From assembly GCF_024298765.1 (NCBI RefSeq), contig NZ_CP101210.1: a stretch of DNA of 64,000 bases; one strand, written 5' to 3'. Shown piece by piece: positions 1 through 64,000 of the stretch. The position numbers and the translations under genes are program-made. How positions within the stretch are numbered: position 1 is the first letter of the stretch; the number at the start of each line of letters is the position of its first letter. This stretch comes from Escherichia coli (GTDB taxonomy: Bacteria > Pseudomonadota > Gammaproteobacteria > Enterobacterales > Enterobacteriaceae). Under the pieces are notes generated by a model. The model was not told where the DNA came from. It ran no database searches and saw nothing but the letters and a program-made list of their open reading frames with translations.

Positions 1-99
1 CCGGGGTGTGTGTCTGACACGATAAAATCCTCACAGAAAATCGGTTAAGAATGCTCCGATGGTGGCGATAATTCGGCTCATCAGAATGCCCTTTCTGAT

Positions 100-321
100 T
101 CAGTTCAGGGTAACGCTCATCAGACGGACATACGGACCAAAACTGTCCTTACGGCGTTCAGCAAACACGGCCAGCACACCGGGAATATCCTGCACTTCAC
201 GGCCGGTATACGTATCCGTGCTACCGTGCCAGCGGTATTTACCGGTACAGAACGGAAAAAGACGGGATGCAGGATGCTGTTGGTGAATACGCATGGCTTC
301 ACCACGGGTGATGATTTTCAT
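100..321 (-). CDS. DUF987 family protein (YeeT/YpjJ-like), CP4-57-type island
   Basis: 73-aa ORF; N-terminal MKII..AM.I.QHP...F..CTGKY.WHGS pattern recalled for DUF987; sits next to the RadC-like gene as in CP4-57-type islands. Confidence 0.55.
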   Translation of the reverse strand: MKIITRGEAMRIHQQHPASRLFPFCTGKYRWHGSTDTYTGREVQDIPGVLAVFAERRKDSFGPYVRLMSVTLN

Positions 322-383
322 AATGGGATACCTCTGAAGACAGAAGATAAAAGTGAAAACAGGTGTGATGTGGTTGTGACGGG

Positions 384-875
384 TTAAAGCAGACCGTGTT
401 CGGCAAAGGAGAATACCTGGTTGCCACCGACTATCAGATGGTCCGGCACCCGGATATCCACCAGGGCCAGCGCCTGTACCAGACGTTCAGTGATAAGCCG
501 GTCTGCCTTACTGGGGGTGACTTCACCGGACGGGTGATTGTGCGCCAGCACCACGGCAGCGGCATTGTGGTACAGGGCACGTTTAATCACCTCCCGGGGA
601 TGGACTTCTGTGCGGTTGATGGTGCCTGTGAAGAGGGTTTCACCCGCAATCAGCTGATTCTGGTTGTTCAGATACAGCACCCGGAACTCTTCCCGCTCCA
701 GTCCTGCCATGTTCAGAATCAGCCATTCCCGTGCCGCATGCGTGGAGGTGAAGGCCACGCCGGGCTCATGAAGATGACGGTCCAGGGTTTTCAGGGCCCG
801 CTGAATGAGGCTGCGCTCGCCGGGCGTCATCTCTCCGGGCAGAAAGGAAAGCTGTTGCATTGTGCTTCTCTCCAT
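384..875 (-). CDS. RadC-like JAB/JAMM domain protein
   Basis: 163 aa; HNHPSG...D JAMM-type motif; abuts the antirestriction gene (stop 876 / start 875). Confidence 0.75.
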   Translation of the reverse strand: MERSTMQQLSFLPGEMTPGERSLIQRALKTLDRHLHEPGVAFTSTHAAREWLILNMAGLEREEFRVLYLNNQNQLIAGETLFTGTINRTEVHPREVIKRALYHNAAAVVLAHNHPSGEVTPSKADRLITERLVQALALVDIRVPDHLIVGGNQVFSFAEHGLL

Positions 876-1361
876 TCAGTCGATGATGCGCATAATGGCG
901 TTGCATTCCGGATGCTGCAGGGCGTAATCCCGCAACCGATAATAATGGACCGTCATGGCATAATTCTCTGTACGACAGGCGTGATGACTGTACGCCATCA
1001 GACAGGCGGCAATGCCGGCGGCTTCCGGGCTCATTTCAGCGCGGTTGCCGTTCATGGCATTGAACAGTACCCATGTTTCGTCATCATCGTCATCCGGTTC
1101 GGGTACCATAAATGCCCCACCGTTGTTCAGGGTGTACAGATTCCAGATACCACCGCAGTAGTCTTCGCAAAGACGGTCCATCCAGCCGAAGACACGGGGC
1201 TCCAGGGTCACCCACTGTGGAATGAGGCCAAAATGTTGCGGCCAGAAACTGATGCGCTGTTCATCAGGGACGGGAGTGGCAACCAGTTGAGACTGGTTAT
1301 TCCCTGGTGCAGTGGTTACGGAAACAGAAGGCGTGGTGGAGCTATGCGAAAAGGTTGTCAT
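876..1361 (-). CDS. antirestriction protein, ArdB/KlcA family (YfjX-like)
   Basis: 161 aa with acidic DDDDDE stretch; conserved island position between DUF932 and RadC-like genes. Confidence 0.6.
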   Translation of the reverse strand: MTTFSHSSTTPSVSVTTAPGNNQSQLVATPVPDEQRISFWPQHFGLIPQWVTLEPRVFGWMDRLCEDYCGGIWNLYTLNNGGAFMVPEPDDDDDETWVLFNAMNGNRAEMSPEAAGIAACLMAYSHHACRTENYAMTVHYYRLRDYALQHPECNAIMRIID

Positions 1362-1452
1362 GAGATGATTCCTTATAAAAAGTAAATGAATGGAAGAATG
1401 CCCGGGGACTGGTACAGACGTGAGTCAGGGTTGCACTTTCAGGGAAACAGCA

Positions 1453-2271
1453 TCAGCGCATGCTCTCCAGCAGCGTTTCTGCCATCACCCACAATGCGCG
1501 ATTGAGCTTAATGTCCGTGTCGATGCTGTGAATGGCACGGGTGTGGATACGTTTTCCTTTAGCGCTGCGACCAGAAATCCCGCCTTTCAGCATATTTTCC
1601 TGGATGGTCTGATAAGCACTCCACAGGTCCTTACCGTAATCCTCCCGGCGTCGTGGCGTCAGAATGTCGGCGGTGGTGACGGGCTGATGTTCGTCACCAT
1701 AACGGTAAGTCAGTGCCGCCTGTGCCAGCGCCTGGCGTGCCGGTGGCGGCAGGACCAGCGACTGCATGGCATCACGCTTTTCCTCAATCCGGTCAAAAAC
1801 GCCCACCACTTCGTAAGCCCCTTCAATGACTCTGTCCACCACATTTCCCCGGTGCGGAACACGCACTTCCCCCAGAGACTGACCACAGACGCAGCCGTTC
1901 TGGCAGACGAACCTGAAGTAACCCGGCAGCATCTGGTAGCTGGAGGTACCGTCATGGGAGTTCAGCAGGATGATTTCAGGGACATGTTGTCCGTTTATCT
2001 CCCCGTCACGGCGCAGACGCAGCATGTGTTTGGTATACCCCCGGCGGCCCGGGTCACGTACGCGGGTCTGGCAGGCAAAGAAGGGCTGAAAGCCTTCCCG
2101 CTGCAGGCTTTCCAGCACGGTGATGGTGGGGATCCAGGTATAGTTCTCGCTTCTGGATGTGTGCTTATCTTCCCCGAATACGCTGGGGACGACCTGCATC
2201 AGTTCTTCGCGAGTTAAGGGGCGGTCACGGCGTATCTGGTTCGCATAACCAAAACGACTTGCTAATCGCAT
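1453..2271 (-). CDS. DUF932 family protein (YfjQ-like)
   Basis: 272-aa ORF; sequence recalled as the DUF932 island family; same strand and order as neighbours. Confidence 0.55.
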   Translation of the reverse strand: MRLASRFGYANQIRRDRPLTREELMQVVPSVFGEDKHTSRSENYTWIPTITVLESLQREGFQPFFACQTRVRDPGRRGYTKHMLRLRRDGEINGQHVPEIILLNSHDGTSSYQMLPGYFRFVCQNGCVCGQSLGEVRVPHRGNVVDRVIEGAYEVVGVFDRIEEKRDAMQSLVLPPPARQALAQAALTYRYGDEHQPVTTADILTPRRREDYGKDLWSAYQTIQENMLKGGISGRSAKGKRIHTRAIHSIDTDIKLNRALWVMAETLLESMR

Positions 2272-2361
2272 GATTTGCTCCTTATGAATGAGTTAGCGAT
2301 ATAAATGAAAAAGCCGCGCCTCCCGGAGAAGACGCGGCCTGATGGATGAAATGAATGACGT

Positions 2362-2571
2362 TTATTGTCTGAGAAGCCCTTCACTGGCGAGCCACACATT
2401 AAGCTGTTTTCCGGCATCGGATTCAAAATTCCAGTACCGCCAGCGCAACTGACCTTCAGCATTACGGATAACCAGCCGGAAATGCGTTCCCTGGTCATCT
2501 TCAATAAGCACATTGCGGTAAGCTGTTGTGACGGCAACCGCCTGTTCGCGTGAGAAAGGGCCTTCGGGCAA
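2362..2571 (-). CDS. DUF905 family small protein (YkfF-like)
   Basis: 69-aa ORF; [19 protein letters not shown] pattern recalled for DUF905. Confidence 0.45.
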
Positions 2572-2600
2572 TTAAACAGGGTGACAGTCCGACATACCGG

Positions 2601-3278
2601 CTATTTTCCGATAAATTCAACGCTGGCACCGGTGGCATTACCGTCAGCACCAACCGTGACGGTCACTTTGTCGTACGCACGGTCTTCAGGATTGAACACT
2701 TCAAACTCAACCTTATTGCCTTTTACTTCGTAAGAGCCAAAATCAGCGGTTTCTGTTGTTTCCTCGTCATATTCCCGGGCGTATGCCAGCCGGGCAGCCT
2801 GCAGGACGGAATCTTTATTAATGGCGGGTGTCTGTTTCGGGGAAAAACCGGCAAGTGATGTGACAAATTTCGGACAGACCTTCAGCATATCACCGCGGGT
2901 GAATTCCATTCGTACACCAAATGCCTGTAAAACGGACACATCACGCTCTGCTATGGAGTGAACGGCTTTTTTGACCATTTCCGGCGCCTGTCCGATTTCC
3001 ACCTCAACAGCCCTGAATCCCGTCTGCTGATTACACATTTGTGATGTGGGGATCAGGTTACCGTTAATACTGATACGGCTGCCCAGGAGCGTCTGTACAC
3101 CATTCGGGCATCCCTGCATCAGGCCGGTAATACCAATCGTGCCATTTTTCAGCATTACCAGCGCCTGACCATCTTCCGTCATGGTCTGACACCAGCCGTT
3201 TTTGACAGCCCAGTTGCCGGCGGAGGCGGAGAATGATGCCACAGTGAACAGCAGGGGAAAAAGAGCTCTGGTATTCAT
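2601..3278 (-). CDS. secreted or lipoprotein-like island protein (YfjS-like)
   Basis: Start placed at internal ATG (3278) with GAGG RBS and signal-peptide-like MNTRALFPLLFTVASFSASA; ORF is open up to 3383. Confidence 0.45.
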   Translation of the reverse strand: MNTRALFPLLFTVASFSASAGNWAVKNGWCQTMTEDGQALVMLKNGTIGITGLMQGCPNGVQTLLGSRISINGNLIPTSQMCNQQTGFRAVEVEIGQAPEMVKKAVHSIAERDVSVLQAFGVRMEFTRGDMLKVCPKFVTSLAGFSPKQTPAINKDSVLQAARLAYAREYDEETTETADFGSYEVKGNKVEFEVFNPEDRAYDKVTVTVGADGNATGASVEFIGK

Positions 3279-3425
3279 GACTGACCTCTGAAATGAACGT
3301 ACGGTGTTATTGATAATGATGGAAGGTATGCAGTGACTGTTCAGGGAATGACGTAGCCGTATATTTAGTTTTCTGTTCAACATATTGTCTCCATACCTGT
3401 CGGGACGGCTTTGGCAGGCCGGCGA

Positions 3426-4106
3426 TCACAGGTTAAAGGTGTTGATAAGTTTATGGATGAAAGAGAAATGTGGCAGGGCGGAGATAAAACGCTCTTCAGC
3501 GACCAGACTGTGGATGTGGCCTCTCCGTTCAAACCGTTCTGATGTCAGGCTGACTGATTTGATATCTGCCAGAGGAAAGACCTGCAGTTTTCCCTTCTGT
3601 AACGCGATCAGATACCAGCTACCGCTGTAATAAATGAGCCGGCAGGGCTCCAGTGACGGATACCATCGCTCAGTCATCAGAGAGATGTGGATACACTGTC
3701 TTATTGCCAGGATGAGTTGCGAGAAACACTCGGGGAACGTTGCAGTGATATCCGGCGCCGGTAGCCAGATAAGGCAGGGAGAGGGCTCCTGGTTGTCGGT
3801 AAGACAGGTTATCAGTCGTCCGTTCCGGAGCGGAAGTATCCGTGCGATCCCGGTATTCTGTATAAAAGAAAGCATTTCAGGGATCGCACCTGGGCTGCTC
3901 TGTCGTCTGAGGCTGTACCTGCCATTTCTGTACTCTAAATCCAGGTGAACCAGACGCTGATGAAAATCGCGCTGTAAAGTACGTTCTGTAACGCCAAATT
4001 CATCTGACAGTGTTTTTAGTGACAGAGATTCTCCGGCCATCAGTCGGCTGATAATGAGTGATAAGCGAACCGCCAGGCGATCATGCCGGGAACGATTATC
4101 AGACAT
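3426..4106 (-). CDS. WYL-domain transcriptional regulator (YfjR-like)
   Basis: 226 aa; N-terminal HTH (LSLKTLSDEFGVTERTLQRDF) and WYL motif (SGSWYLIAL). Confidence 0.6.
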   Translation of the reverse strand: MSDNRSRHDRLAVRLSLIISRLMAGESLSLKTLSDEFGVTERTLQRDFHQRLVHLDLEYRNGRYSLRRQSSPGAIPEMLSFIQNTGIARILPLRNGRLITCLTDNQEPSPCLIWLPAPDITATFPECFSQLILAIRQCIHISLMTERWYPSLEPCRLIYYSGSWYLIALQKGKLQVFPLADIKSVSLTSERFERRGHIHSLVAEERFISALPHFSFIHKLINTFNL

Positions 4107-4308
4107 AGATGTGCACTCCGTAAGAAAACATCTTTTATTTCATGATGTTATTATGCATCATGATGTTGAAAGGATGTGTCGCATCCGAATAATCAGAAAT
4201 AAAATGCAGCAGAAAAAATATTCCTTTAATTATCTGATTTTTAAGCAGGGTTTCATAAAAAGAAGAATGCTTGTTAATCCAGCGACACATCCTGTCGGCG
4301 TGAGTGTG

Positions 4309-5193
4309 TCAGAACAGACGATCCCACAGTGTGACCAGCAAGTGGATAATGCGGTCCCGGGCCTTACGCAGAAGCTGTAACATCCAGGCCGGAAAGCTGA
4401 ATTGGGCAACGGCAGCGTCAAAGCTTTTCCCGATGGCGTCACCAAAAGTTTGTTGTGCGTGTTTCCGGGCCTGTTCAGAGCGGTTTTCCCCCCGGATATG
4501 TGAATAAACTGCGCTGGTTGCCTGTGGTGGCAGTGCGTGGATCATCAGCGACACCAGTGCCGGAAGATTCCAGCCGACAGGTGCGGCAACGGAGAGTACC
4601 GGAAATGATGACGGGAACAGGGGTGCCACCCGGGCTGTTACTGTCGCCAGTGAGAGTTCCTGCTGACGGGACGGGCATTTTTCTGTGTCGTTCCATTCTT
4701 CAGCAGGAAACACGCGATCGGCATGGCTGAGAACAAACAGAAAACGCGAGGGATCTGCACCTTCATTCAGTAAAAACTGATGCATGGCAATATCAGCAGC
4801 ATACGCACGTTCATCAGCCCGCAGGATCCAGATAATCAGATCCAGTTCCGGCAGTAACTGACGGTAAAGCTCCCGGTATTCCTGATCATGCTGCGGTGTC
4901 TCACCAATGCCGGGCATATCGACCAGCGTCATTCTGCGTTCACCGAGCTGCAGGGTAAGACGATGAGCCTGGCGGGTGCAGCCGTTCAGGGGATGCGTGG
5001 CGCAGATACGGGACTGAAAAATGGCATTACACAGACTGCTTTTGCCGGTGCCGGATTTACCCATAATGCCAATTACGGGCTCGTAATGAATAACACCGTG
5101 GAGATGTTCAAGGATTTTCTGGCGAATTTCTTCAGGAAGAAACGTCAGATATGATTTTACTTGTGCAGAGAGGGAAGAATGGCTGAATGACAT
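4309..5193 (-). CDS. GTP-binding protein, YfjP/YeeP/YkfA family
   Basis: 294 aa; P-loop GKSGTGKSSLCN; DxxG-like MPGIGE. Confidence 0.65.
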   Translation of the reverse strand: MSFSHSSLSAQVKSYLTFLPEEIRQKILEHLHGVIHYEPVIGIMGKSGTGKSSLCNAIFQSRICATHPLNGCTRQAHRLTLQLGERRMTLVDMPGIGETPQHDQEYRELYRQLLPELDLIIWILRADERAYAADIAMHQFLLNEGADPSRFLFVLSHADRVFPAEEWNDTEKCPSRQQELSLATVTARVAPLFPSSFPVLSVAAPVGWNLPALVSLMIHALPPQATSAVYSHIRGENRSEQARKHAQQTFGDAIGKSFDAAVAQFSFPAWMLQLLRKARDRIIHLLVTLWDRLF

Positions 5194-5377
5194 ACCGGTA
5201 TCCTGTTGATTTCGCTGAACCGGATCACACTAATCCGGTTTATCATTCAGGTAATATGGACGTGAAAAATGATGGAATGTCTGAATTACGGACATGATTG
5301 TTAAAGTGTAATGGAGTATGAAGTGAGTTTTTCCGAACGGGAACTAATGACATACTGCGGTTTCAGGAGATGAGAGG

Positions 5378-6508
5378 ATGACCGGACGTAAAAACAAATG
5401 TGTCAGAAAAAATTGTAACAATCAGGTTTTCTCAGTAAAAATGGCAGTGGAGAAAAGACTGTGCAGAAAACATTATGAGAGGTTTTGTGAGCTCAAAAAA
5501 AGAAGAGAGCAAAATCCTGTTCACAGATTAAATGAAGCATTGCCAAGAAAGATAAAAGGACCAAAAAGTAAGAAAAAATTAGTAAAAGAAAGAGAAATCA
5601 TTAACAGCAGAAAAAAACATAAACAGGAGCAGGGACCATCGCTGACTGAACTTAATAAAAAAGTTCGTGAGATACTGAAAACTCCTGCATGGAGAACGCT
5701 GGAAACGAGAATTCGAAGAAACGGAATCACATTTAACTCAAAAGCAGAGTTAGATGCGCTTTCTGAACTTTATGCAATTTATTCATGGGTTTCATATTGC
5801 AAACGGGGCGATAATTATTCTGTGTGGTTTTTGAATTGTCCGGATGTAAATATAAACCTTCATGTGTGCGAATGCCGGTCTTCTGAAAGCGATTGTTATC
5901 TGCCATCTCGTTTTATTATTCTTCCAGCTCCATTAAGGCAAAAAGTAAAAAGAAAATACTCGGCTAATTCGTCTGGGGTACCAGGACATAATGATTCAAA
6001 AAGTCTTTATAAGACAGTTTTGTCTGTTTGTGGTGGGAAAAGAGAAACCGAAATGTTCTTTTATTCATTGCCAGTAAAGACTAATCATCATCCTTACTGG
6101 ATTAAAAGTGGTGTGGTTAAAAGATTCCCTCCTGTTTTTGGTTTGTTGTTTTATGAACAGGAAAGATTAACAGGAGGTGTTTTTCGTTATGTGTTGATAA
6201 GATTTTATAATACTTTTAAAGAGAATTTGTTTTTTGTTGAGATTGTATCGTGCTGTTTTCTTGTTGAGCTTTTTCATGATATTGATTCATTTTTTATAAA
6301 TCAACGATTAAGTAAGCTGGAAAGTTTTATAGATAAGTGGAGGGAGGGTAAAGAAATCTGGATAAAAGTATATTTACAACTGATACATACTATATTGGGA
6401 ATAACTGAAACAGAAAAACTCGTCAATCTATATAATTCATTTTTTACTGATAAAGTGGTTCTCTGGGATGAATCAGTAAAAAAAGTTAAGTGGATTTATG
6501 AGAAATAG
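5378..6508 (+). CDS. hypothetical protein, AT-rich, Cys/His-rich N-terminus
   Basis: 376-aa ORF with GAGAGG RBS; N-terminal C-x5-C...C-x3-H-x4-C then lysine-rich stretch; no family recognised. Confidence 0.4.
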   Translation: MTGRKNKCVRKNCNNQVFSVKMAVEKRLCRKHYERFCELKKRREQNPVHRLNEALPRKIKGPKSKKKLVKEREIINSRKKHKQEQGPSLTELNKKVREILKTPAWRTLETRIRRNGITFNSKAELDALSELYAIYSWVSYCKRGDNYSVWFLNCPDVNINLHVCECRSSESDCYLPSRFIILPAPLRQKVKRKYSANSSGVPGHNDSKSLYKTVLSVCGGKRETEMFFYSLPVKTNHHPYWIKSGVVKRFPPVFGLLFYEQERLTGGVFRYVLIRFYNTFKENLFFVEIVSCCFLVELFHDIDSFFINQRLSKLESFIDKWREGKEIWIKVYLQLIHTILGITETEKLVNLYNSFFTDKVVLWDESVKKVKWIYEK

Positions 6509-8013
6509 TACCATTTAACTGAAAGCCACCATAACGTCTTTTTGACTACATTTATGATAATGCGTCTCATTTTGTTTTCGTTTTTTTGTTCAGGGAAATT
6601 TTCCGAACATCAGTGATAATGAGGGTTTTGTTGTTTTTGTTTCTGCAATGTTTGAGGACTGTTCCTGGAGACGATTCGTTGCTTGTGAGCAAGAGGTGGT
6701 CCGCTTTACTGGACAAGTTTTGCATTTGTTGAGTGGTGAAATGGAAGTAAAAAGAGCCCCTTTCTGGCAATGGTTGAAAAAGTCAGTAGCGTGTGACAGT
6801 AAAAGCTAACATAAAGTGATTATCGTATGATTATGACAATGACTTATAACTTTTATGAAAAGAACAACAGAAACTACGAAGCCATAGCAGATTCCTGAGA
6901 CCATGTTTTCTGAGGTAGAGAAAATAATTCCAGAGTAAATCTGTTCTGTTTTTAGGACAGAAAACTCCATGCTGGCTGTAAAAGTGAAAAATTAACACCC
7001 AGTATGTATGGAAGTCTGAAGATGTTGAGAATGTCGGTATGATACTATATACACATATTTTACTAAGTATTTTTACTAAGCATTTCAGTAAGTGTTATAC
7101 ACGTATTTTCATAAACACTTCTACAATTGTTTTCGTTAAGCATTGCTATACACATCCAGTTTAGTAAATCTTTACGTTAACTAAATCAGTTTAATGCTGC
7201 TGTAAAACCTTTCTGCTTCAGCAATCAATCTGCTATTCGATTTTACTGATGTTACGTTTAACCTTTCCTGAGATTTCGAGTTTCGACGTTAGCATGAGAA
7301 AAGTATCTTTACGCTAAATCAACCCGAACTTTCCTGAAGTAATCTGACGTTCTTTTCGATGTGCTTACAACGATTCTGTTAAATGACTTTCTGGATGTTT
7401 TGATAACAATCAGATTTAGGCATTAACGATTCCTGACGTTTTTCTTTTCCGTGTAAGGTCATTGTTTTCGTCATGAGGTTTCTTCTTGCATTGCGAAAGT
7501 GTGATGAACGGTTTTGGTGTTTTGATTCAGATGAAGTTTACGTTATCGATGGTTAATCGTTTTTATGGTGCGTAGTGAAACGTAACGCTTTCAGGAAGGG
7601 AAAATCGATTCTGATGGGGATGATCGTGTAACGGCGTTATCTGTAAACAGGTTTTAAACATGTCATTCGCATCCGTGATTGAGTTGTGTGATTAAGCTGT
7701 AGGTTTTGGGGTTGTTGTTGATTTGCATTACCAGGAAGCGTTCTGGTTGCGTTTCTGGTGTTTTGTTTGAATGTTCTGTGGATCCTTTTCCCTTCTGACT
7801 TTTCTCGTTGTCTATGTCGTTTTTAAATCCATTCGCTGTTCTTGAGTGTTTTTACCCTGTGTGTAGAATTATCTTTTCGTTCCGGGATGGTTTGTTCCGT
7901 TTCAATCACTCTTAATCAGAAAGTTGTAGCATTGCTCAATGCCGGATGCCGTAAAGTTTTACCGCGGTGATTAATGATGTGAAGTCAATCCAAATCAACG
8001 GAGATCTCTCATC

Positions 8014-8745
8014 ATGAATCAACCAATACACAATGCTTACTGGTTATCCCGTTTTGACAGCCTTCTCGACAGTGCCCTGGCGCAGCACCGTGCCGTCTCG
8101 TTAATCCGGGTGGATTTACGTTTCCCTGAGTATATGCCTGTCACCATCATGGATCCCGATCCGGATTCAGCGGTGATTTCTCGTTTTTTTGCATCCCTGA
8201 AAGCCAAAATTCAGGCTTACCAGCGGAAAAAAAGATGTGCCAATCAGCGTGTGCATGCAACCAGCCTGGGTTATTTCTGGTGCCGGGAGTTCGGCAAGAT
8301 GTATGGCAGGAAACATTATCACGTGATATTACTGCTCAACAAAGATACCTGGTGCTCGCTCGGGGATTTCAGCGAACCGTCTTCGCTGGCGACGATGATC
8401 CAGGAGGCATGGTGCAGCGCCCTGCATCTTGAGCCCTGGCAGGGTAATGGACTGGTTCATTTTTCCAGGCGGACGCCTTTCCGTAAACCGACATCATCTG
8501 ATGCTCGCCCTTCTTCCGATGATACGCCTTTGTCGGGTGGATGTTCTGAAACCAGGAAGGTTTCAGACAAAAAGTCTGGTGAAGCCGCTGTTCTCTGGAT
8601 CAAGCGTGGTGATGTGGAAGCGATGCAGAAAGCCCGGAACAGAGCCAGTTATCTCGTGAAAAATGAAACGAAGTTGCATGATGGTTCAGGTCAACGTAAT
8701 TATGGTTGCAGTCGTGGGCCGGGGCGTCTACTGGATGGCAGGTGA
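8014..8745 (+). CDS. YagK/YfjJ family protein (inovirus Gp2-like)
   Basis: 243 aa; YHVILLLNKD core; preceded by ~1.5 kb AT-rich leader; IS1 lies about 350 bp downstream. Confidence 0.55.
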   Translation: MNQPIHNAYWLSRFDSLLDSALAQHRAVSLIRVDLRFPEYMPVTIMDPDPDSAVISRFFASLKAKIQAYQRKKRCANQRVHATSLGYFWCREFGKMYGRKHYHVILLLNKDTWCSLGDFSEPSSLATMIQEAWCSALHLEPWQGNGLVHFSRRTPFRKPTSSDARPSSDDTPLSGGCSETRKVSDKKSGEAAVLWIKRGDVEAMQKARNRASYLVKNETKLHDGSGQRNYGCSRGPGRLLDGR

Positions 8746-9111
8746 ACCCTGTAAAACAGCATCTGGTGCCTGAGTGTATACCACGGTAAGGGCGTTGGAT
8801 GATGTCTTTAAATAATACAGTGCATTTTCATTCGTTTCCGCACTTTATGTTTTCACTAATCATAATAGGAAAAGTGACCACTAGCCTTGATAAATTGTAT
8901 TCACGGCCATTTCAGGAGTGGATTGTTGTGAATAACACGATGAGATCAGGGGGCTGAAGATTTTTTCTTTATCCGTTCAGACTTCAGTAACTGGAAAAAG
9001 CTTTCTGTAACCGCATTATAGTGGCAGTTACCGCGATGGTCGTGTTATTTCAGGAACGACTGACGCTCATGGCTTGTACACTAAAGAGTGAACTTAGGTA
9101 ATGACTCCAAC

Positions 9112-9615
9112 TTATTGATAGTGTTTTATGTTCAGATAATGCCCGATGACTTTGTCATGCAGCTCCACCGATTTTGAGAACGACAGCGACTTCCGTCCCA
9201 GCCGTGCCAGGTGCTGCCTCAGATTCAGGTTATGCCGCTCAATTCGCTGCGTATATCGCTTGCTGATTACGTGCAGCTTTCCCTTCAGGCGGGATTCATA
9301 CAGCGGCCAGCCATCCGTCATCCATATCACCACGTCAAAGGGTGACAGCAGGCTCATAAGACGCCCCAGCGTCGCCATAGTGCGTTCACCGAATACGTGC
9401 GCAACAACCGTCTTCCGGAGACTGTCATACGCGTAAAACAGCCAGCGCTGGCGCGATTTAGCCCCGACATAGCCCCACTGTTCGTCCATTTCCTCGCAGA
9501 CGATGACGTCACTGCCCGGCTGTATGCGCGAGGTTACCGACTGCGGCCTGAGTTTTTTAAGTGACGTAAAATCGTGTTGAGGCCAACGCCCATAATGCGG
9601 GCAGTTGCCCGGCAT
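9112..9615 (-). CDS. insB: IS1 transposase InsB
   Basis: 167-aa ORF matching IS1 InsB as recalled. Confidence 0.9.
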
Positions 9616-9809
9616 CCGACGCCATTCATGGCCATATCAATGATTTTCTGGTGCGTACCGGGTTGAGAGGCGGTGTAAGTGAACTGTAGTTGCCATGTTT
9701 TACGGCAATGAGAGCAGAGATAGCGCTGATGTCCGGCAGTGCTTTTGCCGTTACGCACCACGCCTTCAGGAGCGGAGCAGGAAGGACATCTGATGGAAAT
9801 GGAAGCCAC
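9534..9809 (-). CDS. insA: IS1 protein InsA
   Basis: 91-aa ORF; Zn-finger CPSC...CSHC and HTH of InsA. Confidence 0.9.
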
Positions 9810-10072
9810 GCAAGCACCTTAAAATCACCATCATACACTAAATCAGTAAGTTGGCACCATTACCTGACCAAGCTTCCTCTATTGCGGCACCTGATTGCAT
9901 CAATATCGAAAGTGATAAGATCCTCTCACTAGCAGGGCATGACAAGTGTAACTGCTGATTTGTTAGCCTGTTTTAAGTTTTTTAAGATCAATTATTTCTC
10001 ATTTTTTGACTTTATTGCTAGCCGTGAAAATGCAAAGCCTATAGGATACAAAAATTACAATTTGTAGGTTTT

Positions 10073-10579
10073 GTGAGTCATATGAAGGCAACCAATATAG
10101 ACCCTCAACTGCTTGAAAAAGCCACGAGTATCTTTGCTGAGTTGGGCTTACCTATTGAGCAGGCTATTAACGTCTTTTTAGCTAAATCCGTTCAAGCCAA
10201 AGGTTTTCCGTTTTCTGTTGCTCTTGAAAATGAAGTAGAGACACGGGAAGTTGCACAAACGCAACACAATATCAGCAATGCAGAGATAACCGAAGCTATC
10301 CAAGACTTGGTTGAACATGCTCTACCACTGAGTGAAATAGAAAACCTCACGCAGCTAACCTATTGTCGCAACATTTTTGGGTTGTCATTCCCCGTGCTCA
10401 AACTGGCTAAATCATCACGGCCAGAAGACATTCGCAGTGCAGCCAAAGATGCCAAAGAGCGAAACCGCTACTCCACCACTAAAGTGGCCCAGCGAGATGA
10501 AAAAACCTATGTTATTTGCACCCAATGGACCGACAGACATCGTTCTGCATTTTGCCGTTGGCAAGCCATCTTTAGCTAG
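10073..10579 (+). CDS. RelB/DinJ-like antitoxin-domain protein with ~100-aa C-terminal extension
   Basis: N-terminal IDPQLLEKATSIFAELGLPIEQAINVFLAKSVQAKGFPFSV resembles DinJ/RelB fold; no toxin ORF adjacent; ends 66 bp before hsdM. Confidence 0.4.
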   Translation: MSHMKATNIDPQLLEKATSIFAELGLPIEQAINVFLAKSVQAKGFPFSVALENEVETREVAQTQHNISNAEITEAIQDLVEHALPLSEIENLTQLTYCRNIFGLSFPVLKLAKSSRPEDIRSAAKDAKERNRYSTTKVAQRDEKTYVICTQWTDRHRSAFCRWQAIFS

Positions 10580-10645
10580 AACGCAAAATAATAACCAAAC
10601 AATACACTGATTTTTTAACGATTTAACTTCATTTAGGTAGTATCA

Positions 10646-12625
10646 ATGAACTTACAAGACAAAGAACAAAGCGCCAAACTCTCCAGTGCTATTTGGCGTA
10701 TGGCAGATGATTTATGGGGTGATTTCAAACACACCGATTTTGCGCGGATTATCCTGCCATTTTTGCTACTGCGTCGTATTGAATGCGTGTTAGAACCCAC
10801 CCGTGAGGAAGTTCGTAAGTTCTATCTGGCCGAAAAACAATCCGGCATAGACCTTGGTTTAGTGTTGCCAGAAATTGCGGGATTCGCCTTTTACAACACC
10901 AGTGAATATAGCCTAGAAACCTTAGGCGCGTCAGACACCGGCGACAACCTAGAACACTACATCAGCCAGTTCAGCAAAAACGTTCGTACCATCTTTGATG
11001 AGTTTAAATTTGGTCAAACCATAGAAGATCTGGAAAAAGCCAAGTTGCTGTATCGCATGGTAAACCATTTTGCCAACCTCGACTTGCATCCTGATGTAGT
11101 GTCTGACCGCGTATTATCAGATGCTTATGAAGAGCTGATTCTAAAGTTCGCCAGTTCGGTTAATGAAAAGGCCGGGGAATTTATGACCCCGCGTGATGCC
11201 GTGCGTCTTGCCACCAAACTGGTGCTGGCGGCGGATGAAGATATCTTTAGTGAAAAGGGTGTGATCCGCACCATCTATGACCCAACCTGTGGCACGGGCG
11301 GTTTCCTTTCCGATGCCATTAGCCAAATTGAAGAAATGGGCAGCAGCGCTAAAGTCGTGCCTTTTGGTCAAGAGCTCGACCCCGCGACCCATGCCATGGC
11401 GCTGACCAATATGATGATCCGCGGTTTTGATGCCAATAACATCAAGCAAGGCAACACCTTATCAGACGATCAGTTACGTGCCGACAAGTTTCACTACGGC
11501 CTTGCCAACCCGCCATTTGGCATTAAGTGGGAAAAAGCCAAGAAAGAAGTAGAACGTGAGCACAAACAGCTCAAATACGCCGGACGCTTTGGGCCAGGCC
11601 TGCCGAGTATTTCTGATGGTTCAATGCTGTTTTTACTGCACTTGGTATCAAAAATGGAAACGCCGGAAAATGGTGGTGGCCGAGTGGGTATAGTCCTTTC
11701 TGGCTCGCCACTGTTTAATGGCGATGCAGGCTCAGGCCCATCAGAAATCCGCCGTTGGCTGCTAGAACAAGACTTAGTCGAAGCGATTGTTGCCCTGCCA
11801 ACCGATATGTTCTTCAACACCGGCATTGGCACCTACATCTGGATTTTGACTAACCATAAAGAGCCAAGACGCAAGAATCAGGTGCAACTGATTAACTTGG
11901 CAGATATTTGGACTCCCATGCGTAAATCGCAAGGCGATAAGCGCAAGTACCTGAGTGATGAACAGATTGACGATATTGTCCGTGCGTACGATGGCTTTGA
12001 AGCCAGTGACAACTGTAAGATCTTCCAGACTACTGATTTTGCCTACCGTAAAGTCACCATTCAGCGTCCACTGCGTGCCAAACTAGATATTACCGCTGCG
12101 GGCATTGCTGCATTTGTGCAGCAAGATACGTTTAAAAAACTCAAACCAGAGCAACAAGCGGCATGGGTACAATACCTCACCGATAACCTTGGCCTTCAGC
12201 CTTATGAATGGGCACGTTTGGCGGTTAAGAAGAATAACAATAAGGGTGACTTTGGTAAGTGCTCAAAAGCACTGGCTACGGCCTTAACTGCGCACTTTGT
12301 AAAAATTGATCCGCAATTTGAGCCTGCACTGGATGAAAAAGGCCAAGTGATCGCCGACCCTAAACTCAAAGACACCGAAAGCATTCCTTTTGACCGCGAC
12401 GTTGAAGATTACTTCGCACAAGAGGTGCTGCCACATGTACCGGATGCCTTTATTGATCACTCAGTGCGTGATGAAAAAGACGGCGAAGTGGGCATTGTCG
12501 GTTATGAAATTAACTTTAACCGCTATTTCTACCAATACGTGCCACCACGCGAGTTGAGTGTGATTGATCGTGAGCTAAAAGCATGTGAAGCGCGCATTCA
12601 GGCTCTGCTGAATGAGGTGGCGTAA
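10646..12625 (+). CDS. hsdM: Type I restriction-modification methyltransferase subunit HsdM
   Basis: 659 aa; motifs FMTPR, DPTCGTGGFL (SAM binding), NPPFG (catalytic); stop overlaps hsdS start (TAATG). Confidence 0.9.
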   Translation: MNLQDKEQSAKLSSAIWRMADDLWGDFKHTDFARIILPFLLLRRIECVLEPTREEVRKFYLAEKQSGIDLGLVLPEIAGFAFYNTSEYSLETLGASDTGDNLEHYISQFSKNVRTIFDEFKFGQTIEDLEKAKLLYRMVNHFANLDLHPDVVSDRVLSDAYEELILKFASSVNEKAGEFMTPRDAVRLATKLVLAADEDIFSEKGVIRTIYDPTCGTGGFLSDAISQIEEMGSSAKVVPFGQELDPATHAMALTNMMIRGFDANNIKQGNTLSDDQLRADKFHYGLANPPFGIKWEKAKKEVEREHKQLKYAGRFGPGLPSISDGSMLFLLHLVSKMETPENGGGRVGIVLSGSPLFNGDAGSGPSEIRRWLLEQDLVEAIVALPTDMFFNTGIGTYIWILTNHKEPRRKNQVQLINLADIWTPMRKSQGDKRKYLSDEQIDDIVRAYDGFEASDNCKIFQTTDFAYRKVTIQRPLRAKLDITAAGIAAFVQQDTFKKLKPEQQAAWVQYLTDNLGLQPYEWARLAVKKNNNKGDFGKCSKALATALTAHFVKIDPQFEPALDEKGQVIADPKLKDTESIPFDRDVEDYFAQEVLPHVPDAFIDHSVRDEKDGEVGIVGYEINFNRYFYQYVPPRELSVIDRELKACEARIQALLNEVA

Positions 12626-13911
12626 TGAATGCTGGCAACATAGTAGATGCTTTCGTATCTGACTCGAAATGGAACTCAGTACCAGCTAAACGTTTATTTA
12701 CGAGTAGCAAAGAAATCAATCAAGGAATGAAAGAATCTAATCGTCTTGCACTAACAATGAAAGGTGTCATAAACCGCTCGTTAGACGATTTACAAGGACT
12801 TCAATCTTCTGATTACTCTGTTTATCAGATTTTTGAAAAAGATGACTTAGTTTTTAAGCTCATAGATCTTGAAAATATAAAGACTAGCCGAGTGGGGATT
12901 GTGCATGAACGAGGAATAATGAGCCCTGCATACATCCGTGTTTCAGCGAGTTCAAATAGCATCTACCCAAGGTTCTATTACTGGTACTTTTTTGCTCTAT
13001 ACCTAACCAATATTTATAACAAACTGGGTGGAGGAGTTCGTCAGAACCTAACAGCTGGTGATCTTTTAGAAATACCTGTTCCACTGATTGATATTTCATT
13101 ACAGAAGCAGGTTAGCACATTCCTTGATCGCGAAACCCAGCGCATCGACAGTCTGATCGAGGAAAAGCAGACCTTTATTAAGCTGCTCAAAGAAAAACGC
13201 CAAGCACTGATCAGCCATGTGGTCACAAAGGGGCTCTATCCCAATGTGGAGATGCAGGACTCTGGCATCGAGTGGATTGGGCAAGTGCCGAAGCATTGGG
13301 AAGTCAAAAAGATAAAGCATATTTGCTCCAACTTTATGTATGGAACCTCTCAAGACTGTAACCAGTCTGATGTTGGCTATCCTGTTCTCAGGATACCAAA
13401 CATCAAGAGTACCAATGTTGATTTTGAAGATCTCAAATATGCAAATATCAGTGATGTTGATGCTTTAACTTATCTTTTATCAAGAGGCGACATTTTAGTC
13501 ATCAGAACTAACGGTAACCCTAATCTGGTCGGCCAAAGCGCGCTTTTTGATTCAAATGGGCAGTATTTATTTGCGTCGTACCTAATAAAGTTAACACCAA
13601 AGCAAGGAGTGGATACTAGCTTCTTAGTGGAAGCGATGAACTCACTATCTGTTCGTCAAGCATTAACATTTCAGTCAAGAACATCGGTAGGTAACTACAA
13701 CCTGAGCATTCCTTCACTAGCTAATACAAGTATTGCTATCCCACCAATTGATGAGCAAAAGACAATAACGAATTACTTGAGTGCAGCAACGATAAACATT
13801 GATTTACTGATTCAAGAGACTGATAAATCGATTGATCTTCTAAAAGAACACCGCACATCGCTGATCAACGCGGCTGTCACAGGAAAAATAGACGTCAGGG
13901 AGGCGGTGTAA
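12625..13911 (+). CDS. hsdS: Type I restriction-modification specificity subunit HsdS
   Basis: 428 aa; two variable target-recognition regions separated by conserved central (ETQRIDSLIEEKQTFIKLLKEKRQALI) and C-terminal repeats; TAATG overlaps on both sides. Confidence 0.85.
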   Translation: MNAGNIVDAFVSDSKWNSVPAKRLFTSSKEINQGMKESNRLALTMKGVINRSLDDLQGLQSSDYSVYQIFEKDDLVFKLIDLENIKTSRVGIVHERGIMSPAYIRVSASSNSIYPRFYYWYFFALYLTNIYNKLGGGVRQNLTAGDLLEIPVPLIDISLQKQVSTFLDRETQRIDSLIEEKQTFIKLLKEKRQALISHVVTKGLYPNVEMQDSGIEWIGQVPKHWEVKKIKHICSNFMYGTSQDCNQSDVGYPVLRIPNIKSTNVDFEDLKYANISDVDALTYLLSRGDILVIRTNGNPNLVGQSALFDSNGQYLFASYLIKLTPKQGVDTSFLVEAMNSLSVRQALTFQSRTSVGNYNLSIPSLANTSIAIPPIDEQKTITNYLSAATINIDLLIQETDKSIDLLKEHRTSLINAAVTGKIDVREAV

Positions 13912-16900
13912 TGGCTGCACATCATGAAGTGCATTTTGAACAATATATTACCGAGCAGTTGGTGAACAATGGCTGGAAAGAAGGCCATTCCTGCCACTAT
14001 GACCAGCAACGCGCCCTTTACCCGCAAGATGTCATGGATTGGGTAAAGGCCACCCAGCCAGATGCCTGGCACAAACTGAATAAACTGCATGGTGTGAATG
14101 CCGAGCAGGTGCTGTTGGAGCGTTTGGAAAAAGCCCTCTCTTCCCACAAAGCTGGCAGTAAAACAGGTGGCACCATTAATGTGCTGCGTAAAGGCTTTAC
14201 CATTGCAGGTTGCGGCACGATTGCCATGGGCCAACGCAAACCCGAAGATGCGCGCAATGAAGAGCGTATAGCCCGTTATGAGCACAACATTTTGCGCGTG
14301 GTGCGCCAACTGAAATATTGCCCGACTCGCGAGTGGGAAATTGACTTGGTGTTCTTTATCAACGGTCTACCCGTTGCCACCGCCGAGCTAAAAACCGATT
14401 TTACCCAGTCGCTAGAATCGGCGATTGCGCAGTACAAAGAGGATCGTCTGCCCGTTGACCCAAAAACCAAGCGTAAAGAGCCGCTGTTAACCTTTAAACG
14501 CGGTGCAGTGGTACATTTTGCCATGTCTGATACAGAAATCGCCATGGCGACCAAACTGGCGGGAGAAAATACCTATTTTCTGCCCTTCAATAAAGGCCAT
14601 GATGGTTCTACCTCTGATTTGCCCGTACACATCAACTTGCCGGGTGAAGATGGAGAGTATCCGGTCAGCTATTTTTGGCAAGAAATTGCCCAAAAAGATA
14701 ATTGGCTACGCATTTTCTACAGCTTTGTGTATGTCGAAACCAAAGAGGTTGCCGATAGCAATGGCAAGGTTGAGCGTAAGGAAACACAGATTTTTCCGCG
14801 TTATCATCAGTTAGCCGCAGTCAACAAGATGATTGATGATGCCCGCCAGAACGGCGCAGGCATGCAGTATCTTTGTGAGCACAGCGCCGGTTCGGGAAAA
14901 ACCTCTACCATAGCCTGGACGGCCCATGATTTGATTCGTTTACGCAGCACCGATGGTAAAGCGGTCTTTAAATCAGTGATCATTGTGACCGACCGCACCG
15001 TGCTGGATTCGCAGTTGCAAGATGCGGTGCAACAGCTGGATCATCAATATGGGGTGATTAAGGCGATTGATCGCGAAAAGAGCAGCGAGTCGAAATCAAA
15101 ACAGCTGACTGAAGCGCTATTGACTGGCACGCCGATCATTGTAGTGACGATTCAAACCTTCCCATATGCGTTAGAAGCGATTCTGACCAATCAATCTTTG
15201 GCACAAAGTAACTTTGCGGTGATCATCGATGAAGCACACACCTCGCAAACAGGCTCTACAGCCAAAGGGTTACGCGCAGCGCTTACTCTAAACCTTAGCC
15301 CTCAAGAGTTGGAGCAAATGAGCATTGAGGACATTCTTACTAAGGTGCAAGAAGCGCGCGCCATGCCCAAGAACGTTTCGCACTTTGCTTTTACGGCAAC
15401 ACCCAAGCACAGCACCAAGATGTTGTTTGGCCGCCCGAAAGACCCTAACCAACCAGTGTCAGATGACAATCTTCCTGAATCGTTCCACCTCTACACCCAA
15501 CGTCAGGCCATTGATGAGGGTTTTATTCTTGATGTGCTGGAGAATTACACCCACTACGATACAGCCTACAAAATTGGTGAGAACAATCTGGATGAGAAGC
15601 GCGTAGACAGCAAACAAGCTCGCCGCGCGTTGGCGCGCTGGATGTCACTGCACCCAACCACGGTCAGCCAAAAAGTCGAATTTATTATTAAGCACTTCAA
15701 GGCCAATATCGCTCACCTACTGGAAGGTGAAGCCAAAGCCATGGTGGTCACATCGGGCAGGCCACAGGCGGTGAAATACAAGCTTGCTTTTGATAAATAC
15801 ATTAAAAAGCATGGTATTGAAGGTATCCAAGCCTTGGTTGCCTTCTCGGGCAAAGTCCCCGGCAAAGATTTGGGTGATGAAGACAGCCAAGACCCGCTAG
15901 AAATTGATTTCGATAAAGAGTACACCGAGTACAACTTAAACCCAGACACGCACGGGGCTGACCTGCGCCATGAGTTTGAGAAAACCGAATATCGCGTCAT
16001 GTTAGTCGCCAACAAGTTCCAAACGGGCTTTAATCAACCAAAACTGGTTGCCATGTATTTGGATAAGAAAATATCCGATGTAGAAGCGGTGCAAACGCTG
16101 TCTCGCCTAAACCGCACCTATCCAGGCAAAGACACAACCTTCGTGATTGATTTTGTTAACGATCCACAAACCATTCTCAATGCGTTCAAAAAGTACGACA
16201 AAGGCGCGCAGCTTAATGAAGTGCAAGATGTGAACGTCATCTATGACATCAAAGATATTTTGGATGAACAGAACATATACAACCATCAAGATTTAGAGTT
16301 GTTTAAGCAAGCGCGTGGTAAATCGATTCTCGGCCAATCACCTGACAAAAAGCCACACGCGCACAAGAAACTGCTAGCTGCCACACAACGCCCTACCGAT
16401 GTGTTCAACGTTAAGCTCAAAGAGCTGGTTGATGCTGCAAACCATTGGGATCAGCAATACAACAAAGCGCACCTTGCGGGTGATGAAAAAGCGGCGAACT
16501 ACGCAGAATCTCAGCGCAGTGATTTCACCAAGCAGCGCGAAGCACTAATGCGTTTTAAGTCAGATTTAGCTCGATTTGTGAAGCACTATAGCTATATGGC
16601 GCAATTGATTGAGTTTGGTGATCCTGAACTGGAAAACTTTGCCGCGTTTGCTCATTTGCTATCACGTCGATTGAAAGGGGTAACACCAGAAAACATCGAT
16701 CTCAGTGCACTGGTACTAGAAAAATTCAAAATCAAATACGACAAAGAGCCGCTTCCAGAAGCGTTTAATCAGGTACTTGAACCTATCCGCCCCAACTATA
16801 ACGACCCTGCGGATCGTGAACAGGCATTTCTTGCCGATATCATTCGCCGCCTAAACGAACTGTTTGGCGATGTCGGCGACGAACCCGGTCGCCGAAACTT

Positions 16901-17147
16901 TGCCAACGGTACTATTACGCGTGTCACCCAAAATCCAATTGTGGTTGAGCAGATAGAAAAGCACGACAAGTCGATTGCCCTCAAAGGCGACTTGCCGCAA
17001 GCGGTGAAGCAAGCCGTTGTGCAGGCTCTGCTGAAAGAAGGTGATATAGCCCGAACGCTACTCAAAGACCCACAAGTTATGGCAAGTTATGTTGAGTTGA
17101 TTTTTGACATGATGAAGCAAGGTGCAGAACAGGCGGCGGTGAAATAA
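13911..17147 (+). CDS. hsdR: Type I restriction enzyme endonuclease/helicase subunit HsdR
   Basis: 1078 aa; Walker A GSGKTST and DEAH box (VIIDEAHTSQ); GGGAGG RBS; TAATG overlap with hsdS and with downstream gene. Confidence 0.9.
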   Translation: MAAHHEVHFEQYITEQLVNNGWKEGHSCHYDQQRALYPQDVMDWVKATQPDAWHKLNKLHGVNAEQVLLERLEKALSSHKAGSKTGGTINVLRKGFTIAGCGTIAMGQRKPEDARNEERIARYEHNILRVVRQLKYCPTREWEIDLVFFINGLPVATAELKTDFTQSLESAIAQYKEDRLPVDPKTKRKEPLLTFKRGAVVHFAMSDTEIAMATKLAGENTYFLPFNKGHDGSTSDLPVHINLPGEDGEYPVSYFWQEIAQKDNWLRIFYSFVYVETKEVADSNGKVERKETQIFPRYHQLAAVNKMIDDARQNGAGMQYLCEHSAGSGKTSTIAWTAHDLIRLRSTDGKAVFKSVIIVTDRTVLDSQLQDAVQQLDHQYGVIKAIDREKSSESKSKQLTEALLTGTPIIVVTIQTFPYALEAILTNQSLAQSNFAVIIDEAHTSQTGSTAKGLRAALTLNLSPQELEQMSIEDILTKVQEARAMPKNVSHFAFTATPKHSTKMLFGRPKDPNQPVSDDNLPESFHLYTQRQAIDEGFILDVLENYTHYDTAYKIGENNLDEKRVDSKQARRALARWMSLHPTTVSQKVEFIIKHFKANIAHLLEGEAKAMVVTSGRPQAVKYKLAFDKYIKKHGIEGIQALVAFSGKVPGKDLGDEDSQDPLEIDFDKEYTEYNLNPDTHGADLRHEFEKTEYRVMLVANKFQTGFNQPKLVAMYLDKKISDVEAVQTLSRLNRTYPGKDTTFVIDFVNDPQTILNAFKKYDKGAQLNEVQDVNVIYDIKDILDEQNIYNHQDLELFKQARGKSILGQSPDKKPHAHKKLLAATQRPTDVFNVKLKELVDAANHWDQQYNKAHLAGDEKAANYAESQRSDFTKQREALMRFKSDLARFVKHYSYMAQLIEFGDPELENFAAFAHLLSRRLKGVTPENIDLSALVLEKFKIKYDKEPLPEAFNQVLEPIRPNYNDPADREQAFLADIIRRLNELFGDVGDEPGRRNFANGTITRVTQNPIVVEQIEKHDKSIALKGDLPQAVKQAVVQALLKEGDIARTLLKDPQVMASYVELIFDMMKQGAEQAAVK

Positions 17148-17701
17148 TGAATACTGCGTTTCGGGTTTTACTTACGTTCAATGCAACATCACTACTAGTG
17201 ATTATCTTTGCGGTACAAAAAGGGTACTCACTCGGATATTTCTTTGGTGGTTTCGCTTGCTTCGATTGGATAGCAGCACTTCCGAACGCAGTATCATATT
17301 TACTCTATTTTCTTATCCCTGTTTTATCGACTGGATTGAGTATTTGGCTGAGTAAGTATTTGGGTAAAGACGATTTTAAGGCGGGTGAAGTAGCGAGTAT
17401 TGAGCATGCCAATAACAGCTTCCTACCAAGTTATTTGGGTTACTTTTTCGTGGCGTTGAGCATTGGTAACTGGGAGACATTGTGGTTTGTTTATGGCGTT
17501 TTGTTTGTTTTTACTCTCTTATCGCAAGCACTCTACTTTAACCCATTGTTTTTACTGTTTGGTTATGAGTTTTATAACATTACAACCAAAAACGGAACGG
17601 CCATTTTCCTTATTAGCCGAGAGCGCTACAAGAAGCCAGATGACATCGAAATATCATTGGCTTATCGAATCAATAATTACACATTTATCGAGCGAGGATA
17701 A
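17147..17701 (+). CDS. small integral membrane protein (about 4 predicted TM helices), translationally coupled to hsdR; KwaA-like candidate
   Basis: 184 aa; hydrophobic segments LLVIIFAV, YLLYFLIPVLSTGLSIWL, YLGYFFVALSI, LWFVYGVLFVFTLL; start overlaps hsdR stop (TAATG); visibly more AT-rich than hsdR. Confidence 0.6.
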   Translation: MNTAFRVLLTFNATSLLVIIFAVQKGYSLGYFFGGFACFDWIAALPNAVSYLLYFLIPVLSTGLSIWLSKYLGKDDFKAGEVASIEHANNSFLPSYLGYFFVALSIGNWETLWFVYGVLFVFTLLSQALYFNPLFLLFGYEFYNITTKNGTAIFLISRERYKKPDDIEISLAYRINNYTFIERG

Positions 17702-18543
17702 TGATGGACCATGTACTGGCACATATAAAAACTAGAGCAAAAAAACGCATTTTCAAATTGGTTTCTGATCAATCTCTTTTTGATACCGTCACAATCGACT
17801 TAAATGCCTGTATTCCATACAATCCAGACCATAACCTTGACGAAGACTCATGGTTTAAAATTGAAGACTTTAGTCAAAAAGAGTTTTGTATTGAACTGCT
17901 AAAAAAAGACTATGATTCAAAAGACTACGATGACTTAACCAAAGATAACTTCGCCAAGATCGCCTACTTATTTGCAATTCAAGGTAATGATTTTTACTTT
18001 CAAAAAATCACTCCAAGCCTATTCGTAAAACGCAAAACGCTTGTTTTTGGTGAAGCCGCAGAAATTGAGAAGAGCCAAACACGTTTAGTAATAAACGCCT
18101 TACCTGATGCAGTGTACTTCAAAGTGGCCGATACCTTGATATTCAAAAATCTGGCAACGATCTCGAGCATTTTTAAAGGTATCGATGAGTTGTACAAGGA
18201 AGCAACAAAAGAAGAAGTTGAGCAGTTTTTAGATGCACAGTTTATAGAGTTGGGTAATGACTACAACGTAGATAGCGTCTCAAAACCTAATAGAAAACGT
18301 ATTGGCCTTGCTATGGCAACACTTGATGCGATGTCTGCTGACGATAAAGCTAACATGCTTGATTATATCGACGGTTACTGCGGTGAACAGAAGCTGAAAT
18401 TCGATAAAGAAAATCAGAAGTTTGAAATATCTAATGACGATGAGTTGAAGTTACTGCTTTATGGCATTGAACAACGCTTCTATACGACCCCGTTTGGCAA
18501 AGAAAAAAGGCTCGCTAACTCTGTAACCGCTATGGATAAATAA
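17701..18543 (+). CDS. hypothetical acidic cytoplasmic protein, coupled to the membrane protein; KwaB-like candidate
   Basis: 280 aa, no TM segments, GAGG RBS, start overlaps upstream stop (TAATG); family not recognised by eye. Confidence 0.6.
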   Translation: MMDHVLAHIKTRAKKRIFKLVSDQSLFDTVTIDLNACIPYNPDHNLDEDSWFKIEDFSQKEFCIELLKKDYDSKDYDDLTKDNFAKIAYLFAIQGNDFYFQKITPSLFVKRKTLVFGEAAEIEKSQTRLVINALPDAVYFKVADTLIFKNLATISSIFKGIDELYKEATKEEVEQFLDAQFIELGNDYNVDSVSKPNRKRIGLAMATLDAMSADDKANMLDYIDGYCGEQKLKFDKENQKFEISNDDELKLLLYGIEQRFYTTPFGKEKRLANSVTAMDK

Positions 18544-18563
18544 TAGCCCATTATCAGTAACAT

Positions 18564-19613
18564 ATGAAGGTTGATTCAATGGCCGATAACATCCCACAAG
18601 CTCCTCAAGGTGAGTTTGTTCTTTTCACCAGTGCTGATGGTCAAACCCGCGTTGAGTGTCGTTTTGAGTCTGACACCTTGTGGCTTTCTCAGGCTGCAAT
18701 GGCAGAGCTTTATCAAGTTAGCTCTCAAGCAATCACCCAACACGTAAAAGCTGTCTATTCTGAAGAAGAGCTTGAGCAAATTTCAACTTGTAAGGATTAC
18801 TTACAAGTTCAACTGGAAGGTGGCAGAGAAGTAAAGCGAAGCATTCGTCACTACAGTCTTCCGGTTATTCTTGCAGTAGGATACCGAGTTCGCTCAACAC
18901 GTGGCACCCAGTTCCGCCAATGGGCAACCAGAATGTTGCAAGAATACCTAATCAAAGGATTCGTCATGGATGACGAGCGCCTGAAAAATCCGCCCATTGG
19001 CCATTCTGCTGTGCCAGATTACTTTGATGAAATGCTGGAACGCATTCGTGATATCCGAGCTAGTGAGCGTCGCGTTTATCTGCGAGTCAAAGAAATCTTT
19101 ACCATGGCTGCTGATTACGAGCCATCTAACCAAGAGACCAACCGCTTCTTCCAAACCATTCAGAATAAGCTGCATTATGCTTGTACGCATATGACGGCTG
19201 CTGAGCTTATCGCCAGCCGTGTGGATGCCAGTAAGCCGGATATGGGCTTAACCAGCTATAAAGGCGATGAAGTGCGCAAGACAGACGTTACTGTTGCCAA
19301 GAACTATTTGCGTGAAGACGAAATCAAAGAGCTTAATCGCATCGTCAATATGTGGCTCGACTTTGCTGAAGACCAAGCACTGCGTCGCAAGCAGGTATTT
19401 TTACAGGACTGGGCCGATAAGCTTGACCAGTTCTTGAGTTTTAACGATAGAGATGTATTAAACGGTGCAGGAAAAATCTCCAAGAAAGACGCTGATGACA
19501 AAGCGAAATTGGAGTTTGACCGCTTTGCCCAGCAGCGCCGTCGTTTAAAAGAAGCCGAAGGCGCACGGGCCAATATCGCAGCCCTCAAGGCCATACTAAA
19601 AAAAGATAAATAG
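18564..19613 (+). CDS. rhuM: RhuM-family protein
   Basis: 349 aa; sequence recalled as RhuM family, often found beside Type I RM loci; likely true start at ATG 18579 (GAAGG RBS). Confidence 0.55.
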   Translation: MKVDSMADNIPQAPQGEFVLFTSADGQTRVECRFESDTLWLSQAAMAELYQVSSQAITQHVKAVYSEEELEQISTCKDYLQVQLEGGREVKRSIRHYSLPVILAVGYRVRSTRGTQFRQWATRMLQEYLIKGFVMDDERLKNPPIGHSAVPDYFDEMLERIRDIRASERRVYLRVKEIFTMAADYEPSNQETNRFFQTIQNKLHYACTHMTAAELIASRVDASKPDMGLTSYKGDEVRKTDVTVAKNYLREDEIKELNRIVNMWLDFAEDQALRRKQVFLQDWADKLDQFLSFNDRDVLNGAGKISKKDADDKAKLEFDRFAQQRRRLKEAEGARANIAALKAILKKDK

Positions 19614-19670
19614 CCGATATAGTACAGCCCTGATCTCTAATGAGTTGAGGGCTGTGTTGTAAGATCATAA

Positions 19671-20347
19671 CTATAAAGGATTATCCATCTTAAAATCGTC
19701 GATATCGCCTGTCATTTTGAATAGATTGGTGTCATTCCAACGGCACAGTTGTCTAACCCGCATTAGATTTGAGTTGGCTCTGCGGATTATTGAGAAAGCA
19801 TCTTCAACAGCAGTAATCACCGATTTTTCCCAATCTTGTGCTCGGGTAAAGGTGCTTTGTGAATAGCGATAATTGCCCTCACGGGGGAGGTAATGGCTGA
19901 TCACCTGGTATTTGTCAGAATTCTTTTTAGGTTTAAACTCGTTGTAAACCCAGAAAATTTCGAGTTTTTTGTTTCTTTGCCTTACACGACAACCAAAATG
20001 ACCTGGGTAGCCTTCAGAGTTTTTACCTCTATGTGCAACGTTGTTCAGCCAGAACAAGTCTGCAATTTTTTGTGCTATGTAGAAGTAGCGGAGCTGTTCT
20101 ATTTCGGTTGATTTATGGGTGTAGTGTAGATATTGCTCTGATATGGTTAAGGAAAAAGCATTGCGTCGTCTTGATTAACATTTGTGCTATTGACAATAAA
20201 GGTTTCCCAAATATTAATTTGTGTTTCTAGTCCTTTAAATGATTTTGAGAAGGCTTCTATGTACTCAGATTGCGGTTGATTTCCCCCATTTAGTGCTGCA
20301 CCAAATGTAGCTATCTATTGTTCTAAAAATGAATGATTTTTGGTCAT
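19671..20347 (-). pseudogene. disrupted gene of unknown function (at least three frame segments)
   Basis: 128-aa ORF has no in-frame ATG at its 5-prime end and is open upstream; two more open segments in other frames up to an ATG near 20347. Confidence 0.4.
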
Positions 20348-20425
20348 TACATAATCCTCTGTGTGGTTGATACTGCGTATTTTCATGAAAGGAGATCACT
20401 CAATAACCCCCCTGTGTCAGCATAG

Positions 20426-20803
20426 TTGTCGCCTCAATTTTTTAAGGAGATAACAATGCCAGGACAACCAATACCAAATGAGCTCAAAGAAAAAGGACTG
20501 ATATGGCTTTTGCCACCATACTGTTGGTCACACCGTCAGATAGCCCGGAAGCTGAAGATCAGTGCCTCAGTTGTATCAAAATGGAGATGTGAGTTAGTGG
20601 AGCAAGGACTTTTACCTGAAAATGAAAAGATTACCTCCGTTGATGTTGAAGACTGGACACCGGAGCGTCGATTCTCAGTTGTTCTTGAGACGGCTACGCT
20701 GTCTGTCACGAACGGTGCAATAGTGGATCACTTTTCATCCGTCGTTGACACTGTCAGAAATGGAGCTTGCCGATTATTGCCGACGCATGGGATTGTTTGT
20801 TGA
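20426..20803 (+). pseudogene. transposase OrfA-like HTH protein, frameshifted
   Basis: HTH SHRQIARKLKISASVVSKW; continuation (leucine-zipper-like RELEKELKRKDKALAEAAALL) lies in another frame. Confidence 0.45.
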
Positions 20804-21376
20804 ACAGGTTAAAGAATGGCGGGCTATCTCAATTCAGGCGCATGAAAAAAATTGACGGAAAATATTCGAACAGACAGGGCATTGCGTGACGCAAAAAATA
20901 AGTTACGAGAACTGGAGAAAGAGCTTAAGCGCAAAGATAAAGCTCTGGCGGAAGCTGCGGCCCTGCTTATATTAAGGGAAAAGTTCAATGCCCTCTGGGA
21001 CAACAGCGAGGAAGACTGCCCCCTCTCCTGGAGCGGCATAAAATTATTTCTCTTGTCCGTGAGGCCGTCGCCAACGGCGCCCGGAAAGGTCAGGCTTGTA
21101 GGTGTATCGGTATTTCTATTCGGACACTTCAGCGCTGGACTAATGGCAACATCATCACCACGGACCGAAGATCCGATACTGTAAACAGCTCTCCCCGAAA
21201 TAAGCTGTCAGAAGCGGAAAGATTGCGAATACTGGAGTTGTGCAACTCTCCAGAGTTTGCATCCTTGCCTCCAAATGTGATCGTACCAACTCTGGCAGAC
21301 AGAGGTATTTATATTGCTTCTGAATCAAGTTTTTATCGTGTACTGAAATCAGCCAAGCAGTTGAAGAAACGATCCC

Positions 21377-21853
21377 GTGAATGCCAGTATAAACTGGCCT
21401 GATGTACTCAGGGCCGTTGCACCGAATCAAGTCTGGAGTTGGGACATCAGCTATTTGCCGTCCTGGGTCAGAGGCCAGCATTTTTACCTCTATATGATCG
21501 TCGATATTTACAGTCGCAAAATTATTGCTGCTGAGGTATTTGCCAGCGAATCTGGAAAACATGCAGCAGAACTACTCCAGCGTGCAGTATGGAATGAAAA
21601 ATGTTCATCCAACAATCTGGTACTCCATTCTGATAACGGTGGTCCCATGCGCAGTGACACGTTGTTGGCGAAAATGTATGCGCTTGGTGTGCTAAGTTCT
21701 TATTCCCGGCCAAGAGTCAGTAATGATAATCCTTACTCAGAATCTTTGTTCCGGACTCTCAAATATTGTCCCTGGTGGCCTGAGAACGGTTTTCGCACTA
21801 TTGATGATGCCAGAGTATGGGTAAACCAGTTTTGTAAACTGGTACAACTTTGA
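21377..21853 (+). pseudogene. DDE transposase catalytic core fragment
   Basis: WSWDISYLP...YLYMIVDIYSRKII...HSDNGGPM motifs; N- and C-terminal parts in other frames. Confidence 0.5.
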
Positions 21854-22180
21854 ACATAAGCACAGCGGGATCAAATACGTCACGCCAGCCGAGCGTCATC
21901 AAGGTAATGACATGAAAATACTGGCAGCCTGAAAAGCGGTATACCAGCTAGCTCGCGAGCAACATCCTGAACGTTGGGGCAAGTATCTACGTAACTGGAA
22001 CTACATATCAGAAGTCTACCTGAATCCAGAAAAAGAGGCTGCATAACGTAATTTTATTACAAAAAGCGACAACTACCTTGAAAAACACCGCCAAATCATG
22101 ATCGATTCGAATGCCAAACTGCGATCGATTCAGATGCCATTTTGCATGCTGCCAGAGCAATATTCCCCCTGATGGTTGTA

Positions 22181-22855
22181 TCAGAGATGGTATGCCGGTA
22201 CTTTGCGGGTTGTTCCTGTCAGGTTATCGTGCACCTCCACATTCGTTGTCACTACCGGCATTCCGTTCTGTCTTAGTCTCAGGACATCAGCCGCAATACG
22301 CTGACTGCCAGACCAGAACAGGCCGTCCAGCGCAGTCACCAGCAATCCCGCCTCCAGCGCATACTTCAGCCGTTCACGGGGCACTTTCACTTCCCGGGCA
22401 ATCTGCTGATAGGGTGATGATGTATTTTCATTCCCAACCATCCGGCGAATACGGTGAGACAGATGATACCGGAATGTATCCGGCACACCGGAAAGACTGG
22501 CCTTCAGGCTGTACACGCAGCCAAATCGCTTATCGTTGAACACCACATTTTTCTGGCTGATATCCCATTCTTCTCGAAGCGCAGCAATCAGCTGTGGCGT
22601 GCGGGTTAAAAGCAGACGAAAAGGCAGTTCAAAACTGGTGACGTAATCCACATTCAGCAGGGCAATACGCAGCCGTTCTTCTGGTCCGGCCTCTGTCTGC
22701 CGACACTCCTCCAGAACATCCTGCCACTGCTGGCAAAGGCGTGGAGATTCATTCAGTTCTGTAAAACAATATTTATCCGCAAGATAGTCAATTTGTGCAG
22801 GCATACTGAAGAGAATTCCGTATAAAGATTCAGCAGACAAAACTTTATCAGTCAA
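22181..22855 (-). CDS. hypothetical protein; its 5-prime region is duplicated upstream of tssF
   Basis: 224-aa ORF; first ~66 codons plus ~25 bp upstream recur (diverged) at 37305-37527. Confidence 0.5.
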   Translation of the reverse strand: MTDKVLSAESLYGILFSMPAQIDYLADKYCFTELNESPRLCQQWQDVLEECRQTEAGPEERLRIALLNVDYVTSFELPFRLLLTRTPQLIAALREEWDISQKNVVFNDKRFGCVYSLKASLSGVPDTFRYHLSHRIRRMVGNENTSSPYQQIAREVKVPRERLKYALEAGLLVTALDGLFWSGSQRIAADVLRLRQNGMPVVTTNVEVHDNLTGTTRKVPAYHL

Positions 22856-22880
22856 TAAGAATCAACGGAAGCACAGAAGG
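22658..22880 (-). repeat. copy 1 of ~220-bp diverged segment (5-prime end of gene at 22855)
   Basis: Pairs with 37305-37527 on the opposite strand; homology ends at GATTACGTCA. Confidence 0.7.
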
Positions 22881-22986
22881 TTCATACGTCCATCACCAAC
22901 TGATTGTTGTCATAACGGGTAACATAAAGGACTGAACGACTGTTTGAACCGCCCCGGGTTTCCTGGAGAGTGTTTTATCTGTGAAC

Positions 22987-26237
<3,251 letters not shown>

Positions 26238-26922
26238 GTTCCAGCTCTTTCAGACGCTGACGTTCAGCGCTGGTGAGCCCACCATCACCGCCCCCGGTAT
26301 CCCGCTCATGCTGGCGAACCCAGACACGCAGAGTCTCCGGCGTACAGCCAATCTTTGGAGCAATGGAACAAATTGCCGCCCACTGTGAGTCATATTCATC
26401 CTGACTTTCCAGAACCATACGAATCGCCCGCTGACGGACTTCGGGGGAAAAACGAGTATTTTTAGTCATCCTGTTTACCTCTTTCTCAGGGAGTTTAGTC
26501 TCCAGGATTTCCGGGGCGGTTCAAATACTGGGCGAAGGGAGATGTTATTGCGAAGCGCGCGCCAATTGGTCAGTGGGAACCTTATTCGGAAGAGTCACTA
26601 CTTGGCATCATCGTCACCAGCGTCTGTCGTATTAAAGTCGCGATGCTAAAACCTGAACCTCCCAGAGATCCCCATATCCCGCTGATGGGGGATTTTAACT
26701 AAAACTTAGCGCTATCGCTGCGTATCGTAACTATCCCGTATTACGTAGCGTAAATTATGACGCCATACGGGGAACAAATACACAGAGGAAGAAAAAGATT
26801 AGATTGGTTTTAAGGGATGTTTTTATCATAAATGGCACTGCTAAAATTATGAGATTATCGAAGATAAAATTCTTGATCATACATAAAAGGCCTCCTGAAT
26901 TAAATCAAGAGGCGTATAGTTT

Positions 26923-28041
26923 TTACATTACTGATGTATGTTTAATGATCTCACTGATTTTCACTTTCCTGTCCTGCGATCTTGAAAGAGTGGCAGCATC
27001 AGCAGTAGCAATCGCCGACATGGCCGCCTCACCATTGAGAAGGTCAATATAATCTTCTTCAGGTTTTGCACCACAGAGGATATTATGGAGGAATAACGTC
27101 TCCTTTCTTATTAAACTGGCAAGCCATAATGGTGTTTTTTTTCCTGGATGACCATATGCTATAGCGCCATCCATTTCTGAGGTCATATTGCCTTTCCGAC
27201 GATCATCATCTTCTTCTTGTGTTTCATGGACCAAAAAATGCTTTGTCTGACCGCCAATCCTAAGTGACCCTGCTGTTTCTTGCATATCAATTTTAATAGA
27301 GCCTTTAGTTCCATTGATGATGACATAATGTTCCGGCCAGTTAAATGCACTCCCCCACTCTAAGGTTGCTAGTTTTCCTGACGGGAATTCCAAGGTCATA
27401 AATAACATATCATCTTCATTGCCAAATCCTGGACCAGAATGGGCCAAATTTCCACCAATCATAGTAACCGTCTCTGGTATTTCTCCAAGTAAATGCTGAA
27501 CACAATCTAACTCATGTATATGATGATATAGATGTCCACCAGATTTTTCTTTCATCTTTTTCCAGGAAAGTCTCTCTTGTTTGTTTTCCCAGCCATTTCT
27601 CTTAGTATGACATGATAATATTTCGCCGATAACACCTTCTTTAATTAACTTCCGTGCATATTGAACCCCATTGAAAAAATTCATAATATGCCCGGCCATA
27701 AAGGTCACACCAGCTTCTTTACACGCTTTGACCATATCCACACAATCTTCATAACTTAATGCAATTGGTTTTTCACAAAAAACATGCTTCTTATTCTTTG
27801 CTGCTTTAATTACTGGTTCTTTATGCAGATAATTTGGGGTGGCTACGATCACGCAATCGACTAATTTACTTGAGACTAAAGCATCCAAGCTTGACATATT
27901 GATACACTGCAATTCACGGGCAATATTTTCTCCATTTTCAGGATCGTATACACATGTAATTTTTGCATTATCATGCATATTCATAAAACGAGCTAATTCA
28001 GCGCCAAAGTATCCAACACCAACAACGCCATAATTAATCAT
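26923..28041 (-). CDS. yjhC: Gfo/Idh/MocA family NAD(P)-dependent oxidoreductase (YjhC-like)
   Basis: 372 aa; N-terminal Rossmann GVVGVGYFG; partner MFS gene immediately upstream. Confidence 0.6.
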   Translation of the reverse strand: MINYGVVGVGYFGAELARFMNMHDNAKITCVYDPENGENIARELQCINMSSLDALVSSKLVDCVIVATPNYLHKEPVIKAAKNKKHVFCEKPIALSYEDCVDMVKACKEAGVTFMAGHIMNFFNGVQYARKLIKEGVIGEILSCHTKRNGWENKQERLSWKKMKEKSGGHLYHHIHELDCVQHLLGEIPETVTMIGGNLAHSGPGFGNEDDMLFMTLEFPSGKLATLEWGSAFNWPEHYVIINGTKGSIKIDMQETAGSLRIGGQTKHFLVHETQEEDDDRRKGNMTSEMDGAIAYGHPGKKTPLWLASLIRKETLFLHNILCGAKPEEDYIDLLNGEAAMSAIATADAATLSRSQDRKVKISEIIKHTSVM

Positions 28042-28052
28042 AAAGCCTCCAA

Positions 28053-29270
28053 TTATTTAGCCACGGATAGTTTATAAATTTTACCTGGAATATCAAAACC
28101 AACTAACAAAATTAATAAGGCAGAGAATGCAACCGTAACAATGAATAATGAAACACCTAAGCCATAATATCCTGAAATGTATGTAGCTAATACAGGTGCG
28201 GCCATTCCTCCAGTTGCCCCTAAGTTATAAATAAGACCGGTCCCTAATCCTCTTAATTTTGTTGGAAAGTAATCATATATAAATTTTGGAACCAACCCTG
28301 CAATACCTAAATTTGTAAACATTAATCCAAAGAGACATAATCCTATAAGAGAAGAGTTTTTCACAGAAATAAAAAAAAGAGGACAAAGGAAAACAAATGA
28401 AGTTATTAGACCGACTACAAAGGCTTTTTTTACACCAATCTTATCACCAACAAAACCAAAAAATATTGTACCTGTCAGTGTTCCTAAACCTGCTATTGTC
28501 ATCAGAGTTGAAATAACCACTGTATTAACTCCATTATCTGCCAGGTAGGAAGGAAGTAGTCCGTTTATCGGCCAGTTTGCACCAAATAGACAAAAACAGA
28601 CGAGGAAAACGATCATAGAGATTGAAAGATGTGGTTTTCTGAAGACAGACAAAAAAGTTGATTTATCCTTATATTTATCTTCAATCCACTCCTGACTTTC
28701 TGGAGCACTTTTTCTGATCCAAAGAACTAGTAAAACTGGTAACAGGCCTATAAAAAAAGAGTTTCTCCATCCATATACTTCAGCAAACTGAGGGATTATT
28801 TGTGCCGCAATAATATTTCCAACAGAAAAACCACTTACCAAAAAAGCACTAGCTTTAGATTGAAGATTTTTAGGCCAACTTTCTACCGCATAAGTTGAAG
28901 CACATGCATATTCACCAGACATCCCTAAGCCAACAATAAAACGGCAAACTGCGAGCATATATAAGTTTGTAGCAATACCGCTAAGGCCTGTTCCGACTGA
29001 GTAAATGATAATTGCCCACATCATCATTGGCTTACGACCATATTTATCAGCCATGGCACCAAAAAAACCACCTCCAATAGGTCTGGCTATGAAGGCCACT
29101 GTCCCTATTAAAGTAGCCTGAATATCCGTAATGCCAAGATCTGCTTTTATAATATGAAGAATGTAAAATATCATCATAAAATCAAAGCCATCAAATACAT
29201 ATCCAAGCCATGCGGAAAAAAGAGCTTTCCGTTGTGGTGGATTAACTTGTTTATACCATGCTGTTGCCAT
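28053..29270 (-). CDS. yjhB: MFS transporter (YjhB-like, sialic-acid-derivative transporter family)
   Basis: Start placed at ATG 29270 (AGGA RBS); multiple TM segments and MFS motif GRKP. Confidence 0.6.
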   Translation of the reverse strand: MATAWYKQVNPPQRKALFSAWLGYVFDGFDFMMIFYILHIIKADLGITDIQATLIGTVAFIARPIGGGFFGAMADKYGRKPMMMWAIIIYSVGTGLSGIATNLYMLAVCRFIVGLGMSGEYACASTYAVESWPKNLQSKASAFLVSGFSVGNIIAAQIIPQFAEVYGWRNSFFIGLLPVLLVLWIRKSAPESQEWIEDKYKDKSTFLSVFRKPHLSISMIVFLVCFCLFGANWPINGLLPSYLADNGVNTVVISTLMTIAGLGTLTGTIFFGFVGDKIGVKKAFVVGLITSFVFLCPLFFISVKNSSLIGLCLFGLMFTNLGIAGLVPKFIYDYFPTKLRGLGTGLIYNLGATGGMAAPVLATYISGYYGLGVSLFIVTVAFSALLILLVGFDIPGKIYKLSVAK

Positions 29271-29681
29271 ATTTGTTTCCTGTGTTATTCTAATATAGCC
29301 CTTAAAGTAAATATTAGGGAGCCTCAACAATATCCAGAAATAATTATATTGTCTTCAAATACGCCAGTACTATTGATGGTTATCAATACCTAATCAGTAC
29401 AATCTTTTCCTCCATTTCTTCTTAACATATTTCACTCTATGAAAGATAAAACTGATACCCACCTACAGTTTTGGGTCACCAACAAAAAACAATGTTCGCC
29501 AGATATTCCACCACTGGCACAGTTCAACCCTGCTTCAAAAATTGACTTATTCATTGTGCTCATTTTCGTAGTCCGTTCAGGTTGAATAAAACTCCCTTAG
29601 TCAAATGAGGAAAGACTGAGAGGTTATTACTTTAGCTTACGTTATAGCTGTTTTCCTTTGCAGTATTTCCTTGCTTTTCTG

Positions 29682-29704
29682 TATACCTTTATACCTGTTA
29701 TACC
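29682..29704 (-). promoter_or_regulatory. NanR-type operator (three tandem GGTATA repeats)
   Basis: Minus strand reads GGTATAACAGGTATAAAGGTATA, about 410 bp upstream of the yjhB-like start. Confidence 0.45.
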
Positions 29705-30023
29705 AGATCAAAAAACAAGCAATCCACATAACAAAACGCGTTTTGTTACTGATGTCACAAATTGAGCATATTTTTGTAGCTGATAGTTTGTTACAAACAC
29801 CAGAACCAAGATGCCTATTTCGTTTCAGCATCAACTGTTAAATTATCTGGTTGCCAACGAGAATACTGAGCTTTTTTGTCCCCAAGACTGACCGTCAACG
29901 CCACAATCTTTGACTGTTTGACATTGTCATGCCCGCAGGCCAGCGGATCTAAAGACATTAGACTGCTTGCATCAGCCAGTTGCGTATCTGGCTATGTCCC
30001 TTAATTGGTAAGGGTTCGAGGAA

Positions 30024-30240
30024 CTCAACATTAACGCATTTTTCAGCGCATCACCGACAGTGTATATGAACGATTGCACTCTGACGATGGTTGATTTATT
30101 TGGTTGCGTAGGGGCTAGCTAGTCTGGTACCGGAGGCTGGATCTGAAGTACTGACCCCAGGAATAACGCCGGGCTGACTCATATTCTGACCCATTGTCAG
30201 CCCGCGTGTTTACTGCTCTAGCTCATTTCCTGTTGTCAGG
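30024..30240 (+). repeat. copy 1 of a diverged intergenic repeat (partner at 55381-55690)
   Basis: Shared blocks GACGATGGTTGATTTATT, GGTACCGRAGGCTGG.TCTGAAGTACTGA, CTGACCC.TTGTCAGCCCGCGTG and GCTCATTTCCTGT.GTCAG. Confidence 0.5.
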
Positions 30241-30282
30241 CGTTCAATTCCCAACTGCAGGTTATGGCCCGGTGCACAAACA

Positions 30283-30670
30283 CCTGACGGCAGGTATCAC
30301 TTACCCGAAGAAGGTAAAGCCCTCAAGAGGCAGTAACTCAGCCAACCTCTCCTCCGGCCACTCCGGCAGACGCGTCAGGACGTCCGTCAGCCAAGCATGT
30401 GGCTCCAGACTGCGGTTCCCAGAAGGCTCATTATCTGTGCCGCGCGGTTCCCGGCCATCAGTGAACCAGCGAACAACCAGGCCTTTCGTCCCATAACGAC
30501 CAGACGGATAGCACGCTCGCAGATATTGTTGTGTGTGCCTTGAAATGCACGATCTTTCCGTCGGTGAAAGTCCGCCCCGGCTAACTCTCGCTCCGACTGG
30601 AAGGACAAGAAGCGGTCCAGGAGGTAACAAAAGGGCTGAATCTCTCCCTGAAACGACTTCTTCAGGAAGT
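30283..30670 (-). pseudogene. IS66-family tnpC 3-prime fragment, frameshifted
   Basis: C-terminal TnpC-like peptides (NNICERAIRLVVMGRKAWLFAGS; HAWLTDVLTRLPEWP) in two frames; GTAAGTGATACC-type IS66 terminus near 30283-30303. Confidence 0.55.
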
Positions 30671-31098
30671 CAACGGGTTATGCGGGCCGTAATGTGAGTG
30701 AACACTGAGCAGCCATCGAAATGCCGTCGAGGGTGCTGACACGCCACAATAACGGGGAAGGCCGACGATGACCGGGAAGAGAGTGAGAAAGGCATCGGTC
30801 ATACCCACCGGGGTTGTGGTGTCAGCATGCATAACAATTGATCGATCGTGCAACAAGAGAAGTCCATAACGATGTCTGTCCGGGTGACGGGCAACAACGC
30901 CTCGCGAGGGGGTGAATCGGTTGTTATGGATGGCAGATGGGGTGTAGTAGTGAAAATACTGAGTAATGTCAGAGGAGCGAAGGCCCCCTCTTGCAGTACC
31001 AGTGTAACATGCAGGAAGAGCCCGGGGATTGCCATCAGCCTCACAACCCCGCTCGAACCGGTTCAGAACCTACAGAAAACACTACAGGAGAAAGCAAA

Positions 31099-32214
31099 GT
31101 GAACCGCCCCGTGTTTCCTGTTTATCATTTTCTGGTCAGTGCCGCGATTCTGGTATTCGTGGTGATTTTCTGGCGGACACACCATCGCGACCACCGTAAC
31201 TGGCTGGCTCTACGGCTATTCGTATTATGCTCTGTAAACCGTTGGCCATTGCGGATGGTTAAAGGAACAGTTGTGGGGACAACTGACACATTACGTGAAA
31301 TGCAGCGTTATGAACAACTGAGTCAGCACGGGGCTGACAACTGGAAAATCCAGCCGGGAGCACCGTTATATGATACGATTGTTATTGTCACTGGTGAGAA
31401 TGTGCGCAGGGATTATATGTCAGTGTATGGCTATCTCGTACCAACCACACCGTGGCTGAATACGGCACCCGGTTTATTTATTGACGATTATACCTTGACA
31501 GCCTCCAGTACAGTGTCTTCCCTGAGCCGGACACTGATTTATGACTATGAGCAGAACCCTGATTCCGGCAACAATGTGGTGGCGCTGGCAGCAAAAGCAG
31601 GATACAGCACATGGTGGATATCCAATCAAGGAAAACTGGGGGAGCATGACACACGCATCTCTGTTATTGCTTCTGATGCGGAGCATGCCACTTTCCTCAA
31701 GAAAGGCAGCTTCGCTTCCCGTAAAACAGATGACAAACTGTTGTTACAGGAAACAGAACGTGCGCTGGCGGATACATCCTCTCCGAAGATAATTTTCCTG
31801 CACATGATGGGTTCTCATCCAAATCCGTGTGACAGCCTTAACTCCTGGCCGAATAATTACCTGGAGCAGTATCCCCGAAAAATTGCCTGTTACCTCGCCA
31901 GCATCAGTAAACTGGATAACTTTCTTGGCCAGCTTGATGGTATCCTTCGCCGGTACTCACATCATTTCGCCATGCTTTACTTTTCTGGCCTTGGGCTGTC
32001 GGTCAGCGACAGTGCCAATCCTGTTCATCATTATGGTCATGTGCAGGGAGGCTACAGTGTGCCACTGATTATTACCGCCAGTGACATAACGTCTCATCAG
32101 CCCGTCAGTAGAAAAATCAGTGCCCGTCATTTCGCAGGTATTTTTCAGTGGATGAACGGTATTTGTACTGAAAATATACCGCCATTCAATCCGCTGACAG
32201 ACGAAGATAATTAA
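31099..32214 (+). CDS. sulfatase-like (alkaline phosphatase superfamily) membrane-anchored hydrolase/transferase, possibly N-terminally truncated
   Basis: GTG start with AGGAG RBS; one N-terminal TM then motifs IVIVTGENVRRDYMSVYGY and YSTWWISNQG...HD resembling phosphoethanolamine-transferase catalytic domains; IS5 abuts the stop codon. Confidence 0.5.
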   Translation: MNRPVFPVYHFLVSAAILVFVVIFWRTHHRDHRNWLALRLFVLCSVNRWPLRMVKGTVVGTTDTLREMQRYEQLSQHGADNWKIQPGAPLYDTIVIVTGENVRRDYMSVYGYLVPTTPWLNTAPGLFIDDYTLTASSTVSSLSRTLIYDYEQNPDSGNNVVALAAKAGYSTWWISNQGKLGEHDTRISVIASDAEHATFLKKGSFASRKTDDKLLLQETERALADTSSPKIIFLHMMGSHPNPCDSLNSWPNNYLEQYPRKIACYLASISKLDNFLGQLDGILRRYSHHFAMLYFSGLGLSVSDSANPVHHYGHVQGGYSVPLIITASDITSHQPVSRKISARHFAGIFQWMNGICTENIPPFNPLTDEDN

Positions 32215-33409
<1,195 letters not shown>

Positions 33410-34823
33410 CTAGTGGTTAAAGTGGCAGCACTGATGACTTAAGCGATATTGTCTTTGTATACCAGATGAATATCTGCTCCTCGCTCATAGCAGACTTTTG
33501 CATAGGTTCTTTTCCTAAAATAGCATGACATTTGTTTCAAAATTAGCCTGTAAGTCAAGAAAATACTTGGAGAATAATAATCTAGGCATTGGTAGCAACG
33601 ATAAATATCTACATAACCGATATTATCGAGTTACTAAATTGATGTGTTCCGGTAGATGAACAAAATGGTAGATCCTTCTAGAAACAAATAGAGTGTGGAT
33701 GAGGTAACCTGACTCAGCCAATTTATTGAGTCCGTTGAGCATCTGATCGGTTAATCTCTGAGAAAGAGTTTTCAGACAGATTCATTTTCTAGAATTATTT
33801 TTACTCATCAAACAAGGATGATTTTAATTTAGGTTTATTACTATAATTATATTTATTCTTTATATATTCTTTATTCACTCCCTTTTTCATACAATCTCTA
33901 TTGTTATTTACTTCCTGTCTTCACTCACTCTCAATCTTTACACATTCCATTAGTATTACTCTTGTTATCGTATTCACTCCATCCCTCAATCATAACTACT
34001 GTAACTCATATGATGTTCAGGTAAGTTATTCTCTACTACGCTATTGTTGATATTCATCTATTCTCATCTTCAGTAAAACAGTAATTGATTCTAATTTATC
34101 CATTATGAACCGTATTTGCTTAACAATGATTGTTTATCTGAAGTGTTTTAACTATTCTGGTGAACATCAATTTCTCTGTCATTACTGATTAACTGAATGC
34201 TTACTCTTTAATAAGGTATCCATTATTCTGTAACGATTAGCCGAGCAGGGTAAATAACAGAATTAATAGAGTGAATTTCTGATTGTGTTTGTTCGTTCCT
34301 GATTATCTTGTATTTTAAACAAAATGAAAATTATCCATCCATGGTATGTTTCATTCTGGTACCGTGTACCCGTTAACGTTCATATCTTGAACATGAGTTG
34401 TTTTTAACAGATAAAATGAGTGCGTGTAAGTTTATTGGGTTACAGGTATCGTGTTGGCCTTGTACACGGTTTTTTAGAACCATTGAGAGCAAGTTTGTAA
34501 TTTATGATGGTGATTAGTCGTAATATGTTTCTTGAACTTCTGATCGTGGGTTTTTATCGCATATTTTGCAGTATTTCGTGATGTTTATTGATTCTGTATT
34601 TTATTCACTCCTCGTTTATCTCATCTCTTTAGCTAATACCATCAGATAATCCATTTATTTCTGCACAACGCTACGTGTCGTTAATAACCGACGTATCCAT
34701 TCTGTTACAGCATGCCTGATAAATACCGTCTGTAAGTTATTACCGTTTTAGATCTGATTATGAGCGAAAGCATTAATTCGTTTACAGCACTTAAAACGTC
34801 ATTAACTTTCAGGAGTCATCAGC

Positions 34824-35390
34824 ATGCCTAAATCTTACACACCAAACTGGTTTTTTACCGCTTTACTTGACAATCACATCAATCAGTTGGTCGCACGCTA
34901 TTCCCGCCTGCGGGCCTTACGCATGGATTTCTTCTACAGGAAAGATACGCCTGATTTCTTACAACCTGATCATCGCTGGCTTGAATTGCAGTTGCGTATG
35001 CTGCTGGAGCAGGTGGAACAATTTGAAAATATCGTTGGTTTCTTCTGGGTGATTGAATGGACGGCTGATCATGGTTTTCATGCGCATGCGGTTTTCTGGC
35101 TCGATCGTCAGAGGGTTAAAAAAATATATCCCTTTGCGGAGCGGATTACGGAATGCTGGCAGTCTATTACGCATAACAGCGGTTCGGCACACCGCTGTAC
35201 ATATCAGCCGCATTATACATACAACATCAACATTCCCGTGCGTCATAACGATCCCGGGAGCATCGATAATATTCGCGGTGTCCTGCATTATCTGGCGAAA
35301 GAAGAGCAAAAAGACGGACTGTGCGCATACGGTTGCAGTGAAGTTCCTGAACGACCTGCTGCAGGGCGTCCTCGTAAGCCTCACTTCTGA
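34824..35390 (+). CDS. YagK/YfjJ family protein (inovirus Gp2-like), paralogue
   Basis: 188 aa; GFHAHAVFWLD core; AGGAG RBS; preceded by 1.4 kb AT-rich leader. Confidence 0.5.
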   Translation: MPKSYTPNWFFTALLDNHINQLVARYSRLRALRMDFFYRKDTPDFLQPDHRWLELQLRMLLEQVEQFENIVGFFWVIEWTADHGFHAHAVFWLDRQRVKKIYPFAERITECWQSITHNSGSAHRCTYQPHYTYNINIPVRHNDPGSIDNIRGVLHYLAKEEQKDGLCAYGCSEVPERPAAGRPRKPHF

Positions 35391-35647
35391 AGCTTAAATC
35401 CTGAGCTTCCTGTCCTGGAAACATTCCGTCGGTAAAACCTTACCGCCTTGCTTAATGATGTGAACTGAAGTCAACGGAGATCATTCACTCTGAACCACAT
35501 CCGGTGTTCTGTCCCTTGTCGGTGACCTGATCTTCCCGTTCTGCCCCGGTTCTTCACTTATTCCATCAACCCCATCCGCAAACCATAACACGTCAGCTTA
35601 TTCACGGGCAGGACGCATTGTGGGCTGCGCATAACGGAGCATATCTT

Positions 35648-36208
35648 ATGAATGCTATCCCTTATTTCGACTATAGCCTGGCCCCCTTCTGGCCATCTTA
35701 TCAGAACAAAGTCATCGGCGTCCTTGAGCGTGCGCTGCGTGAGCAGTCCGGCTCACGGATACGGCGGATCCTGCTTCGTCTGCCGTGTGAATATGACAAT
35801 ACCTTCAACAGCAGAACGACCTGGTTTGGTATGGATTTTATCGAAACCGTCAGTGCGCTGATGAATGCAACACCCGGACGTGACCTTTGCTGGCTCCTGA
35901 CCCGTCATCCTGAAAAACCGGAATACCATGTGGTGCTGTGCGTCAGACAGGAGTATTTCGACGGCCCCGAACTGGATCGGTTGATTCTGGATGCCTGGAG
36001 TAACGTGCTGGGTTTCGCGTCACCAGGTGAAGCAAAGCCGTACCAGAAGCAGATCACCCGGGATGTGGTACTGGATCGCCGGTCACCGGACTGCGAAGCC
36101 CTGTTTAAGGACCTTATCTGGGCGTTCAGTGATTTCGCCCGCGATCGCCGTGGAGTGCGCGATCCGGAAGCCCGTTGCCTCGCCGGTAATCCCGGTTGGC
36201 AGTGCTGA
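35648..36208 (+). CDS. YagK/YfjJ family protein (inovirus Gp2-like), second paralogue
   Basis: Start placed at ATG 35648 (ACGGAG RBS); YHVVLCVRQEYFD core. Confidence 0.45.
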   Translation: MNAIPYFDYSLAPFWPSYQNKVIGVLERALREQSGSRIRRILLRLPCEYDNTFNSRTTWFGMDFIETVSALMNATPGRDLCWLLTRHPEKPEYHVVLCVRQEYFDGPELDRLILDAWSNVLGFASPGEAKPYQKQITRDVVLDRRSPDCEALFKDLIWAFSDFARDRRGVRDPEARCLAGNPGWQC

Positions 36209-36276
36209 AAGCAGCATTCCATCCCATACCTCGTATTACCCCATTCTTCATCAATCTCACAGAGGATATTCTGACC

Positions 36277-36507
36277 ATGTTGACCACAATAAGCCACGAC
36301 AGCGTGTTGCTGCGTGCCGACGATCCCCTGATCGACATGAACTACATCACCAGTTTCACCGGCATGACCGATAAATGGTTTTACAGGCTGATCAGTGAAG
36401 GTCATTTCCCTAAACCCATCAAACTGGGGCGCAGCAGCCGCTGGTACAAAAGTGAAGTAGAGCAGTGGATGCAGCAGCGAATTGAGGAATCACGAGGAGC
36501 AGCATGA
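36277..36507 (+). CDS. alpA: AlpA-family phage/island transcriptional regulator
   Basis: Small HTH protein ...FTGMTDKWFYRLISEGHFPKPIKLGRSSRWYKSEVEQW; start chosen at internal ATG of the 103-aa ORF. Confidence 0.5.
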   Translation: MLTTISHDSVLLRADDPLIDMNYITSFTGMTDKWFYRLISEGHFPKPIKLGRSSRWYKSEVEQWMQQRIEESRGAA

Positions 36508-36732
36508 AACGAGTTGTGATGCCGGTACGCTGGCAATGTGCAAAATGCCGGCGCTGGTATTGCGGAAATCAGCTCTGTCCCTGGTGCTGGCGACATTACC
36601 GTTCATTTTCCTGCTGACCCTCTCCGGTCAGCCAGCAGGTTGTAGCTCTTTCCTGACTGATTCGTTATTCCTTTCGTCCCGTCAGTCACTGGTGTTTGTA
36701 TCGTACTGTGCTGGTGTTGATGTGCGTTTTCC

Positions 36733-37275
36733 GTGTGTCTGCACCGGCTTAACAAAATTCACAGGGGTAAAATAGTGCAAATAACCGAAGCCTTACTTTC
36801 AGCGCCGGGGGAAATCCGGCGTTTTGTTCAGCAGGGGGTGGACCACTGGCCGCGTCTGCTGGCATTTCACTTCACGCTCCATTCGGCAGAAGGAAACATC
36901 AACGGGCAACAGATTCATGCATTCTGTACTTCCTTTTATGAACGTATTACTGAGCGTAATCACACGACCAGTCCATCATCGCCGGTGGTATTACGCTGGT
37001 TGCGGGAACAACATGGAGGAGCAACAATGCGATGCCTGTTGCTGCTCAGCCAGACGAGTATTTGTCACCCGCGAGCCAGTGTCACAGTTGATGAACAATG
37101 TTCGCAAGTGGTGGATTTACTGCAGCAGACCTGGCGGGGGATGGATACGGGCGGACAATGTCGGGTGGAAAGGTGTTTTCGGGTTACCCGGCCTGATACA
37201 TCAGAGCAATACGTTGCGTTAAAAACGGCTGTTCAGTCTCTGATGCCACTGGTTATTGCAACAATCATCCGGTGA
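36733..37275 (+). CDS. hypothetical island protein, possibly truncated
   Basis: 180-aa ORF downstream of alpA; no family recognised. Confidence 0.3.
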   Translation: MCLHRLNKIHRGKIVQITEALLSAPGEIRRFVQQGVDHWPRLLAFHFTLHSAEGNINGQQIHAFCTSFYERITERNHTTSPSSPVVLRWLREQHGGATMRCLLLLSQTSICHPRASVTVDEQCSQVVDLLQQTWRGMDTGGQCRVERCFRVTRPDTSEQYVALKTAVQSLMPLVIATIIR

Positions 37276-37304
37276 TGACCGGGAGAAATATCGACTCTTC
37301 CGTT

Positions 37305-37527
37305 AATTTTTACAGACTGATAAAGTTTTGTCTGCTGAATCTTTATACGGAATTCTTTTCAGTATGCGTACACGAATTGATTATCTGGCGGATAAATACT
37401 GTTTTACAGAACTGAATGAATCGCCCCGTCTTCGCCGGCAATGGCAGGATGTCCTGGATGAGTGCCGGCAGACAGAGGCAGGGCCGGAAGAACGGTTGCG
37501 TATTGCACTGTTGAATGTGGATTACGT
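37305..37527 (+). repeat. copy 2 of ~220-bp diverged segment (5-prime end of gene at 22855), fused to tssF
   Basis: Encodes ..AESLYGILFSMRTRIDYLADKYCFTELNESPRL.. up to ..LLNVDYV, then switches into the tssF frame. Confidence 0.7.
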
Positions 37528-39206
37528 CAGCAATGCTGAATCTGGATAAGCCTGGTGCCTGCGATCCCAGTGTGGAACGTCTGTTTGAAGGCTTTGCCTT
37601 CCTGATGGGACGTTTGCGTGAAAAGCTGGATGATGACCTGCCGGAGCTCACCGAAGGTCTGGTGAGTCTGCTGTGGCCGCACTATATGCGGACTATCCCG
37701 TCGCTGGCCATCGTTGAGTTCTCGCCTGACTGGCGTAGTCTGCGTCAGGCCGAAATACTGGCTGAAGGCTTTTCCGTTCTGTCCCGTCCTGTCGGGCCGC
37801 ATAAAACCGCCTGCCAGTACCGGGCGACCCGCGATGTGTTGCTACAACCGCTGCACCTTGCAGATGCCCGTCTCCATACTGAATCCGATGGCCGCTCTGC
37901 TATCCGTCTGCGCTTCGAATGCCCTGAAAAAGTGGACTGGAGTAAAGCCGGGATCGACAAAGTCGCCATTTTTCTTAACGCAGAGGCGCCGGTAAGTGCT
38001 GCGCTACATCTGGCAATGACCCGGCGTGTACATGCCATGTATGCGCGTCATGCCGGGACATATACCGGACGTCGTCAGTTTGACGGCTGGTGCAGACCCA
38101 TGGGCTTTGACGACAATGACTGCCTGTGGAAGAAAGCTGATACAGCCTTCAGTGGTTACCAGTTGCTGCTGGAGTATTTCAGCTTCCGTCCGAAGTTTAT
38201 GTTTGTTGAACTGCGCGGCCTCGACACCATTGGGCTCACTGCGGCCAGTACCTGGTTTGAAATCGACATTGTGCTCAGTGAAGCCTGGTCATCCGGTTTG
38301 CCTTTTGAGACAGAAAACTTCCGCCTGCACTGTGCGCCGGTTATCAATCTCTTTACCCTGGAAGCCGACCCGCTGATCCTTAACCCGCTGGATAACGAGT
38401 ACCTGCTCAGGCCGCTGCGTCTTCAGGATGGTCACACCGAAATTTACAGCGTCGATAACATTCACGGCTCGGTGAAGAACGGCAGACACCCTTATGTCCC
38501 GTTCACCAGCTTCCGGCACCGGGGCGGTATGATGCGCCACGATGCTCCTGAACGTTATTACCACACCCGTGTGAAACGGGGACCCTCCGGCCTGTATGAC
38601 ACATGGTTAGTTCTCGGGGGGCGTTCGTTCGAGCTGGAGCAGTTGTCCGATAAACCGGAGTCCCTCTCGATGCGAATCACCGCGACCAACGGGCAGCTTC
38701 CGCGCAGGGCGCTGGAAAGTACGCTCCTGGACAGGGTGGTCAAAACCGGCAAAGTCCCCGTCAGAGTCCTGAACCTGACCGCACCGACGATGCCACTGTA
38801 TCCCCCGGCAAATGACCGGTTTCACTGGCGGGTGATGAGTCACCTCGGATCAAACTTTCTCAGCATGATGGACAATCCGGAGGTGCTGCGGGGGACGCTG
38901 GCGCTCTATGACTGGACCGACGATGAAATGAACCGCCGCCGGCTTGAAGCCATCGTTGCTGTGAAGCACACCCTGATCCGCCGTTTTGAAAAGGGCTTTA
39001 TGCTCCGTGGCGTGGACATTGAGGTCACGCTGAATATGGATAATTTTGCCGGCGAGGGCGATGTGAATCTCTTCGGGGAGATGCTGCACCGTTTCTTTGC
39101 GCTCTATGCTGATGTTCACCTTTTCAACCAGCTCACACTGGTACTGCAACCCACAGGGAAACGACTGAGATGGAAAGAGAATCACAGCCAGCACGTACCG
39201 GGCTGA
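37515..39206 (+). pseudogene. tssF: type VI secretion baseplate subunit TssF, N-terminally truncated
   Basis: DPSVERLFEGFAFLMGRLREKLDDDLPELTEGLVSLLWPHY matches the TssF N-region; first ~40-50 residues replaced by unrelated sequence. Confidence 0.7.
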
Positions 39207-40015
39207 CGCAGGCCCTGGCCCTTAACAACGATATCTGGCGGGCCAGTTTTTATCGTTTCTGCCAGCTGCTGGAGCTGGAAAATCCGGACGGGCCAAAACT
39301 GGGCACGACCAGCCATCCGGGCGATGACCCGGTGCGATTCAGGCCCTGGCCCGGGATGGGATTCCCGGTCAGCACCCTGAAAGCGGTGGAGATCGACGAA
39401 GACCGTCCGACATTACCCCCAACGATCCGCACGACATTTCTCGGAATGTATGGGGTGGACTCACCTCTGCCGACGTCCTGGCTGGATGATATTGCGCAGC
39501 GCCGTGAAGGACATGAGGCGCTCACCTCATTTCTGGATATTTTCAGCCACCGCATCACCACCCAGTACTACCGGATCTGGCGAAAATATGCGTATCCGGC
39601 CACTTTCGAGGAGGGGGGGCGCGATGCCACATCGCAGTGTCTGCTGGGACTGGTCGGACTCGGTATACCCGGCACCGCTGAACAGGTGGCAACGCCGGTT
39701 TCCCGTTTCCTGGCCTTACTGGGTGCCATGCGATTACCCACCCGCAATGCTGAAGGCATCCGGGCTCTGGTGAGTCTGCTGGCACCGGATACCCGCGCAC
39801 TTATCACCGAACCCGATCCGGTTAAGGTCCATATCGATAACCGCAGTGGGCTGGGTGCCGGAAACCGCATCCGTCTTTCGCAGCGGGCCACGCTGGGTAA
39901 AACGGCAGGGGAAGCATGCAGCCGGCTCCTGATGACACTGGAAACAGCGGATCCGGACGAGGCGGAAGGCTGGTTGCCCACAGATAACCGGAGCAGGATT
40001 TACCGCCTTTCTTAG
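39170..40015 (+). pseudogene. tssG: type VI secretion baseplate subunit TssG, C-terminally truncated
   Basis: 281 aa with TssG-like FYRFCQLLE...VRF...FPVS...FLGMYGVDSPLP...FLDIFSHRITTQYYRIWRKY; overlaps tssF end; IS66 fragment starts about 50 bp downstream. Confidence 0.65.
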
Positions 40016-40066
40016 TGTTCAGGATCTTCAGGGTAGTCTCATCTGCATGCACCACCGGACGGTTTA

Positions 40067-40849
40067 TCAACTCGCGATGGAGTAACGCCGCCAGGGGAGA
40101 TAATGCGGCACCCGCCGCGCCAACCATGTCAGCCATCGAACTGACGGGCAGCCCGACACTGAACGGGCAAAGACCTGTTGCTGGCGATACAGAGGCAGGT
40201 GGTCACCGTATTTATTGATGATCACCTGTGTGATGACTGATGGCTCAACGGCACTTTTCGGGAGGATATGTGCCGGCATTTCACCGCTGAACACCTTCTG
40301 GCAACAGGAACAACTGTATTGCGGACGGACATAACGGTTCACCACGAAGTGAACGGGAATATACTCCAGCTTTTCACTCACCGCATCACGGATATAGTGC
40401 AGCGGCTCGTCACATTCAGGGCAATGGTCAGTGTCCGGCTGGATAATTTTTTCCACCCGTGGAAGATGAGCCGGTAAGGGTTTGCGTATCGGGCGTGAAC
40501 GGGACGCTTTTTCGTCTTCTTCAGGGGATTGCGGGAGCAGTTTATCCAGATGTGCGGTAAGCGCGGCGATATCGACATCAACATCCTCTTCGAACAGGGA
40601 GCGTTGCATACCAGCCAGCGTTTCACATTTTTTACCGAAGCGCTGTTGACGAACCAGTTTCAGCATTTCTTCCAGAAGCTGGATGCGCCGGCTTTTCTCC
40701 AGTAATTCCCGCTCTTTTTCGGCATTCTCCGACATGACTTTTTGTACCATGGTAAGTGCCATAGCACGCAGTTTTTCGATGTCATTCGTGGTGTTGAGAG
40801 CGGAGATATCCATACAGGGGAGTATACCACTCCAGATACGGATATTCAT
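40067..40849 (-). pseudogene. tnpC: IS66 TnpC, N-terminal part only
   Basis: Coiled-coil N-terminus, Zn finger CPECDEPL...CSCC, DHLPLYRQ motif; C-terminal half missing. Confidence 0.7.
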
Positions 40850-40855
40850 TATTTT

Positions 40856-41248
40856 TCACTGAGTTAGCAGTGTATTTTGCGTGTTTTCAGGGCGCAGTTC
40901 AGGTTCATTCTGCCAGCCCCATTTCGTCAGGTCATGTCCCTTAACCTGCTGCCAGTCAACACCGGCAATCAGCCAGTTAAACTCGTCGGGAGTTAGGTGC
41001 CAGGCAGCATCATTTGCACGTGGCCAGCGGAAGCTGCCTTTGTGCAGACGGCGGGTACACAACCACACCCCGTGTTTATCCCACCGGAGAACTTTGATAC
41101 GCGAACGGACTTTGTTAACAAAGACGAAGGCGGCTCCCTCATGCCATGTCGACCGGAGTTCATCCTGTATATACTGCGTCAGTGTGTCGATGCCCCGGCG
41201 CATGTCAACAGGTTTAATCGCGATGAAGACATTATCAGGACTGAGCAT
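40856..41248 (-). CDS. tnpB: IS66 TnpB (Orf2)
   Basis: Start at internal ATG (MLSPDNVFIAIKPVDMRRGIDTL...); typical ~130-aa TnpB. Confidence 0.7.
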   Translation of the reverse strand: MLSPDNVFIAIKPVDMRRGIDTLTQYIQDELRSTWHEGAAFVFVNKVRSRIKVLRWDKHGVWLCTRRLHKGSFRWPRANDAAWHLTPDEFNWLIAGVDWQQVKGHDLTKWGWQNEPELRPENTQNTLLTQ

Positions 41249-41564
41249 ATTTGAGCGCCCTGAAGACATCGGTAAGTTGTGACGGCTGACAGCACATCCG
41301 TACTCCGCCGGGAAGGAAGAGCGTGACTGGCTCATTCGTGACGGGCTGTGGTACATCAGCATGCAGTGGTGGCGCAATATGAACGGGAAGAACGGTCGGT
41401 TCATTTGCCCGGCGTTCAGCTTTTGCGACATCCTGCGGCCATTCGCGAAGTGATGTGAAGGGAATATCGTTGAGTTCACAGTATTGCTGACGTGTAAGAC
41501 CACTGGCGCGCCAGGCAGCAACGTGCTGCCTTTTCTGTTCAATGGTCCATCGGGGTTTTGACAT
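41235..41564 (-). CDS. tnpA: IS66 TnpA (Orf1)
   Basis: 109 aa; overlaps the tnpB start. Confidence 0.65.
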   Translation of the reverse strand: MSKPRWTIEQKRQHVAAWRASGLTRQQYCELNDIPFTSLREWPQDVAKAERRANEPTVLPVHIAPPLHADVPQPVTNEPVTLFLPGGVRMCCQPSQLTDVFRALKYAQS

Positions 41565-41670
41565 TGATTATCTCCGGTAAGTTGGTGAATGAATGTCGGT
41601 AATGCTAACTGACTGAAAATCTCTGTGAAGATGACTTCCCCGTAACGACACCTTCTTTATCGCCTGCCGA

Positions 41671-42394
41671 ATGACGCTGTTCAGCGATTCGATGGCTATC
41701 GTCGTGTCCGGGCTATTCTCAGACGGCAGTCTTAACGAAGGACTGCAGTTCGTGAATGCAAATCGCGTTTATCGAATAATGAGCGAGAATAACCTGTTGT
41801 TATTACATGACAAACCTTCACGACCGCAGAGGGAACATAAAGGCCCGAATATCGGTGAAGGAAAGCGACCCGCGCTGGTGTGCCGATGGCTTTGAGTTCG
41901 GTTGTGATGATGACGAAAAACTGCGTGTCACGTTCGCACTGGACTGTTGCGATCTTGAATCCATAGACTGGGCCGCAAGCACGGGAGGTTATGGCAAAGC
42001 AACGGTGCAGGATGTCATGTCAGGAGCGATAGAAAAACGCTTTGGCGATAGACCGGGATGGCCCATCCAGTGGCTGACCGATAACGGTTCGGCTTATACA
42101 ACTCATGAAACACGGCAGTTCGCCAGAGAGTTGAATCTGGAGCTCTGCACGACGGCAGTCAGTAGCCCTCAGAGTAATGGAATGAGAGAACGGTTCGTGA
42201 AAACGATGAAGAGCGATTACATCAGTATCATACCTAAACCGGACGGGTTAATGGCAGCAAAGAACCTTGCAGAGGCGTTCGAGCATTATAACGAATGGCA
42301 TCCGCATAGTGCACTGGGTTATCGCTCGCCACGGGAATATCTACGGCAGCGGGCCAGTAATGGGTTAAGTGATAACAGGTGTCTGGAAATATAG
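41671..42394 (+). pseudogene. DDE transposase/integrase (rve domain) fragment, frameshifted
   Basis: [10 protein letters not shown] and [16 protein letters not shown] integrase-core motifs; N-terminal part in a different frame. Confidence 0.55.
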
Positions 42395-42650
42395 GGGCAA
42401 ATCCATTTCGCAAGCAAAGACTCTGGTAAATACTCGTCATATTTATCCAGATCCTTATCAGGAACAACTGTAGCAGGCTCAAATTCTGAAGGTGCAAAAT
42501 GGCATCTGAATCGATCACGACTTGGCATGCTTCCGATCATTGATTGGCATCCTGCCAGTCGTATCGTAAGCGTAAACCGACCGCCGTATGTAGCCATTAG
42601 ACAAGAATTGGTAACTTAGACGCCCATCTGACACAGACGGACATCTAAGT

Positions 42651-43070
42651 ATGGAATTGCAGGACTGGCGAAAAGAACCTCGTAAAAAGTATTCGAATGA
42701 ATTCAAACTTCGTATGGTTGAACTGGCATCACAACCCGGTGCTTGTGTGGTCCAGATTGCACGAGAAAATGGCGTCAATGATAATGTTATATTCAAATGG
42801 CTCAGACTCTGGCAAAACGAAGGGTGTATATCGCAGCGTCTTCCGGTGACAACCACTTCTGACGCAGGCGTTGAATTATTACCTGTAGAGATAACGCCTG
42901 ATGAGCCGAAAGAACCGGTGGCTGCTCTTACTCCGTCTTTATCCACCCAGACTACTGTCAGTGCCAGCTCCTGCAAGGTGGAGTTCCGTCACGGTAACAT
43001 GACGCTGGAAAATCCTTCACCAGAGCTGCTCACTGTGTTGATCCGTGAACTGACCGGGAGGGGACGATGA
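42651..43070 (+). CDS. tnpA: IS66 TnpA (Orf1)
   Basis: 139 aa; ATGA overlap with tnpB. Confidence 0.7.
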   Translation: MELQDWRKEPRKKYSNEFKLRMVELASQPGACVVQIARENGVNDNVIFKWLRLWQNEGCISQRLPVTTTSDAGVELLPVEITPDEPKEPVAALTPSLSTQTTVSASSCKVEFRHGNMTLENPSPELLTVLIRELTGRGR

Positions 43071-43417
43071 TCTCACTCCCGTCAGGCACCCGCATCTGGC
43101 TCGTTGCCGGCGTTACCGATATGCGTAAATCCTTCAACGGACTGGGAGAACAGGTACAGCATGTGCTGAATGATAATCCCTTCTCCGGTCACCTGTTCAT
43201 CTTCCGTGGCCGACGGGGTGACACGATTAAAATCCTGTGGGCTGATGCTGATGGTCTGTGCCTGTTCACCAAACGCCTGGAGGAAGGCCAGTTTATCTGG
43301 CCTGCGGTGCGTGACGGCAAGATATCCATTACCCGCTCGCAACTGGCAATGCTCCTCGATAAGCTGGACTGGCGTCAGCCAAAAACATCCCGTCTTAACG
43401 CACTGACAATGTTGTAA
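43067..43417 (+). CDS. tnpB: IS66 TnpB (Orf2)
   Basis: 116 aa; MISLPSGTRIWLVAGVTDMRKSFNGL typical TnpB. Confidence 0.8.
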   Translation: MISLPSGTRIWLVAGVTDMRKSFNGLGEQVQHVLNDNPFSGHLFIFRGRRGDTIKILWADADGLCLFTKRLEEGQFIWPAVRDGKISITRSQLAMLLDKLDWRQPKTSRLNALTML

Positions 43418-43447
43418 AAATGTCATGGCCGGATTATAAAAACGGTC

Positions 43448-44212
43448 ATGAGTCAGAAATACCTCATTCGGATCACTGAGCTGGAAAGGTTGCTCTCTGA
43501 GCAGGCTGAAGCCCTCCGTCAGAAAGACCAACAACTGAGTCTGGTTGAAGAGACGGAGGCCTTCCTGCGTTCTGCGCTGGCACGTGCCGAAGAAAAGATC
43601 GAAGAAGATGAGCGGGAAATAGAGCATCTGCGGGCCCAGGTGGAAAAACTGCGCCGGATGCTGTTCGGTACCCGTTCTGAAAAACTGCGTCGTGAAGTTG
43701 AACAGGCTGAAGCCCTGCTGAAACGACGCGAACAGAACAGCGATCGTTACAGCGGGCGTGAGGATGACCCGCAGGTTCCCCGCCAGTTGCGACAGTCGCG
43801 TCATCGTCGCCCGTTACCGGCGCATCTGCCCCGCGAAATAAACCGCCTGGAGCCAGAAGAAAGCTGTTGCCCGGAGTGTGGTGGTGAGCTGGATTATCTG
43901 GGGGAAGTCAGCGCAGAACAACTGGAACTGGTGAGCAGCGCCCTGAAAGTGATCCGCACAGAACGGGTAAAAAAAGCCTGTACAAAATGTGACTGCATCG
44001 TTGAAGCACCGGCACCGTCCCGTCCGATAGCGCGTGGTGTCGCGGGCCCGGGGTTACTTGCCCGCGTGTTAACGGGAAAATACTGCGAACACCTGCCACT
44101 GTATCGTCAGAGTGAAATCTTTGCCCGTCAGGGTGTCGAACTGAGCCGTGCGTTACTCTCCAACTGGGTTGACGAGCTCCTGCCATGGAACGTAGCACTC
44201 ACCAATAAATAA
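43448..44212 (+). pseudogene. tnpC: IS66 TnpC, N-terminal part only
   Basis: 254 aa; Zn finger CPECGGEL...CTKCDC, HLPLYRQ motif; C-terminal half missing. Confidence 0.7.
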
Positions 44213-44437
44213 GTATCAATACGGCACTCCGTTAACGCTTACTGAAACGACGCCGGGGACCATCTTCTTTTGGGTAAAAAAGGCCGCGCCAGAATTCGAC
44301 ACGACCACTGCTATATGCGTATTATTCTGTTCCGGGAGATTGCCTCTCTTCTGGTTATTCAGCAATACAACGGACAAAAAGCACTGGCATAAATAACCCC
44401 TTGTTAAACGGAGAATAGTGATAATGTATTGACGCTA

Positions 44438-45685
44438 TTACTCATTTCTCATCTTCATCCTTCGGGTAAGCAGAGTCGCACAAATGAATCCCAGCAGACT
44501 AAATGCCACCATTACAGAAAAAACATAGTTATAGCCCTGTATGCCAGAAAAATTATCTAACAGCGAACCATAAAGCGTGTAAGCAAACATGGAAGGCATG
44601 TAACCAATAATGCACCCAAACGCCATTGCTGAACCAGCAAATTCTCTGGGGGTACCGATTTCATCCATTGGCGCAAAAAAAATTGCCCGTTGTGAAAAAA
44701 TGATTGCACCAAATCCAAGAGTTGCAGTCATTCCAAGATAAACATTCATTGAGTCGTGTGGTAGTTGAATAAAAAGTAGCATAGCGACTGCTGAAATAAG
44801 GAAAGTCCATTTCAGATAGATGACCGGAGAATGAGAAATTTTATCTGCGAGATAACCGCCAACTGGCCCGCCCACCATTTTTAGTCCGTACTGGTTAATA
44901 ATCCCGTAAGCACCCACGAGTGCAACGGGAAGGGCATAGATATCTTTCAGGAATGGTATGAAATATGTTAGCCCACAATATGCGGAGTACACAAAGAATA
45001 TACAAAATGAGGCCAGCCACAGATTTGGTGATTTAACGACATTCTTTATCCCCTTGAATATCTGTTTATTAACATCTTCGTCATTCTGTGGAATGGTCCT
45101 GTCGTCTGCATCCACAATAAAGTAGGTGATAATTCCAACAATAATGGTGATTAATGTGTAATAAACAAGACCAGCCTGCATGCCAGCTTTTCCTTCGCCA
45201 AACTGCACAAAGACGAATAAAGCGCCGGACGCAATTAATACATCCACGACTCCTCGTCCAGCTTCCAGAAAGCCGAACATACGTCCCTGTTCATCCCTGT
45301 TCCCCAACAGACGAACAGCTTTAAGTAGCACGGGCCAGTAGACCACTTCGCCAAAGAAAGCCATAGCACCAAAAGCTATAAGGTAACCAGAGAAGGGGGG
45401 TAATGTTGTGAGGTAAGCGCCGCACAGACCCACACCGATTAAACCTGCAGGAAGAAGTATTTTTTTGGAAAAGCGATCTGCTATATATAATGAACTAAAT
45501 AGTCCGATAGTCTGAACAGCAGCATATATTGTAAATCCAAAGCCAATCTGTGTATTAGTCAATCCCCAGTCAGCCTGCATAGGAACATAAAATACGTCCT
45601 TCATACTGGACAATTTGAAAATTGTCCCACCGCCAAGAATAAGGAAGCATAGCTTCATCCATTTATTCATCTGGTTATCCCCCAT
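44438..45685 (-). CDS. MFS transporter
   Basis: 415-aa ORF with ~12 hydrophobic segments; start may be the second ATG (45670); 1-nt overlap with RidA gene. Confidence 0.7.
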   Translation of the reverse strand: MGDNQMNKWMKLCFLILGGGTIFKLSSMKDVFYVPMQADWGLTNTQIGFGFTIYAAVQTIGLFSSLYIADRFSKKILLPAGLIGVGLCGAYLTTLPPFSGYLIAFGAMAFFGEVVYWPVLLKAVRLLGNRDEQGRMFGFLEAGRGVVDVLIASGALFVFVQFGEGKAGMQAGLVYYTLITIIVGIITYFIVDADDRTIPQNDEDVNKQIFKGIKNVVKSPNLWLASFCIFFVYSAYCGLTYFIPFLKDIYALPVALVGAYGIINQYGLKMVGGPVGGYLADKISHSPVIYLKWTFLISAVAMLLFIQLPHDSMNVYLGMTATLGFGAIIFSQRAIFFAPMDEIGTPREFAGSAMAFGCIIGYMPSMFAYTLYGSLLDNFSGIQGYNYVFSVMVAFSLLGFICATLLTRRMKMRNE

Positions 45686-46062
45686 TATTTGATAACCGCA
45701 ATGGCTTCAATTTCTATCAGCACGTCTTTCGGTAATCTGGCGACTTCAACACAGGACCTGGCCGGGTATTTGTCTGATGAGAAATATTCACTGTACAGAA
45801 GGTTAAATTGAGAAAAATTATCCATGTTACTGATAAAACAGGTTGTTTTTACGATGTTATCCATTCCGATTCCTGCAGATTCAATAATTGCCTTCAGATT
45901 ATCCATCGCTTGCCTGGTTTGCCTTTCTATAGTCTCGCCATTTACGGTTCCGTCTTCTGGTTTGAAAGGACAACATCCGGAAATGAACAATAAATTACCA
46001 GTTGATACTGCCTGTACATAGGGACCGATAGCTTTGGGGGCATGTTTAGTATCAATGATCAT
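45685..46062 (-). CDS. RidA/YjgF family reactive-intermediate deaminase
   Basis: 125 aa; MIIDTKHAPKAIGPYVQAV...ARSCVEVARLP pattern typical of RidA. Confidence 0.75.
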   Translation of the reverse strand: MIIDTKHAPKAIGPYVQAVSTGNLLFISGCCPFKPEDGTVNGETIERQTRQAMDNLKAIIESAGIGMDNIVKTTCFISNMDNFSQFNLLYSEYFSSDKYPARSCVEVARLPKDVLIEIEAIAVIK

Positions 46063-46083
46063 AAAAGTATCCTTTTAAATTTA

Positions 46084-47043
46084 TTAACAATATTTTTTTC
46101 TTAAATTCTTCAGAGTCTGAACAGAAACCTCAACACAACGATTTTGGGCTGCCATTAGTTCCTGTAATACAGAGTCAGATATTTTGGCAGGGTAGTAATA
46201 ATCAAGTGGCTTTATTTTCAGGTGTTCAAATGGTGCCTCTTTTACGGAGAATGCCCCTTCCAGAGAATATACGCCGCCAGTACCCTTTGGACGGGCAAAA
46301 GGTGAGGCATATGGGAAACATGTTTCGATGTTTATTCTGGTTAAAGAGGACTCTTTAACCAGAGTTTTAAAGCAGGTATCAATATCAATGCTTCCTTCTC
46401 CGACAGGAACACCACAGACAACCAGGTCTTCGCCGTTGCGTGTGACAATATGATCCTTGAAATGCGTGCTGTAAGCATAAGGAGCCAGTTTACGAACTGT
46501 TTCTACTGGTTCTTCCCATGCCATCATTCCATTACCTATATCACAGTGTGCTCCCACCCACTCAGAATTAACAGATTTGATAACTTCGATTATCTCGTCG
46601 GCAGTTTCATCTTCATGGTTTTCTATTGCCAGTTTAATTTTCTTTCTACTGAGTAAGGATGTCAGTGATTTTAACTGTTCTACTATTTCCGGATATTTCA
46701 GAGGGTTATATTCTCCTCTCCTGAACATATAAGTTCGGATAACTTCTGCTCCAAGTGCAGATGCAATTTCCACTGCTCTGGTGATAGCTTCACAGGAAGT
46801 GAATCGGGTATCTATCTCACAATAAAGACCATGAGAATCAATGGATTTTCTGACTTTTGACAGATATTCAGGAGATATACTGTTCAGGACACCAAATTCC
46901 GGATGCAGACCAACATCCGGAATGATATTAATTTCGACCCCATCCAGCCCCAGTTCACTGGTTTTATCAATGAAGTCGAAAATATCCATCATTCCCTGCT
47001 GAAAGAACAGATGATATGACTCAGTCTCAAGGCCTAGTTTCAT
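46084..47043 (-). CDS. sugar phosphate isomerase/epimerase (xylose-isomerase-like TIM barrel)
   Basis: Start at ATG 47043 with GGAGG RBS; family call from overall sequence resemblance. Confidence 0.55.
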   Translation of the reverse strand: MKLGLETESYHLFFQQGMMDIFDFIDKTSELGLDGVEINIIPDVGLHPEFGVLNSISPEYLSKVRKSIDSHGLYCEIDTRFTSCEAITRAVEIASALGAEVIRTYMFRRGEYNPLKYPEIVEQLKSLTSLLSRKKIKLAIENHEDETADEIIEVIKSVNSEWVGAHCDIGNGMMAWEEPVETVRKLAPYAYSTHFKDHIVTRNGEDLVVCGVPVGEGSIDIDTCFKTLVKESSLTRINIETCFPYASPFARPKGTGGVYSLEGAFSVKEAPFEHLKIKPLDYYYPAKISDSVLQELMAAQNRCVEVSVQTLKNLRKKYC

Positions 47044-47228
47044 GGCGAACCTCCATAGTATTTGAGACTGATTGTAGTTTTTTATACATTTGTAAAATGT
47101 GATCAAAGTAGAATAATTTCTCACTTAGTGAATAAATTTACTACCTGGTGTTATTTTGAGCCACTTTGGTGGACTCTGTTCTGCATCTGGTATAGCATTC
47201 AGATGTACTTTGTTCATGAGGTTATTAT

Positions 47229-47891
47229 ATGAAATCTATTGTTAATCATGAGTTTACTGAGGATGACAGGCAGCTTTTGCTCTCATATATTCCATTCATC
47301 GACAGTCTTGGTCAGTTCTTGGGTGAGTATTGCGAGATCGTCCTGCATAGTTTTGAGGACTTGCATCATTCCGTTATTCATATCGTTAACGGGCATGTGA
47401 CGGGGAGAGAGAAGGGGGCACCTGTAACAAATATAGCACTGGAAAAACTGGCAGAATTTAACTCAACAAACGATATGTGGGATGTCTATTTCAACCATAA
47501 AGGCGTTCGCCCTTTTAAATCATCGTCATCACTTATTCTGAATAAAAATAAAGAACCAGTAGGTATGATATGTATGAACTTTGCTCTGGATATGCCTCTT
47601 AATGCATTTATTGAAAACTTTGCAAAATCGTCAAACTGTAAAAACGAAAATTTCACTCAGGATATCAATAATCTTGTGCTTAGTCACCTTGAACCTGTTA
47701 AAAATATGGTTTACTCCAATAAGAATATACCAAGTAAAAACAAGAACTTTGAAATAGTAAAAGAACTTAATTCTATTGGGTTGTTTAAGTTCCCGGTTAC
47801 AACAAAAATTGTTTCATCGGTTCTTGGTATCAGTGCTAACACTATTTATAAACATCTCAGGGTATTAAATAATAAGGGGAAGGAGAATTAA
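47229..47891 (+). CDS. YheO-like PAS-domain transcriptional regulator
   Basis: 220 aa; divergent from the MFS-RidA-isomerase operon; C-terminal HTH VLGISANTIYKHLR. Confidence 0.5.
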   Translation: MKSIVNHEFTEDDRQLLLSYIPFIDSLGQFLGEYCEIVLHSFEDLHHSVIHIVNGHVTGREKGAPVTNIALEKLAEFNSTNDMWDVYFNHKGVRPFKSSSSLILNKNKEPVGMICMNFALDMPLNAFIENFAKSSNCKNENFTQDINNLVLSHLEPVKNMVYSNKNIPSKNKNFEIVKELNSIGLFKFPVTTKIVSSVLGISANTIYKHLRVLNNKGKEN

Positions 47892-48778
47892 GGTGTCTGT
47901 ATTCTGAACTTATAAGTAAGTTGTTTGTCTGAAGCGTATTGATATTTATTTTTCGGTTAGAGCAACTTTCTAGGGAAACAGATCGCGTATCCAGTTTGCC
48001 TGTCATTCCTAGATATGTTCAATGACGTAACGCAGCCATTTTTCTGGAGCCATATTGTTCAGACGGCATGTACCAATCCGCAGGTACAGCATCGCCGCAT
48101 CCTCAAGTAATGCCGGTAATTTGGGGCGTAATTCTGTTGCGCTTTTACTGAACACAATGCCGTATTCAGTAAGAAGTCCAAGAACATGATCTATCAGTTG
48201 TGTCCTTCCATCGAGATCAACCGATGCATTTTCAAAAAAGCCTGGACGTTCTGTAGGTCCAGACTTTTTATTGGTACCAGTCGTATAGTTCTATATTGAT
48301 AGGTTTCAGCTATTGCTGTGCGTTGTTATAATCATTTTTCTGACGCCATTGATAAGATTTAACATGTTGTGCTGGATGCAATATTACATCATAGTTGAGT
48401 TCCCTTATTTCCTGTGGGCAGTGATGGGATGTCCCGCAAGCCTTCATCGCAACGGTCATTTTGGCTGTTATACCAGCCAGTTAAGCAGTTGGTTGTGAGA
48501 AAGTTTGATCTTTCCCGCGTGATTGCCACGAGCATTGATACTGAAAAGATAAAAGTTCGTTTTAGCCTGAGCGATGTCGGTAATTTTCTGTTCAATCATG
48601 GCCTTTCTCTTACTTTTGTGGTTAAAATTTATTCGCTATGGCGCAATTGAAAGCGGTCGTGAAGGTGGGGGAAGACTATCTCATCACTTACCATATTTCC
48701 GACATATTCTCACAACAAAATACCACGTAACTATTGATGAATATTGTTCTCTCCTGAGCAGCGTTTATGCTTTAATTG

Positions 48779-48794
48779 CTAAATCGATTTAATT
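48779..48794 (+). promoter_or_regulatory. candidate ScrR operator upstream of scrK
   Basis: Near-palindrome GCTAAATCGATTTAAT inside larger inverted repeat AATTGCTAAA...TTTAGCAATT, 30 bp before the scrK start. Confidence 0.45.
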
Positions 48795-48823
48795 AGTTTA
48801 GCAATTAGTATATTGGAGCCTTT

Positions 48824-49744
48824 ATGAGCACAAGAGTATGGGTACTTGGTGATGCGGTTGTTGATTTATTACCCGAAAGCCAGGGGAGACTACTACAGTG
48901 TCCTGGCGGGGCGCCTGCTAATGTTGCAGTCGGTATCGCAAGGCTGGGGGGGAAAAGTGCCTTTATTGGCAAAGTTGGCGATGATCCTTTCGGTCGCTTT
49001 ATGTATCAGACACTGAGTACAGAAAATGTTGATACACGTTATATGTCTCTTGATCCTCAACATCGCACCTCAATTGTGGCTGTAGGACTTGATGAGCAAG
49101 GAGAAAGAAACTTTACCTTTATGGTACGCCCAAGTGCCGATCTTTTTTTACAACCTGATGGCCTTCCTGCATTTGGGCCGGGTGAATGGCTCCATCTTTG
49201 TTCCATTGCGCTCAGTGCAGAACCTTCCCGAAGTACCGCATTTCTGGCTATGGAGAAAATACGTCAGGCTGGCGGAAACATCAGTTTTGATCCCAATATC
49301 CGCAGCGATCTCTGGCAGAGTGAAGCGCTATTAAGGAAATACCTTGATCGCGCACTTTCGCTGGCGAATATCGCTAAATTGTCCGAAGAAGAGTTGCTAT
49401 TCATCAGTGGCGAAAGCCAGGTTCAGCAAGGCGCATATTCATTAGTACAACGTTATTCGTTGACTTTATTGCTTATCACACAAGGAAAAAATGGCGTACT
49501 TGTGTATTTTCAGGGGCAGTTTATCCACTATCCCGCCAAACCTGTTTCTGTCGTCGATACGACCGGGGCAGGAGATGCTTTTGTCGCTGGATTACTTGCC
49601 GGTCTGGCTGATTCTGGAATACCAACAAATACCAGACAGCTTGAACGAATCATTGTACAAGCTCAGATTTGTGGTGCTCTGGCGACCACGGCTAAAGGCG
49701 CGATGACCGCCTTACCCCGACAACACGATCTCCCTTCACAATAG
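48824..49744 (+). CDS. scrK: fructokinase
   Basis: 306 aa; ribokinase/pfkB family motifs (GGAPANVA; DTTGAGDAF); first gene of scr cluster. Confidence 0.85.
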   Translation: MSTRVWVLGDAVVDLLPESQGRLLQCPGGAPANVAVGIARLGGKSAFIGKVGDDPFGRFMYQTLSTENVDTRYMSLDPQHRTSIVAVGLDEQGERNFTFMVRPSADLFLQPDGLPAFGPGEWLHLCSIALSAEPSRSTAFLAMEKIRQAGGNISFDPNIRSDLWQSEALLRKYLDRALSLANIAKLSEEELLFISGESQVQQGAYSLVQRYSLTLLLITQGKNGVLVYFQGQFIHYPAKPVSVVDTTGAGDAFVAGLLAGLADSGIPTNTRQLERIIVQAQICGALATTAKGAMTALPRQHDLPSQ

Positions 49745-49795
49745 TGATCCTGCTGTTGTATCTGTAACCCGATTTGTCGTGCCTGTCACATTTAC

Positions 49796-49866
49796 TAAAT
49801 CGGTTTAGCGAAAATAATTGCTTTGGCTAAAAAGTCAGCTTTATTATCAACACCTAAACCGGTTTA
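49796..49866 (+). promoter_or_regulatory. scrY promoter region with two palindromic LacI-type operators
   Basis: TAAATCGGTTTA at 49796-49807 and perfect palindrome TAAACCGGTTTA at 49855-49866. Confidence 0.55.
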
Positions 49867-49887
49867 GCATTTTAGCAATTTTTATAA

Positions 49888-51429
<1,542 letters not shown>

Positions 51430-51489
51430 TACCAGACAACCTCACAGATGTGAAGTTTTTACTGAAATAACAATGAATTAGAGGGTTAT

Positions 51490-52860
51490 ATGGATTTCGA
51501 TAAAATCGCCCAATCGTTGCTTCCTTTATTAGGTGGTAAGGAGAACATCGCCAGTGCAGCACATTGCGCCACTCGCCTACGGCTGGTACTGGTTGACGAC
51601 ACACTTGCCGATCAACATGCCATTGGCCAGATTGATGGAGTGAAAGGTTGTTTTCGTAATTCAGGGCAAATGCAAATTATCTTTGGCACCGGCGTGGTTA
51701 ATAAAGTCTATGCTGCCTTTATTCAGGTTGCAGGTATTAGCGAATCCAGTAAAGCAGATATCGCTCGACTCGCCGCTCAAAAACTCAATCCTTTTCAGCG
51801 AATAGCACGGCTACTTTCTAATATTTTTGTCCCCATCATTCCAGCCATTGTTGCTTCTGGTTTATTAATGGGGCTTCTGGGAATGGTGAAAACATATGGC
51901 TGGGTGAATACCGATAATGCGATTTATATCCTGCTGGATATGTGCAGTTCAGCCGCATTTATTATTCTCCCCATCCTTATTGGCTTTACTGCTGCTCGTG
52001 AATTTGGTGGAAATCCTTATCTTGGCGCGACATTAGGAGGGATTCTGACTCACCCGGCACTCACAAATGCCTGGGGCGTTGCTGCGGGATTTCAGACAAT
52101 GAACTTCTTCGGTTTTGAAATCGCCATGATTGGCTATCAGGGAACGGTTTTCCCCGTGCTTCTGGCAGTATGGTTTATGAGCATAGTGGAAAAACAGTTA
52201 CGCAGGTTTATCCCTGATGCTCTGGATCTCATTCTGACGCCATTTCTGACTGTCGTCATTTCTGGCTTTATCGCTCTTTTGATTATTGGTCCGGCAGGAC
52301 GAGCGTTAGGTGACGGTATCTCTTTCGTTCTCAGCACGCTGATTGCACACGCAGGCTGGTTAGCAGGGTTGTTATTCGGCGGGCTATATTCAGCGATTGT
52401 TATTACGGGTATTCATCATAGCTTCCACGCAATTGAAGCAGGACTTTTAGGTAACCCTGCAATCGGTGTTAATTTCCTGCTGCCTATTTGGGCAATGGCA
52501 AACGTTGCGCAAGGCGGTGCATGTCTGGCGGTATGGTTTAAAACCAAAGATACAAAAATTAAAGCAATCACCCTACCCTCGGCCTTTTCCGCAATGTTAG
52601 GGATTACTGAAGCCGCTATTTTTGGTATCAACCTTCGTTTTGTTAAACCTTTTATTGCGGCCTTAATTGGTGGCGCTGCCGGCGGTGCCTGGGTTGTCTC
52701 TGTTCACGTTTATATGACTGCCGTTGGTCTGACCGCAATACCCGGCATGGCAATCGTTCAGCCAACATCGTTGGTTAATTATATTATTGGAATGGTGATT
52801 GCTTTCGCTGTCGCTTTTAGCCTCTCTTTATTATTCAAATACAAAACGGACGAGGAGTAA
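51490..52860 (+). CDS. scrA: PTS sucrose-specific EIIBC component
   Basis: 456 aa; EIIB Cys motif (AAHCATRLRL) then membrane EIIC domain. Confidence 0.85.
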   Translation: MDFDKIAQSLLPLLGGKENIASAAHCATRLRLVLVDDTLADQHAIGQIDGVKGCFRNSGQMQIIFGTGVVNKVYAAFIQVAGISESSKADIARLAAQKLNPFQRIARLLSNIFVPIIPAIVASGLLMGLLGMVKTYGWVNTDNAIYILLDMCSSAAFIILPILIGFTAAREFGGNPYLGATLGGILTHPALTNAWGVAAGFQTMNFFGFEIAMIGYQGTVFPVLLAVWFMSIVEKQLRRFIPDALDLILTPFLTVVISGFIALLIIGPAGRALGDGISFVLSTLIAHAGWLAGLLFGGLYSAIVITGIHHSFHAIEAGLLGNPAIGVNFLLPIWAMANVAQGGACLAVWFKTKDTKIKAITLPSAFSAMLGITEAAIFGINLRFVKPFIAALIGGAAGGAWVVSVHVYMTAVGLTAIPGMAIVQPTSLVNYIIGMVIAFAVAFSLSLLFKYKTDEE

Positions 52861-54269
52861 TGTCGATGCCTTCACAAATGCCCGCGATTTTACAGGCAGT
52901 GATGAAAGGTCAGTCCAAAGCACTGGCAGATGCCCACTATCCTTGTTGGCATCTCGCTCCCGTCACCGGACTAATGAACGATCCAAATGGCTTTTGCTGG
53001 TCTGGAGGCCGCTATCATCTGTTTTATCAGTGGAATCCACTGGCTTGTGATCATAAGTACAAATGTTGGGGGCACTGGAGTTCGACGGATTTATTGCACT
53101 GGCAGCATGAACCATTAGCGCTAATGCCCGATAAAGAGTACGACCGTAATGGTTGTTACTCAGGAAGCGCGGTTAATAATCAGGGCGTTCTCACACTTTG
53201 CTATACCGGTAATGTTAAGTTTGATGATGGCAGCAGAACGGCATGGCAATGTCTGGCCACCGAAAATAACCAGGGCGGGTTTGATAAACTAGGCCCTGTC
53301 ATATCGTTACCTGATGGTTACACCGGACATGTTCGTGATCCAAAAGTCTGGAAGCACAACAGCCAATGGTACATGGTGCTTGGCGCGCAAGATAAAGAGA
53401 AACGGGGGAAAGTGCTGCTGTATTCCTCTGTCGATCTGAATACCTGGTCTTTTCATGGAGAAATTGCTGGTAACGGTCTGAATGAAATAGATAACGCAGG
53501 ATACATGTGGGAATGTCCTGATCTTTTCGCCCTTGATGGTGAATACATTCTCCTCTGTTGCCCCCAGGGAATGGTGCGCGAACATGAGCGCTATCTGAAT
53601 ACTTATCCCTGCGCCTGGCTACATGGACAGTTTGATTACGAGACAGGCAAATTTACGCATGGCGCTTTCTCAGAGCTGGATGCGGGATTTGAATTCTATG
53701 CACCACAGACGATGGAAGCCCCGGACGGGCGACGATTGCTGGTCGGCTGGATGGGGGTTCCTGATGGCGAAGAGATGTTGCAGCCAACCAGAAAGCATCA
53801 TTGGCAGCATCAAATGACCTGTTTTCGCGAACTCTCATTCCAGAAGGGAAAATTGTTTCAGATGCCAATCAGGGAACTCGCGCAACTGCGTGAAGCTGAA
53901 CACTTCTGGCAAGGAAAAGCGGATCATGCGCCGCATGTCGAAATTGAACGCCTGGAAATGGACATCATTCCGTCGGGTGAGCTGTATCTGAATTTTGGCA
54001 ATGCGCTGGCACTGCATCTTAATGACGATGGTATTCAACTACAGAGGAGAAGCCTTGCAGGGCAAGAGAAACTAACTCGTTACTGGCGAGGAAGCGTAAC
54101 GTCACTGAAGATTCTCTGTGACAGTTCCAGCGTAGAGATATTCATCAATAATGGTGAAGGTGTAATGAGTAATCGTTATTTTCCCCATCATCCAGCTTCG
54201 CTGATATTACAGGGTGAGTCTGACGTCACGTTACGCTACTGGTCGCTACGCGCCTGCATGGTAGAATGA
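52860..54269 (+). CDS. scrB: sucrose-6-phosphate hydrolase (GH32)
   Basis: 469 aa; GH32 motifs NDPNG, RDP, EC; start overlaps scrA stop (TAATG). Confidence 0.85.
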
Positions 54270-54294
54270 GGGTTTTGAATTACGGATCCTCGTC

Positions 54295-55302
54295 GTGAGA
54301 AAAACCAAACGCGTTACTATTAAAGACATTGCTGAACTGGCGGGAGTGTCGAAAGCAACCGCCAGTCTGGTTCTCAATGGTCGTGGCAAAGAGTTACGTG
54401 TTGCGCAGGAAACGCGTGAGCGTGTGCTGAGTATTGCCCAACAGCAGCATTATCAGCCCAGCATTCATGCCCGCTCATTACGGGACAACCGCAGTCATAC
54501 CATTGGTCTCGTCGTTCCTGAAATCACTAACTACGGATTTGCAGTATTTTCCCATGAACTGGAAACATTGTGTCGGGAAGCGGGCGTCCAACTCCTCATA
54601 TCCTGTACTGATGAAAATCCTTCACAGGAAACAATGGTGGTGAACAATATGATTGCCCGCCAGGTTGATGGGTTAATCGTCGCATCCAGTATGCTGCATG
54701 ATAATGACTATCAAAAACTTAGCGAGCAATTACCTGTTGTGTTGTTCGATCGCCACATGAACGGCAGCACATTGCCATTGGTCATTACTGACTCTGTTTC
54801 TCCCACCGCCGCTCTGGTGGCAGATATTGCACGGAGTCACCCGGATGAATTCTATTTTCTGGGGGGACAACCCCGTTTGTCACCGACTCGCGATCGACTG
54901 GAAGGATTTACACAAGGCTTGCAGCAAGCCGGAGTAACGCTACAACCTGAATGGATTATTCACGGTAATTATCATCCGAGCTCAGGCTATGAAATGTTTG
55001 CCGCGCTATGCGCTCGTTTAGGACGTCCTCCTAAAGCCTTATTCACTGCCGCTTGTGGATTACTGGAAGGCGTTCTGCGCTATATGAGCCAATATAATTT
55101 ACTCGACAGTACAATCCACCTGGCGAGTTTTGATGATCATTATTTGTATGATTCACTTTCGGTAAGAATCGACACAATACAACAGGATAATCGCCAACTT
55201 GCTTTTCACTGCTTTGAGCTTATTTCGCAACTGATTGAAGGTGAAACGCCATCCCCATTACAGCGTTATCTTCCTGCCAGTTTACAAAAACGCTATAGAT
55301 AA
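54295..55302 (+). CDS. scrR: LacI-family sucrose operon repressor
   Basis: 335 aa; GTG start; N-terminal [25 protein letters not shown]. Confidence 0.8.
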
Positions 55303-55380
55303 TTTATTAATTATCTTATGTAGCTGAGTATTAGGTGACAAATGATCAGTCTTTCCCACGACAATTGTATCGTTCTGATG

Positions 55381-55690
55381 AACTCATATTGACGCATTTT
55401 TCGGGCGTATCAGCCCCCGGTGTTACGAATGGTGCATACGAACGATCGCAGTTTGACGATGGTTGATTTATTTTGTTGCGCAGGGGCAATCGCCTGCTAG
55501 GTACCGAAGGCTGGCTCTGAAGTACTGAGTCGGGTGATCGCGTCTGGCCGCTGGCTGCGAATTACTGACACGGGATTGGTGGCAGGTGATGAAATCCTGT
55601 CCCGGAAATGGCTCCGGATTGATTCAAGTTCTGACCCGCTGTCAGCCCGCGTGGTTGCTGCTCTGGCTCATTTCCTGTCGTCAGTTTTCT
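55381..55690 (+). repeat. copy 2 of diverged intergenic repeat (partner at 30024-30240), ~110 bp longer
   Basis: Same conserved blocks as copy 1 with an extra internal segment (about 55520-55630). Confidence 0.5.
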
Positions 55691-55853
55691 CATGCCCGGC
55701 TGCGGGTTTTCGGACTGAATGATAATATCTGACGACAGGAGTCGCTCATCTATCGAAGGTAAATCTCCCTGAAAGTAATAGTTCTGGCAGGGGGAACAGA
55801 ACTGTAATCATTGTGCCGTAATTTGAGTTGGCTACCTTTGCTACATGAAAACT

Positions 55854-56327
55854 TTATTCACTTTGTTCATGTTGATTGGGTTTTTCAATGAGGAAAGTTT
55901 CCAGGGTACAATCTCCATTAACCTGTTTCCGCAAAGCAAGTGGCATTTTACCGTTACCAGACCACGTCCTGGTTTCGCCGTTCTCATCCTCAAAGATATA
56001 TTTCGCTTTTCTCACACCGCCTTTGGGTTTTCGTTTGGTTTCCGTTGTCCCTGCAATAGCAGAAACTGGACCCTGCCATTCTTCCGGGTCAAGCCCCACA
56101 GAAACGATGTACTCAAATACCTGTTGACATTTAGTTTCCAGTTCCTTACGTTCAGCCGCTTTTCGTTCAGCATCTTCACGGCGTTCTTCAATAACAGTGT
56201 TGAGCTTTTCCTGCATGTCGAGTAATTGCTCAAAATCAAGTTCGCGTACATACGTGCGTAGTGAACGAATATTCGTCATTGTCCGACTGATGATGCTGTA
56301 TTCTTCTTCTTTAGTCAGTTTGCACAT
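55854..56327 (-). CDS. H-NS family nucleoid-associated protein (island-borne paralogue)
   Basis: 157 aa; C-terminal KYIFEDENGETRTWSGNGKMP matches the H-NS DNA-binding motif; strong RBS AGAGGGG. Confidence 0.75.
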   Translation of the reverse strand: MCKLTKEEEYSIISRTMTNIRSLRTYVRELDFEQLLDMQEKLNTVIEERREDAERKAAERKELETKCQQVFEYIVSVGLDPEEWQGPVSAIAGTTETKRKPKGGVRKAKYIFEDENGETRTWSGNGKMPLALRKQVNGDCTLETFLIEKPNQHEQSE

Positions 56328-56645
56328 AATTCCCCTCTCTTTTGCAATAAACGTGTTTTCTCTGGTGGGTTGATTACCCAGTCTTTTTTACTGTGTCTGA
56401 CATTTTGTACTGTGGTGCAGTTGTAATGCAAACCTTCCGGGCTTCTGGGACACAGCATTTCAGTCCGGGCCCCATCATTACCATTTTGTTGATTCGAAAC
56501 GAAAACCCTCACCAATATCGATCGATTTTACCGATCGATATGATCACATCGATCGGTTGTAACCATTTTACCCTGTCTTTTGCATGGTTTTAAAATAGGC
56601 AACCCTCTTTGTCGGGTAGGGCAAGAACCAACGGAGATGATTGAA

Positions 56646-57383
56646 ATGAAAAAGGTTATTGCGGTTTCAGCGCTTGCAATGGCAGGCATGTTTTCGGCCC
56701 AGACTCTGGCTGATGAGAGCAAAACAGGCTTTTATGTGACCGGTAAAGCCGGTGTTTCTGTTATGTCACTTTCAGAGCAACGTTTCGTTGATGGTGAAGG
56801 GGCATGGGCGGATAAATACAAAGGCAGTGACAAAAGTGATACGGTTTTTGGCGCAGGCCTTGCGGTGGGATACGATTTTTATCAGCACTACAATGTGCCG
56901 GTGCGTACTGAAGTGGAGTTTTATGGCCGCGGTAACGCTGAATCAAAATATCGTCTGAGTTATTGGGAAAGTGCCGGTGGTGCCGAGTTCGATGATGCAC
57001 AGAACAAGCTCAGTGTAAACACGCTGATGCTGAATGCGTATTATGATTTCAGAAACAGCAGTGCATTCACGCCATGGATATCTGCTGGTCTGGGTTATGC
57101 ACGGGTTCATCATAAAACTTCGTACATATATACCGATAACAGCCCGGCAGGCAGTGAAGTTTATTCAGCTTCAGCGTCAAAATACGAAAACAACCTGGCA
57201 TGGAGCCTGGGTGCCGGTGTTAAATACGATGTGACGCAGGATTTCAGCCTTGACCTCAGCTACCGGTATCTGGATGCAGGGGATTCCACTCTGACTTATA
57301 AAGATGAGGATGGTGCTAAATATAAATCCTCTGTTGATGTCAGAAGTAACGAGTTTATGTTAGGTGCAACATATAACTTCTGA
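56646..57383 (+). CDS. outer-membrane beta-barrel protein (OmpA-like/opacity family)
   Basis: Start at ATG 56646; signal peptide MKKVIAVSALAMAGMFSAQTLA; alternating aromatic pattern and C-terminal ...YNF. Confidence 0.6.
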   Translation: MKKVIAVSALAMAGMFSAQTLADESKTGFYVTGKAGVSVMSLSEQRFVDGEGAWADKYKGSDKSDTVFGAGLAVGYDFYQHYNVPVRTEVEFYGRGNAESKYRLSYWESAGGAEFDDAQNKLSVNTLMLNAYYDFRNSSAFTPWISAGLGYARVHHKTSYIYTDNSPAGSEVYSASASKYENNLAWSLGAGVKYDVTQDFSLDLSYRYLDAGDSTLTYKDEDGAKYKSSVDVRSNEFMLGATYNF

Positions 57384-58039
57384 CAGCCATTTCTGCCTGC
57401 GCTTTGGAGCACAGTAAAGTGCAGGTATGACAAATCAATAACAGATATCCTGATGATATTCTCCCTCTGGCAACTAATAATTTCAGATGAATGAAATATA
57501 AATAGAGCAAAAATATTACTTTCGTTGATTTTTTACAGGGGGCAGGTAGCGCGCAGTATGGTTGTCAGTCTGTTAAATGAAAAAGGACTGTTGTTGGGAC
57601 ACGTTGTTTTTTGTCATATCAGCCCTTCCGGAAACAATAAACCGTATTACGAAGGAGGCTCCCGGACATCTGGTTTAAAGTTTGAACATAATCAAATAAA
57701 AATCTGTTGCCGGAGGGCGTAGTTTTGTGGAACTGACAAATGATGTCAGGAGTATTTATATAATTCACTTACACAAGAGTAATACTACAGGTGCAGTGAT
57801 TTATGGTTGACTCAACGAGAAATCGCTCAGCGGAGCGTTTGACTGGATATCGGTAGCGGGATGTCCTTTATGTCATTTTTGCCTTCTGCCGTAGGAACCA
57901 CAACGTGGGCCCAGACCCGTTGCTTCTCCTTCGGACTCTGTGCCGTATCATCACTGCGGAAGTTCCTGAGAAACCACTGTGAGAGCATGTGCTGATTTCT
58001 GGTGTATCCCATAATAGTATCCTTACATCACTGAATACA

Positions 58040-58712
58040 ATTTAATCGTAAGCTCCATCGGCGGCGGCTGACCTGATTTTCCGGTGGGTTTGCCGGATTA
58101 ACCCGGGGAAGGCCTCTGAGTCCGTAACGTTGTTCAGCGACAGGTCAGCGCAGATGATTTCATGTGTTTTACTGTCAACTGCCAGATGCAGCTTACGCCA
58201 TATACGACGGCGTTCCTGGCCATGCTTTTTGACTTTCCACTCGCCTTCACCGAAGACCTTCAGCCCGGTGGAATCAATTACCAGGTGTGCGATTTCACCC
58301 CGGGTGGGCGTTTTGAAACTGATATTAACCGACTTTGCCCGCCTGCTGACACAGCTGTAATCCGGGCAGCGTAGCGGAACGTTCATCAGAGAAAAAATGG
58401 AATCAATAAAGCCCTGCGCAGCGCGCAGGGTCAGCCTGAATACGCGTTTAATGACCAGCACAGTCGTGATGGCAAGGTCAGAATAGCGCTGAGGTCTGCC
58501 TCGTGAAGAAGGTGTTGCTGACTCATACCAGGCCTGAATAGCTTCATCATCCAGCCAGAAAGTTATGGAGCCACGGTTGATGAGGGCTTTATTGTAGGTG
58601 GGCCAGTTGGTGATTTTGAACTTTTGCTTTGCCACGGAACGGTCTGCGTTGTCGGGAAGATACGTGATCTGATCCTTCAACTCAGCAAAAGTTCGATTTA
58701 TTCAACAAAACC
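58040..58712 (-). mobile_element. IS903: IS903, truncated (about 670 of 1057 bp retained)
   Basis: Inverted repeat GATTTATTCAACAAAACC ending at 58712 beside the bla stop; transposase ORF breaks off after ...ADGAYD. Confidence 0.8.
58042..58680 (-). pseudogene. IS903 transposase, C-terminally truncated
   Basis: 212 aa matching the N-terminal two-thirds of IS903 transposase as recalled. Confidence 0.8.
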
Positions 58713-58714
58713 AG

Positions 58715-59608
<894 letters not shown>

Positions 59609-59706
59609 TCAATCCGTGTTACATCAGTATTCCCTAAATTCCACGTGTGTTTTTTATTAGCTTCAAAAATCACTATTTCACGAAGAATTTAGACTGCTTC
59701 TCACAC

Positions 59707-59736
59707 ATTGTAACATTATTTACAACCACCTTTCAA
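59707..59736 (-). promoter_or_regulatory. ISEcp1 outward promoter for blaCTX-M (-35 TTGAAA, -10 TACAAT)
   Basis: Minus strand reads TTGAAA-18 bp-TACAAT between the IS10 insertion and the ISEcp1 right end. Confidence 0.6.
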
Positions 59737-59821
59737 TCATTTTTGATAAATCATTGATTTCATCTTTGCTGCAATGATACTTAATAAACTCTGCAAGTTA
59801 TCCACAGAGCAACACTCAATT

Positions 59822-61150
59822 CTGAGAGATCCCCTCATAATTTCCCCAAAGCGTAACCATGTGTGAATAAATTTTGAGCTAGTAGGGTTGCAGCCACGAG
59901 TAAGTCTTCCCTTGTTATTGTGTAGCCAGAATGCCGCAAAACTTCCATGCCTAAGCGAACTGTTGAGAGTACGTTTCGATTTCTGACTGTGTTAGCCTGG
60001 AAGTGCTTGTCCCAACCTTGTTTCTGAGCATGAACGCCCGCAAGCCAACATGTTAGTTGAAGCATCAGGGCGATTAGCAGCATGATATCAAAACGCTCTG
60101 AGCTGCTCGTTCGGCTATGGCGTAGGCCTAGTCCGTAGGCAGGACTTTTCAAGTCTCGGAAGGTTTCTTCAATCTGCATTCGCTTCGAATAGATATTAAC
60201 AAGTTGTTTGGGTGTTCGAATTTCAACAGGTAAGTTAGTTGCTAGAACCCATGGCTCCTTTGCCGACGCTGAGTAGATTTTAGGTGACGGGTGGTGACAA
60301 TGAGTCCGTGTCGAGCGCTGATTTTTTCGGCCTTTAGAGCGAGATTTATACAATAGAATTTGGCATGAGATTGGATTGCTTTTAGTCAGCCTCTTATAGC
60401 CTAAAGTCTTTGAGTGACTAGATGACATATCATGTAAGTTGCTGATAGGTTTCCAGTTTTCCGCTCCTAGGTCTGCATATTGTACTTTTCCTCTTACTCG
60501 ACTTAACCAGTACCAACCCAGCTTCTCAACGGATTTATACCATGGCACTTTAAAGCCAGCATCACTGACAATGAGCGGTGTGGTGTTACTCGGTAGAATG
60601 CTCGCAAGGTCGGCTAGAAATTGGTCATGAGCTTTCTTTGAACATTGCTCTGAAAGCGGGAACGCTTTCTCATAAAGAGTAACAGAACGACCGTGTAGTG
60701 CGACTGAAGCTCGCAATACCATAAGTCGTTTTTGCTCACGAATATCAGACCAGTCAACAAGTACAATGGGCATCGTATTGCCCGAACAGATAAAGCTAGC
60801 ATGCCAACGGTATACAGCGAGTCGCTCTTTGTGGAGGTGACGATTACCTAACAATCGGTCGATTCGTTTGATGTTATGTTTTGTTCTCGCTTTGGTTGGC
60901 AGGTTACGGCCAAGTTCGGTAAGAGTGAGAGTTTTACAGTCAAGTAATGCGTGGCAAGCCAACGTTAAGCTGTTGAGTCGTTTTAAGTGTAATTCGGGGC
61001 AGAATTGGTAAAGAGAGTCGTGTAAAATATCGAGTTCGCACATCTTGTTGTCTGATTATTGATTTTTCGCGAAACCATTTGATCATATGACAAGATGTGT
61101 ATCCACCTTAACTTAATGATTTTTACCAAAATCATTAGGGGATTCATCAG
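59822..61150 (-). mobile_element. IS10: IS10 (1329 bp) inserted in ISEcp1
   Basis: Ends CTGAGAGATCCCCTCATAATTTCCCC (59822) and CTGATGAATCCCCTAATGATTTTGG (61150); perfect 9-bp direct repeat CACTCAATT at 59813-59821 and 61151-61159. Confidence 0.95.
59835..61043 (-). CDS. IS10 transposase
   Basis: 402-aa ORF matching IS10 transposase as recalled. Confidence 0.9.
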   Translation of the reverse strand: MCELDILHDSLYQFCPELHLKRLNSLTLACHALLDCKTLTLTELGRNLPTKARTKHNIKRIDRLLGNRHLHKERLAVYRWHASFICSGNTMPIVLVDWSDIREQKRLMVLRASVALHGRSVTLYEKAFPLSEQCSKKAHDQFLADLASILPSNTTPLIVSDAGFKVPWYKSVEKLGWYWLSRVRGKVQYADLGAENWKPISNLHDMSSSHSKTLGYKRLTKSNPISCQILLYKSRSKGRKNQRSTRTHCHHPSPKIYSASAKEPWVLATNLPVEIRTPKQLVNIYSKRMQIEETFRDLKSPAYGLGLRHSRTSSSERFDIMLLIALMLQLTCWLAGVHAQKQGWDKHFQANTVRNRNVLSTVRLGMEVLRHSGYTITREDLLVAATLLAQNLFTHGYALGKL

Positions 61151-61177
61151 CACTCAATTTTATTGATGATATTCTTA

Positions 61178-62440
61178 TTATACCAGACATTTTTCATACA
61201 CTCCCTTGTACGGATAGTTTTCCGACAACTTCATGATTACATATCTTGCGGTTTTGATTATTTTTGCTGCAAGAAATACATACTTCAAACGAAAGGTCTT
61301 TATTTGCTGTCTGTATTCTGAAGAGTCCAAGGAATCAAACTTGAACAACAAAAATAGGTTATATGAAAGCATCATCATTTGAAACACGGCTTCATTCGCC
61401 CAAAATGACTTTAGCAAGAGATGACCCACCGCCATGTCGTATTTGGCTTCTTTGATATAGTTTTCAGCATTACCACGCTTTTCATAGTATATAACTACTT
61501 TTTCAGAAAGCAAGGTAGTATTTGTTACAAAGAAAAAGTAGTCGTATTCGGAACCTTCTAAAAGTGATAATTGTGCTCTTTCTTTTTCTGGTTTCAGTAC
61601 GCGAGATACGACAAATCTTCTGTCTTTTTCCCATTTAACTAATTTTGTATACAGTTCTGTAGTTTCTCTACCTTCTTCTCCTTTAACGAATACAATTGAT
61701 GAATTCGTTGCTTGTGAGGTGAGTGTAGAATAACTTTTGGCTTTAATTAAATATTTGCATCCAAGAGATTCTATCGTTTCGATAATTTTTTCATCAAAGT
61801 AGCCACTATCCATTCGAAATAAAATTTCTAAATCGTCTGATTTGATGTTAGCAACAATTTCTTTGATCATTTCCGCAGCACCGTTTGCAGTGTAAGTATT
61901 GCCACTTCTTACAAATCCGGTAACATATGCTTTTAATTCGTCGCAAAATGCAAATTGGATATTGTAGCATCGGTTTCCCAGTTTCTTAGGATTATATCCT
62001 TTTGACGCACCTTCTTGATGACCTTCTACGTTAATTACACTACTATCAATATCAATCGTAATGGATGTCAATTTACTTTTAGTGAGCAGTTTTTTAAAGA
62101 CTTTAAAATTAATGTCTCTAAACATTTGGGTTGTCTTGAAGTTGAAGTTTCCTAGAAACCGTGACACTGTTTCAGGTTCTTTTACGGAAATATCAAACTC
62201 GTTGACGAGGGGATCATTTTGAAGTAGCTTTAGACGTTCTAACTTATCAATGCCAATGAAGTGACCGCAGAGCATGGTCTTTATATGATTCATCTTGATT
62301 TTATTTGTTGAGTCATTATCAAATACGAGGTCATTTTCAATAAAATCAAAAATCCCATTGCTTTTTGCATTCTCAAGGAGCAGAAAAAGACCTGCATTTG
62401 ATGTTAGATTCTTAGCTTTGAAATCAATTTTATTAATCAT
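61178..62440 (-). CDS. tnpA: ISEcp1 transposase
   Basis: 420-aa ORF matching ISEcp1 transposase as recalled. Confidence 0.9.
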   Translation of the reverse strand: MINKIDFKAKNLTSNAGLFLLLENAKSNGIFDFIENDLVFDNDSTNKIKMNHIKTMLCGHFIGIDKLERLKLLQNDPLVNEFDISVKEPETVSRFLGNFNFKTTQMFRDINFKVFKKLLTKSKLTSITIDIDSSVINVEGHQEGASKGYNPKKLGNRCYNIQFAFCDELKAYVTGFVRSGNTYTANGAAEMIKEIVANIKSDDLEILFRMDSGYFDEKIIETIESLGCKYLIKAKSYSTLTSQATNSSIVFVKGEEGRETTELYTKLVKWEKDRRFVVSRVLKPEKERAQLSLLEGSEYDYFFFVTNTTLLSEKVVIYYEKRGNAENYIKEAKYDMAVGHLLLKSFWANEAVFQMMMLSYNLFLLFKFDSLDSSEYRQQIKTFRLKYVFLAAKIIKTARYVIMKLSENYPYKGVYEKCLV

Positions 62441-62627
62441 AATTAGAACCCCTTTTTACTACTTTTCTTACTATTATTTTACCATATATCGAGTCATAAA
62501 AGCTGATAATTTAACATATTTTTGAGCACTTTTCTTTCACCCAATGGGTGAAAGCTGAATTTCGAAGGAATGCATATTTATCAAGGCTTTGATTATGCTT
62601 TTTGAAGTACTGACGTAGAATCTAGGT

Positions 62628-63488
62628 TTGATTGATATCCTTGTTGAATTACAAAATTATGGCGTGGTCAGTCGCTATAATTTGATGAAAAAATACAACA
62701 TCACTGAGCGAACAGCATATCGTGATCTGAATATGCTTTCTCCCTTTATTGAAGCCTGTGGCGATGGAAAATACCGGCTTATTTCGGCAAGAGCAGGAAA
62801 CCAGAGCAAAGAATCACTGCACAAATCTCTGGCCAGGTTACTGGATACTGATGCGATTTTTCCTGAACGGGATGAAGGTTTCTGGCAGAAATTAGAAAAC
62901 AGGGCAACCGAAAGGCATATTCGTGTTCAGTTTCATAACCCTGAGCACACCATCAGGGATGATTTAAGAAAATATCTTGATGTTCTTGAAAAAGCGATCT
63001 GCAACAGTAATGTTTGCCAGATTGCATATGCCGGTAAGACCAGAATCGTTCATCCCTATAAATTAACTAATCAGAGAGGTATATGGTATTTGCTGGCTAC
63101 TGAAGAGAACAAGTTAAAGTCGTTTTCATTAGCTAAAATAAAATGGCTGGATATAAAAAAAGAAAAGTTTGCAAAGAGTGATGAAATCCAGTCACTGGTA
63201 AGTGAGTCATGTGACCCGTGGGTGAGCGACAAAACATTTGATGTTGTGTTGTTCATTTACAGTAATATCGCCCATTATTTTTTGCGACGGGACTTACTTC
63301 CTTACCAGCAATTGCTACACAAACATGACAATGGCATTACGCTGTCATGCAAGGCTGCACATAAAAATCAAATTGTCCCGTTGATTTTATACTGGCTACC
63401 GAATGTTGAAATTATTGAACCAGTATGGCTGAAAGAAGCCGTGTTAACAATGTTAGGAAAATACCTTACTGCTGAGAATGTTTCCTGA
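62628..63488 (+). pseudogene. WYL-domain transcriptional regulator, 5-prime end removed by ISEcp1 insertion
   Basis: HTH (YNITERTAYRDLNML) and WYL motif (RGIWYLLA); ORF begins 2 bp after the ISEcp1 inverted repeat with no ATG. Confidence 0.6.
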
Positions 63489-63536
63489 AATATTTCAGTT
63501 GACTGATGATAAAGCAATCTGTACAGGAGGAAAAGA

Positions 63537-64000
63537 ATGGCGTTACCTTTTATTATTTTGGGTGTGGCTGCCGGCGCTGCGGCATTCGGCGGAAAAAAAG
63601 CTTACGATGGATATCAAAAAAAGTCAGAAGCAGAGGATATCCTCGAAAAAGCAAAAGAGCGTTACGAGGAGCATAAAGAAAAATTTGAGCAGGCTGAAGC
63701 TCAGACATCATCAAAATTAACAACGCTCGGAAATAAAGAGCTTGAGATTGGTAAAGATTTCAGTGAGTTCGACAGGATTGCTGCTGAGCTCCTGGCGCGT
63801 CTGGAAAAAGAGGGCAATAAAGACCTGAAACTGAGTGTCCCGCAACATAACATCAATAAGATTCAGAACCTGGCCATTTCAGCGACAGAATATCTCAGTA
63901 CGGTCGTTGCTGCCGGAGTTTCCGGGGCTGCTGCGGGTTTTGCTGTGTATAGCGGAGTGATGGCATTTGCTGCGGCTTCTACAGGTACACCCATTGCAGC
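63537..64000 (+). CDS. hypothetical protein (N-terminal hydrophobic segment, coiled coil), partial, runs off window
   Basis: AGGAGG RBS then ATG at 63537; open frame to window end (MALPFIILGVAAGAAAFGG...); absent from ORF track because no stop. Confidence 0.5.
   Translation, partial: MALPFIILGVAAGAAAFGGKKAYDGYQKKSEAEDILEKAKERYEEHKEKFEQAEAQTSSKLTTLGNKELEIGKDFSEFDRIAAELLARLEKEGNKDLKLSVPQHNINKIQNLAISATEYLSTVVAAGVSGAAAGFAVYSGVMAFAAASTGTPIA

What the first reader, a model, noticed from the sequence alone, without database searches (positions are those of the whole stretch)
19671..20347. Multi-frame pseudogene between rhuM and IS remnants
About 680 bp on the minus strand is coding-like in three successive frames separated by stops, with an ATG only at the far 5-prime end. 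It is probably a decayed cargo gene of the RM-associated island.
Basis: seen in the sequence. Interest (0 to 1): 0.3.

Follow-up and report, generated by a model that had tools for sequence, protein, structure and literature searches.

The report
Dead mobI gene of stranded island
This is an ordinary pseudogene: the broken copy of mobI, the gene that once let a plasmid-mobilised defence island (type I restriction, Kiwa, RhuM) move between bacteria, now cut off from its transfer origin by an insertion sequence.

Summary
Window 20347-19671 (minus strand) is 677 nt. It becomes a 678-nt, 225-codon ORF after two repairs: restoring one T in a T5 run (20157-20153; intact homologues have T6) and reverting a TAG (20317-20315) to CAG. 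The repaired protein matches Pfam MobI (E 9e-30). It is 86-92% identical over its full length to intact 223-249-aa proteins. Those are encoded in Vibrio cholerae-type genomic islands at trmE (int-xis-DUF927-HTH-oriT-mobI-rhuM-type I RM). This is the published MGIVchHai6 family, which IncC plasmids mobilise. So the gene is not cargo. It is the island's core mobilisation gene, mobI(M).

Homology to intact islands stops 26 bp upstream of the ATG, at 20373, where a decayed IS3-family element begins. The oriT, the AcaCD-dependent promoter, the int/xis genes and the att repeat are absent from the whole window. The surviving 128-aa ORF, which RefSeq annotates as "mobI", starts at the same TTG as a truncated construct that failed to support mobilisation (Rivard 2020).

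All 71 full-length E. coli copies appear to carry the frameshift. The nonsense codon is shared only with strain FY10. Window ~9865-20373 is a 10.5-kb IS-bounded relic of such an island. This is an ordinary finding of low interest.

The parts
19671..20347 (-). mobI(M) pseudogene. It is 677 nt and would be 678 nt / 225 codons plus stop if intact.
   Evidence: Pfam PF19456 MobI, E 9.1e-30, on the repaired translation. 86-92% identity over 99-100% of the length to the intact proteins P0001-P0005.
20315..20317 (-). Lesion 1: nonsense codon 11, TAG. Other E. coli copies and L004 have CAG; V. cholerae L003 has CAA.
   Evidence: The window shares it only with E. coli FY10 (100% match). The other full-length E. 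coli copies listed are 99.7-99.9% identical; CAG was read directly in SMS-3-5, and PGAP calls a 66-aa ORF across this site in the rest.
20153..20157 (-). Lesion 2: single-base deletion in a T run. The window has T5 (ATGCTTTTTCC); intact L003/L004 have T6 (ATGCTTTTTTC). It shifts the frame after codon 65.
   Evidence: Every full-length E. coli match listed spans exactly 714 bases of the record, like the query, so all appear to carry it.
20147..20149 (-). Premature TAA reached in the original frame because of the frameshift.
19671..20057 (-). Residual 128-aa ORF (TTG start = Leu98 of MobI(M)). RefSeq/PGAP annotates it as 'conjugative transfer protein MobI(A/C)' in FY10.
   Evidence: It is equivalent to the +409 TTG construct, which did not complement the mobI(M) deletion (PMC7449626). 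It lacks positions 4-10 of the Pfam domain and the invariant residues L86, R87, Y88, Y90, A92 and I95.
20348..20373 (-). The last 26 bp of the native 5' leader (includes the AGAGGA ribosome-binding site). This is all that remains upstream of mobI.
   Evidence: DNA alignment and BLAST: homology to L003/L004 ends at window 20373.
20374..22093 (+). Decayed IS3-family insertion sequence (TG...CA ends; transposase frameshifted with an internal stop). It replaces the oriT / AcaCD promoter / 85-86-xis-int side of the island.
   Evidence: PGAP notes; plasmid IS copies match from query base 1 = window 20374. The flanking triplets differ (TAC vs AAT), so no target-site duplication was seen.
19614..19670 (.). 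Convergent mobI/rhuM intergenic spacer with a hairpin (CAGCCCT...AGGGCTG). It is 100% conserved with the V. cholerae island.
18564..19613 (+). Intact rhuM, the usual neighbour of mobI(M) in this island family.
   Evidence: 87% aa identity to the V. cholerae island's RhuM. The PMC7449626 discussion describes the adjacency.
9865..18563 (+). Cargo of the island relic: RelB-like antitoxin (10082-10579), hsdM (10646-12625), hsdS (12625-13911), hsdR (13911-17147), KwaA-like (17147-17701) and KwaB-like (17701-18543).
   Evidence: 99.2% identical over 8.7 kb (window 9884-18583) to the cargo of an intact trmE-integrated island in E. coli 1585m1, L005. Kiwa hits; RelB.
9097..9864 (.). IS1 that truncates the other (pinE/attR) end of the relic.
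   Evidence: Homology to L005 stops at about 9884, just inside the 3' end of its recombinase (pinE-like) gene.

Best explanation
Window 20347-19671 (minus strand) is the inactivated mobI(M) gene of an MGIVchHai6-type mobilisable genomic island. In intact islands, published work shows or proposes the following. MobI(M) is a 225-aa auxiliary relaxosome factor made from an AcaCD-activated promoter. It is thought to recognise the island's own oriT, which lies just upstream of the gene. Transfer also needs the TraI relaxase and the type IV secretion system of a co-resident IncC plasmid, which move the excised island to a new cell. In this window every step of that pathway is broken. Shown here: (a) a decayed IS3-family element abuts the gene 26 bp upstream of the ATG, and the window holds no oriT region, AcaCD box, regulator 85, DUF927 gene 86, xis, int or att repeat; (b) a single-base deletion in a T6 run shifts the frame after codon 65, and it appears in all 71 full-length E. 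coli copies; (c) a C-to-T change makes codon 11 a stop, seen only in this window and strain FY10. Inferred: the order of events was IS-mediated truncation and frameshift first, in the common ancestor of the E. coli copies, and the nonsense mutation last. Also inferred: the leftover 128-aa ORF has no mobilisation function. The 10.5-kb block at ~9865-20373 (RelB-like, hsdMSR, Kiwa, rhuM, mobI pseudogene) is therefore a stranded, IS-bounded fragment of an IncC-mobilisable defence island that can no longer excise or be mobilised on its own.
For: The repaired ORF is 678 nt / 225 aa, the length of experimentally defined MobI(M) (PMC7449626). Pfam MobI PF19456 scores 103.6 bits, E 9e-30. Full-length intact homologues are 86-92% identical. 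Their loci read trmE-int-HTH(xis)-DUF927-HTH-[intergenic]-mobI-rhuM-...-hsdR/S/M in V. cholerae (L003) and in L004. An intact island at mnmE/trmE in E. coli 1585m1 carries cargo 99.2% identical to window 9884-18583. The lesions were located by DNA alignment. Nucleotide homology to intact islands ends at 20373, and IS homology starts at 20374. The intergenic oriT region is 91% conserved among three intact islands but has no match anywhere in the window, nor do the AcaCD boxes, the Int/Xis/DUF927 proteins or the att repeat. The literature places oriT (minimal 49 bp) immediately upstream of ORF 84, at least 117 bp upstream of the mobI(M) ATG, and promoter P84 within those 117 bp. Truncations starting at +304 (Met63) or +409 (TTG Leu98) do not complement. 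rhuM adjacency and type I RM cargo are typical of the family. All 71 full-length E. coli copies share the same junction, and every listed match has the same 714-base span. dN/dS against intact genes is 0.15-0.17, compared with 0.11 between intact genes, so decay is recent relative to divergence. No promoter-like site lies upstream of the ATG.
Against: No expression or transfer data exist for this locus. RefSeq/PGAP annotates the 128-aa (FY10) or 157-aa (SMS-3-5) C-terminal ORF as an ordinary mobI CDS, not a pseudogene. That ORF retains most of the Pfam MobI domain (profile positions ~11-116 of 116). The truncation experiments were done on the MGIVchHai6 protein (about 87% identical, judging by L003), not on this allele. 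An NCBIfam scan gave no MobI model hit, so family assignment rests on Pfam, homologues and synteny. An outward-reading promoter in the IS end cannot be excluded by a consensus scan.
Confidence: 0.93

Rival explanations
1. The C-terminal ORF (128 aa from TTG 20057, or 157 aa from ATA 20144 as annotated in SMS-3-5) is a functional, shortened MobI that still acts in mobilisation.
For: PGAP annotates it as 'conjugative transfer protein MobI(A/C)'. It contains most of the Pfam MobI domain. IncC plasmid MobI aligns only to residues 92-215 of the repaired protein.
Against: Constructs of mobI(M) starting at +304 or +409 (the same TTG) failed to restore mobilisation (PMC7449626). The 128-aa ORF lacks six invariant residues, L86-I95. 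It has no oriT to act on, no promoter-like site and a non-canonical or weak start codon. Four substitutions private to the E. coli relic fall at sites conserved in the intact homologues: Q101L, L124Q, P164S, P176S.
Confidence: 0.03
2. The frameshift is programmed: ribosomal -1 slippage or transcriptional slippage on the T run yields full-length MobI in the E. coli lineage.
For: The shift sits in a homopolymeric T5 run, and the downstream frame is reached by re-reading one T. The frameshift allele appears in all 71 full-length E. coli copies.
Against: Intact homologues have T6 and a single ORF. CTT TTT CCT is not an X XXY YYZ heptamer in the zero frame, and from general knowledge T5 is too short for efficient transcriptional slippage. 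In this window an upstream TAG at codon 11 blocks translation anyway. The near-identity (99.7-100%) among the E. coli copies fits recent common descent, not selection.
Confidence: 0.01
3. The lesions are sequencing or assembly errors, and the gene is intact in the organism.
For: Homopolymer length errors are common in some long-read assemblies.
Against: The T5 allele appears in all 71 full-length copies, from independent complete genomes that include older assemblies such as SMS-3-5. The TAG is also present in FY10. Even with both lesions corrected, the promoter and oriT are replaced by an IS.
Confidence: 0.01
4. The three segments are unrelated coding-like stretches, not one former gene.
For: None found.
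Against: Single intact proteins of 223-249 aa cover all segments collinearly at 86-92% identity. DNA is 87-88% identical across the whole gene and into rhuM.
Confidence: 0.005

Closest known systems
MobI(M) of MGIVchHai6 (Vibrio cholerae HC-36A1; Carraro 2016 PMC4958241; Rivard 2020 PMC7449626), group A trmE-type islands
   Same: The repaired product has the same length (225 aa) and collinear alternative start positions (Met63 at +304, TTG Leu98 at +409). It is 86-92% identical to island-borne homologues. It shares the convergent rhuM neighbour, and type I RM cargo lies between mobI and the pinE-like recombinase.
   Different: The gene here is inactivated twice (nonsense plus frameshift). The upstream oriT, the AcaCD boxes, genes 85-86-xis-int and both att ends are missing. 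The fragment sits in a mosaic island rather than at trmE; in FY10 that island lies downstream of tRNA-Sec.
Intact MGIVchHai6-like island at mnmE/trmE of E. coli 1585m1 (NZ_CP086391, L005). Table S1 of Rivard 2020 lists similar islands in E. coli NCTC10962, K. pneumoniae and Salmonella Emek.
   Same: The cargo order is identical (RelB-like, hsdM, hsdS, hsdR, KwaA-like, KwaB-like, rhuM, mobI), with 99.2% nucleotide identity over 8.7 kb.
   Different: Its mobI (194 aa) and rhuM are only 83% identical to the window's, so the module has a mosaic origin. It keeps int, xis, DUF927, HTH, the intergenic oriT region and the recombinase, and it has an IS21 between rhuM and the Kiwa-like genes.
MobI(C) of IncA/IncC plasmids and MobI of SXT/R391 ICEs (Pfam PF19456)
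   Same: They share the MobI domain. The published role is an oriT-recognising auxiliary factor, encoded next to oriT, that works with a MOB_H relaxase TraI.
   Different: Identity is only 27-31% over residues ~92-215. Plasmid MobI does not align to the first ~90 residues. Island and plasmid proteins are specific for their own oriT (PMC7449626).

Membership tests
MobI protein family (Pfam PF19456) | Significant match to the MobI profile above the gathering threshold | tested here: met
   103.6 bits against a cut-off of 26.6, E 9.1e-30, profile positions 4-116 of 116. The match is on the conceptually repaired translation; as encoded, no single ORF covers it fully.
MobI protein family (Pfam PF19456) | Intact, translatable ORF of family-typical length | tested here: not met
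   TAG at codon 11 and a single-base deletion after codon 65. The longest ORF is 128 aa from a TTG.
MGIVchHai6-type (group A) IncC-mobilisable genomic island | mobI(M) homologue closely related to island-borne, not plasmid-borne, MobI | tested here: met
   86-92% identity to island proteins against 27-31% to plasmid MobI.
MGIVchHai6-type (group A) IncC-mobilisable genomic island | Backbone int-xis-86(DUF927)-85(HTH)-intergenic region-mobI | tested here: not met
   tblastn with Int, Xis, DUF927 and the gene-85 protein from L003 finds none of the module in the window. The only hit is a 40% AlpA-like match at 36319-36474, outside the relic. DNA homology ends at 20373.
MGIVchHai6-type (group A) IncC-mobilisable genomic island | oriT in the intergenic region upstream of mobI, with divergent AcaCD-binding sites | tested here: not met
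   the region is 91% conserved among three intact islands but has no match in the window. The AcaCD box core GCCCAAAAAGGGC gives only scattered hits with 2-3 mismatches.
MGIVchHai6-type (group A) IncC-mobilisable genomic island | Integration at the 3' end of trmE, flanked by the att repeat TTCTGTATCGGGAAGTAA | tested here: not met
   no match with up to 3 mismatches; no tRNA genes in the window; tblastn with the TrmE protein of L003 also gave no hit in the window.
MGIVchHai6-type (group A) IncC-mobilisable genomic island | Variable cargo between mobI and pinE that encodes rhuM and a type I RM system | tested here: met
   family description.
MGIVchHai6-type (group A) IncC-mobilisable genomic island | Excision and transfer in the presence of an IncC helper plasmid | not testable with these tools
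   This needs a mating assay. The prediction from missing int/xis/oriT and a dead mobI is no autonomous mobilisation.

The most novel reading that the evidence does not exclude
The surviving C-terminal MobI-domain ORF (128 aa here, 157 aa in other strains) could be transcribed from an outward-reading promoter in the abutting IS3-family element. It might then act as a decoy that binds the MobI-binding domain of IncC TraI without an oriT, lowering IncC plasmid transfer. That would be fertility inhibition by a domesticated relaxosome fragment. It is suggested only by two published observations: MobI(M) over-expression reduces helper plasmid transfer about 40-fold (PMC7449626), and CtiC inhibits IncC transfer by competing at the MobI-TraI interface (bioRxiv 10.1101/2025.04.21.649884).
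Probability: 0.03. Interest if true: 0.5.

Novelty: new member of a known kind. Interest (0 to 1): 0.15.

Why it matters
The practical value is modest. First, it corrects an annotation. RefSeq lists the 128- or 157-aa fragment as a functional 'conjugative transfer protein MobI(A/C)', once with an ATA start, in about 70 E. coli chromosomes. That could mislead mobility predictions, because the locus is a pseudogene with no oriT. Second, it gives a provenance for a defence block (type I RM, Kiwa, RhuM, RelB-like) present in 76 of the 5,426 complete E. coli genomes searched (about 1.4%). The block arrived on an IncC-plasmid-mobilisable island of a family best known from Vibrio, and IS-mediated truncation then fixed it in place. 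This is a concrete example of how mobilisable defence islands become immobile chromosomal cargo. It opens no long-standing question.

Tried and rejected
- **NCBIfam scan** of the fragments and the repaired protein found no MobI model, only a weak and irrelevant PRK13672 hit below cut-off. The family call therefore rests on Pfam, homologues and synteny.
- **First BLAST script** returned nothing, because several loci are stored in one FASTA file. It was re-run correctly.
- **Leftover oriT or AcaCD box:** sensitive blastn-short and fuzzy regex searches of the whole window gave only chance-level 11-16-mers.
- **att repeat of trmE islands:** none found.
- **Island recombination and regulation proteins:** tblastn found none in the window; the 40% AlpA-like hit at 36319 belongs to another element.
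- **Promoter scan** upstream of the ATG: nothing, and the total count is at shuffle level.
- **Programmed frameshifting and sequencing error** were both considered and rejected (see rival explanations).
- **One paper** ('Genomic Islands as minimal hitchers') matched the search term only through the word 'mobilizable' and added nothing.
- **Not run:** the expensive genome contigs or metagenome scans, structure prediction and fold search. The identity was already settled by full-length homologues and published experiments.

Full report
**1. What the sequence shows**

On the minus strand an ATG sits at 20347-20345 and the terminal TAG at 19673-19671, a span of 677 nt. Translation in the ATG frame gives MTKNHSFLEQ, then TAG (20317-20315), then 55 more sense codons and TAA (20149-20147). 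The remaining 160 codons, down to 19671, are open in the frame one base off. So there are three segments but only two frames. The mechanical ORF list finds only a 128-aa ORF starting at TTG 20057.

**2. The segments are one former gene**

I joined the segments conceptually and searched with the result. Five intact proteins of 223-249 aa cover 99-100% of the query at 86-92% identity, several named MobI(A/C) from Vibrio cholerae. The joined translation hits Pfam MobI (PF19456) at 103.6 bits, E 9e-30, profile positions 4-116 of 116. IncC-type plasmids encode only distant relatives, at 27-31% identity over residues ~92-215. NCBIfam gave no MobI hit.

**3. The lesions**

DNA alignment with intact copies shows two lesions.

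- Codon 11 is TAG in the window. It is CAG in E. coli SMS-3-5 and in L004, and CAA in V. cholerae L003.
- After ATG(Met63)-CTT the window and SMS-3-5 have five Ts (ATGCTTTTTCC). L003 and L004 have six (ATGCTTTTTTC).

Adding one T and reverting TAG to CAG gives a 678-nt ORF of 225 codons plus stop, the same length as the intact genes. NG86 dN/dS of the repaired gene against the intact genes is 0.15-0.17. Between two intact genes it is 0.11. Most divergence therefore predates inactivation. Differences from L004 cluster in the middle of the gene, which suggests past recombination.

**4. Genomic context of intact homologues**

The V. cholerae locus L003 reads trmE, integrase, HTH (xis), DUF927, HTH, a ~460-bp intergenic region, mobI, rhuM (convergent), AAA_13, hsdR, hsdS, hsdM. 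L004 has the same backbone. This is the MGIVchHai6 family.

Published work on the family establishes the following.

- Carraro 2016 (PMC4958241) described the islands as IncA/C-mobilisable. [quoted passage not shown]
- One of the published box sequences, GAAGTTCCCAAAAAGGGCAGTTCCAGCG, is present exactly, as its reverse complement, in L003, L004 and L005.
- Rivard 2020 (PMC7449626) showed that mobI(M) encodes a 225-aa protein starting at ATG118 of ORF 84.
- Constructs starting at +304 (ATG) or +409 (TTG) do not complement a deletion.
- The minimal oriT is a 49-bp fragment immediately upstream of ORF 84, so at least 117 bp upstream of the ATG. The AcaCD-responsive promoter lies within those 117 bp.
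- TraI of the IncC helper is required for transfer.
- rhuM usually flanks mobI(M), and trmE-type group A islands mostly carry type I RM systems.

Counting codons in L003 puts +304 at Met63 and +409 at Leu98 (TTG). The window's 128-aa ORF is therefore the exact counterpart of a construct shown to be non-functional.

**5. What is left of the island in the window**

Nucleotide homology to L003 and L004 covers only window 18567-20373, which is rhuM plus mobI, at 87-88%. It stops 26 bp upstream of the ATG.

From 20374 the sequence is an IS3-family element. Copies on plasmids align from exactly that base. Its ends are TG...CA (20374 and ~22093). PGAP flags its transposase as frameshifted with an internal stop. 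Its flanking triplets differ, TAC against AAT. This fits an IS-associated deletion or rearrangement rather than a simple insertion.

The intergenic oriT region is 91% conserved among the three intact islands L003, L004 and L005. It has no counterpart anywhere in the 64-kb window, and neither do the AcaCD box cores. The following are also absent:

- Int, Xis and DUF927;
- the trmE att repeat from Table S1 of Rivard 2020;
- any tRNA gene.

No promoter-like site lies upstream of the ATG.

**6. The cargo and the other boundary**

E. coli 1585m1 carries an intact island at mnmE/trmE. Its order is int, xis-like HTH, DUF927, HTH, mobI (194 aa), rhuM, IS21, two 'hypothetical' genes, hsdR, hsdS, hsdM, RelB/DinJ-like antitoxin, recombinase.

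Its cargo (L005 19194-27893) matches window 18583-9884 at 99.2%. Its mobI-rhuM module is only 83% identical to the window's.

The match ends a few tens of bases inside the recombinase (pinE-like) gene. There the window has an IS1 (9097-9864), again without matching flanks.

Window ~9865-20373 is therefore a 10.5-kb fragment of such an island, truncated by IS elements at both ends. From the ~8-kb core it keeps only the dead mobI.

The two 'hypothetical' genes hit PADLOC KwaA (E 9e-16) and KwaB (E 7e-14). The cargo is thus type I RM plus Kiwa plus RhuM plus a RelB-like protein.

**7. Distribution**

- 76 of 5,426 complete E. coli genomes contain the mobI sequence, always on the chromosome. 71 have it at full length.
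- All full-length matches listed are 99.7-100% identical and span exactly 714 bases, like the query. They therefore appear to share the T5 frameshift. This is inferred from span and identity; the T run was read directly only in SMS-3-5.
- 71 records also cover the 861-bp query that spans the IS junction and the rhuM end. This points to one ancestral truncation event.
- Only FY10 is 100% identical, so only it shares the TAG.
- A few genomes hold shorter remnants, with 26-41% coverage.
- PGAP annotates the FY10 copy as a 128-aa 'mobI'. In SMS-3-5 it annotates a 66-aa hypothetical protein plus a 157-aa 'mobI' whose start falls on ATA at window 20144.
- The window is 99.97% identical to FY10 over 7600-32214 but differs elsewhere. 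In FY10 the mosaic island lies downstream of tRNA-Sec.

**8. Interpretation**

The best-supported reading (confidence 0.93) is a mobI(M) pseudogene inside an IS-truncated, immobilised relic of an MGIVchHai6-type island.

Shown here:
- homology, the two lesions and the breakpoints;
- absence of oriT, promoter, int, xis and att;
- conservation of the same relic across E. coli genomes.

Taken from the literature:
- what intact MobI(M) does, namely that it is needed with IncC TraI for transfer from the adjacent oriT under AcaCD control;
- that MobI binds the C-terminal domain of TraI (bioRxiv 10.1101/2025.04.21.649884);
- that N-terminal truncations are inactive.

Inferred:
- the order of events;
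- that the residual ORF is functionless here.

Rivals each receive 3% or less: a functional short MobI, programmed frameshifting, sequencing error, and unrelated ORFs.

**9. Verdict**

This is a real but ordinary feature. It is a decayed copy of a described gene family, which already carries a misleading RefSeq annotation. Interest is 0.15.

Noticed in passing
window 17147-17701 (+) and 17701-18543 (+): The two genes between hsdR and rhuM are annotated 'hypothetical protein' in RefSeq. They hit PADLOC KwaA (E 9e-16) and KwaB (E 7e-14), so they look like an unannotated Kiwa anti-phage pair. They travel with the type I RM system at 99% identity in the intact trmE island of E. coli 1585m1. Pfam gives no hit.
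   Followed up: partly
window 23460-25058 (-) and 26073-26188 (-): A group II intron lies inside an IS3-family element (IS1203-like): Rfam RF00029 at 23460-23546, with the ltrA reverse transcriptase/maturase at ~23550-25058 by FY10 annotation. The element's ALIL frameshift pseudoknot is at 26073-26188.
   Followed up: partly
L002 (E. coli SMS-3-5) 12114-12790 = window 20347-19671: Annotation artefact. PGAP splits the pseudogene into a 66-aa 'hypothetical protein' and a 157-aa 'MobI(A/C)' whose start codon falls on ATA. In FY10 it calls a 128-aa TTG-start 'mobI'. Neither is flagged as a pseudogene.
   Followed up: yes
L005 (E. coli 1585m1, NZ_CP086391) 10540-28468: This is an apparently intact MGIVchHai6-like island at mnmE/trmE in a gull E. 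coli isolate. Its RM/Kiwa cargo is 99.2% identical to the window, but its mobI-rhuM module is only 83% identical. The window's module is closer, at 87-88%, to Vibrio-type islands. Backbone and cargo therefore have different histories (module exchange).
   Followed up: partly
window 22181-22855 (-): A 224-aa ORF (RefSeq WP_001470157.1, hypothetical) is sandwiched between two IS3-family remnants. It has no Pfam or PADLOC hit.
   Followed up: partly
window 36319-36474: An AlpA-like HTH coding stretch is 40% identical to the island's gene-85 product. It presumably belongs to a different integrated element in this mosaic region.
   Followed up: no
window 1-7600 and 32214-64000: The window is 99.97% identical to E. 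coli FY10 only across 7600-32214. The left part is 98.3% identical (CP4-like yeeU/cbtA region). The right part matches other strains (T6SS tssF, sucrose PTS genes). The surrounding island is therefore a strain-specific mosaic.
   Followed up: partly
window 19671-20347 vs L004 4614-5291: Nucleotide differences from the closest intact gene (L004) are concentrated in the middle third: no differences in the first 150 nt and almost none in the last 150 nt. This indicates recombination within mobI among island lineages.
   Followed up: no

What the first reader, a model, noticed from the sequence alone, without database searches (positions are those of the whole stretch)
26923..29704. yjhB/yjhC-like pair with a NanR-type triple GGTATA operator far upstream
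An MFS transporter and a Gfo/Idh/MocA oxidoreductase resemble the E. coli yjhBC pair. The exact NanR-type operator GGTATAACAGGTATAAAGGTATA sits about 410 bp upstream of the transporter start, implying sialic-acid-responsive control and a long leader.
Basis: partly seen in the sequence, partly recalled or inferred. Interest (0 to 1): 0.4.

Follow-up and report, generated by a model that had tools for sequence, protein, structure and literature searches.

The report
E. coli nanXY operon, NanR operator
This is the already characterised Escherichia coli nanXY (yjhBC) operon for using the sialic-acid derivative 2,7-anhydro-Neu5Ac, with its known NanR repressor binding site, so the finding is correct but ordinary.

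Summary
On the minus strand lie nanY/yjhC (26923-28041), nanX/yjhB (28053-29270) and the exact 23-bp triple-GGTATA NanR operator (29704-29682). The operator is unique in the window and sits 411 nt before the nanX ATG.

These are not look-alikes. NanX is 403/405 and NanY 371/372 identical to E. coli K-12, and the 490 bp upstream is 99.4% identical. The operon, its NanR control and its function (uptake and hydration of 2,7-anhydro-Neu5Ac and 2,3-didehydro-Neu5Ac) are published. PnanX is already used as a sialic-acid biosensor.

The long leader is the only inferred part. The nanX, nanC and nanA promoter regions align: a CRP-like site, a GATC, then the operator containing a TATAAC -10. This predicts a start near 29689 and a 5'UTR of about 419 nt. 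nanC has the same layout (417-nt leader), with significant similarity about 190 nt into the leader.

The leader has no Rfam match and no unusual fold. Its 43-codon ORF is frameshifted in another allele.

I could not read the primary mapping papers. A weak promoter-like site 56 nt before the ATG remains a minor rival.

Novelty: already known. Interest: low.

The parts
26923..28041 (-). nanY (yjhC): NAD-dependent Gfo/Idh/MocA enzyme, 2,7-anhydro-N-acetylneuraminate hydratase (372 aa)
   Evidence: It is 371/372 identical to K-12 NanY. It matches PDB 6O15 'YjhC' at 860.8 bits over residues 1-372. RefSeq annotates identical DNA as nanY.
28053..29270 (-). [quoted passage not shown]
   Evidence: It is 403/405 identical to K-12 NanX. 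It scores 786 bits against NCBIfam equivalog NF008963, whose cut-off is 637. Its function comes from the genetics in PMC7535918 and PMC7315737.
29682..29704 (-). NanR operator: three direct GGTATA repeats with 3-nt and 2-nt spacers
   Evidence: There is one exact match in the window and none in 100 shuffles. It is identical to the nanA operator and to 20 of 23 positions of the nanC operator. NanR binding to (GGTATA)3 is described in PMC8012715.
29706..29709 (.). GATC (Dam) site immediately 5' of the operator
   Evidence: It is conserved in the nanX, nanC and nanA promoters. The GATC sites beside the NanR operators of nanA, nanC and yjhB change methylation in vivo (PMC5155068).
29744..29759 (-). 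CRP-like site TGTGAcatcagTAACA (predicted, not tested)
   Evidence: It aligns with AGTGAagcagaTCGCA of nanA and TGTGAcacgaaTTGCA of nanC. Its centre lies 47.5 nt before the operator, against 46.5 nt in nanA. This is inference from sequence.
29697..29702 (-). Predicted -10 hexamer TATAAC inside repeat 1 of the operator, with a predicted start near 29688-29690
   Evidence: The position relative to the CRP-like site puts CRP at about -61.5/-62.5. This is inferred and not mapped here.
29271..29681 (-). Leader of 411 nt between operator and nanX, 35% G+C
   Evidence: It is present in 1132 of 5426 complete E. coli genomes at 97.6% identity or more. It has no Rfam match and a fold z-score of +0.33. 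It is collinear with the 417-nt nanC leader, with local z 4.9 and global z 4.6.
26890..26913 (-). Terminator-like hairpin plus T-run 10 nt after the nanY stop
   Evidence: It was found by the consensus scan. It lies between nanY and ythA (26755-26880).

Best explanation
The locus is the accessory sialic-acid operon nanXY (yjhBC) of Escherichia coli. NanX imports 2,7-anhydro-Neu5Ac and 2,3-didehydro-Neu5Ac. NanY converts them to Neu5Ac through an NAD-dependent keto intermediate, and Neu5Ac then enters the core nanATEK pathway. Transcription most likely starts inside the (GGTATA)3 operator. A CRP-like site about 62 nt upstream and a TATAAC -10 within repeat 1 form a nanA-type promoter. Three NanR dimers on the repeats would occlude it, and Neu5Ac releases NanR. 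The transcript would then carry an unstructured 5' leader of about 419 nt before nanX. Shown here: gene identity, the operator, its distance from nanX, and promoter homology. Taken from the literature: NanR control and biochemical function. Inferred: the exact start site, CRP dependence, and that the leader is transcribed as one piece with nanXY.
For: Gene identity rests on 403/405 and 371/372 identities to K-12, 100% DNA matches annotated nanX/nanY, NF008963 passed above its cut-off, and PDB 6O15 YjhC. The operator is exact and unique, and it and its flanks are 99.4% identical to K-12. Published work supports the function and regulation. yjhBC is one of three NanR operons sharing this operator (PMC8012715; PMC3658417). 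yjhB and yjhC are both required for growth on 2,7-anhydro-Neu5Ac and 2,3-EN, and YjhC activity appears only in a nanR mutant (PMC7315737; PMC7535918). A single-copy PnanX reporter is induced by Neu5Ac (bioRxiv 10.1101/2024.10.23.619804). The GATC next to the yjhB operator behaves like those of nanA and nanC (PMC5155068). The promoter architecture aligns across nanX, nanC and nanA. nanC has the same leader length and significant leader similarity. The consensus scan found no minus-strand promoter-like or terminator-like site inside the leader.
Against: No transcription start was seen directly. The papers that would show it (Kalivoda 2003 and 2013, Condemine 2005) are not held, and PMC3658417 speaks only of 'putative transcriptional start sites'. 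The -35 region is poor, and the standard promoter scan did not report the operator-overlapping promoter. Shimada 2014 lists a sequence-picked proximal promoter, AAGACA-17-TATTGT, at window 29355-29327. nanR itself is not in the window.
Confidence: 0.9

Rival explanations
1. nanXY is transcribed mainly from a proximal sigma-70 promoter about 50 nt before the ATG (AAGACA-17-TATTGT, 29355-29327). On this reading the distant operator acts as a roadblock-free remote site or controls a different, upstream transcript, so there is no long leader.
For: RpoD holoenzyme bound the insG-yjhB spacer in genomic SELEX, and this hexamer pair was listed for yjhB (PMC3946193). The pair is present here 56 nt before the ATG. 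NanR is known to act at a distance on fimB (PMC3173223).
Against: The hexamers match only 8/12 and were chosen by sequence within a low-resolution peak. They fall below the scan threshold used. The operator region carries a complete nanA-type promoter module (CRP-like site, GATC, -10 in the operator) that is conserved in three operons. nanXY is repressed, not activated, by NanR.
Confidence: 0.08
2. The 411-nt leader is a functional regulatory element of its own, such as a small leader peptide (43-codon ORF 29563-29432) or a structured RNA switch.
For: The ATG and its context (GAAAATGAG) are conserved at the homologous place in the nanC leader. The two leaders have nearly the same length, 411 and 417 nt.
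Against: The ORF is frameshifted to 26 codons in the strain 16843 allele. The homologous nanC ATG opens only 12 codons (read from the nanC sequence in the alignment; no ORF of 20 aa or more starts there). There is no family match for the peptide and no Rfam match at E up to 1. The folding energy is no better than shuffles, z +0.33. Similarity to nanC fades after about 190 nt.
Confidence: 0.05
3. The operator is a non-functional relic copied with the nanC regulatory region, and nanXY is not under sialic-acid control in this strain.
For: The region is a low-GC, IS-ridden mosaic. Other strains carry IS4 108 bp upstream of the operator or IS1 inside the leader.
Against: Operator, GATC and CRP-like site are intact and identical to K-12, where NanR control has been shown experimentally. 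No IS interrupts the region in this window.
Confidence: 0.02

Closest known systems
E. coli K-12 nanXY (yjhBC) operon with its NanR operator
   Same: The genes, their order and the operator are the same. The leader has 3 substitutions in 490 bp, and the proteins differ at 2 and 1 residues.
   Different: K-12 has IS4 (insG) inserted 108 bp upstream of the operator, and this window does not. Beyond about 6.5 kb (window 25730-32214) the flanking island is arranged differently from the reference strain compared. No complete RefSeq E. coli genome is collinear with a 25-kb query around the locus.
E. coli nanCMS promoter and leader (fimB-nanC intergenic region)
   Same: It has the same promoter module, 92.5% identical over 53 bp including the operator. 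It also has a leader of nearly the same length, 417 against 411 nt, with collinear similarity.
   Different: The third repeat is GGTGCA instead of GGTATA. The downstream genes are an outer-membrane channel, a mutarotase and an esterase. Similarity fades in the 3' two-thirds of the leader.
E. coli nanATEK-yhcH promoter (nanR-nanA intergenic region)
   Same: It has the identical 23-bp operator, the GATC and a CRP-like site at nearly the same spacing. The 20-mer operator core is conserved in this position across roughly 85 Enterobacterales species genomes.
   Different: The nanA ATG lies only about 36 nt after the operator, so there is no long leader.
Ruminococcus gnavus NanOx with its ABC transporter for 2,7-anhydro-Neu5Ac
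   Same: NanY is homologous to PDB 6Z3B and 6Z3C, at 533 bits. PDB labels both only as Gfo/Idh/MocA family oxidoreductases, and I did not check which organism each entry comes from. PMC7535918 describes R. gnavus NanOx as a NanY homologue with the same chemistry.
   Different: The transporter belongs to a different class, and regulation is not through the GntR-type NanR/(GGTATA)3 system.

Membership tests
E. coli nanXY (yjhBC) operon | MFS transporter orthologous to NanX/YjhB | tested here: met
   It is 403/405 identical to K-12 and scores 786 bits against NF008963, cut-off 637.
E. coli nanXY (yjhBC) operon | Gfo/Idh/MocA enzyme orthologous to NanY/YjhC, immediately downstream on the same strand | tested here: met
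   It is 371/372 identical to K-12 and matches PDB 6O15 over its full length. An 11-nt gap separates the nanX stop from the nanY start.
E. coli nanXY (yjhBC) operon | Growth on 2,7-anhydro-Neu5Ac or 2,3-EN depends on both genes | not testable with these tools
   This was shown for K-12 alleles in PMC7535918 and PMC7315737. It is assumed to transfer at 99.5% identity or more.
NanR sialoregulon (operons repressed by NanR) | Three direct GGTATA repeats spaced 3 and 2 nt, upstream of the operon | tested here: met
   There is an exact 23-mer at 29704-29682, identical to the nanA operator.
NanR sialoregulon (operons repressed by NanR) | Operator overlaps the promoter or start site, so that NanR blocks RNA polymerase | tested here: inconclusive
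   It is supported by alignment with nanA and by the spacing of the CRP-like site. No start-site data were available, and the promoter scan did not call the site.
NanR sialoregulon (operons repressed by NanR) | NanR binding, and derepression by Neu5Ac | not testable with these tools
   The literature covers the identical K-12 operator. nanR is not in this window.
Riboswitch or other structured cis-regulatory leader | Match to a known RNA family, or folding more stable than shuffles | tested here: not met
   There is no Rfam hit at E up to 1 in 29200-29800, and the fold z-score is +0.33.
Leader peptide / small protein gene | Reading frame conserved among alleles and paralogues | tested here: not met
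   The frame is shifted in strain 16843. The homologous nanC ATG opens 12 codons, read from the sequence in the alignment, and no ORF of 20 aa or more starts there.

The most novel reading that the evidence does not exclude
The leaders of nanX and nanC, each about 415 nt, are paralogous: same length, shared 5' 190 nt, shared ATG context. They may be retained because they carry an undescribed common control layer, for example binding of a nucleoid protein or sRNA, or a short upstream ORF that couples translation to transcription. Such a layer would tune the two accessory sialic-acid operons differently from the core nanA operon, which has a short leader.
Probability: 0.12. Interest if true: 0.3.

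Novelty: already known. Interest (0 to 1): 0.08.

Why it matters
It does not change anything known. It confirms that this strain carries an intact, IS-free copy of the accessory nanXY operon with its NanR-controlled promoter. About a fifth of complete E. coli genomes have this locus. It lets the cell scavenge the anhydro- and didehydro-sialic acids released by other gut bacteria's sialidases. The only loose end of any interest is why nanX and nanC, unlike nanA, keep a leader of about 415 nt.

Tried and rejected
- **Primary mapping papers.** I tried to read Kalivoda 2003 and 2013 and Condemine 2005, and none is held. A full-text search for yjhB with transcription start sites gave only Shimada 2014. 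One search failed on syntax.
- **Promoter scan.** The consensus sigma-70 scan gave no minus-strand hit at the operator or in the leader. This is uninformative for a CRP-dependent promoter with a weak -35.
- **First CRP search.** My first automatic search for a CRP site picked the wrong 22-mers for nanX and nanC. I used the aligned site instead.
- **Structured RNA in the leader.** Rejected: no Rfam match and no excess folding stability.
- **Small-protein reading of the 43-codon ORF.** Rejected because of the frameshifted allele.
- **nanX-linked operators in other species.** I scanned one genome per species for the 20-mer operator core. Nearly all hits were nanR-nanA operators, and none lay next to a nanX outside E. 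coli. The scan finds exact matches only, so diverged operators would be missed.
- **Collinear reference genome.** I looked for one to annotate the whole window. None covers 80% or more of a 25-kb query, and strain 165 matches only in blocks.
- **AEM 2026 biosensor paper.** It had nothing on nanX.

Full report
**Observation**

The 23-mer GGTATAACAGGTATAAAGGTATA occurs exactly once in the window, at 29682-29704 on the minus strand. This holds even with three mismatches allowed, and none of 100 dinucleotide-preserving shuffles produced a match. It is the only cluster among 30 scattered GGTATA hexamers.

Two ORFs lie downstream on the same strand. One is 405 codons long (ATG at 29270, ending at 28053). 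The other is 372 codons long (28041-26923), and an 11-nt gap separates them. The 425-aa TTG start at 29330 that the ORF lister reported is an upstream extension. RefSeq annotation and the K-12 protein both start at the ATG. The operator ends 411 nt before that ATG.

**Identity**

The 4-kb segment 26500-30500 is 100% identical to many RefSeq E. coli chromosomes, where the genes are annotated nanX, nanY and ythA.

- Against K-12 BW25113, NanX differs at 2 of 405 residues and NanY at 1 of 372.
- The 490 bp upstream of nanX has three substitutions. None lies in the operator or the sequences just 5' of it.
- NanX passes the NCBIfam equivalog NF008963 (786 bits, cut-off 637).
- NanY matches the crystal structure 6O15, 'YjhC', over its full length.

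The pair does not merely resemble yjhBC. It is yjhBC, now named nanXY.

**What is known**

Three E. coli operons share the (GGTATA)3 operator and are repressed by the GntR-type regulator NanR: nanATEK-yhcH, nanCMS and yjhBC (PMC8012715; PMC3658417).

- Both yjhB and yjhC are needed for growth on 2,7-anhydro-Neu5Ac and 2-deoxy-2,3-didehydro-Neu5Ac.
- YjhC makes Neu5Ac from these compounds with NAD as cofactor.
- YjhC activity is absent from wild-type LB-grown cells and present in a nanR mutant (PMC7315737; PMC7535918).
- A single-copy PnanX-mVenus fusion was the best Neu5Ac-inducible reporter of those tested and is used as a gut biosensor (bioRxiv 10.1101/2024.10.23.619804).
- The GATC next to the NanR operator of yjhB changes its methylation with time, as do those of nanA and nanC (PMC5155068).

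**The long leader**

This is the only part I could not find stated outright. PMC3658417 speaks of 'putative transcriptional start sites'. The primary papers are not in the library.

Sequence comparison supports a start at the operator. The nanX, nanC and nanA upstream regions align as one module:
- a CRP-like site (nanX TGTGAcatcagTAACA, window 29759-29744);
- then TTGATCT, which contains the GATC;
- then the operator.

The centre of the CRP-like site lies 47.5 nt before the operator in nanX and nanC, and 46.5 nt in nanA. With CRP at about -61.5 or -62.5, the -10 is TATAAC inside repeat 1 (29702-29697) and the start falls near 29688-29690. That gives a 5'UTR of about 419 nt.

In nanA the ATG follows the operator by about 36 nt. 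In nanC, as in nanX, the leader is long, 417 nt against 411 nt. The two long leaders are more alike than chance: the local alignment gives z 4.9 at collinear offsets and the global alignment z 4.6, mostly from the first 190 nt or so. The consensus scan found no promoter-like or terminator-like site on the minus strand inside the leader.

A rival remains. Shimada 2014 lists a sequence-picked AAGACA-17-TATTGT for yjhB within an RpoD SELEX peak (PMC3946193). It sits at 29355-29327, 56 nt before the ATG. It matches only 8 of 12 positions, and I give it low weight.

**What the leader is not**

- It has no Rfam match, even at E up to 1.
- Its predicted folding energy is no better than that of shuffles, z +0.33.
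- Its 43-codon ORF (29563-29432) has no family match. A 1-nt deletion in the strain 16843 allele truncates it to 26 codons.
- The homologous ATG in the nanC leader opens 12 codons. I read this from the nanC sequence in the alignment, and no ORF of 20 aa or more starts there.

I therefore treat the leader as an unstructured, AT-rich (35% G+C) untranslated region of unknown extra function, if it has any.

**Distribution and context**

- The leader and operon occur in 1131-1132 of 5426 complete E. coli genomes, about 21%, at 97.6% identity or more. This is consistent with the roughly 15% of isolates reported in PMC10088187.
- The block from about 26600 to 29900 has 31-41% G+C against 48-58% in its flanks. 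It lies among IS remnants.
- In K-12, IS4 sits 108 bp upstream of the operator.
- In strain AVS0096, IS1 sits inside the leader about 40 nt after the operator.
- This window has neither insertion.
- An exact-match scan for the 20-mer operator core over one genome per species returned 90 stretches. Almost all were nanR-nanA intergenic regions of Enterobacterales. Only E. coli showed the nanC copy, and no nanX-linked copy appeared outside E. coli. This agrees with the statement in PMC3658417 that relatives have only one or two nan operators.

**Verdict**

Novelty is 'already known' and interest is low. The one residual curiosity is the paralogous leader of about 415 nt shared by nanX and nanC. 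Start-site mapping and leader deletions would settle it.

Noticed in passing
window 29271-29800 versus L003 1431-1990: The nanX and nanC regulatory regions look paralogous beyond the operator. Their leader lengths are 411 and 417 nt. Similarity is collinear for about 190 nt into the leader, and they share a GAAAATGAG start context. nanA has the same promoter module but only about 36 nt of leader.
   Followed up: partly
L098 (E. coli AVS0096) 1661-2871; L002 (K-12) 2536-3882: IS elements repeatedly hit this promoter region in other strains. IS1 sits inside the leader about 40 nt after the operator, separating the promoter from nanXY. IS4 sits 108 bp upstream of the operator in K-12. Neither is present in the window.
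   Followed up: partly
window 23460-25073 (-): A group II intron 3' domain (Rfam Intron_gpII, 23460-23546) lies directly after a 507-aa reverse transcriptase/maturase ORF (23550-25073). It is next to an IS3-family element with an ALIL frameshift pseudoknot at 26073-26188.
   Followed up: no
window 30558-30697 (+): There is an isolated group II intron D1-D4 fragment (RF02003, 67 bits) with no adjacent RT ORF, upstream of the nanX promoter. It lies among transposase and phosphoethanolamine-transferase pseudogene remnants (30301-32214).
   Followed up: no
window 10646-19613 (+): A complete-looking type I restriction-modification cluster is present: HsdM 10646-12625, HsdS 12625-13911 and HsdR 13911-17147. 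Two ORFs without Pfam matches and a RhuM-family gene (18564-19613) follow it.
   Followed up: no
window 48824-55302 (+): There is a sucrose-type PTS cluster: PfkB kinase, LamB-family porin, EIIBC, GH32 hydrolase and a LacI-family regulator, in a scrKYABR-like order. IS10 follows it (transposase 59835-61043, RNA-OUT 61036-61105), along with another DDE transposase.
   Followed up: no
L077 (Methylobacterium mesophilicum NBRC 15688, 265-bp contig); L011 ('Bacteroides' MAG); L080 ('Chryseobacterium sp. 18061'): Three assemblies of unrelated taxa carry enterobacterial nan operator DNA. L077 is 99.3% identical to window 29668-29812. These look like contamination or mis-binning in public assemblies.
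   Followed up: partly
window 20000-44999: No complete RefSeq E. coli genome is collinear with this 25-kb stretch. The best single place covers 64%, and the blocks shared with strain 165 are rearranged. The island around nanXY is therefore a strain-specific mosaic. In strain 165 the same nanXY block lies in an island next to a tRNA-Phe gene.
   Followed up: partly

What the first reader, a model, noticed from the sequence alone, without database searches (positions are those of the whole stretch)
37305..40015. Type VI secretion remnant (tssF', tssG') with tssF 5-prime end replaced by a diverged copy of another gene's start
TssF begins inside its conserved N-terminal region; the first ~220 bp upstream are a ~90 percent-identical copy of the start (plus ~25 bp of leader) of the unrelated 224-aa gene at 22181-22855, with homology ending at GATTACGTCA. 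TssG is cut short about 50 bp before an IS66 fragment. Only two baseplate genes remain, so the system cannot be functional. The shared module is diverged, not a recent duplication, which suggests an older recombination event.
Basis: seen in the sequence. Interest (0 to 1): 0.6.

Follow-up and report, generated by a model that had tools for sequence, protein, structure and literature searches.

The report
Deletion remnant of a T6SS island
Two internal deletions in an E. coli genomic island left only a headless tssF and a tailless tssG of a type VI secretion system; this is ordinary gene decay, already annotated as pseudogenes in public genomes.

Summary
The sequence observation is real. Window 37306-37529 matches the start of the 22-kb gene at 88.8% over 224 nt, ending at GATTACGTCA. 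tssF lacks codons 1-30 and tssG stops at codon 270 of 362.

The upstream fragment is not a copy of the 22-kb gene. It is this island's own ECs1377-family gene. In E. coli strains with the intact T6SS (STEC316, SC418; 98% identical tssF-tssG), that gene lies about 1.1 kb upstream of tssB, after the same backbone genes. The fragment is 95% identical to those orthologs.

Relative to STEC316, one 26,337-bp deletion joined ECs1377 nt 166 to tssF nt 91 at a 2-bp microhomology (CA). It removed tssB through tssA. A second deletion joined tssG codon 270 to the interior of an ISEc49-like transposase gene at a 5-bp microhomology (TGCCC). There is no 50-bp gap.

The identical 3.4 kb, with both junctions, is in 58 of 5,426 complete E. 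coli genomes, and 24 carry the intact version. The one carrier record read (Ecol_517) annotates all three pieces as pseudogenes. No frameshifts have accumulated, so the deletions look recent.

Verdict: ordinary island attrition, low interest.

The parts
34824..37275 (+). Conserved island backbone upstream of the remnant: YagK/YfjJ-domain gene (34824-35390), hypothetical gene (35648-36208), AlpA-like HTH gene (36277-36507) and a hypothetical / Gp2-family gene (36775-37275).
   Evidence: RefSeq annotation of the identical segment in Ecol_517 (window = L001 + 16699). It is collinear at 94.2% with the backbone that precedes the intact T6SS in STEC316 and at 99.2% (36733-37327) with SFE8.
37364..37529 (+). 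5' fragment of the island's own ECs1377-family gene, about codons 1-55 of 207. Homology to the paralogue, including the leader, starts at 37306. The reading frame runs on to a TAA at 37547-37549.
   Evidence: NF052300 profile positions 1-44 of 190, 60 bits against a cutoff of 190. Annotated as a pseudogene 'missing C-terminus'. 95.1% identical to the STEC316 orthologue and 88.8% to window 22639-22862.
37528..37529 (.). Left deletion junction: the dinucleotide CA is shared by both parents (ECs1377 ...TACGTCA|CCAG, tssF ...CGGGCA|GCAATG).
   Evidence: Three-way comparison of the window, the STEC316 ECs1377 orthologue and the STEC316 tssF start. The interval missing relative to STEC316 is 26,337 bp.
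37530..39206 (+). tssF' : codons 32-589 of TssF plus the stop. Codons 1-30 are deleted and codon 31 is altered. The mechanical ORF starts at an out-of-frame ATG (37515) inside ECs1377-derived sequence, which gives MWITS followed by TssF residues 32-589.
   Evidence: TIGR03359, 514.7 bits, profile positions 28-597 of 600. 99.5% amino-acid identity to SC418 TssF residues 31-589. Aligns to 6GIY chain A residues 31-587. Annotated as a pseudogene 'missing N-terminus'.
39170..39979 (+). tssG' : codons 1-270 of 362. The ORF reads on through 36 nt of IS-derived sequence to a TAG at 40013-40015.
   Evidence: TIGR03347 profile positions 2-252 of 300. tblastn against SC418 TssG matches residues 1-270 at 97%. 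The alignment with STEC316 tssG breaks at 39979. Annotated as a pseudogene 'missing C-terminus'.
39975..39979 (.). Right deletion junction: the 5-bp microhomology TGCCC is shared by tssG and the ISEc49-like tnpC.
   Evidence: Three-way comparison of the window, STEC316 tssG and intact ISEc49 copies (L009, L008).
39980..41651 (-). Truncated ISEc49-like IS66-family element. tnpC' keeps codons ~1-280 of 521 and is frameshifted (to ~40813/40849). tnpB is at 40856-41248 and tnpA at 41235-41564. The terminus on the tnpA side is intact at 41651. The tnpC-distal part (~730 bp of tnpC plus the far terminus) is missing.
   Evidence: 98.3% identical to an intact ISEc49 in FDAARGOS_1255 over 1681 bp. The tnpC fragments cover NF033517 profile positions 3-178 of 387, below the cutoff. 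The end of homology at 41651 was compared in three different contexts.
22181..22862 (-). Intact paralogous ECs1377-family gene. The RefSeq start gives 207 aa (22181-22804); the longest ORF is 224 aa (to 22855). It sits in an orphan scrap of another island backbone (22147-22945) between IS3-family fragments. The stretch 22639-22862 is the part homologous to 37306-37529.
   Evidence: NF052300, 322.6 bits, above the cutoff of 190. Same gene and context in the leuX island of strain Z226-7. 87.7-88% identical to the backbone orthologues.

Best explanation
The segment is what remains of a Sci-1-like (T6SS-1 type) secretion cluster carried on a CP4/P4-type tRNA-Phe genomic island.

In the intact island the order is: backbone (YagK/YfjJ gene, hypothetical, AlpA-like HTH, Gp2-like gene), then the ECs1377-family gene, a small hypothetical gene and a DUF4222 gene. 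The T6SS follows: tssB, tssC, tssK, tssL, an ompA/tagL-like gene, hcp, tssH, vgrG, effector/immunity genes, PAAR, tssM, tssA, tssF, tssG, tssJ, vgrG and, further on, tssE.

Two illegitimate deletions at short microhomologies removed nearly all of it.

1. A ~26.3-kb deletion joined nt 166 of the ECs1377-family gene to nt 91 of tssF at a shared CA.
2. A second deletion joined tssG codon 270 to codon ~280 of the transposase gene of an ISEc49-like element at a shared TGCCC.

Nothing was copied from the 22-kb gene. That gene is an intact paralogue from a different island backbone, brought within 15 kb by IS-mediated mosaicism.

The remnant does nothing as a secretion system. At most, read-through from the ECs1377' transcript could yield truncated TssF' and TssG' polypeptides.

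Shown by the data: the junction sequences, the synteny, the identities, the population distribution and the absence of other T6SS genes in the window. Inferred: the deletion mechanism (microhomology-mediated illegitimate recombination), the order of the two deletions, where the ISEc49-like element originally sat, and the lack of expression.
For: - Intact islands have the ECs1377-family gene ~1.1 kb upstream of tssB, in the same orientation. tssF-tssG there are 97.6-98.2% identical to the window (STEC316; SC418; identities).
- Window 35405-37532 is collinear with the STEC316 backbone at 94.2%. Window 37528-39979 then continues in STEC316 tssF-tssG at 98.2%. The two STEC316 points are 26,337 bp apart.
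- The fragment is 95.1%, 94.7% and 94.4% identical to its positional orthologues, against 88.8% to the 22-kb copy.
- Both junctions carry microhomology: CA on the left and TGCCC on the right.
- The right junction lies inside tnpC (profile position ~178 of 387), not at an IS terminus.
- The identical 3,401 bp spanning both junctions occurs in 58 of 5,426 complete E. coli genomes from varied hosts, so it is not an assembly artefact. A further 24 genomes have full-length 95-99% matches; all three whose annotation was read have intact clusters.
- RefSeq annotates the ECs1377 fragment, tssF, tssG and tnpC as incomplete pseudogenes in the one carrier record read, Ecol_517.
- There are 13 remnant-specific substitutions (10 synonymous, 3 non-synonymous) and no frameshifts or stops. 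Most divergence therefore predates inactivation, and the deletion is recent.
- Published work describes Sci-1 in the pheU island of EAEC (PMC6730261). It also describes module loss by deletion as the normal mode of evolution of pheV islands (PMC11537424).
Against: - No genome was found with only one of the two deletions, so their order and independence are inferred.
- No intact island was found with an ISEc49-like element downstream of tssG, so the parent of the right junction is hypothetical.
- The closest backbone orthologues are 94-99% identical, not 100%, so the true parent island is not in hand. Its deleted interval may differ somewhat from 26,337 bp.
- One of the three intact islands examined (SC406) lacks the ECs1377 gene upstream of the T6SS.
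- Both ORFs are still open, so expression of truncated proteins is not excluded.
Confidence: 0.9

Rival explanations
1. One reading: a diverged copy of the start of the 22-kb gene (22181-22855) was duplicated or recombined onto the front of tssF in an old event, replacing its 5' end.
For: The two stretches in the window are clearly homologous (88.8% over 224 nt, E 1e-80), and the homology stops exactly at the junction.
Against: - The fragment is closer to the orthologues beside intact T6SS clusters (94.4-95.1%) than to the 22-kb copy.
- More than 2 kb of upstream backbone is collinear with those islands.
- The same junction exists in genomes where this query finds only one matching place, for example Ecol_517, 1223 and WP4-S18-ESBL-08.
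- The 22-kb copy is itself an orphan scrap of a leuX-type island.
Confidence: 0.03
2. A two-step origin through homologous recombination. tssF was first truncated in another context. Recombination between ECs1377-family paralogues or backbone modules of two islands then brought this backbone next to it.
For: - Island backbones are repeated and recombine; GI-pheV modules show recombination (PMC11537424).
- Backbone identity to STEC316 (94-96%) is lower than T6SS identity (98.2%), which hints at mosaic ancestry.
- The 36733-37327 stretch is 99.2% identical to SFE8, an island that carries different cargo.
Against: - The junction lies inside the ECs1377 gene and shares only 2 bp with tssF. Whatever happened upstream, the join itself is illegitimate, not homologous.
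- A single deletion in an island of the observed architecture is enough to explain it.
Confidence: 0.05
3. The chimeric ORF (MWITS + TssF 32-589) and TssG 1-270 are expressed and retained for a function, for example as modulators or decoys of another T6SS baseplate.
For: Both ORFs are uninterrupted. The remnant-specific changes are mostly synonymous (10 of 13). The segment is identical in 58 genomes.
Against: - The whole surrounding 8.8 kb differs from Ecol_517 by a single SNP, so the identity reflects recency, not selection.
- No + strand promoter-like site was found in 36900-37700, and no Shine-Dalgarno-like motif is visible before ATG 37515 or Met33 (sequence).
- The tssF frame is out of frame with ECs1377'.
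- TssG lacks its last 92 residues.
- RefSeq marks all of them as pseudogenes.
Confidence: 0.02

Closest known systems
Intact T6SS island of E. coli STEC316 (NZ_CP041431, next to cadC, the known pheU position) and SC418 (NZ_LR778147)
   Same: The backbone genes are the same. The ECs1377-family gene is upstream of tssB. tssF-tssG are 97.6-98.2% identical at the nucleotide level, and TssF is 99.5% identical at the protein level.
   Different: The window lacks the ~26.3 kb from the middle of the ECs1377 gene to tssF codon 30. It also lacks everything after tssG codon 270 (tssJ, the second vgrG, effectors, tssE).
EAEC Sci-1 / E. coli T6SS-1 cluster of the pheU pathogenicity island (TssKFGE wedge structures 6GIY, 6GJ1, 6N38)
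   Same: The intact relatives have the same gene order (tssB, C, K, L, tagL-like, hcp, clpV, vgrG ... tssM, tssA, tssF, tssG, tssJ ... tssE; the Sci-1 order is from my own recollection). TssF' aligns end to end with EAEC TssF residues 31-587, and TssG' with residues 7-271. The island type is the same (PMC6730261).
   Different: It is a distinct variant. The common E. coli T6SS-1-type loci are only ~71% identical at the DNA level. Here only two truncated genes remain.
Modular decay of tRNA-Phe islands (GI-pheV) and attrition of secretion-system loci in E. coli (for example ETT2)
   Same: Mosaic islands lose whole modules by deletion and keep scraps (PMC11537424). ETT2 shows the same kind of mutational attrition (PMC3032704).
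   Different: The deletions described for GI-pheV are attributed to flanking IS copies. Here both joins lie inside genes at 2-5 bp microhomologies, and the IS is itself truncated.

Membership tests
TssF (TIGR03359, T6SS baseplate subunit) | Full-length match to the equivalog profile above the curated cutoff | tested here: inconclusive
   The score of 514.7 bits exceeds the cutoff of 260.3, so it is TssF by descent. The match covers only profile positions 28-597 of 600, and residues 1-30 of the 589-aa orthologue are missing. It is a truncated member, that is, a pseudogene.
TssG (TIGR03347, T6SS baseplate subunit) | Full-length match to the equivalog profile above the curated cutoff | tested here: inconclusive
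   The score of 204.4 bits exceeds the cutoff of 143.3, but only profile positions 2-252 of 300 are matched. Residues 271-362 of the orthologue are missing.
Functional type VI secretion system | Presence of the 13 core components TssA-TssM plus Hcp, VgrG and ClpV (established knowledge) | tested here: not met
   tblastn of 21 intact-island proteins (19 T6SS-cluster proteins) against the 64-kb window finds only TssF 31-589 and TssG 1-270. The rest of the source genome could not be examined.
ECs1377 family (NF052300) | Whole-protein score at or above the curated cutoff of 190 bits | tested here: not met
   The fragment at 37328-37549 scores 60 bits over profile positions 1-44 of 190. The 22-kb gene scores 322.6 bits and is a full member.
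IS66-family insertion sequence (ISEc49-like) | Complete tnpA-tnpB-tnpC with both termini | tested here: not met
   tnpA, tnpB and the terminus on the tnpA side are present. tnpC covers only profile positions 3-178 of 387 and is frameshifted. The far end of the element is absent.
   It is 88.8% identical to the 22-kb gene, against 94.4-95.1% to the positional orthologues in other strains' T6SS islands.

The most novel reading that the evidence does not exclude
The still-open chimeric tssF' (five foreign residues plus TssF 32-589) and tssG' (1-270 plus a 12-residue IS-derived tail) are transcribed from the ECs1377-family promoter. They persist because the truncated baseplate proteins interfere with, or tune, another T6SS in carrier strains.
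Probability: 0.02. Interest if true: 0.35.

Novelty: already known. Interest (0 to 1): 0.08.

Why it matters
It matters little beyond correct annotation. This is a clean worked example of how a ~30-kb secretion-system module is erased from an E. coli genomic island by two microhomology-mediated deletions. It also shows that repeated island backbones can make a deletion scar look like a gene-fusion or duplication event. The practical points are these. tssF and tssG hits in such strains should not be counted as a T6SS. The ECs1377-family repeat marks a paralogous backbone, not a recombination product.

Tried and rejected
1. Was the left junction made by the ISEc49-like element? In strain cS100a an ISEc49-like copy abuts an ECs1377-family gene. 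There, however, it sits at about nt 525 of the gene and in the other relative orientation. No ECs1377 3' fragment exists next to the IS in the window. Rejected.

2. Does the 100% conservation of the remnant in 58 genomes indicate selection? The whole 33410-42245 stretch differs from Ecol_517 by one SNP. No signal.

3. A Pfam scan of the 224-aa ECs1377-family protein gave only an insignificant wHTH hit (E 0.59). Its function stays unknown. A literature search for 'ECs1377' found one CGH paper that mentions it once; I did not open it.

4. The promoter/terminator scan of 36900-37700 found nothing on the + strand.

5. The tRNA scan found none in the window, so the integration site cannot be read from the window itself.

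6. I looked for the window's exact overall arrangement in complete genomes. The joint at ~32.2-33.4 kb (an IS5/ISKpn26 copy) is not reproduced in any of them, so the source strain was not identified.

7. I could not test whether carrier genomes hold another, divergent T6SS.

Full report
**Observation**

Window 37306-37529 aligns without gaps to the reverse complement of 22639-22862, with 25 mismatches in 224 nt (88.8%, E 1e-80). The similarity stops right after GATTACGTCA, which is 37520-37529. Weaker similarity (70%) runs ~105 nt further upstream, until an IS3-family fragment cuts the 22-kb copy at 22945.

The ORF at 37515-39206 is TssF (TIGR03359, 514.7 bits), but it covers only profile positions 28-597 of 600. 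The ORF at 39170-40015 is TssG (TIGR03347), covering profile positions 2-252 of 300. Against solved EAEC Sci-1 structures, TssF' aligns to residues 31-587 of 6GIY chain A and TssG' to residues 7-271 of chain C.

One detail is off. tssG does not end ~50 bp before the IS66 fragment. tssG homology ends at 39979 and IS homology begins at 39975. The ORF then reads 36 nt into IS-derived sequence before a stop at 40013-40015.

**What the 5' fragment is**

The 22-kb gene is a full member of NCBIfam NF052300, the 'ECs1377 family' (322.6 bits). The 37.3-kb piece matches the first 44 profile positions.

The decisive evidence comes from E. coli genomes that carry the same T6SS intact. Twenty-four complete genomes carry full-length tssF-tssG matches at 95-99% with no IS66 feature listed under them. 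The three whose annotation I read (STEC316, SC406, SC418) have complete T6SS clusters.

In STEC316 the island sits next to cadC. From my own knowledge that is the pheU tRNA site; the tRNA itself is not in the feature table. The island reads in this order:

- yee/CbtA-type module
- inovirus-Gp2/YagK-like gene, hypothetical gene, AlpA-like HTH gene, Gp2-like gene
- ECs1377-family 'DNA-binding protein'
- small hypothetical gene and DUF4222 gene
- tssB, tssC, tssK, tssL, ompA-family gene, hcp, tssH, vgrG, effectors, PAAR, tssM, tssA
- tssF, tssG, tssJ, vgrG, and further on tssE

SC418 has the same ECs1377, hypothetical, DUF4222, tssB ... tssF, tssG, tssJ order, with an intact 207-aa ECs1377-family gene. 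SC406 keeps the hypothetical and DUF4222 genes before tssB but lacks the ECs1377 gene.

Window 35405-37532 is collinear with the STEC316 backbone at 94.2%. Window 37528-39979 continues in STEC316 tssF-tssG at 98.2%.

The ECs1377 fragment is 95.1% identical to the STEC316 orthologue, 94.7% to SFE8 and 94.4% to SC418. It is only 88.8% identical to the copy at 22 kb in the same window. It is therefore the island's own gene in its original place, not a copy of the 22-kb gene.

The 22-kb gene is an orphan scrap (22147-22945) of another backbone. It lies between IS3-family fragments in a leuX-island-like segment, as seen in strain Z226-7. An IS5/ISKpn26 copy at ~32.2-33.4 kb joins that segment to the remnant segment. 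Several carriers of the remnant, such as Ecol_517, show only one matching place for the 36700-40100 query. They have no second ECs1377-type copy.

**Junction anatomy**

*Left junction*

- ECs1377 parent: ...GATTACGTCA|CCAGTTTTGAG
- tssF parent: ...CCTGATCGGGCA|GCAATGCTGAAT
- window: ...GATTACGTCA|GCAATGCTGAAT

Two bases (CA, 37528-37529) are shared. In STEC316 coordinates the missing interval is 26,337 bp. It runs from ECs1377 nt ~167, through tssB to tssA, to tssF nt 90. TssF residues 1-30 (MDDLTLRYYEAEMRYLREAGKEFARAHPDR) are lost, and Ala31 becomes Ser in the mechanical ORF.

The ECs1377 frame and the tssF frame differ. The ECs1377' frame stops at TAA 37547-37549. The listed tssF ORF begins at an ATG (37515) that happens to lie in ECs1377-derived sequence.

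*Right junction*

- tssG parent: ...GGCTGGTTGCCC|GGTGCGG
- ISEc49 tnpC parent (antisense strand): ...GACGTATGCCC|ACAGATAACC
- window: ...GGCTGGTTGCCC|ACAGATAACC

Five bases (TGCCC, 39975-39979) are shared.

The IS is 98.3% identical to ISEc49. Its tnpA and tnpB genes and its tnpA-side terminus (41651) are intact. tnpC is cut at about codon 280 of 521, which is profile position ~178 of 387, and is frameshifted. Neither boundary of the remnant is an IS terminus. Both joins are interior-to-interior at short microhomologies, which is the signature of illegitimate recombination. That mechanism is an inference from established knowledge of spontaneous deletions.

**Population and age**

The 3,401 bp spanning both junctions is 100% identical in 58 of 5,426 complete E. 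coli genomes from humans, poultry, dogs, water and food. The structure is therefore real and inherited. In the one carrier record I read (Ecol_517), RefSeq annotates the ECs1377 fragment as 'missing C-terminus', tssF as 'missing N-terminus', tssG as 'missing C-terminus' and tnpC as 'incomplete, frameshifted'. In Ecol_517 the island lies beside yghD. From my own knowledge that is the pheV side of the chromosome.

Compared with three intact orthologues, the remnant has 13 private substitutions, 10 synonymous and 3 non-synonymous, with no stops or frameshifts. That pattern fits divergence that accumulated while the genes were functional, followed by a recent deletion. The identity across carriers is not evidence of selection. 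The whole 33410-42245 stretch differs from Ecol_517 by one SNP.

**Function**

Only TssF 31-589 and TssG 1-270 are found in the window. None of the other T6SS-cluster proteins tested (TssB, C, K, L, TagL-like, Hcp, TssH, two VgrGs, PAAR, TssM, TssA, TssJ, TssE) gives a hit. No T6SS can be assembled from this locus.

No + strand promoter-like site was found in 36900-37700, and no obvious ribosome-binding site precedes ATG 37515. Expression of truncated proteins cannot be excluded, but nothing supports it.

**Comparison with known systems and verdict**

The parent system is a variant of the Sci-1 / T6SS-1 type. It has the same gene order (the Sci-1 order is from my own recollection), and its TssF and TssG align nearly end to end with the EAEC Sci-1 proteins. 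Other E. coli tssF-tssG loci detected by megablast are ~71% identical at the DNA level. This type of system is known from the pheU island of EAEC (PMC6730261).

Loss of whole modules by deletion is the documented way in which tRNA-Phe islands evolve (PMC11537424). Attrition of secretion loci such as ETT2 is common in E. coli (PMC3032704).

The finding is a correctly observed but ordinary deletion scar, already annotated as pseudogenes. The 'replacement by a diverged copy' reading is not supported. Interest is low.

Noticed in passing
window 8810-33410: A ~23-kb leuX-island-like segment sits between the yee-type module (1-8810) and the T6SS-remnant segment. It carries IS1, a RelB-family antitoxin gene, a type I R-M system at 10646-17147, RhuM, MobI(A/C), IS3 fragments and nanXY. 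An IS5/ISKpn26 copy at ~32208-33410 forms the joint. No complete RefSeq E. coli genome reproduces this joint.
   Followed up: partly
window 22945-26524: A group II intron reverse transcriptase/maturase (ltrA, 23550-25073, minus strand) lies inside a disrupted IS3-family element, next to the 22-kb ECs1377 paralogue. The arrangement is the same in strain Z226-7.
   Followed up: no
L008 6586-7132 (strain cS100a); L004 7804-8429 (STEC316): ECs1377-family genes are damaged repeatedly in different islands. In cS100a one is cut by an ISEc49-like element at about nt 525 and by ISEc60. In STEC316 one is frameshifted. In the window one is truncated. The family has no known function, and Pfam gives nothing significant.
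   Followed up: partly
L002 33534-37001 (STEC316): The intact T6SS island of STEC316 carries a type II Zorya anti-phage system (zorA2, zorB2, zorE) a few genes downstream of the T6SS.
   Followed up: no
window 48824-55302: A sucrose PTS regulon sits as island cargo: fructokinase, a maltoporin-family (LamB-like) porin, sucrose-specific EIIBC, sucrose-6-phosphate hydrolase and a LacI-type repressor. From my own knowledge this is the scrKYABR layout. It is followed by IS4- and IS1380-family transposases at 59.8-62.4 kb.
   Followed up: no
window 41652-42394: Directly beyond the intact ISEc49-like terminus (41651) there are ~40 bp of unassigned sequence. A truncated IS2/IS3-family transposase fragment follows. 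In Ecol_517 a tyrosine-recombinase scrap lies beyond that fragment, and the window stops matching Ecol_517 just before it. This is a pile-up of decayed mobile elements.
   Followed up: partly

What the first reader, a model, noticed from the sequence alone, without database searches (positions are those of the whole stretch)
44438..47891. MFS transporter - RidA - sugar phosphate isomerase/epimerase operon with divergent YheO-like regulator
A compact, AT-rich three-gene operon with its own divergently transcribed regulator, embedded between IS66 debris and the scr cluster. The combination suggests catabolism of a sugar or amino-sugar derivative that generates a reactive enamine/imine intermediate. 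The substrate is unknown.
Basis: inference. Interest (0 to 1): 0.45.

Follow-up and report, generated by a model that had tools for sequence, protein, structure and literature searches.

The report
Mobile nutrient-use gene cassette, substrate unknown
This is a real four-gene cassette (transporter, orphan metal-dependent TIM-barrel enzyme, RidA imine-hydrolysing helper and its own regulator) that moves between E. coli chromosomes and conjugative plasmids and recurs across several bacterial phyla, but the compound it breaks down is still unknown.

Summary
The window holds a 410-aa MFS transporter, a 125-aa RidA and a 319-aa PF01261 TIM-barrel protein on the minus strand, 14 and 21 bp apart. A YheO-type regulator (PAS_6 + HTH_22) is transcribed divergently. 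GC is 33-44% against 50-57% to the left.

New points:
- The four genes are a discrete 3.67-kb cassette (44250-47915). It is in about 1% of complete E. coli genomes and is the sole cargo between nikB and trbC of IncI1 plasmids.
- The same four genes sit intact in Proteus, Yersinia, Citrobacter, Aliivibrio and Psychromonas, so nothing is missing.
- In 80 loci from several phyla the orthologous MFS lies next to the TIM gene in 59, RidA in 33 and YheO in 29, in several gene orders. The TIM barrel is the only constant enzyme.
- The TIM subfamily is compact, highly conserved and uncharacterised. It fails the UlaE/SgbU thresholds, and the nearest solved structure is 18% identical.
- The MFS is 49% identical to the orphan transporter YihN.

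Best reading: a one-enzyme uptake and breakdown module whose TIM-barrel enzyme yields an enamine/imine that RidA hydrolyses. The substrate is not identified. Moderately interesting.

The parts
44250..47915 (.). Extent of the mobile four-gene cassette, defined as the segment shared with the IncI1 plasmid copy.
   Evidence: blastn aligns window 44250-47915 with pXBb L093 8816-12479 at 94.7% identity. The same four genes lie between nikB and trbC on the plasmid.
44244..44276 (+). Remnant of the last ~10 codons of a nikB-like (IncI1 relaxase) gene.
   Evidence: The window reads KRRRGPSSFG*, against the plasmid NikB end DKRWEPPSPG*, read directly from the sequences. nikB is annotated in L093.
44279..44310 (-). 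GC-rich hairpin followed by a T-run on the minus strand. It is a probable terminator of the MFS-RidA-TIM operon and is the same hairpin that follows nikB on IncI1 plasmids.
   Evidence: Terminator-like site at 44306..44282, with 10 pairs, 6 of them GC, then TTTTTT. It occurs once in the window. On the plasmid a perfect 35-nt direct repeat of it brackets the cassette.
44438..45670 (-). YihN-like MFS transporter, 410 aa; the presumed importer.
   Evidence: ORF and PGAP start. It is 49% identical to K-12 YihN, E 2e-141. The best NCBIfam hit is the PgtP subfamily at 69 bits, far below its 408-bit cut-off. Charged residues K19, K117, E136, R139, D143, K264 and R328 are conserved in 58 orthologues.
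45685..46062 (-). RidA-subfamily enamine/imine deaminase, 125 aa.
   Evidence: TIGR00004 at 163 bits against a cut-off of 106. R102 (equivalent to RidA R105), Y15, S28, N87 and E117 are invariant in all 34 cluster-linked RidAs.
46084..47043 (-). Orphan metal-dependent xylose-isomerase-like TIM-barrel enzyme, 319 aa; the only constant enzyme of the module.
   Evidence: PF01261 at 3e-21. The AF2 model has pLDDT 96. E141, D168, H194 and E240, plus E8, H11, R103, H143, E144, E146, K196, H198 and C242, are invariant in 79 sequences. There is no close solved or characterised relative.
47044..47228 (.). Divergent control region. It contains a degenerate copy (about 47122-47147) of a palindrome conserved in the orthologous loci, which is a putative YheO operator.
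   Evidence: Alignment of 7 intergenic regions. CT(T/G)AGTAA-N9-TTACT(A/T)AG is found in Citrobacter, Yersinia and Proteus. Weak sigma-70-like sites were also found.
47229..47891 (+). YheO-type transcription regulator (PAS_6 sensor domain plus HTH_22), 220 aa.
   Evidence: Pfam hits. It is 32% identical to K-12 YheO, E 9e-35. Orthologues are adjacent in 29 of 80 loci.

Best explanation
The cassette is a self-contained, horizontally mobile module for taking up and breaking down one small polar compound.

Proposed steps:
1. The YihN-like MFS protein imports the compound. It is probably anionic and nitrogen-bearing (inferred).
2. The orphan divalent-metal TIM-barrel enzyme carries out the single committed step, an isomerisation or beta-elimination next to a carbonyl or carboxylate. 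This leaves a 2-amino-enoate / 2-imino-acid intermediate (inferred).
3. RidA hydrolyses that intermediate to a 2-oxo acid plus ammonium. This speeds the pathway and protects PLP enzymes (RidA family chemistry is established; its role here is inferred).
4. The product enters central metabolism with no further dedicated enzyme.
5. The YheO-type regulator senses the substrate or an intermediate through its PAS_6 domain. It controls the divergent promoters through the conserved palindrome (inferred).

Shown here: gene families, operon-like layout, completeness, mobility, and cross-phylum linkage of the TIM barrel with the MFS and with RidA.
Not shown here: substrate, reaction, transcription and regulation.
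For: Completeness and mobility:
- The same four genes are intact in core-chromosome contexts of Proteus and Aliivibrio and in Citrobacter, Yersinia and Psychromonas.
- They are the sole cargo between nikB and trbC on IncI1 plasmids.

Linkage in 80 loci from Enterobacterales, Pasteurellaceae, Vibrionaceae, Bacillota, Fusobacteria, Brachyspira and Acidimicrobiaceae:
- The orthologous MFS (360-910 bits) lies within 4 kb of the TIM gene in 59 loci, RidA in 33 and YheO in 29.
- Gene orders differ (TIM-RidA-MFS, RidA-MFS-TIM, MFS-TIM-RidA).
- No other enzyme recurs except a HAD phosphatase.
- Context types are interleaved on the TIM tree, so the enzyme function looks the same throughout.

The proteins:
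- RidA passes its curated cut-off and keeps the carboxylate-binding Arg in 34 of 34.
- The TIM barrel keeps the E-D-H-E metal ligands and about 30 invariant residues; mean column identity is 68% across phyla.
- An AgcS amino-acid carrier (16 loci) or an ABC system can replace or join the MFS. The binding protein of that ABC system resembles sulfate- and 2-aminoethylphosphonate-binding proteins. This fits a small amino/oxyanion compound.
- There is a conserved palindrome in the control region and a terminator-like hairpin after the last gene.
Against: - No member of PF01261 is known to act on an amino compound or to release an enamine/imine. Known chemistry of the fold needs a carbonyl next to the reacting carbon (family knowledge).
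- RidA is absent from 47 of 80 loci.
- In many Bacillota the TIM gene instead sits with a DeoR regulator, a HAD phosphatase and sugar-type or phosph(on)ate-type ABC transporters. That would also fit a nitrogen-free sugar phosphate.
- The E. coli copy of the putative operator is degenerate.
- Nothing about expression, substrate or product was or could be measured here, and no literature on the module was found.
Confidence: 0.45

Rival explanations
1. The TIM barrel is an ordinary epimerase or isomerase for a nitrogen-free rare sugar or sugar phosphate, converting it in one step to a common sugar. RidA is a passenger or a general guard with no direct link to the reaction.
For: - The fold neighbours are ketose 3-epimerases, UlaE, IolI and the isomerase Art22.
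- DeoR regulators occur in 37 loci, with HAD phosphatases and CUT1-type sugar ABC transporters beside the TIM gene in Bacillota.
- RidA is missing in 47 of 80 loci.
- The K-12 trio yihL-yihM-yihN has a TIM barrel and an MFS but no RidA.
Against: - A RidA within 4 kb in 41% of loci, across distant orders and in three gene orders, is far above what a gene family with a few copies per genome would give by chance.
- AgcS amino-acid carriers lie in 16 loci.
- The regulator type is not a sugar-type regulator.
Confidence: 0.25
2. A specific version of the main idea. The substrate is an alpha-amino acid with an anionic beta-leaving group, such as O-phosphoserine, cysteate or serine O-sulfate. The TIM metalloenzyme eliminates phosphate or sulfite without PLP and gives 2-aminoacrylate. 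RidA turns that into pyruvate plus ammonium.
For: - It explains why one enzyme is enough, since the product is pyruvate.
- It fits an archetypal RidA with the carboxylate-binding Arg.
- The nearest curated transporter family is the organophosphate:phosphate antiporters at 69 bits, against 39 for the next family, and Lys/Arg residues are conserved in the MFS.
- Alternative partners are AgcS (Ala/Gly-type carriers) and an ABC system whose binding protein resembles sulfate- and aminoethylphosphonate-binding proteins, alongside an NPP-type phosphodiesterase and a HAD phosphatase.
Against: - There is no precedent for this chemistry in PF01261.
- The transporter misses the OPA cut-off by a wide margin.
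- A HAD phosphatase next to the TIM gene would make a phospho-lyase redundant.
- The case is purely circumstantial.
Confidence: 0.12
3. Another specific version. The substrate is an amino sugar or an Amadori/Heyns sugar-amine. The TIM barrel performs an aldose-ketose isomerisation that leaves an imine, as NagB, AgaS and FrlB do with a different fold. RidA speeds hydrolysis of that imine to sugar plus ammonium or amino acid.
For: - It matches the known chemistry of the fold: isomerisation next to a carbonyl, with E-D-H-E metal ligands.
- Sugar-type ABC transporters and DeoR regulators occur in some loci.
- AgcS could handle a released small amino acid.
Against: - RidA-subfamily enzymes are known to act on 2-imino acids through the conserved Arg, and these imines lack an alpha-carboxylate on the imine carbon (family knowledge).
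- No kinase or other sugar-pathway gene is linked.
- The MFS is not of the sugar-porter type.
Confidence: 0.12
4. In E. coli the cassette is silent, selectively neutral cargo that hitch-hikes on IS66 debris and IncI1 plasmids.
For: - It is present in only about 1% of complete genomes.
- It is flanked by IS fragments.
- Its operator copy is degenerate.
Against: - All four reading frames are intact and 99-100% identical in 51 records.
- A 95-96% diverged plasmid allele also keeps all four frames.
- The catalytic residues are all conserved.
Confidence: 0.06

Closest known systems
E. coli K-12 yihL-yihM-yihN (b3872-b3874)
   Same: Both are trios of a regulator, a PF01261 TIM barrel and an MFS, with no other enzyme. 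The cassette MFS is 49% identical to YihN over its full length.
   Different: YihM is only 23% identical to the cassette TIM barrel. The regulator is GntR-type rather than YheO-type, and there is no RidA. The K-12 trio is itself uncharacterised: YihN is 'of unknown function' and behaves as an importer in dye assays (PMC8131027).
Catabolic operons that carry their own RidA paralogue (tdcABCDEFG with TdcF; Pseudomonas dguABC; both from my own knowledge)
   Same: A RidA-subfamily gene is embedded in a substrate-specific uptake and breakdown operon, presumably to dispose of the enamine/imine made by the operon's own enzyme.
   Different: In those systems the imine source is a PLP dehydratase or a flavin dehydrogenase. 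Here no such enzyme is in the cassette or among the conserved neighbours of 80 loci. The only candidate source is a metal-dependent TIM barrel.
UlaE/SgbU L-ribulose-5-phosphate 3-epimerases, ketose 3-epimerases, isomerase Art22 (PDB 3cqh, 2hk0, 8z1i)
   Same: They share the xylose-isomerase-like TIM-barrel fold and the E-D-H-E metal ligands with the HxKD motif.
   Different: Identity is 13-19% and TM-score 0.6-0.7. The protein scores 43 bits against a 317-bit curated cut-off. It has extra invariant residues (E6, E8, H11, R103, H143, E144, E146, H198, C242) and a conserved C-terminal KYC tail.
Isomerase-deaminases and deglycases NagB, AgaS and FrlB (my own knowledge)
   Same: They offer a possible mechanistic analogy: an aldose-ketose isomerisation on an amino sugar that ends in imine hydrolysis.
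   Different: They have unrelated folds (NagB, SIS) and act on phosphorylated substrates made by a linked kinase or PTS. No RidA partner is known for them. The analogy was not tested here.
PDB 5T1P binding protein and its ABC / phosphodiesterase / HAD cluster
   Same: The binding protein of the ABC system that sits next to the TIM gene in Clostridium, Paenibacillus and Acidimicrobiaceae scores 412 bits to 5T1P.
   Different: The ligand is not named in the entry. From memory, and unverified, 5T1P may be Campylobacter jejuni Cj0727 of the phosphate-starvation regulon. That system is absent from the E. coli cassette.

Membership tests
RidA subfamily of the Rid (YjgF/YER057c/UK114) family | Score above the curated TIGR00004 cut-off. 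| tested here: met
   163.1 bits against a cut-off of 106.25.
RidA subfamily of the Rid (YjgF/YER057c/UK114) family | Conserved Arg105 (carboxylate clamp) and the Tyr17, Ser30, Asn88 and Glu120 equivalents. | tested here: met
   R102, Y15, S28, N87 and E117 are invariant in 34 of 34 cluster-linked RidAs.
RidA subfamily of the Rid (YjgF/YER057c/UK114) family | 2-imino-acid / enamine deaminase activity. | not testable with these tools
   Needs an enzyme assay.
Xylose-isomerase-like TIM barrel (Pfam PF01261) | Profile match, a (beta/alpha)8 fold, and the Glu-Asp-His-Glu metal ligands. | tested here: met
   PF01261 at 3e-21. The AF2 model has pLDDT 96 and matches the fold at probability 1.0. E141, D168, H194 and E240 are invariant.
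L-ribulose-5-phosphate 3-epimerase (UlaE/SgbU), the source of the 'sugar phosphate isomerase/epimerase' label | Score above the NCBIfam cut-offs for these models (NF009688 and NF009689, subfamily; TIGR00542, equivalog). | tested here: not met
   42.8, 34.1 and 29.9 bits against cut-offs of 317, 200 and 272.
3-oxo-isoapionate decarboxylase (label given by JGI to two homologues) | Genomic linkage to apiose-pathway genes and orthology to characterised OiaC. | tested here: inconclusive
   Only 2 of 120 listed homologues carry the name. No dehydrogenase, lactonase or kinase neighbours recur in 80 loci. No OiaC sequence was available to compare.
Organophosphate:phosphate antiporters (PgtP/GlpT/UhpT, TIGR00881) | Score above the subfamily cut-off. 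| tested here: not met
   69.3 bits against a cut-off of 407.75. It is nevertheless the best-scoring curated transporter family.
YihN-type MFS transporters | Full-length homology to E. coli YihN. | tested here: met
   49% identity over 413 columns, E 2e-141. The substrate of YihN is unknown.
YheO/DauR-type regulators | N-terminal YheO-like PAS domain plus a C-terminal HTH_22 domain. | tested here: met
   PAS_6 at 1.4e-31 and HTH_22 at 3.2e-12. It is 32% identical to K-12 YheO.
RidA-guarded catabolic operon of the tdc type | A PLP- or flavin-dependent enzyme in the same operon that generates the enamine/imine. | tested here: not met
   No such gene is in the cassette or among the recurrent neighbours of 80 loci.
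Single operon (co-transcription of TIM barrel, RidA and MFS) | One transcript spanning the three genes. | not testable with these tools
   Only indirect support: gaps of 21 and 14 bp, the same strand, a single strong terminator-like hairpin downstream, and conserved adjacency.

The most novel reading that the evidence does not exclude
The conserved TIM-barrel protein founds a new enzyme class: a PLP-independent, metal-dependent lyase or isomerase that deaminates an amino compound through a free enamine/imine and has recruited RidA as its dedicated partner. Together with a YihN-type importer it would form a one-enzyme catabolic pathway spread by plasmids across gut and soil bacteria. It would also give the first handle on the substrates of the orphan YihN/YihM and YheO families.
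Probability: 0.3. Interest if true: 0.7.

Novelty: new variant of a known kind. Interest (0 to 1): 0.45.

Why it matters
RidA paralogues inside operons mark pathways that make reactive enamines or imines. So far the known sources are PLP or flavin enzymes. Here the only candidate source is an uncharacterised, very conserved metal TIM-barrel family, found from Enterobacterales to Fusobacteria, Brachyspira and Actinobacteria. It is always next to a transporter and rarely next to any other enzyme.

Identifying its substrate would:
- assign function to an orphan enzyme family;
- give a lead on E. coli's orphan YihN-type transporters and YheO-type regulators;
- explain why IncI1 plasmids of poultry and human E. 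coli and Salmonella carry this cargo.

The Yersinia pestis orthologue of the transporter gene is already used as a diagnostic PCR target without any known function.

Tried and rejected
- **Truncation by IS66.** I asked whether IS66 had removed pathway genes. Rejected: the same four genes alone occur in Proteus, Aliivibrio, Citrobacter, Yersinia and on IncI1 plasmids.
- **Literature.** Searches for YheO+RidA, xylose-isomerase-like+RidA+MFS, the four WP accessions, the old names (endoribonuclease L-PSP and others), Art22, Cj0727/5T1P and yihLMN found no functional study of the module.
- **Solved structures.** For the TIM barrel, only distant generic fold matches came back. The AFDB50 neighbours are all unnamed. 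For the MFS, there was no PDB hit at E<0.001.
- **JGI label '3-oxoisoapionate decarboxylase'.** There is no supporting gene context, so I did not adopt it.
- **Domain-fusion clue.** The 652-aa relative P0128 only has a low-complexity insert.
- **Extra enzymes near the TIM gene in odd loci.** In L022, L079, L087 and L051 these are unrelated neighbours: the men operon, an acyl-CoA dehydrogenase and MgtC.
- **Fe-S cluster idea from four Cys.** Only C242 is invariant.
- **Rfam.** A scan of 43500-49500 found nothing.
- **Promoter scan.** It found fewer sites than shuffled sequence would give, so it is uninformative.
- **Synteny with NZ_CP018965.** I assumed the window matched it upstream of the cassette. 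ORF sizes at 30-41 kb differ from that record, so I make no claim about its restriction-modification genes.


Full report
**What is in the sequence.** PGAP annotation of 100%-identical DNA in E. coli Ecol_517 and alignments of homologues refine two starts.
- MFS transporter: 44438-45670 (-), 410 aa.
- RidA: 45685-46062 (-), 125 aa.
- TIM-barrel protein: 46084-47043 (-), 319 aa, starting MKLGLETE behind a GGAGG.
- Regulator: 47229-47891 (+), 220 aa.

The three minus-strand genes are separated by 21 and 14 bp. About 130 bp after the MFS stop lies a 10-pair GC-rich hairpin with a T-run. GC is 0.33-0.44 through the block, against 0.50-0.57 just to the left. The neighbours are IS66 tnpA-tnpB and a truncated tnpC on the left and scrKYABR on the right.

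**Family assignments.**
- RidA scores 163 bits on TIGR00004, above its cut-off of 106.
- The TIM barrel matches PF01261 at 3e-21. It reaches only 43 bits on the L-ribulose-5-phosphate 3-epimerase model, whose cut-off is 317. 'Sugar phosphate isomerase/epimerase' is therefore a generic name and not an assignment.
- The regulator has a YheO-like PAS domain (1.4e-31) and HTH_22 (3.2e-12). It is 32% identical to K-12 YheO, a validated transcription factor of unknown biological role (bioRxiv 10.1101/2024.11.20.624476).
- The transporter is 49% identical over its full length to the K-12 orphan YihN. A 2021 dye-uptake study still calls YihN 'of unknown function' (PMC8131027).
- In K-12, yihN sits beside yihM, another PF01261 protein that is 23% identical to the cassette enzyme, and the regulator gene yihL. 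'Regulator + TIM barrel + YihN-type MFS, no other enzyme' is therefore a recurring design.

**A discrete mobile unit.** The window is part of a pheV-tRNA genomic island of E. coli.
- The four genes occur in 62 of 5426 complete E. coli genomes, at 53 chromosomal and 11 plasmid places.
- They occur on 16 conjugative plasmids in PLSDB, 14 from E. coli and 2 from Salmonella.
- On the IncI1 plasmid pXBb they are the only cargo between nikB and trbC.
- Homology between plasmid and window runs exactly from 44250 to 47915, at 94.7% identity.
- On the plasmid the cassette is bracketed by a perfect 35-nt direct repeat of the hairpin that follows nikB.
- The window keeps one copy of that hairpin (44279-44310) and the last ten or so codons of a nikB-like gene.
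- Immediately to the right, about 47915-48100 resembles the 3' end of an IS66 tnpC in the opposite orientation.

IS66 debris therefore lies on both sides. I infer that the chromosomal copy was probably captured from an IncI1-like plasmid.

**Nothing is missing.** The same regulator | TIM-RidA-MFS arrangement sits between housekeeping genes in Proteus terrae and in Aliivibrio salmonicida. It is also in Citrobacter, Yersinia pestis, Proteus mirabilis and Psychromonas.

**Cross-phylum linkage.** A pattern scan of one genome per species returned 80 loci encoding close relatives of the TIM barrel (42-77% identity). They come from Enterobacterales, Pasteurellaceae, Vibrionaceae, Succinivibrionaceae, Bacillaceae, Paenibacillus, Clostridium, Vagococcus/Enterococcus, Fusobacteria, Brachyspira and Acidimicrobiaceae. 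I called ORFs in these loci and searched them with the four window proteins.

| Neighbours within 4 kb of the TIM gene | Loci |
|---|---|
| MFS + RidA + YheO | 25 |
| MFS only | 24 |
| none of the three | 20 |
| MFS + RidA | 7 |
| MFS + YheO | 3 |
| RidA + YheO | 1 |

- The orthologous MFS (360-910 bits) is thus adjacent in 59 loci, RidA in 33 and YheO in 29.
- Gene order varies: TIM-RidA-MFS in Proteobacteria, RidA-MFS-TIM in Bacillaceae and Paenibacillus, and MFS-TIM-RidA in Vagococcus and Sporosarcina.
- Other recurrent neighbours are:
  - a DeoR regulator (37 loci);
  - a PotA/PhnT-like ABC system (about 15-17 loci);
  - an AgcS amino-acid carrier (16 loci; Clostridia, Fusobacteria and Enterococcus);
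  - a HAD-IA or Cof phosphatase (about 15 loci);
  - a YitT-like membrane protein (10 loci);
  - a CUT1-type ABC system (5 loci);
  - in Peribacillus, an NPP-type phosphodiesterase.
- The binding protein of the PotA/PhnT-like ABC system scores 412 bits to PDB 5T1P and weakly resembles sulfate- and 2-aminoethylphosphonate-binding proteins.
- No other enzyme recurs. Odd neighbours proved unrelated.
- On a neighbour-joining tree of the TIM proteins the context types are interleaved, for example within the Paenibacillus/Bacillaceae clade. The same enzyme therefore seems to be plugged into different transporters and regulators.

**The enzyme.**
- Twenty-five relatives from Proteobacteria and Bacillota align with 68% mean column identity.
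- Across 79 sequences about 55 positions are at least 95% conserved. These include the canonical metal ligands E141, D168, H194 and E240. They also include the family-specific residues E6, E8, H11, N39, E76, R103, Y105, H143, E144, E146, N171, K196, D197, H198, N238, C242 and Y245, and a mostly conserved C-terminal KYC.
- The AlphaFold model is confident: pLDDT 96, pTM 0.92.
- Its best matches among solved structures are generic. Art22, UlaE, DgpB/C and the ketose 3-epimerases match at TM 0.6-0.7 and 13-19% identity.
- All close AlphaFold-database neighbours are unnamed.
- A profile search of 1.84 billion representatives found only about 13 full-length clusters above 295 bits before a steep fall. 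The family is compact.

**RidA.** All 34 RidAs linked to this TIM barrel keep the Arg that binds the substrate carboxylate (R102 here, R105 in RidA) and the other active-site residues. By established RidA biochemistry this points to a 2-imino acid or 2-amino-enoate as the species being hydrolysed.

**Regulation.** The 185-bp divergent region aligns between species around one block. That block is the palindrome CT(T/G)AGTAA-N9-TTACT(A/T)AG, present in Citrobacter, Yersinia and Proteus. The E. coli copy, at about 47122-47147, is degenerate. I take it as the likely operator of the YheO-type regulator; this is inferred.

**Most likely mechanism.** The cassette is a one-enzyme uptake and breakdown module.
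1. The YihN-like MFS imports a small polar, probably anionic, nitrogen-bearing compound.
2. The metal TIM barrel performs an isomerisation or elimination that leaves an enamine/imine.
3. RidA hydrolyses it to an oxo acid and ammonium.
4. The regulator senses the compound.

I give this 0.45. The main rival, at 0.25, is an ordinary epimerase or isomerase for a nitrogen-free sugar or sugar phosphate, with RidA incidental. The DeoR, HAD and sugar-type ABC contexts favour that rival, as does RidA's absence from 47 loci.

Two specific versions of the main idea fit different subsets of clues:
- Beta-elimination from an amino acid with an anionic leaving group, such as O-phosphoserine or cysteate, giving pyruvate. 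This explains the single enzyme, the canonical RidA, the phosphate-antiporter-like MFS and the oxyanion/amine-type binding protein. It has no precedent in this fold.
- An amino-sugar or Amadori isomerase-deaminase. This fits the fold's chemistry but not RidA's known preference for alpha-imino acids.

Sequence analysis cannot decide between them.

**Comparison with known systems.** The logic resembles tdc-type operons that carry their own RidA. The defining PLP or flavin enzyme is absent here. The closest named relatives (YihN, YihM, YheO) are all orphans. I found no paper on the module.

**Verdict.** This is a real, complete, mobile and widely conserved orphan catabolic module. It is a new variant of a known kind of system. 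It is moderately interesting, and more so if the TIM barrel proves to be a PLP-independent deaminating enzyme.

Noticed in passing
L015 7386-7443 (Yersinia pestis NCTC5923), orthologous to window 44438-45670: The 'yihN' chromosomal signature used for Y. pestis PCR detection (primer and probe from PMC3280232) maps with no mismatch inside the MFS gene of the orthologous cassette. A widely used diagnostic target therefore belongs to this uncharacterised module.
   Followed up: yes
L093 8844-8878 and 12561-12595 (IncI1 plasmid pXBb); window 44279-44310: On IncI1 plasmids the four-gene cassette is the only cargo between nikB and trbC. It is bracketed by a perfect 35-nt direct repeat of the nikB terminator hairpin, which is much longer than a usual target-site duplication. 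The insertion mechanism is unexplained.
   Followed up: partly
window 44244-44276: The last ~10 codons of a nikB-like relaxase gene survive just left of the cassette. This suggests the chromosomal copy came from an IncI1-like plasmid.
   Followed up: partly
window ~47915-48100: This segment is 81-84% identical to the 3' end of an IS66-family tnpC in reverse orientation. IS66 debris therefore flanks the cassette on both sides, not only on the left.
   Followed up: partly
L094 2448-5513 (E. coli K-12 yihL-yihM-yihN): K-12 has a paralogous regulator + PF01261 TIM barrel + YihN MFS trio with no RidA, also of unknown function. It lies next to the sulfoquinovose gene cluster (ompL-yihO...).
   Followed up: partly
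L048 8992-10137 and equivalent genes in L033, L036, L040, L052, L072, L087: In several Bacillota and Acidimicrobiaceae the TIM gene sits with an ABC system whose binding protein is nearly identical in family to PDB 5T1P (412 bits). It also sits with a HAD phosphatase and, in Peribacillus, an NPP-type phosphodiesterase. This hints at an organophosphate or oxyanion-bearing substrate. The link to the Campylobacter Cj0727-0733 phosphate regulon is from memory only.
   Followed up: partly
window 40067-41564 (- strand) and 37515-40015 (+ strand): ORF sizes and the translation of 41235-41564 suggest a second IS66 copy in inverted orientation, preceded by two long ORFs. These match the tssF/tssG pseudogene sizes annotated in NZ_CP018965. 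The window lacks the ~11 kb (AAA protein, NotI-type restriction-modification genes) that lies between these elements in that strain. This was not checked by search.
   Followed up: no
L020, L021, L023, L026 (Pasteurellaceae): In these loci the YheO gene is co-directional with TIM-RidA-MFS. The module is flanked on both sides by levoglucosan-dehydrogenase-like Gfo/Idh/MocA oxidoreductases and ribose-type ABC transporter genes. Whether they are functionally linked is unknown.
   Followed up: no

Follow-up and report, generated by a model that had tools for sequence, protein, structure and literature searches.

A PTS-dependent scrK/scrYABR sucrose regulon with predicted ScrR operators on a genomic island of Escherichia coli

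Genes and proteins of the scr locus

The scr locus lies within the window, by which we mean the whole 64,000-nucleotide stretch of Escherichia coli DNA that was analyzed (GCF_024298765.1, NZ_CP101210.1; positions are counted from its first letter). It consists of five uninterrupted open reading frames (ORFs), scrK, scrY, scrA, scrB, and scrR, which span 48824 to 55302 on the plus strand and contain no internal stops (Table 1). An earlier sequence-only reading had described these genes as intact and canonically ordered, naming frameshifts on exact alignment as grounds for rejection; there are none, and all five ORFs are full length and can be aligned over their entire length with orthologues of about 75 species. 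In a set of 80 loci from different species, almost every locus with a complete complement of five genes keeps the K-Y-A-B-R order, the exceptions being an inverted scrK in two and a displaced scrK in a few others. The locus thus has the five genes, on one strand and in the order K-Y-A-B-R, that define the enterobacterial PTS-dependent scr regulon. The scrA stop codon and the scrB start share 1 nt.

Four of the five proteins pass curated family cut-offs: ScrK that of NF006957 (fructokinase; 505.8 bits, cut-off 450), ScrA that of TIGR01996 (sucrose EIIBC; 649 bits, cut-off 559), ScrB that of TIGR01322 (sucrose-6-phosphate hydrolase; 550 bits, cut-off 356), and ScrR that of TIGR02417 (fructose/sucrose repressor; 462 bits, cut-off 390). 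ScrY passes no NCBIfam cut-off, matching only maltoporin models (122.6 bits versus 394), and was assigned instead by Pfam domains and structure similarity. We call it a sucrose porin because it carries LamB (PF02264) and sugar-porin N-terminal (PF11471) domains and shares 77% identity with the solved ScrY of pUR400 over the 413-amino-acid mature domain; its barrel matches PDB entries 1a0s, 1a0t, and 1oh2 with an E value of 1.8e-226. All five gene identities proposed earlier are therefore retained. The TIGR01996 match spans residues 3 to 449 of the 456 in ScrA and therefore leaves no space for a IIA domain. ScrK is 100% identical to the product annotated as WP_000107666.1 in a related E. coli record (L001); the PGAP name for ScrK is "aminoimidazole riboside kinase."

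Table 1. Features of the scr locus, in window coordinates
Feature	Position	Strand	Description
scr module, exchange unit	48707-55303	+	99.1% identity with the EC958 ygcE-queE chromosomal copy
Candidate extended -10 of scrK	48768-48776	+	TGcTTTAAT
scrK operator (predicted ScrR site)	48779-48792		CTAAATCGATTTAA; starts 45 bp upstream of scrK ATG
Extra conserved half-site	48796-48802		GTTTAGC; 4 nt after scrK operator; columns 0.7-0.9 conserved
scrK	48824-49744	+	ATP-dependent fructokinase, PfkB family, 306 aa
CRP-like site	49775-49790		TGTCG-N6-TCACA, read from sequence; centre ~71.5 bp upstream of inferred scrY start
Upstream scrY operator (predicted)	49795-49808		CTAAATCGGTTTAG; one mismatch from perfect palindrome; ends 9 bp before -35
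scrY promoter (inferred)	49818-49847	+	-35 TTGCTT 49818-49823; 18-bp spacer; -10 TATTAT 49842-49847
Downstream scrY operator (predicted)	49854-49867		CTAAACCGGTTTAG; perfect 14-bp palindrome; begins 58 bp upstream of scrY ATG
scrY	49912-51429	+	Sucrose-specific outer-membrane porin, 505 aa; LamB-type barrel and N-terminal coiled-coil extension
scrA	51490-52860	+	Sucrose PTS enzyme IIBC, 456 aa
scrB	52860-54269	+	Sucrose-6-phosphate hydrolase, GH32, 469 aa
scrR	54295-55302	+	LacI/GalR-family repressor, FruR/ScrR subfamily, 335 aa, GTG start

Predicted operators and promoters

The predicted ScrR motif, the 14-mer CTAAANCGNTTTAR, has exactly three exact matches in the 64 kb, one before scrK and two before scrY (Table 1). 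With one mismatch allowed, it matches 8 times, against a shuffle mean of 0.71, and 0 of 100 shuffles reach 8. The perfect palindrome reported earlier in front of scrY is present at 49855-49866 (TAAACCGGTTTA, 0 mismatches), as is its near-identical partner at 49796-49807 (TAAATCGGTTTA, 1 mismatch); we correct the operator length to 14 bp, over which the downstream site is still fully palindromic. No blocks of the scrY intergenic region are better conserved across 68 species than these two palindromes (upstream, 0.90; downstream, 0.97; surrounding DNA, ∼0.5), and almost every species examined has ScrR-type sites near -116 and -57 relative to the scrY ATG. They bracket a conserved -35/-10 pair (columns TTGC and TAnnAT in the 68-locus alignment), which a simple consensus promoter scan did not select, and the downstream site covers the inferred transcription start. 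The TG and TCACA columns of the CRP-like site are conserved at 0.9 or above across the 68 loci. In pUR400, two 14-bp operators flank the scrY promoter, with mutational evidence as relayed by a 2024 survey (Cowan 1991; Jahreis & Lengeler 1993, via PMC11251922), and the scrY sites described here sit where those operators are placed; the same survey reports that the scrY promoter of pUR400 is subject to catabolite repression and names fructose and fructose-1-phosphate as inducers (PMC11251922).

Before scrK, the related site claimed by the sequence-only reading exists (TAAATCGATTTA, 48780-48791, 2 mismatches), but "near-palindrome" is the wrong description, as its inner 12 bp form a perfect palindrome and asymmetry is confined to the outer pair of the operator, C...A. 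Of 68 species loci, 62 have a ScrR-type site 31 to 61 bp upstream of scrK, and in the 68-sequence alignment the operator is conserved at 0.83 versus 0.29 for the DNA upstream of it. The candidate extended -10 of scrK is part of a block conserved upstream of the operator in these 68 sequences (TGTGCTTnAAT) and would put the transcription start within the scrK operator. In sequence and position, then, the locus has two 14-bp operators around the scrY -35/-10 pair and one at scrK, and the assignment of all three as ScrR operators, although predicted, is supported.

The extra half-site beyond the scrK operator forms an 11-nt perfect inverted repeat with the left half-site (48773-48783/48797-48807). 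This far TTTAGC is present in all 37 loci whose operator ends in TTTAA and is absent from 20 of the 24 whose operator ends in TTTAG (present in 4). Its tracking of the degenerate near half may mean that ScrR can bind in either of two registers or that a second dimer joins. We offer as a tentative and rather unlikely idea that the scrK control region is a three-part operator composed of GCTAAA, a degenerate TTTAAT, and then a canonical TTTAGC about one helical turn on; if true, the repression or induction threshold of scrK would differ from that of scrYAB.

Genomic context and relatives of the allele

Over 6.9 kb, the scr DNA matches annotated E. coli chromosomes with 100% identity, and each of the five proteins is likewise 100% identical to its annotated counterpart in two E. 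coli records. The locus is present in 1,015 of 5,426 complete E. coli genomes (about a fifth). Being base-for-base identical to copies annotated in many E. coli genomes, the locus is therefore real but ordinary: the regulon, its operators, and its occurrence in E. coli are already documented and this copy is not new, so that only the newsworthiness implied by the earlier description was overstated.

The window is a genomic island that carries insertion sequence (IS) remnants and has an ISEcp1-blaCTX-M-14 insert. Remnants of IS66 and IS3 are located on one side of the scr genes (40.8 to 44.2 kb), and an IS903B fragment, blaCTX-M-14, ISVsa5, and ISEcp1 lie on the other (58.0 to 62.4 kb), which agrees with the IS-rich mosaic context described before. 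In L001, the island end carries tRNA-Phe and an integrase; the window itself has no tRNA gene, and no conjugation or transfer genes were seen near the scr module in the window. An IncF plasmid copy shares 48691-55764 with the window and is 98.9% identical over 48691-55500. A module of about 6.6 kb is thus at least 98.9% identical in three contexts (ygcE-queE, the tRNA-Phe-linked island, and IncF plasmids), and this distribution, together with the IS-bearing island, bears out the suggestion of horizontal acquisition. The module boundaries are sharp and IS-free, falling 117 bp before scrK and at the first base beyond the stop codon of scrR. The three contexts and these boundaries suggest, as a separate and doubtful proposal, that the module may move as a discrete cassette.

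We compared the window with the "native" E. coli scr locus (SCU-147, EC958, and further B2 and F lineages; Stephens et al. 2024, PMC11251922, which also cites Trevino-Quintanilla et al. 2007). The five genes and their spacing are the same and the two scrY operators are identical, but the native copy sits between ygcE and queE in place of the CRISPR2.2/iap array, whereas the window copy is in the island. The window has T where EC958 has C at 48784 in the scrK operator and at 49823 in the -35 element, and the hairpin and T-run that follow scrR in the ygcE-queE copy are missing here. Coding differences from the EC958 allele number 46, of which 34 are synonymous and 12 change an amino acid (ScrY, 1; ScrR, 1; ScrA, 3; ScrB, 3; ScrK, 4), showing purifying selection on the scr genes. 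The cloned SCU-147 locus allows scr-negative E. coli to grow fast on sucrose, deletion of scrR speeds that growth, and the study's four scr+ isolates, an ST131 strain among them, share at least 99% identity with each other (Stephens et al. 2024, PMC11251922). By analogy with this 99%-identical locus type, a sucrose phenotype is predicted for the window allele.

The scr systems of pUR400 (Salmonella) and Klebsiella pneumoniae, reportedly the subject of work by Schmid, Lengeler, Jahreis, and Titgemeyer and of Cowan 1991, have the same gene content, order, and two transcription units (scrK and scrYABR), a ScrY with an N-terminal extension, and two 14-bp operators around the scrY promoter plus one at scrK, at start-codon distances like those in the window (L021, L032). 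The comparison with these systems proposed earlier therefore finds order and operator positions shared but only moderate protein identity; besides the pUR400 ScrY value above, identities to K. pneumoniae ATCC 13883 are 91% for ScrA, 85% for ScrR, 74% for ScrY, 68% for ScrK, and 65% for ScrB. Klebsiella has a GC-rich hairpin after scrK, whereas there is none here, and the first base of the upstream scrY operator is T in Klebsiella and C in the window. The non-PTS csc regulon of E. coli EC3132 and W resembles the window in sucrose use, a LacI-family repressor, paired palindromic operators, and a fructokinase, but it relies on the CscB proton symporter and on CscA, a cytoplasmic invertase, and lacks both a porin and a PTS enzyme II, whereas the window has ScrY, ScrA, and sucrose-6-phosphate hydrolase. 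We rejected a csc-type assignment, given that the locus here encodes a porin and that its transporter is a PTS EIIBC. The Salmonella Senftenberg conjugative transposon CTnscr94 is said to be a self-transmissible element of about 100 kb that inserts into tRNA-Phe genes (pheV or pheU). As an integrated element bearing scr genes (Hochhut et al. 1997, as cited in PMC11251922), it may resemble the island of L001, with its tRNA-Phe and integrase.

Proposed operation of the regulon and its alternatives

Sucrose crosses the outer membrane via ScrY in the pUR400 and Klebsiella systems; EIIBC(Scr), the scrA product, takes up and phosphorylates sucrose using the host IIA(Glc), ScrB converts sucrose-6-phosphate to glucose-6-phosphate and fructose, and ScrK phosphorylates fructose. 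The regulatory scheme proposed here draws on sequence and conservation, the experimental tests in the literature being those for pUR400 and Klebsiella. ScrR dimers would occupy the two 14-bp palindromes on either side of the scrY promoter, the upstream one just before the -35 and the downstream one over the transcription start, and a third site over or beside the scrK promoter, and bound ScrR would switch off both transcription units. Sucrose metabolism would yield fructose or fructose-1-phosphate, releasing ScrR, and the CRP-like site, which lies immediately before the upstream operator, may add catabolite control. Under this reading, the 6.6-kb module was gained horizontally. Nothing in the sequence argues against reading the locus as a functional-looking scr regulon; the host genes that the pathway needs, ptsI, ptsH, and crr, lie outside the window.

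We place at roughly 95% the probability that the locus is a functional-looking PTS-dependent scrK/scrYABR sucrose regulon of the Enterobacteriaceae, in an allele carried on a genomic island near tRNA-Phe and an integrase in related E. coli genomes. The cluster could instead be a silent or decaying remnant whose intact ORFs are unexpressed or inactive in the island. Its surroundings are full of pseudogenes and IS fragments, an H-NS paralogue directly follows scrR, the G+C content of the region (43 to 49%) is slightly under typical E. coli core values, and slow sucrose growth is recorded for some scr-positive isolates (PMC11251922). The scr proteins themselves show few, mostly conservative, deviations at residues at least 90% conserved among orthologues, such as ScrA L449F, at which 76 of 76 orthologues examined have L. 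Against decay stand the full-length state of all five ORFs, the intact promoter elements and three operators, the preponderance of synonymous differences from EC958, and the maintenance of the allele at 99.8 to 100% identity in ∼108 complete genomes, which together make a remnant very improbable.

Still harder to credit is the possibility that the palindromes serve another LacI-family protein, for example the host Cra/FruR, or owe their conservation to something other than ScrR binding. Cra/FruR proteins are the nearest solved structures to ScrR, and the motif has the general LacI-family form with a central CG, but its half-site is CTAAA, as opposed to the TGAAA or TGAAT of Cra sites. Moreover, the sites accompany scrR in every locus examined and are conserved together with a ScrR helix-turn-helix that is nearly invariant across 77 sequences, and the mutational evidence at the equivalent pUR400 sites concerns ScrR (PMC11251922).

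The discovery value of this locus is small, and its practical value lies in annotation. A 2024 survey found the native-type module mostly beside queE, reported that none of the copies in its collection was on a plasmid, and considered transfer of scr by plasmids or conjugative transposons to be uncommon in E. coli (PMC11251922). The presence of the "native" module also in an island (which in a related genome adjoins tRNA-Phe) beside a blaCTX-M-14 insertion in the chromosome, and on IncF plasmids, broadens that picture. For the strain, we predict fast fermentation of sucrose, a property that serves in diagnostics and is also of interest in bioprocesses based on sucrose.

Gene content and integrity of the scr module

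The sequence-only reading had described five intact scr genes in canonical order, and both parts of that description hold. Each gene is an uninterrupted open reading frame, the five proteins align end to end, from first to last residue, with those of 80 loci from different species, and the K-Y-A-B-R order is common to nearly all five-gene loci in this set (scrK is inverted in two and lies further off in a few). The scrA stop codon and the scrB start overlap by 1 base. ScrK, ScrA, ScrB, and ScrR exceed the cutoffs of the NCBIfam models for fructokinase (NF006957, 506 bits versus 450), sucrose EIIBC (TIGR01996, 649 versus 559), sucrose-6-phosphate hydrolase (TIGR01322, 550 versus 356), and fructose/sucrose repressor (TIGR02417, 462 versus 390), respectively. 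The TIGR01996 match runs along the whole of ScrA (residues 3-449), which therefore has no IIA domain; the closest solved structures to ScrR are Cra/FruR proteins. No NCBIfam model matched ScrY above its cutoff, and maltoporin models alone matched at all (122.6 bits versus 394). ScrY does carry the LamB and sugar-porin N-terminal Pfam domains and matches the solved sucrose porin of the Salmonella plasmid pUR400 (PDB 1a0s, 1a0t, 1oh2; E = 1.8e-226), to which it is 77% identical in the mature domain of 413 residues.

The ygcE-queE allele of strain EC958 differs from the window at 0.9% of bases, including 46 coding differences, 12 of them amino acid changing. Departures of the window proteins from residues conserved at 90% or more amount to a handful, mostly conservative. 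ScrA F449 is specific to the window among the three alleles compared, and leucine occupies this position in all 76 orthologues; it is the sole change both allele specific and off such a universally common residue. Judged by sequence, there is no sign of scr inactivation, and all parts are present, intact, and conserved in position and sequence.

Features of the scr module, its matching contexts, and its surroundings
Feature	Coordinates	Strand	Description
scrK	48824-49744	+	ORF, 306 aa, no internal stop
scrY	49912-51429	+	ORF, 505 aa, no internal stop
scrA	51490-52860	+	ORF, 456 aa, no internal stop
scrB	52860-54269	+	ORF, 469 aa, no internal stop
scrR	54295-55302	+	ORF, 335 aa, GTG start, no internal stop
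scrK operator	48780-48791		TAAATCGATTTA, two mismatches; 14-mer CTAAATCGATTTAA
Upstream scrY operator	49796-49807		TAAATCGGTTTA, one mismatch; 14-mer CTAAATCGGTTTAG
Downstream scrY operator	49855-49866		TAAACCGGTTTA, exact match; 14-mer CTAAACCGGTTTAG, perfect 14-bp palindrome
Match to ygcE-queE chromosomal locus (EC958)	48707-55303		99.1% identity; about 880 records
Match to window's island	whole module		99.8-100% identity; about 108 genomes with window's left junction
Match to IncF conjugative plasmids	48691-55764		98.9% identity (over 48691-55500); 22-40 records
IS66 and IS3 remnants	40.8-44.2 kb		upstream of scr
Sugar-type operon	44438-47891	-	small, unrelated: MFS transporter, RidA-family protein, sugar-phosphate isomerase/epimerase; coordinates take in the divergent regulator below
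Helix-turn-helix regulator	47229-47891		divergent; just upstream of scr
H-NS/StpA paralogue	55854-56327	-	157 aa; directly downstream of scrR
OmpW/adhesin-like outer-membrane protein	56580-57383		after H-NS paralogue
Resistance insert	57852-62625		chromosomal; absent from strain 222
Truncated IS903B	58042-58680	-	part of resistance insert
blaCTX-M	58715-59590	-	annotated CTX-M-14 in ECJXMCRH7 (99.99% identical)
ISVsa5/IS10-like copy	59835-61043	-	part of resistance insert
ISEcp1	61178-62440	-	part of resistance insert
Helix-turn-helix regulator gene	62628-63488		5' end removed by resistance insert

Predicted operators and promoters

In pUR400 and Klebsiella, ScrY admits sucrose across the outer membrane, EIIBC(Scr) works with host IIA(Glc) to import it as sucrose-6-phosphate, ScrB splits this into glucose-6-phosphate and fructose, and ScrK phosphorylates the fructose; ScrR represses scrK and scrYABR and is released by fructose or fructose-1-phosphate. 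In the window copy, ScrR would occlude RNA polymerase at both promoters. The perfect palindrome and near-identical second site proposed before scrY were both found. A site before scrK is also present, but its description as a near-palindrome was wrong, its inner 12 bp being a perfect palindrome. These three operators are the only exact matches to the degenerate motif CTAAANCGNTTTAR in the 64 kb, and with one mismatch allowed there are 8 matches, compared with a shuffle mean of 0.71 (none of 100 shuffles reached 8).

The arrangement recurs across species: scrY is preceded in almost every locus (68 to 76 species loci) by two motif matches, near -116 and -57 relative to its start codon and 58 to 60 bp apart. 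In 68 loci scrK lies immediately upstream, and 62 of these have one match before scrK, at -31 to -61. When 68 distinct scrK-scrY intergenic sequences were aligned with MAFFT, conservation was 0.90 at the upstream and 0.97 at the downstream scrY operator, versus 0.50 between them, 0.47 upstream of both, and 0.53 downstream of both. The scrK operator scores 0.83, compared with 0.29 in the DNA upstream of it. The helix-turn-helix of ScrR (residues about 8-30) is nearly invariant among 77 sequences, which fits an unchanged recognition motif. For pUR400, for which Klebsiella oxytoca is the nearest DNA stand-in (its ScrY is 95.6% identical), Stephens et al. (2024; PMC11251922) summarize mutational support for ScrR binding at the scrY operators (Cowan 1991; Jahreis & Lengeler 1993) and report release of ScrR by fructose or fructose-1-phosphate. 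We make no claim of ScrR looping between the scrY operators: their 59-bp center-to-center distance (58 to 60 bp across species) does not correspond to an integral number of helical turns, and a tetramerization tail is not evident in ScrR. Position 48784 in the scrK operator is T in the window but C in both the ygcE-queE and the plasmid allele (CTAAATCGATTTAA versus CTAAACCGATTTAA); because this position varies between species, the change is probably neutral.

Four bases past the scrK operator lies an extra half-site, GTTTAGC (48796-48802), which forms with the left half-site an 11-nt perfect inverted repeat (TAATTGCTAAA/TTTAGCAATTA, 48773-48783/48797-48807). Its columns are 0.7 to 0.9 conserved in the scrK upstream alignment. 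Among species loci with a scrK operator ending in degenerate TTTAA, 37 of 37 have TTTAGC 4 to 7 nt further on, compared with 4 of 24 among those with canonical TTTAG, counts that are not independent events because the species are related. The third half-site could let ScrR bind in a different register or make a second contact; just as plausibly, it may be an old duplication that was retained for an unrelated reason, for example because it overlaps a -10-like TTTAAT or the 5' untranslated region. The repeated TTTAGCAATT, considered after the downstream scrY operator as an element common to both promoters, is not conserved at scrY (0.48; 17 of 57 loci) and was kept as a scrK feature only.

Between the scrY operators, the conserved columns are TTGC (49818-49821) and TAnnAT (49842-49847), from which we infer a promoter with -35 TTGCTT, -10 TATTAT, and an 18-bp spacer; this would put the scrY transcription start near 49854, where the downstream operator begins. 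For scrK, the predicted start lies near 48783. A simple sigma-70 scan gave 9 sites, fewer than the shuffle mean of 12.9, and its one match near scrY overlaps the upstream operator, so the conserved TTGC...TAnnAT pair was preferred. A CRP-like TGTCG-N6-TCACA (49775-49790), with TG and TCACA columns at least 0.9 conserved, adjoins the upstream scrY operator; centered about 71.5 bp upstream of the predicted start, it would place scrY under catabolite control. Klebsiella, Enterobacter, and Kluyvera have a GC-rich hairpin after scrK that the E. coli-type locus lacks (49745-49794; folding energy, -8.0 kcal/mol versus a median of -14.8; rank, 49th of 59), and some transcription therefore probably continues past scrK into scrYABR.

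Island surroundings

The cluster had also been placed in IS-rich mosaic DNA, as is borne out by the IS66/IS3 remnants upstream and the IS903B fragment, ISVsa5, and ISEcp1 downstream. Truncated type VI secretion genes (tssF and tssG, pseudogenes in a near-identical record) abut the IS66 remnants at about 37500-40100. Further upstream, a mosaic at about 9000-32200 holds IS1, a RelB/DinJ antitoxin, type I restriction-modification, rhuM, mobI, nanY/nanX, and a group II intron (ltrA) within IS3 remnants; this block also occurs in a tRNA-Leu (leuX) island of strain Z226-7. Strain ECJXMCRH7 has an extra ISVsa5 copy at about window position 47020. A tRNA scan of the 64-kb window found no tRNA gene, and the island's attachment site therefore lies outside it; in strain 222, the one related genome on which the tRNA-Phe link rests, an integrase and a tRNA-Phe gene mark the end of this island.

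A known locus in three genomic contexts

The scr cluster is confirmed and its interpretation supported, and the locus is already known. It occurs in 1,015 of 5,426 complete E. coli genomes, many E. coli chromosomes have annotated loci that match the 6.9 kb at 48600-55500 at 100% identity, and each of the five proteins is 100% identical to its annotated counterpart in strains 222 and ECJXMCRH7 (WP_000107666, WP_000277208, WP_000344909, WP_023181052, WP_001232703). As described in PMC11251922, the cloned SCU-147 scr locus lets an scr-negative strain grow fast on sucrose, removal of scrR makes growth faster still, and the study's four scr-positive isolates (one ST131) share at least 99% identity.

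The module is at least 98.9% identical in all three contexts, and the island and plasmid copies have extra flanking DNA in common (48691-55764). Its edges are sharp and without IS elements: the left one lies 117 bp upstream of scrK, the right one at the base that follows the stop codon of scrR. A CRISPR2 (iap) repeat remnant, sought as a mark of ygcE-queE origin, gave no match with 3 mismatches allowed. In PMC11251922, the native-type module adjoins queE in nearly all of the study's closed B2 and F genomes, its own collection has no plasmid-borne copy, the one scr locus noted on plasmids in GenBank is C. freundii-like, and movement by plasmid or conjugative transposon is judged uncommon in E. 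coli. Because that survey saw the queE site and no plasmid copy, the native-type module in an island and on plasmids is a modest addition to what is known of sucrose utilization loci in E. coli.
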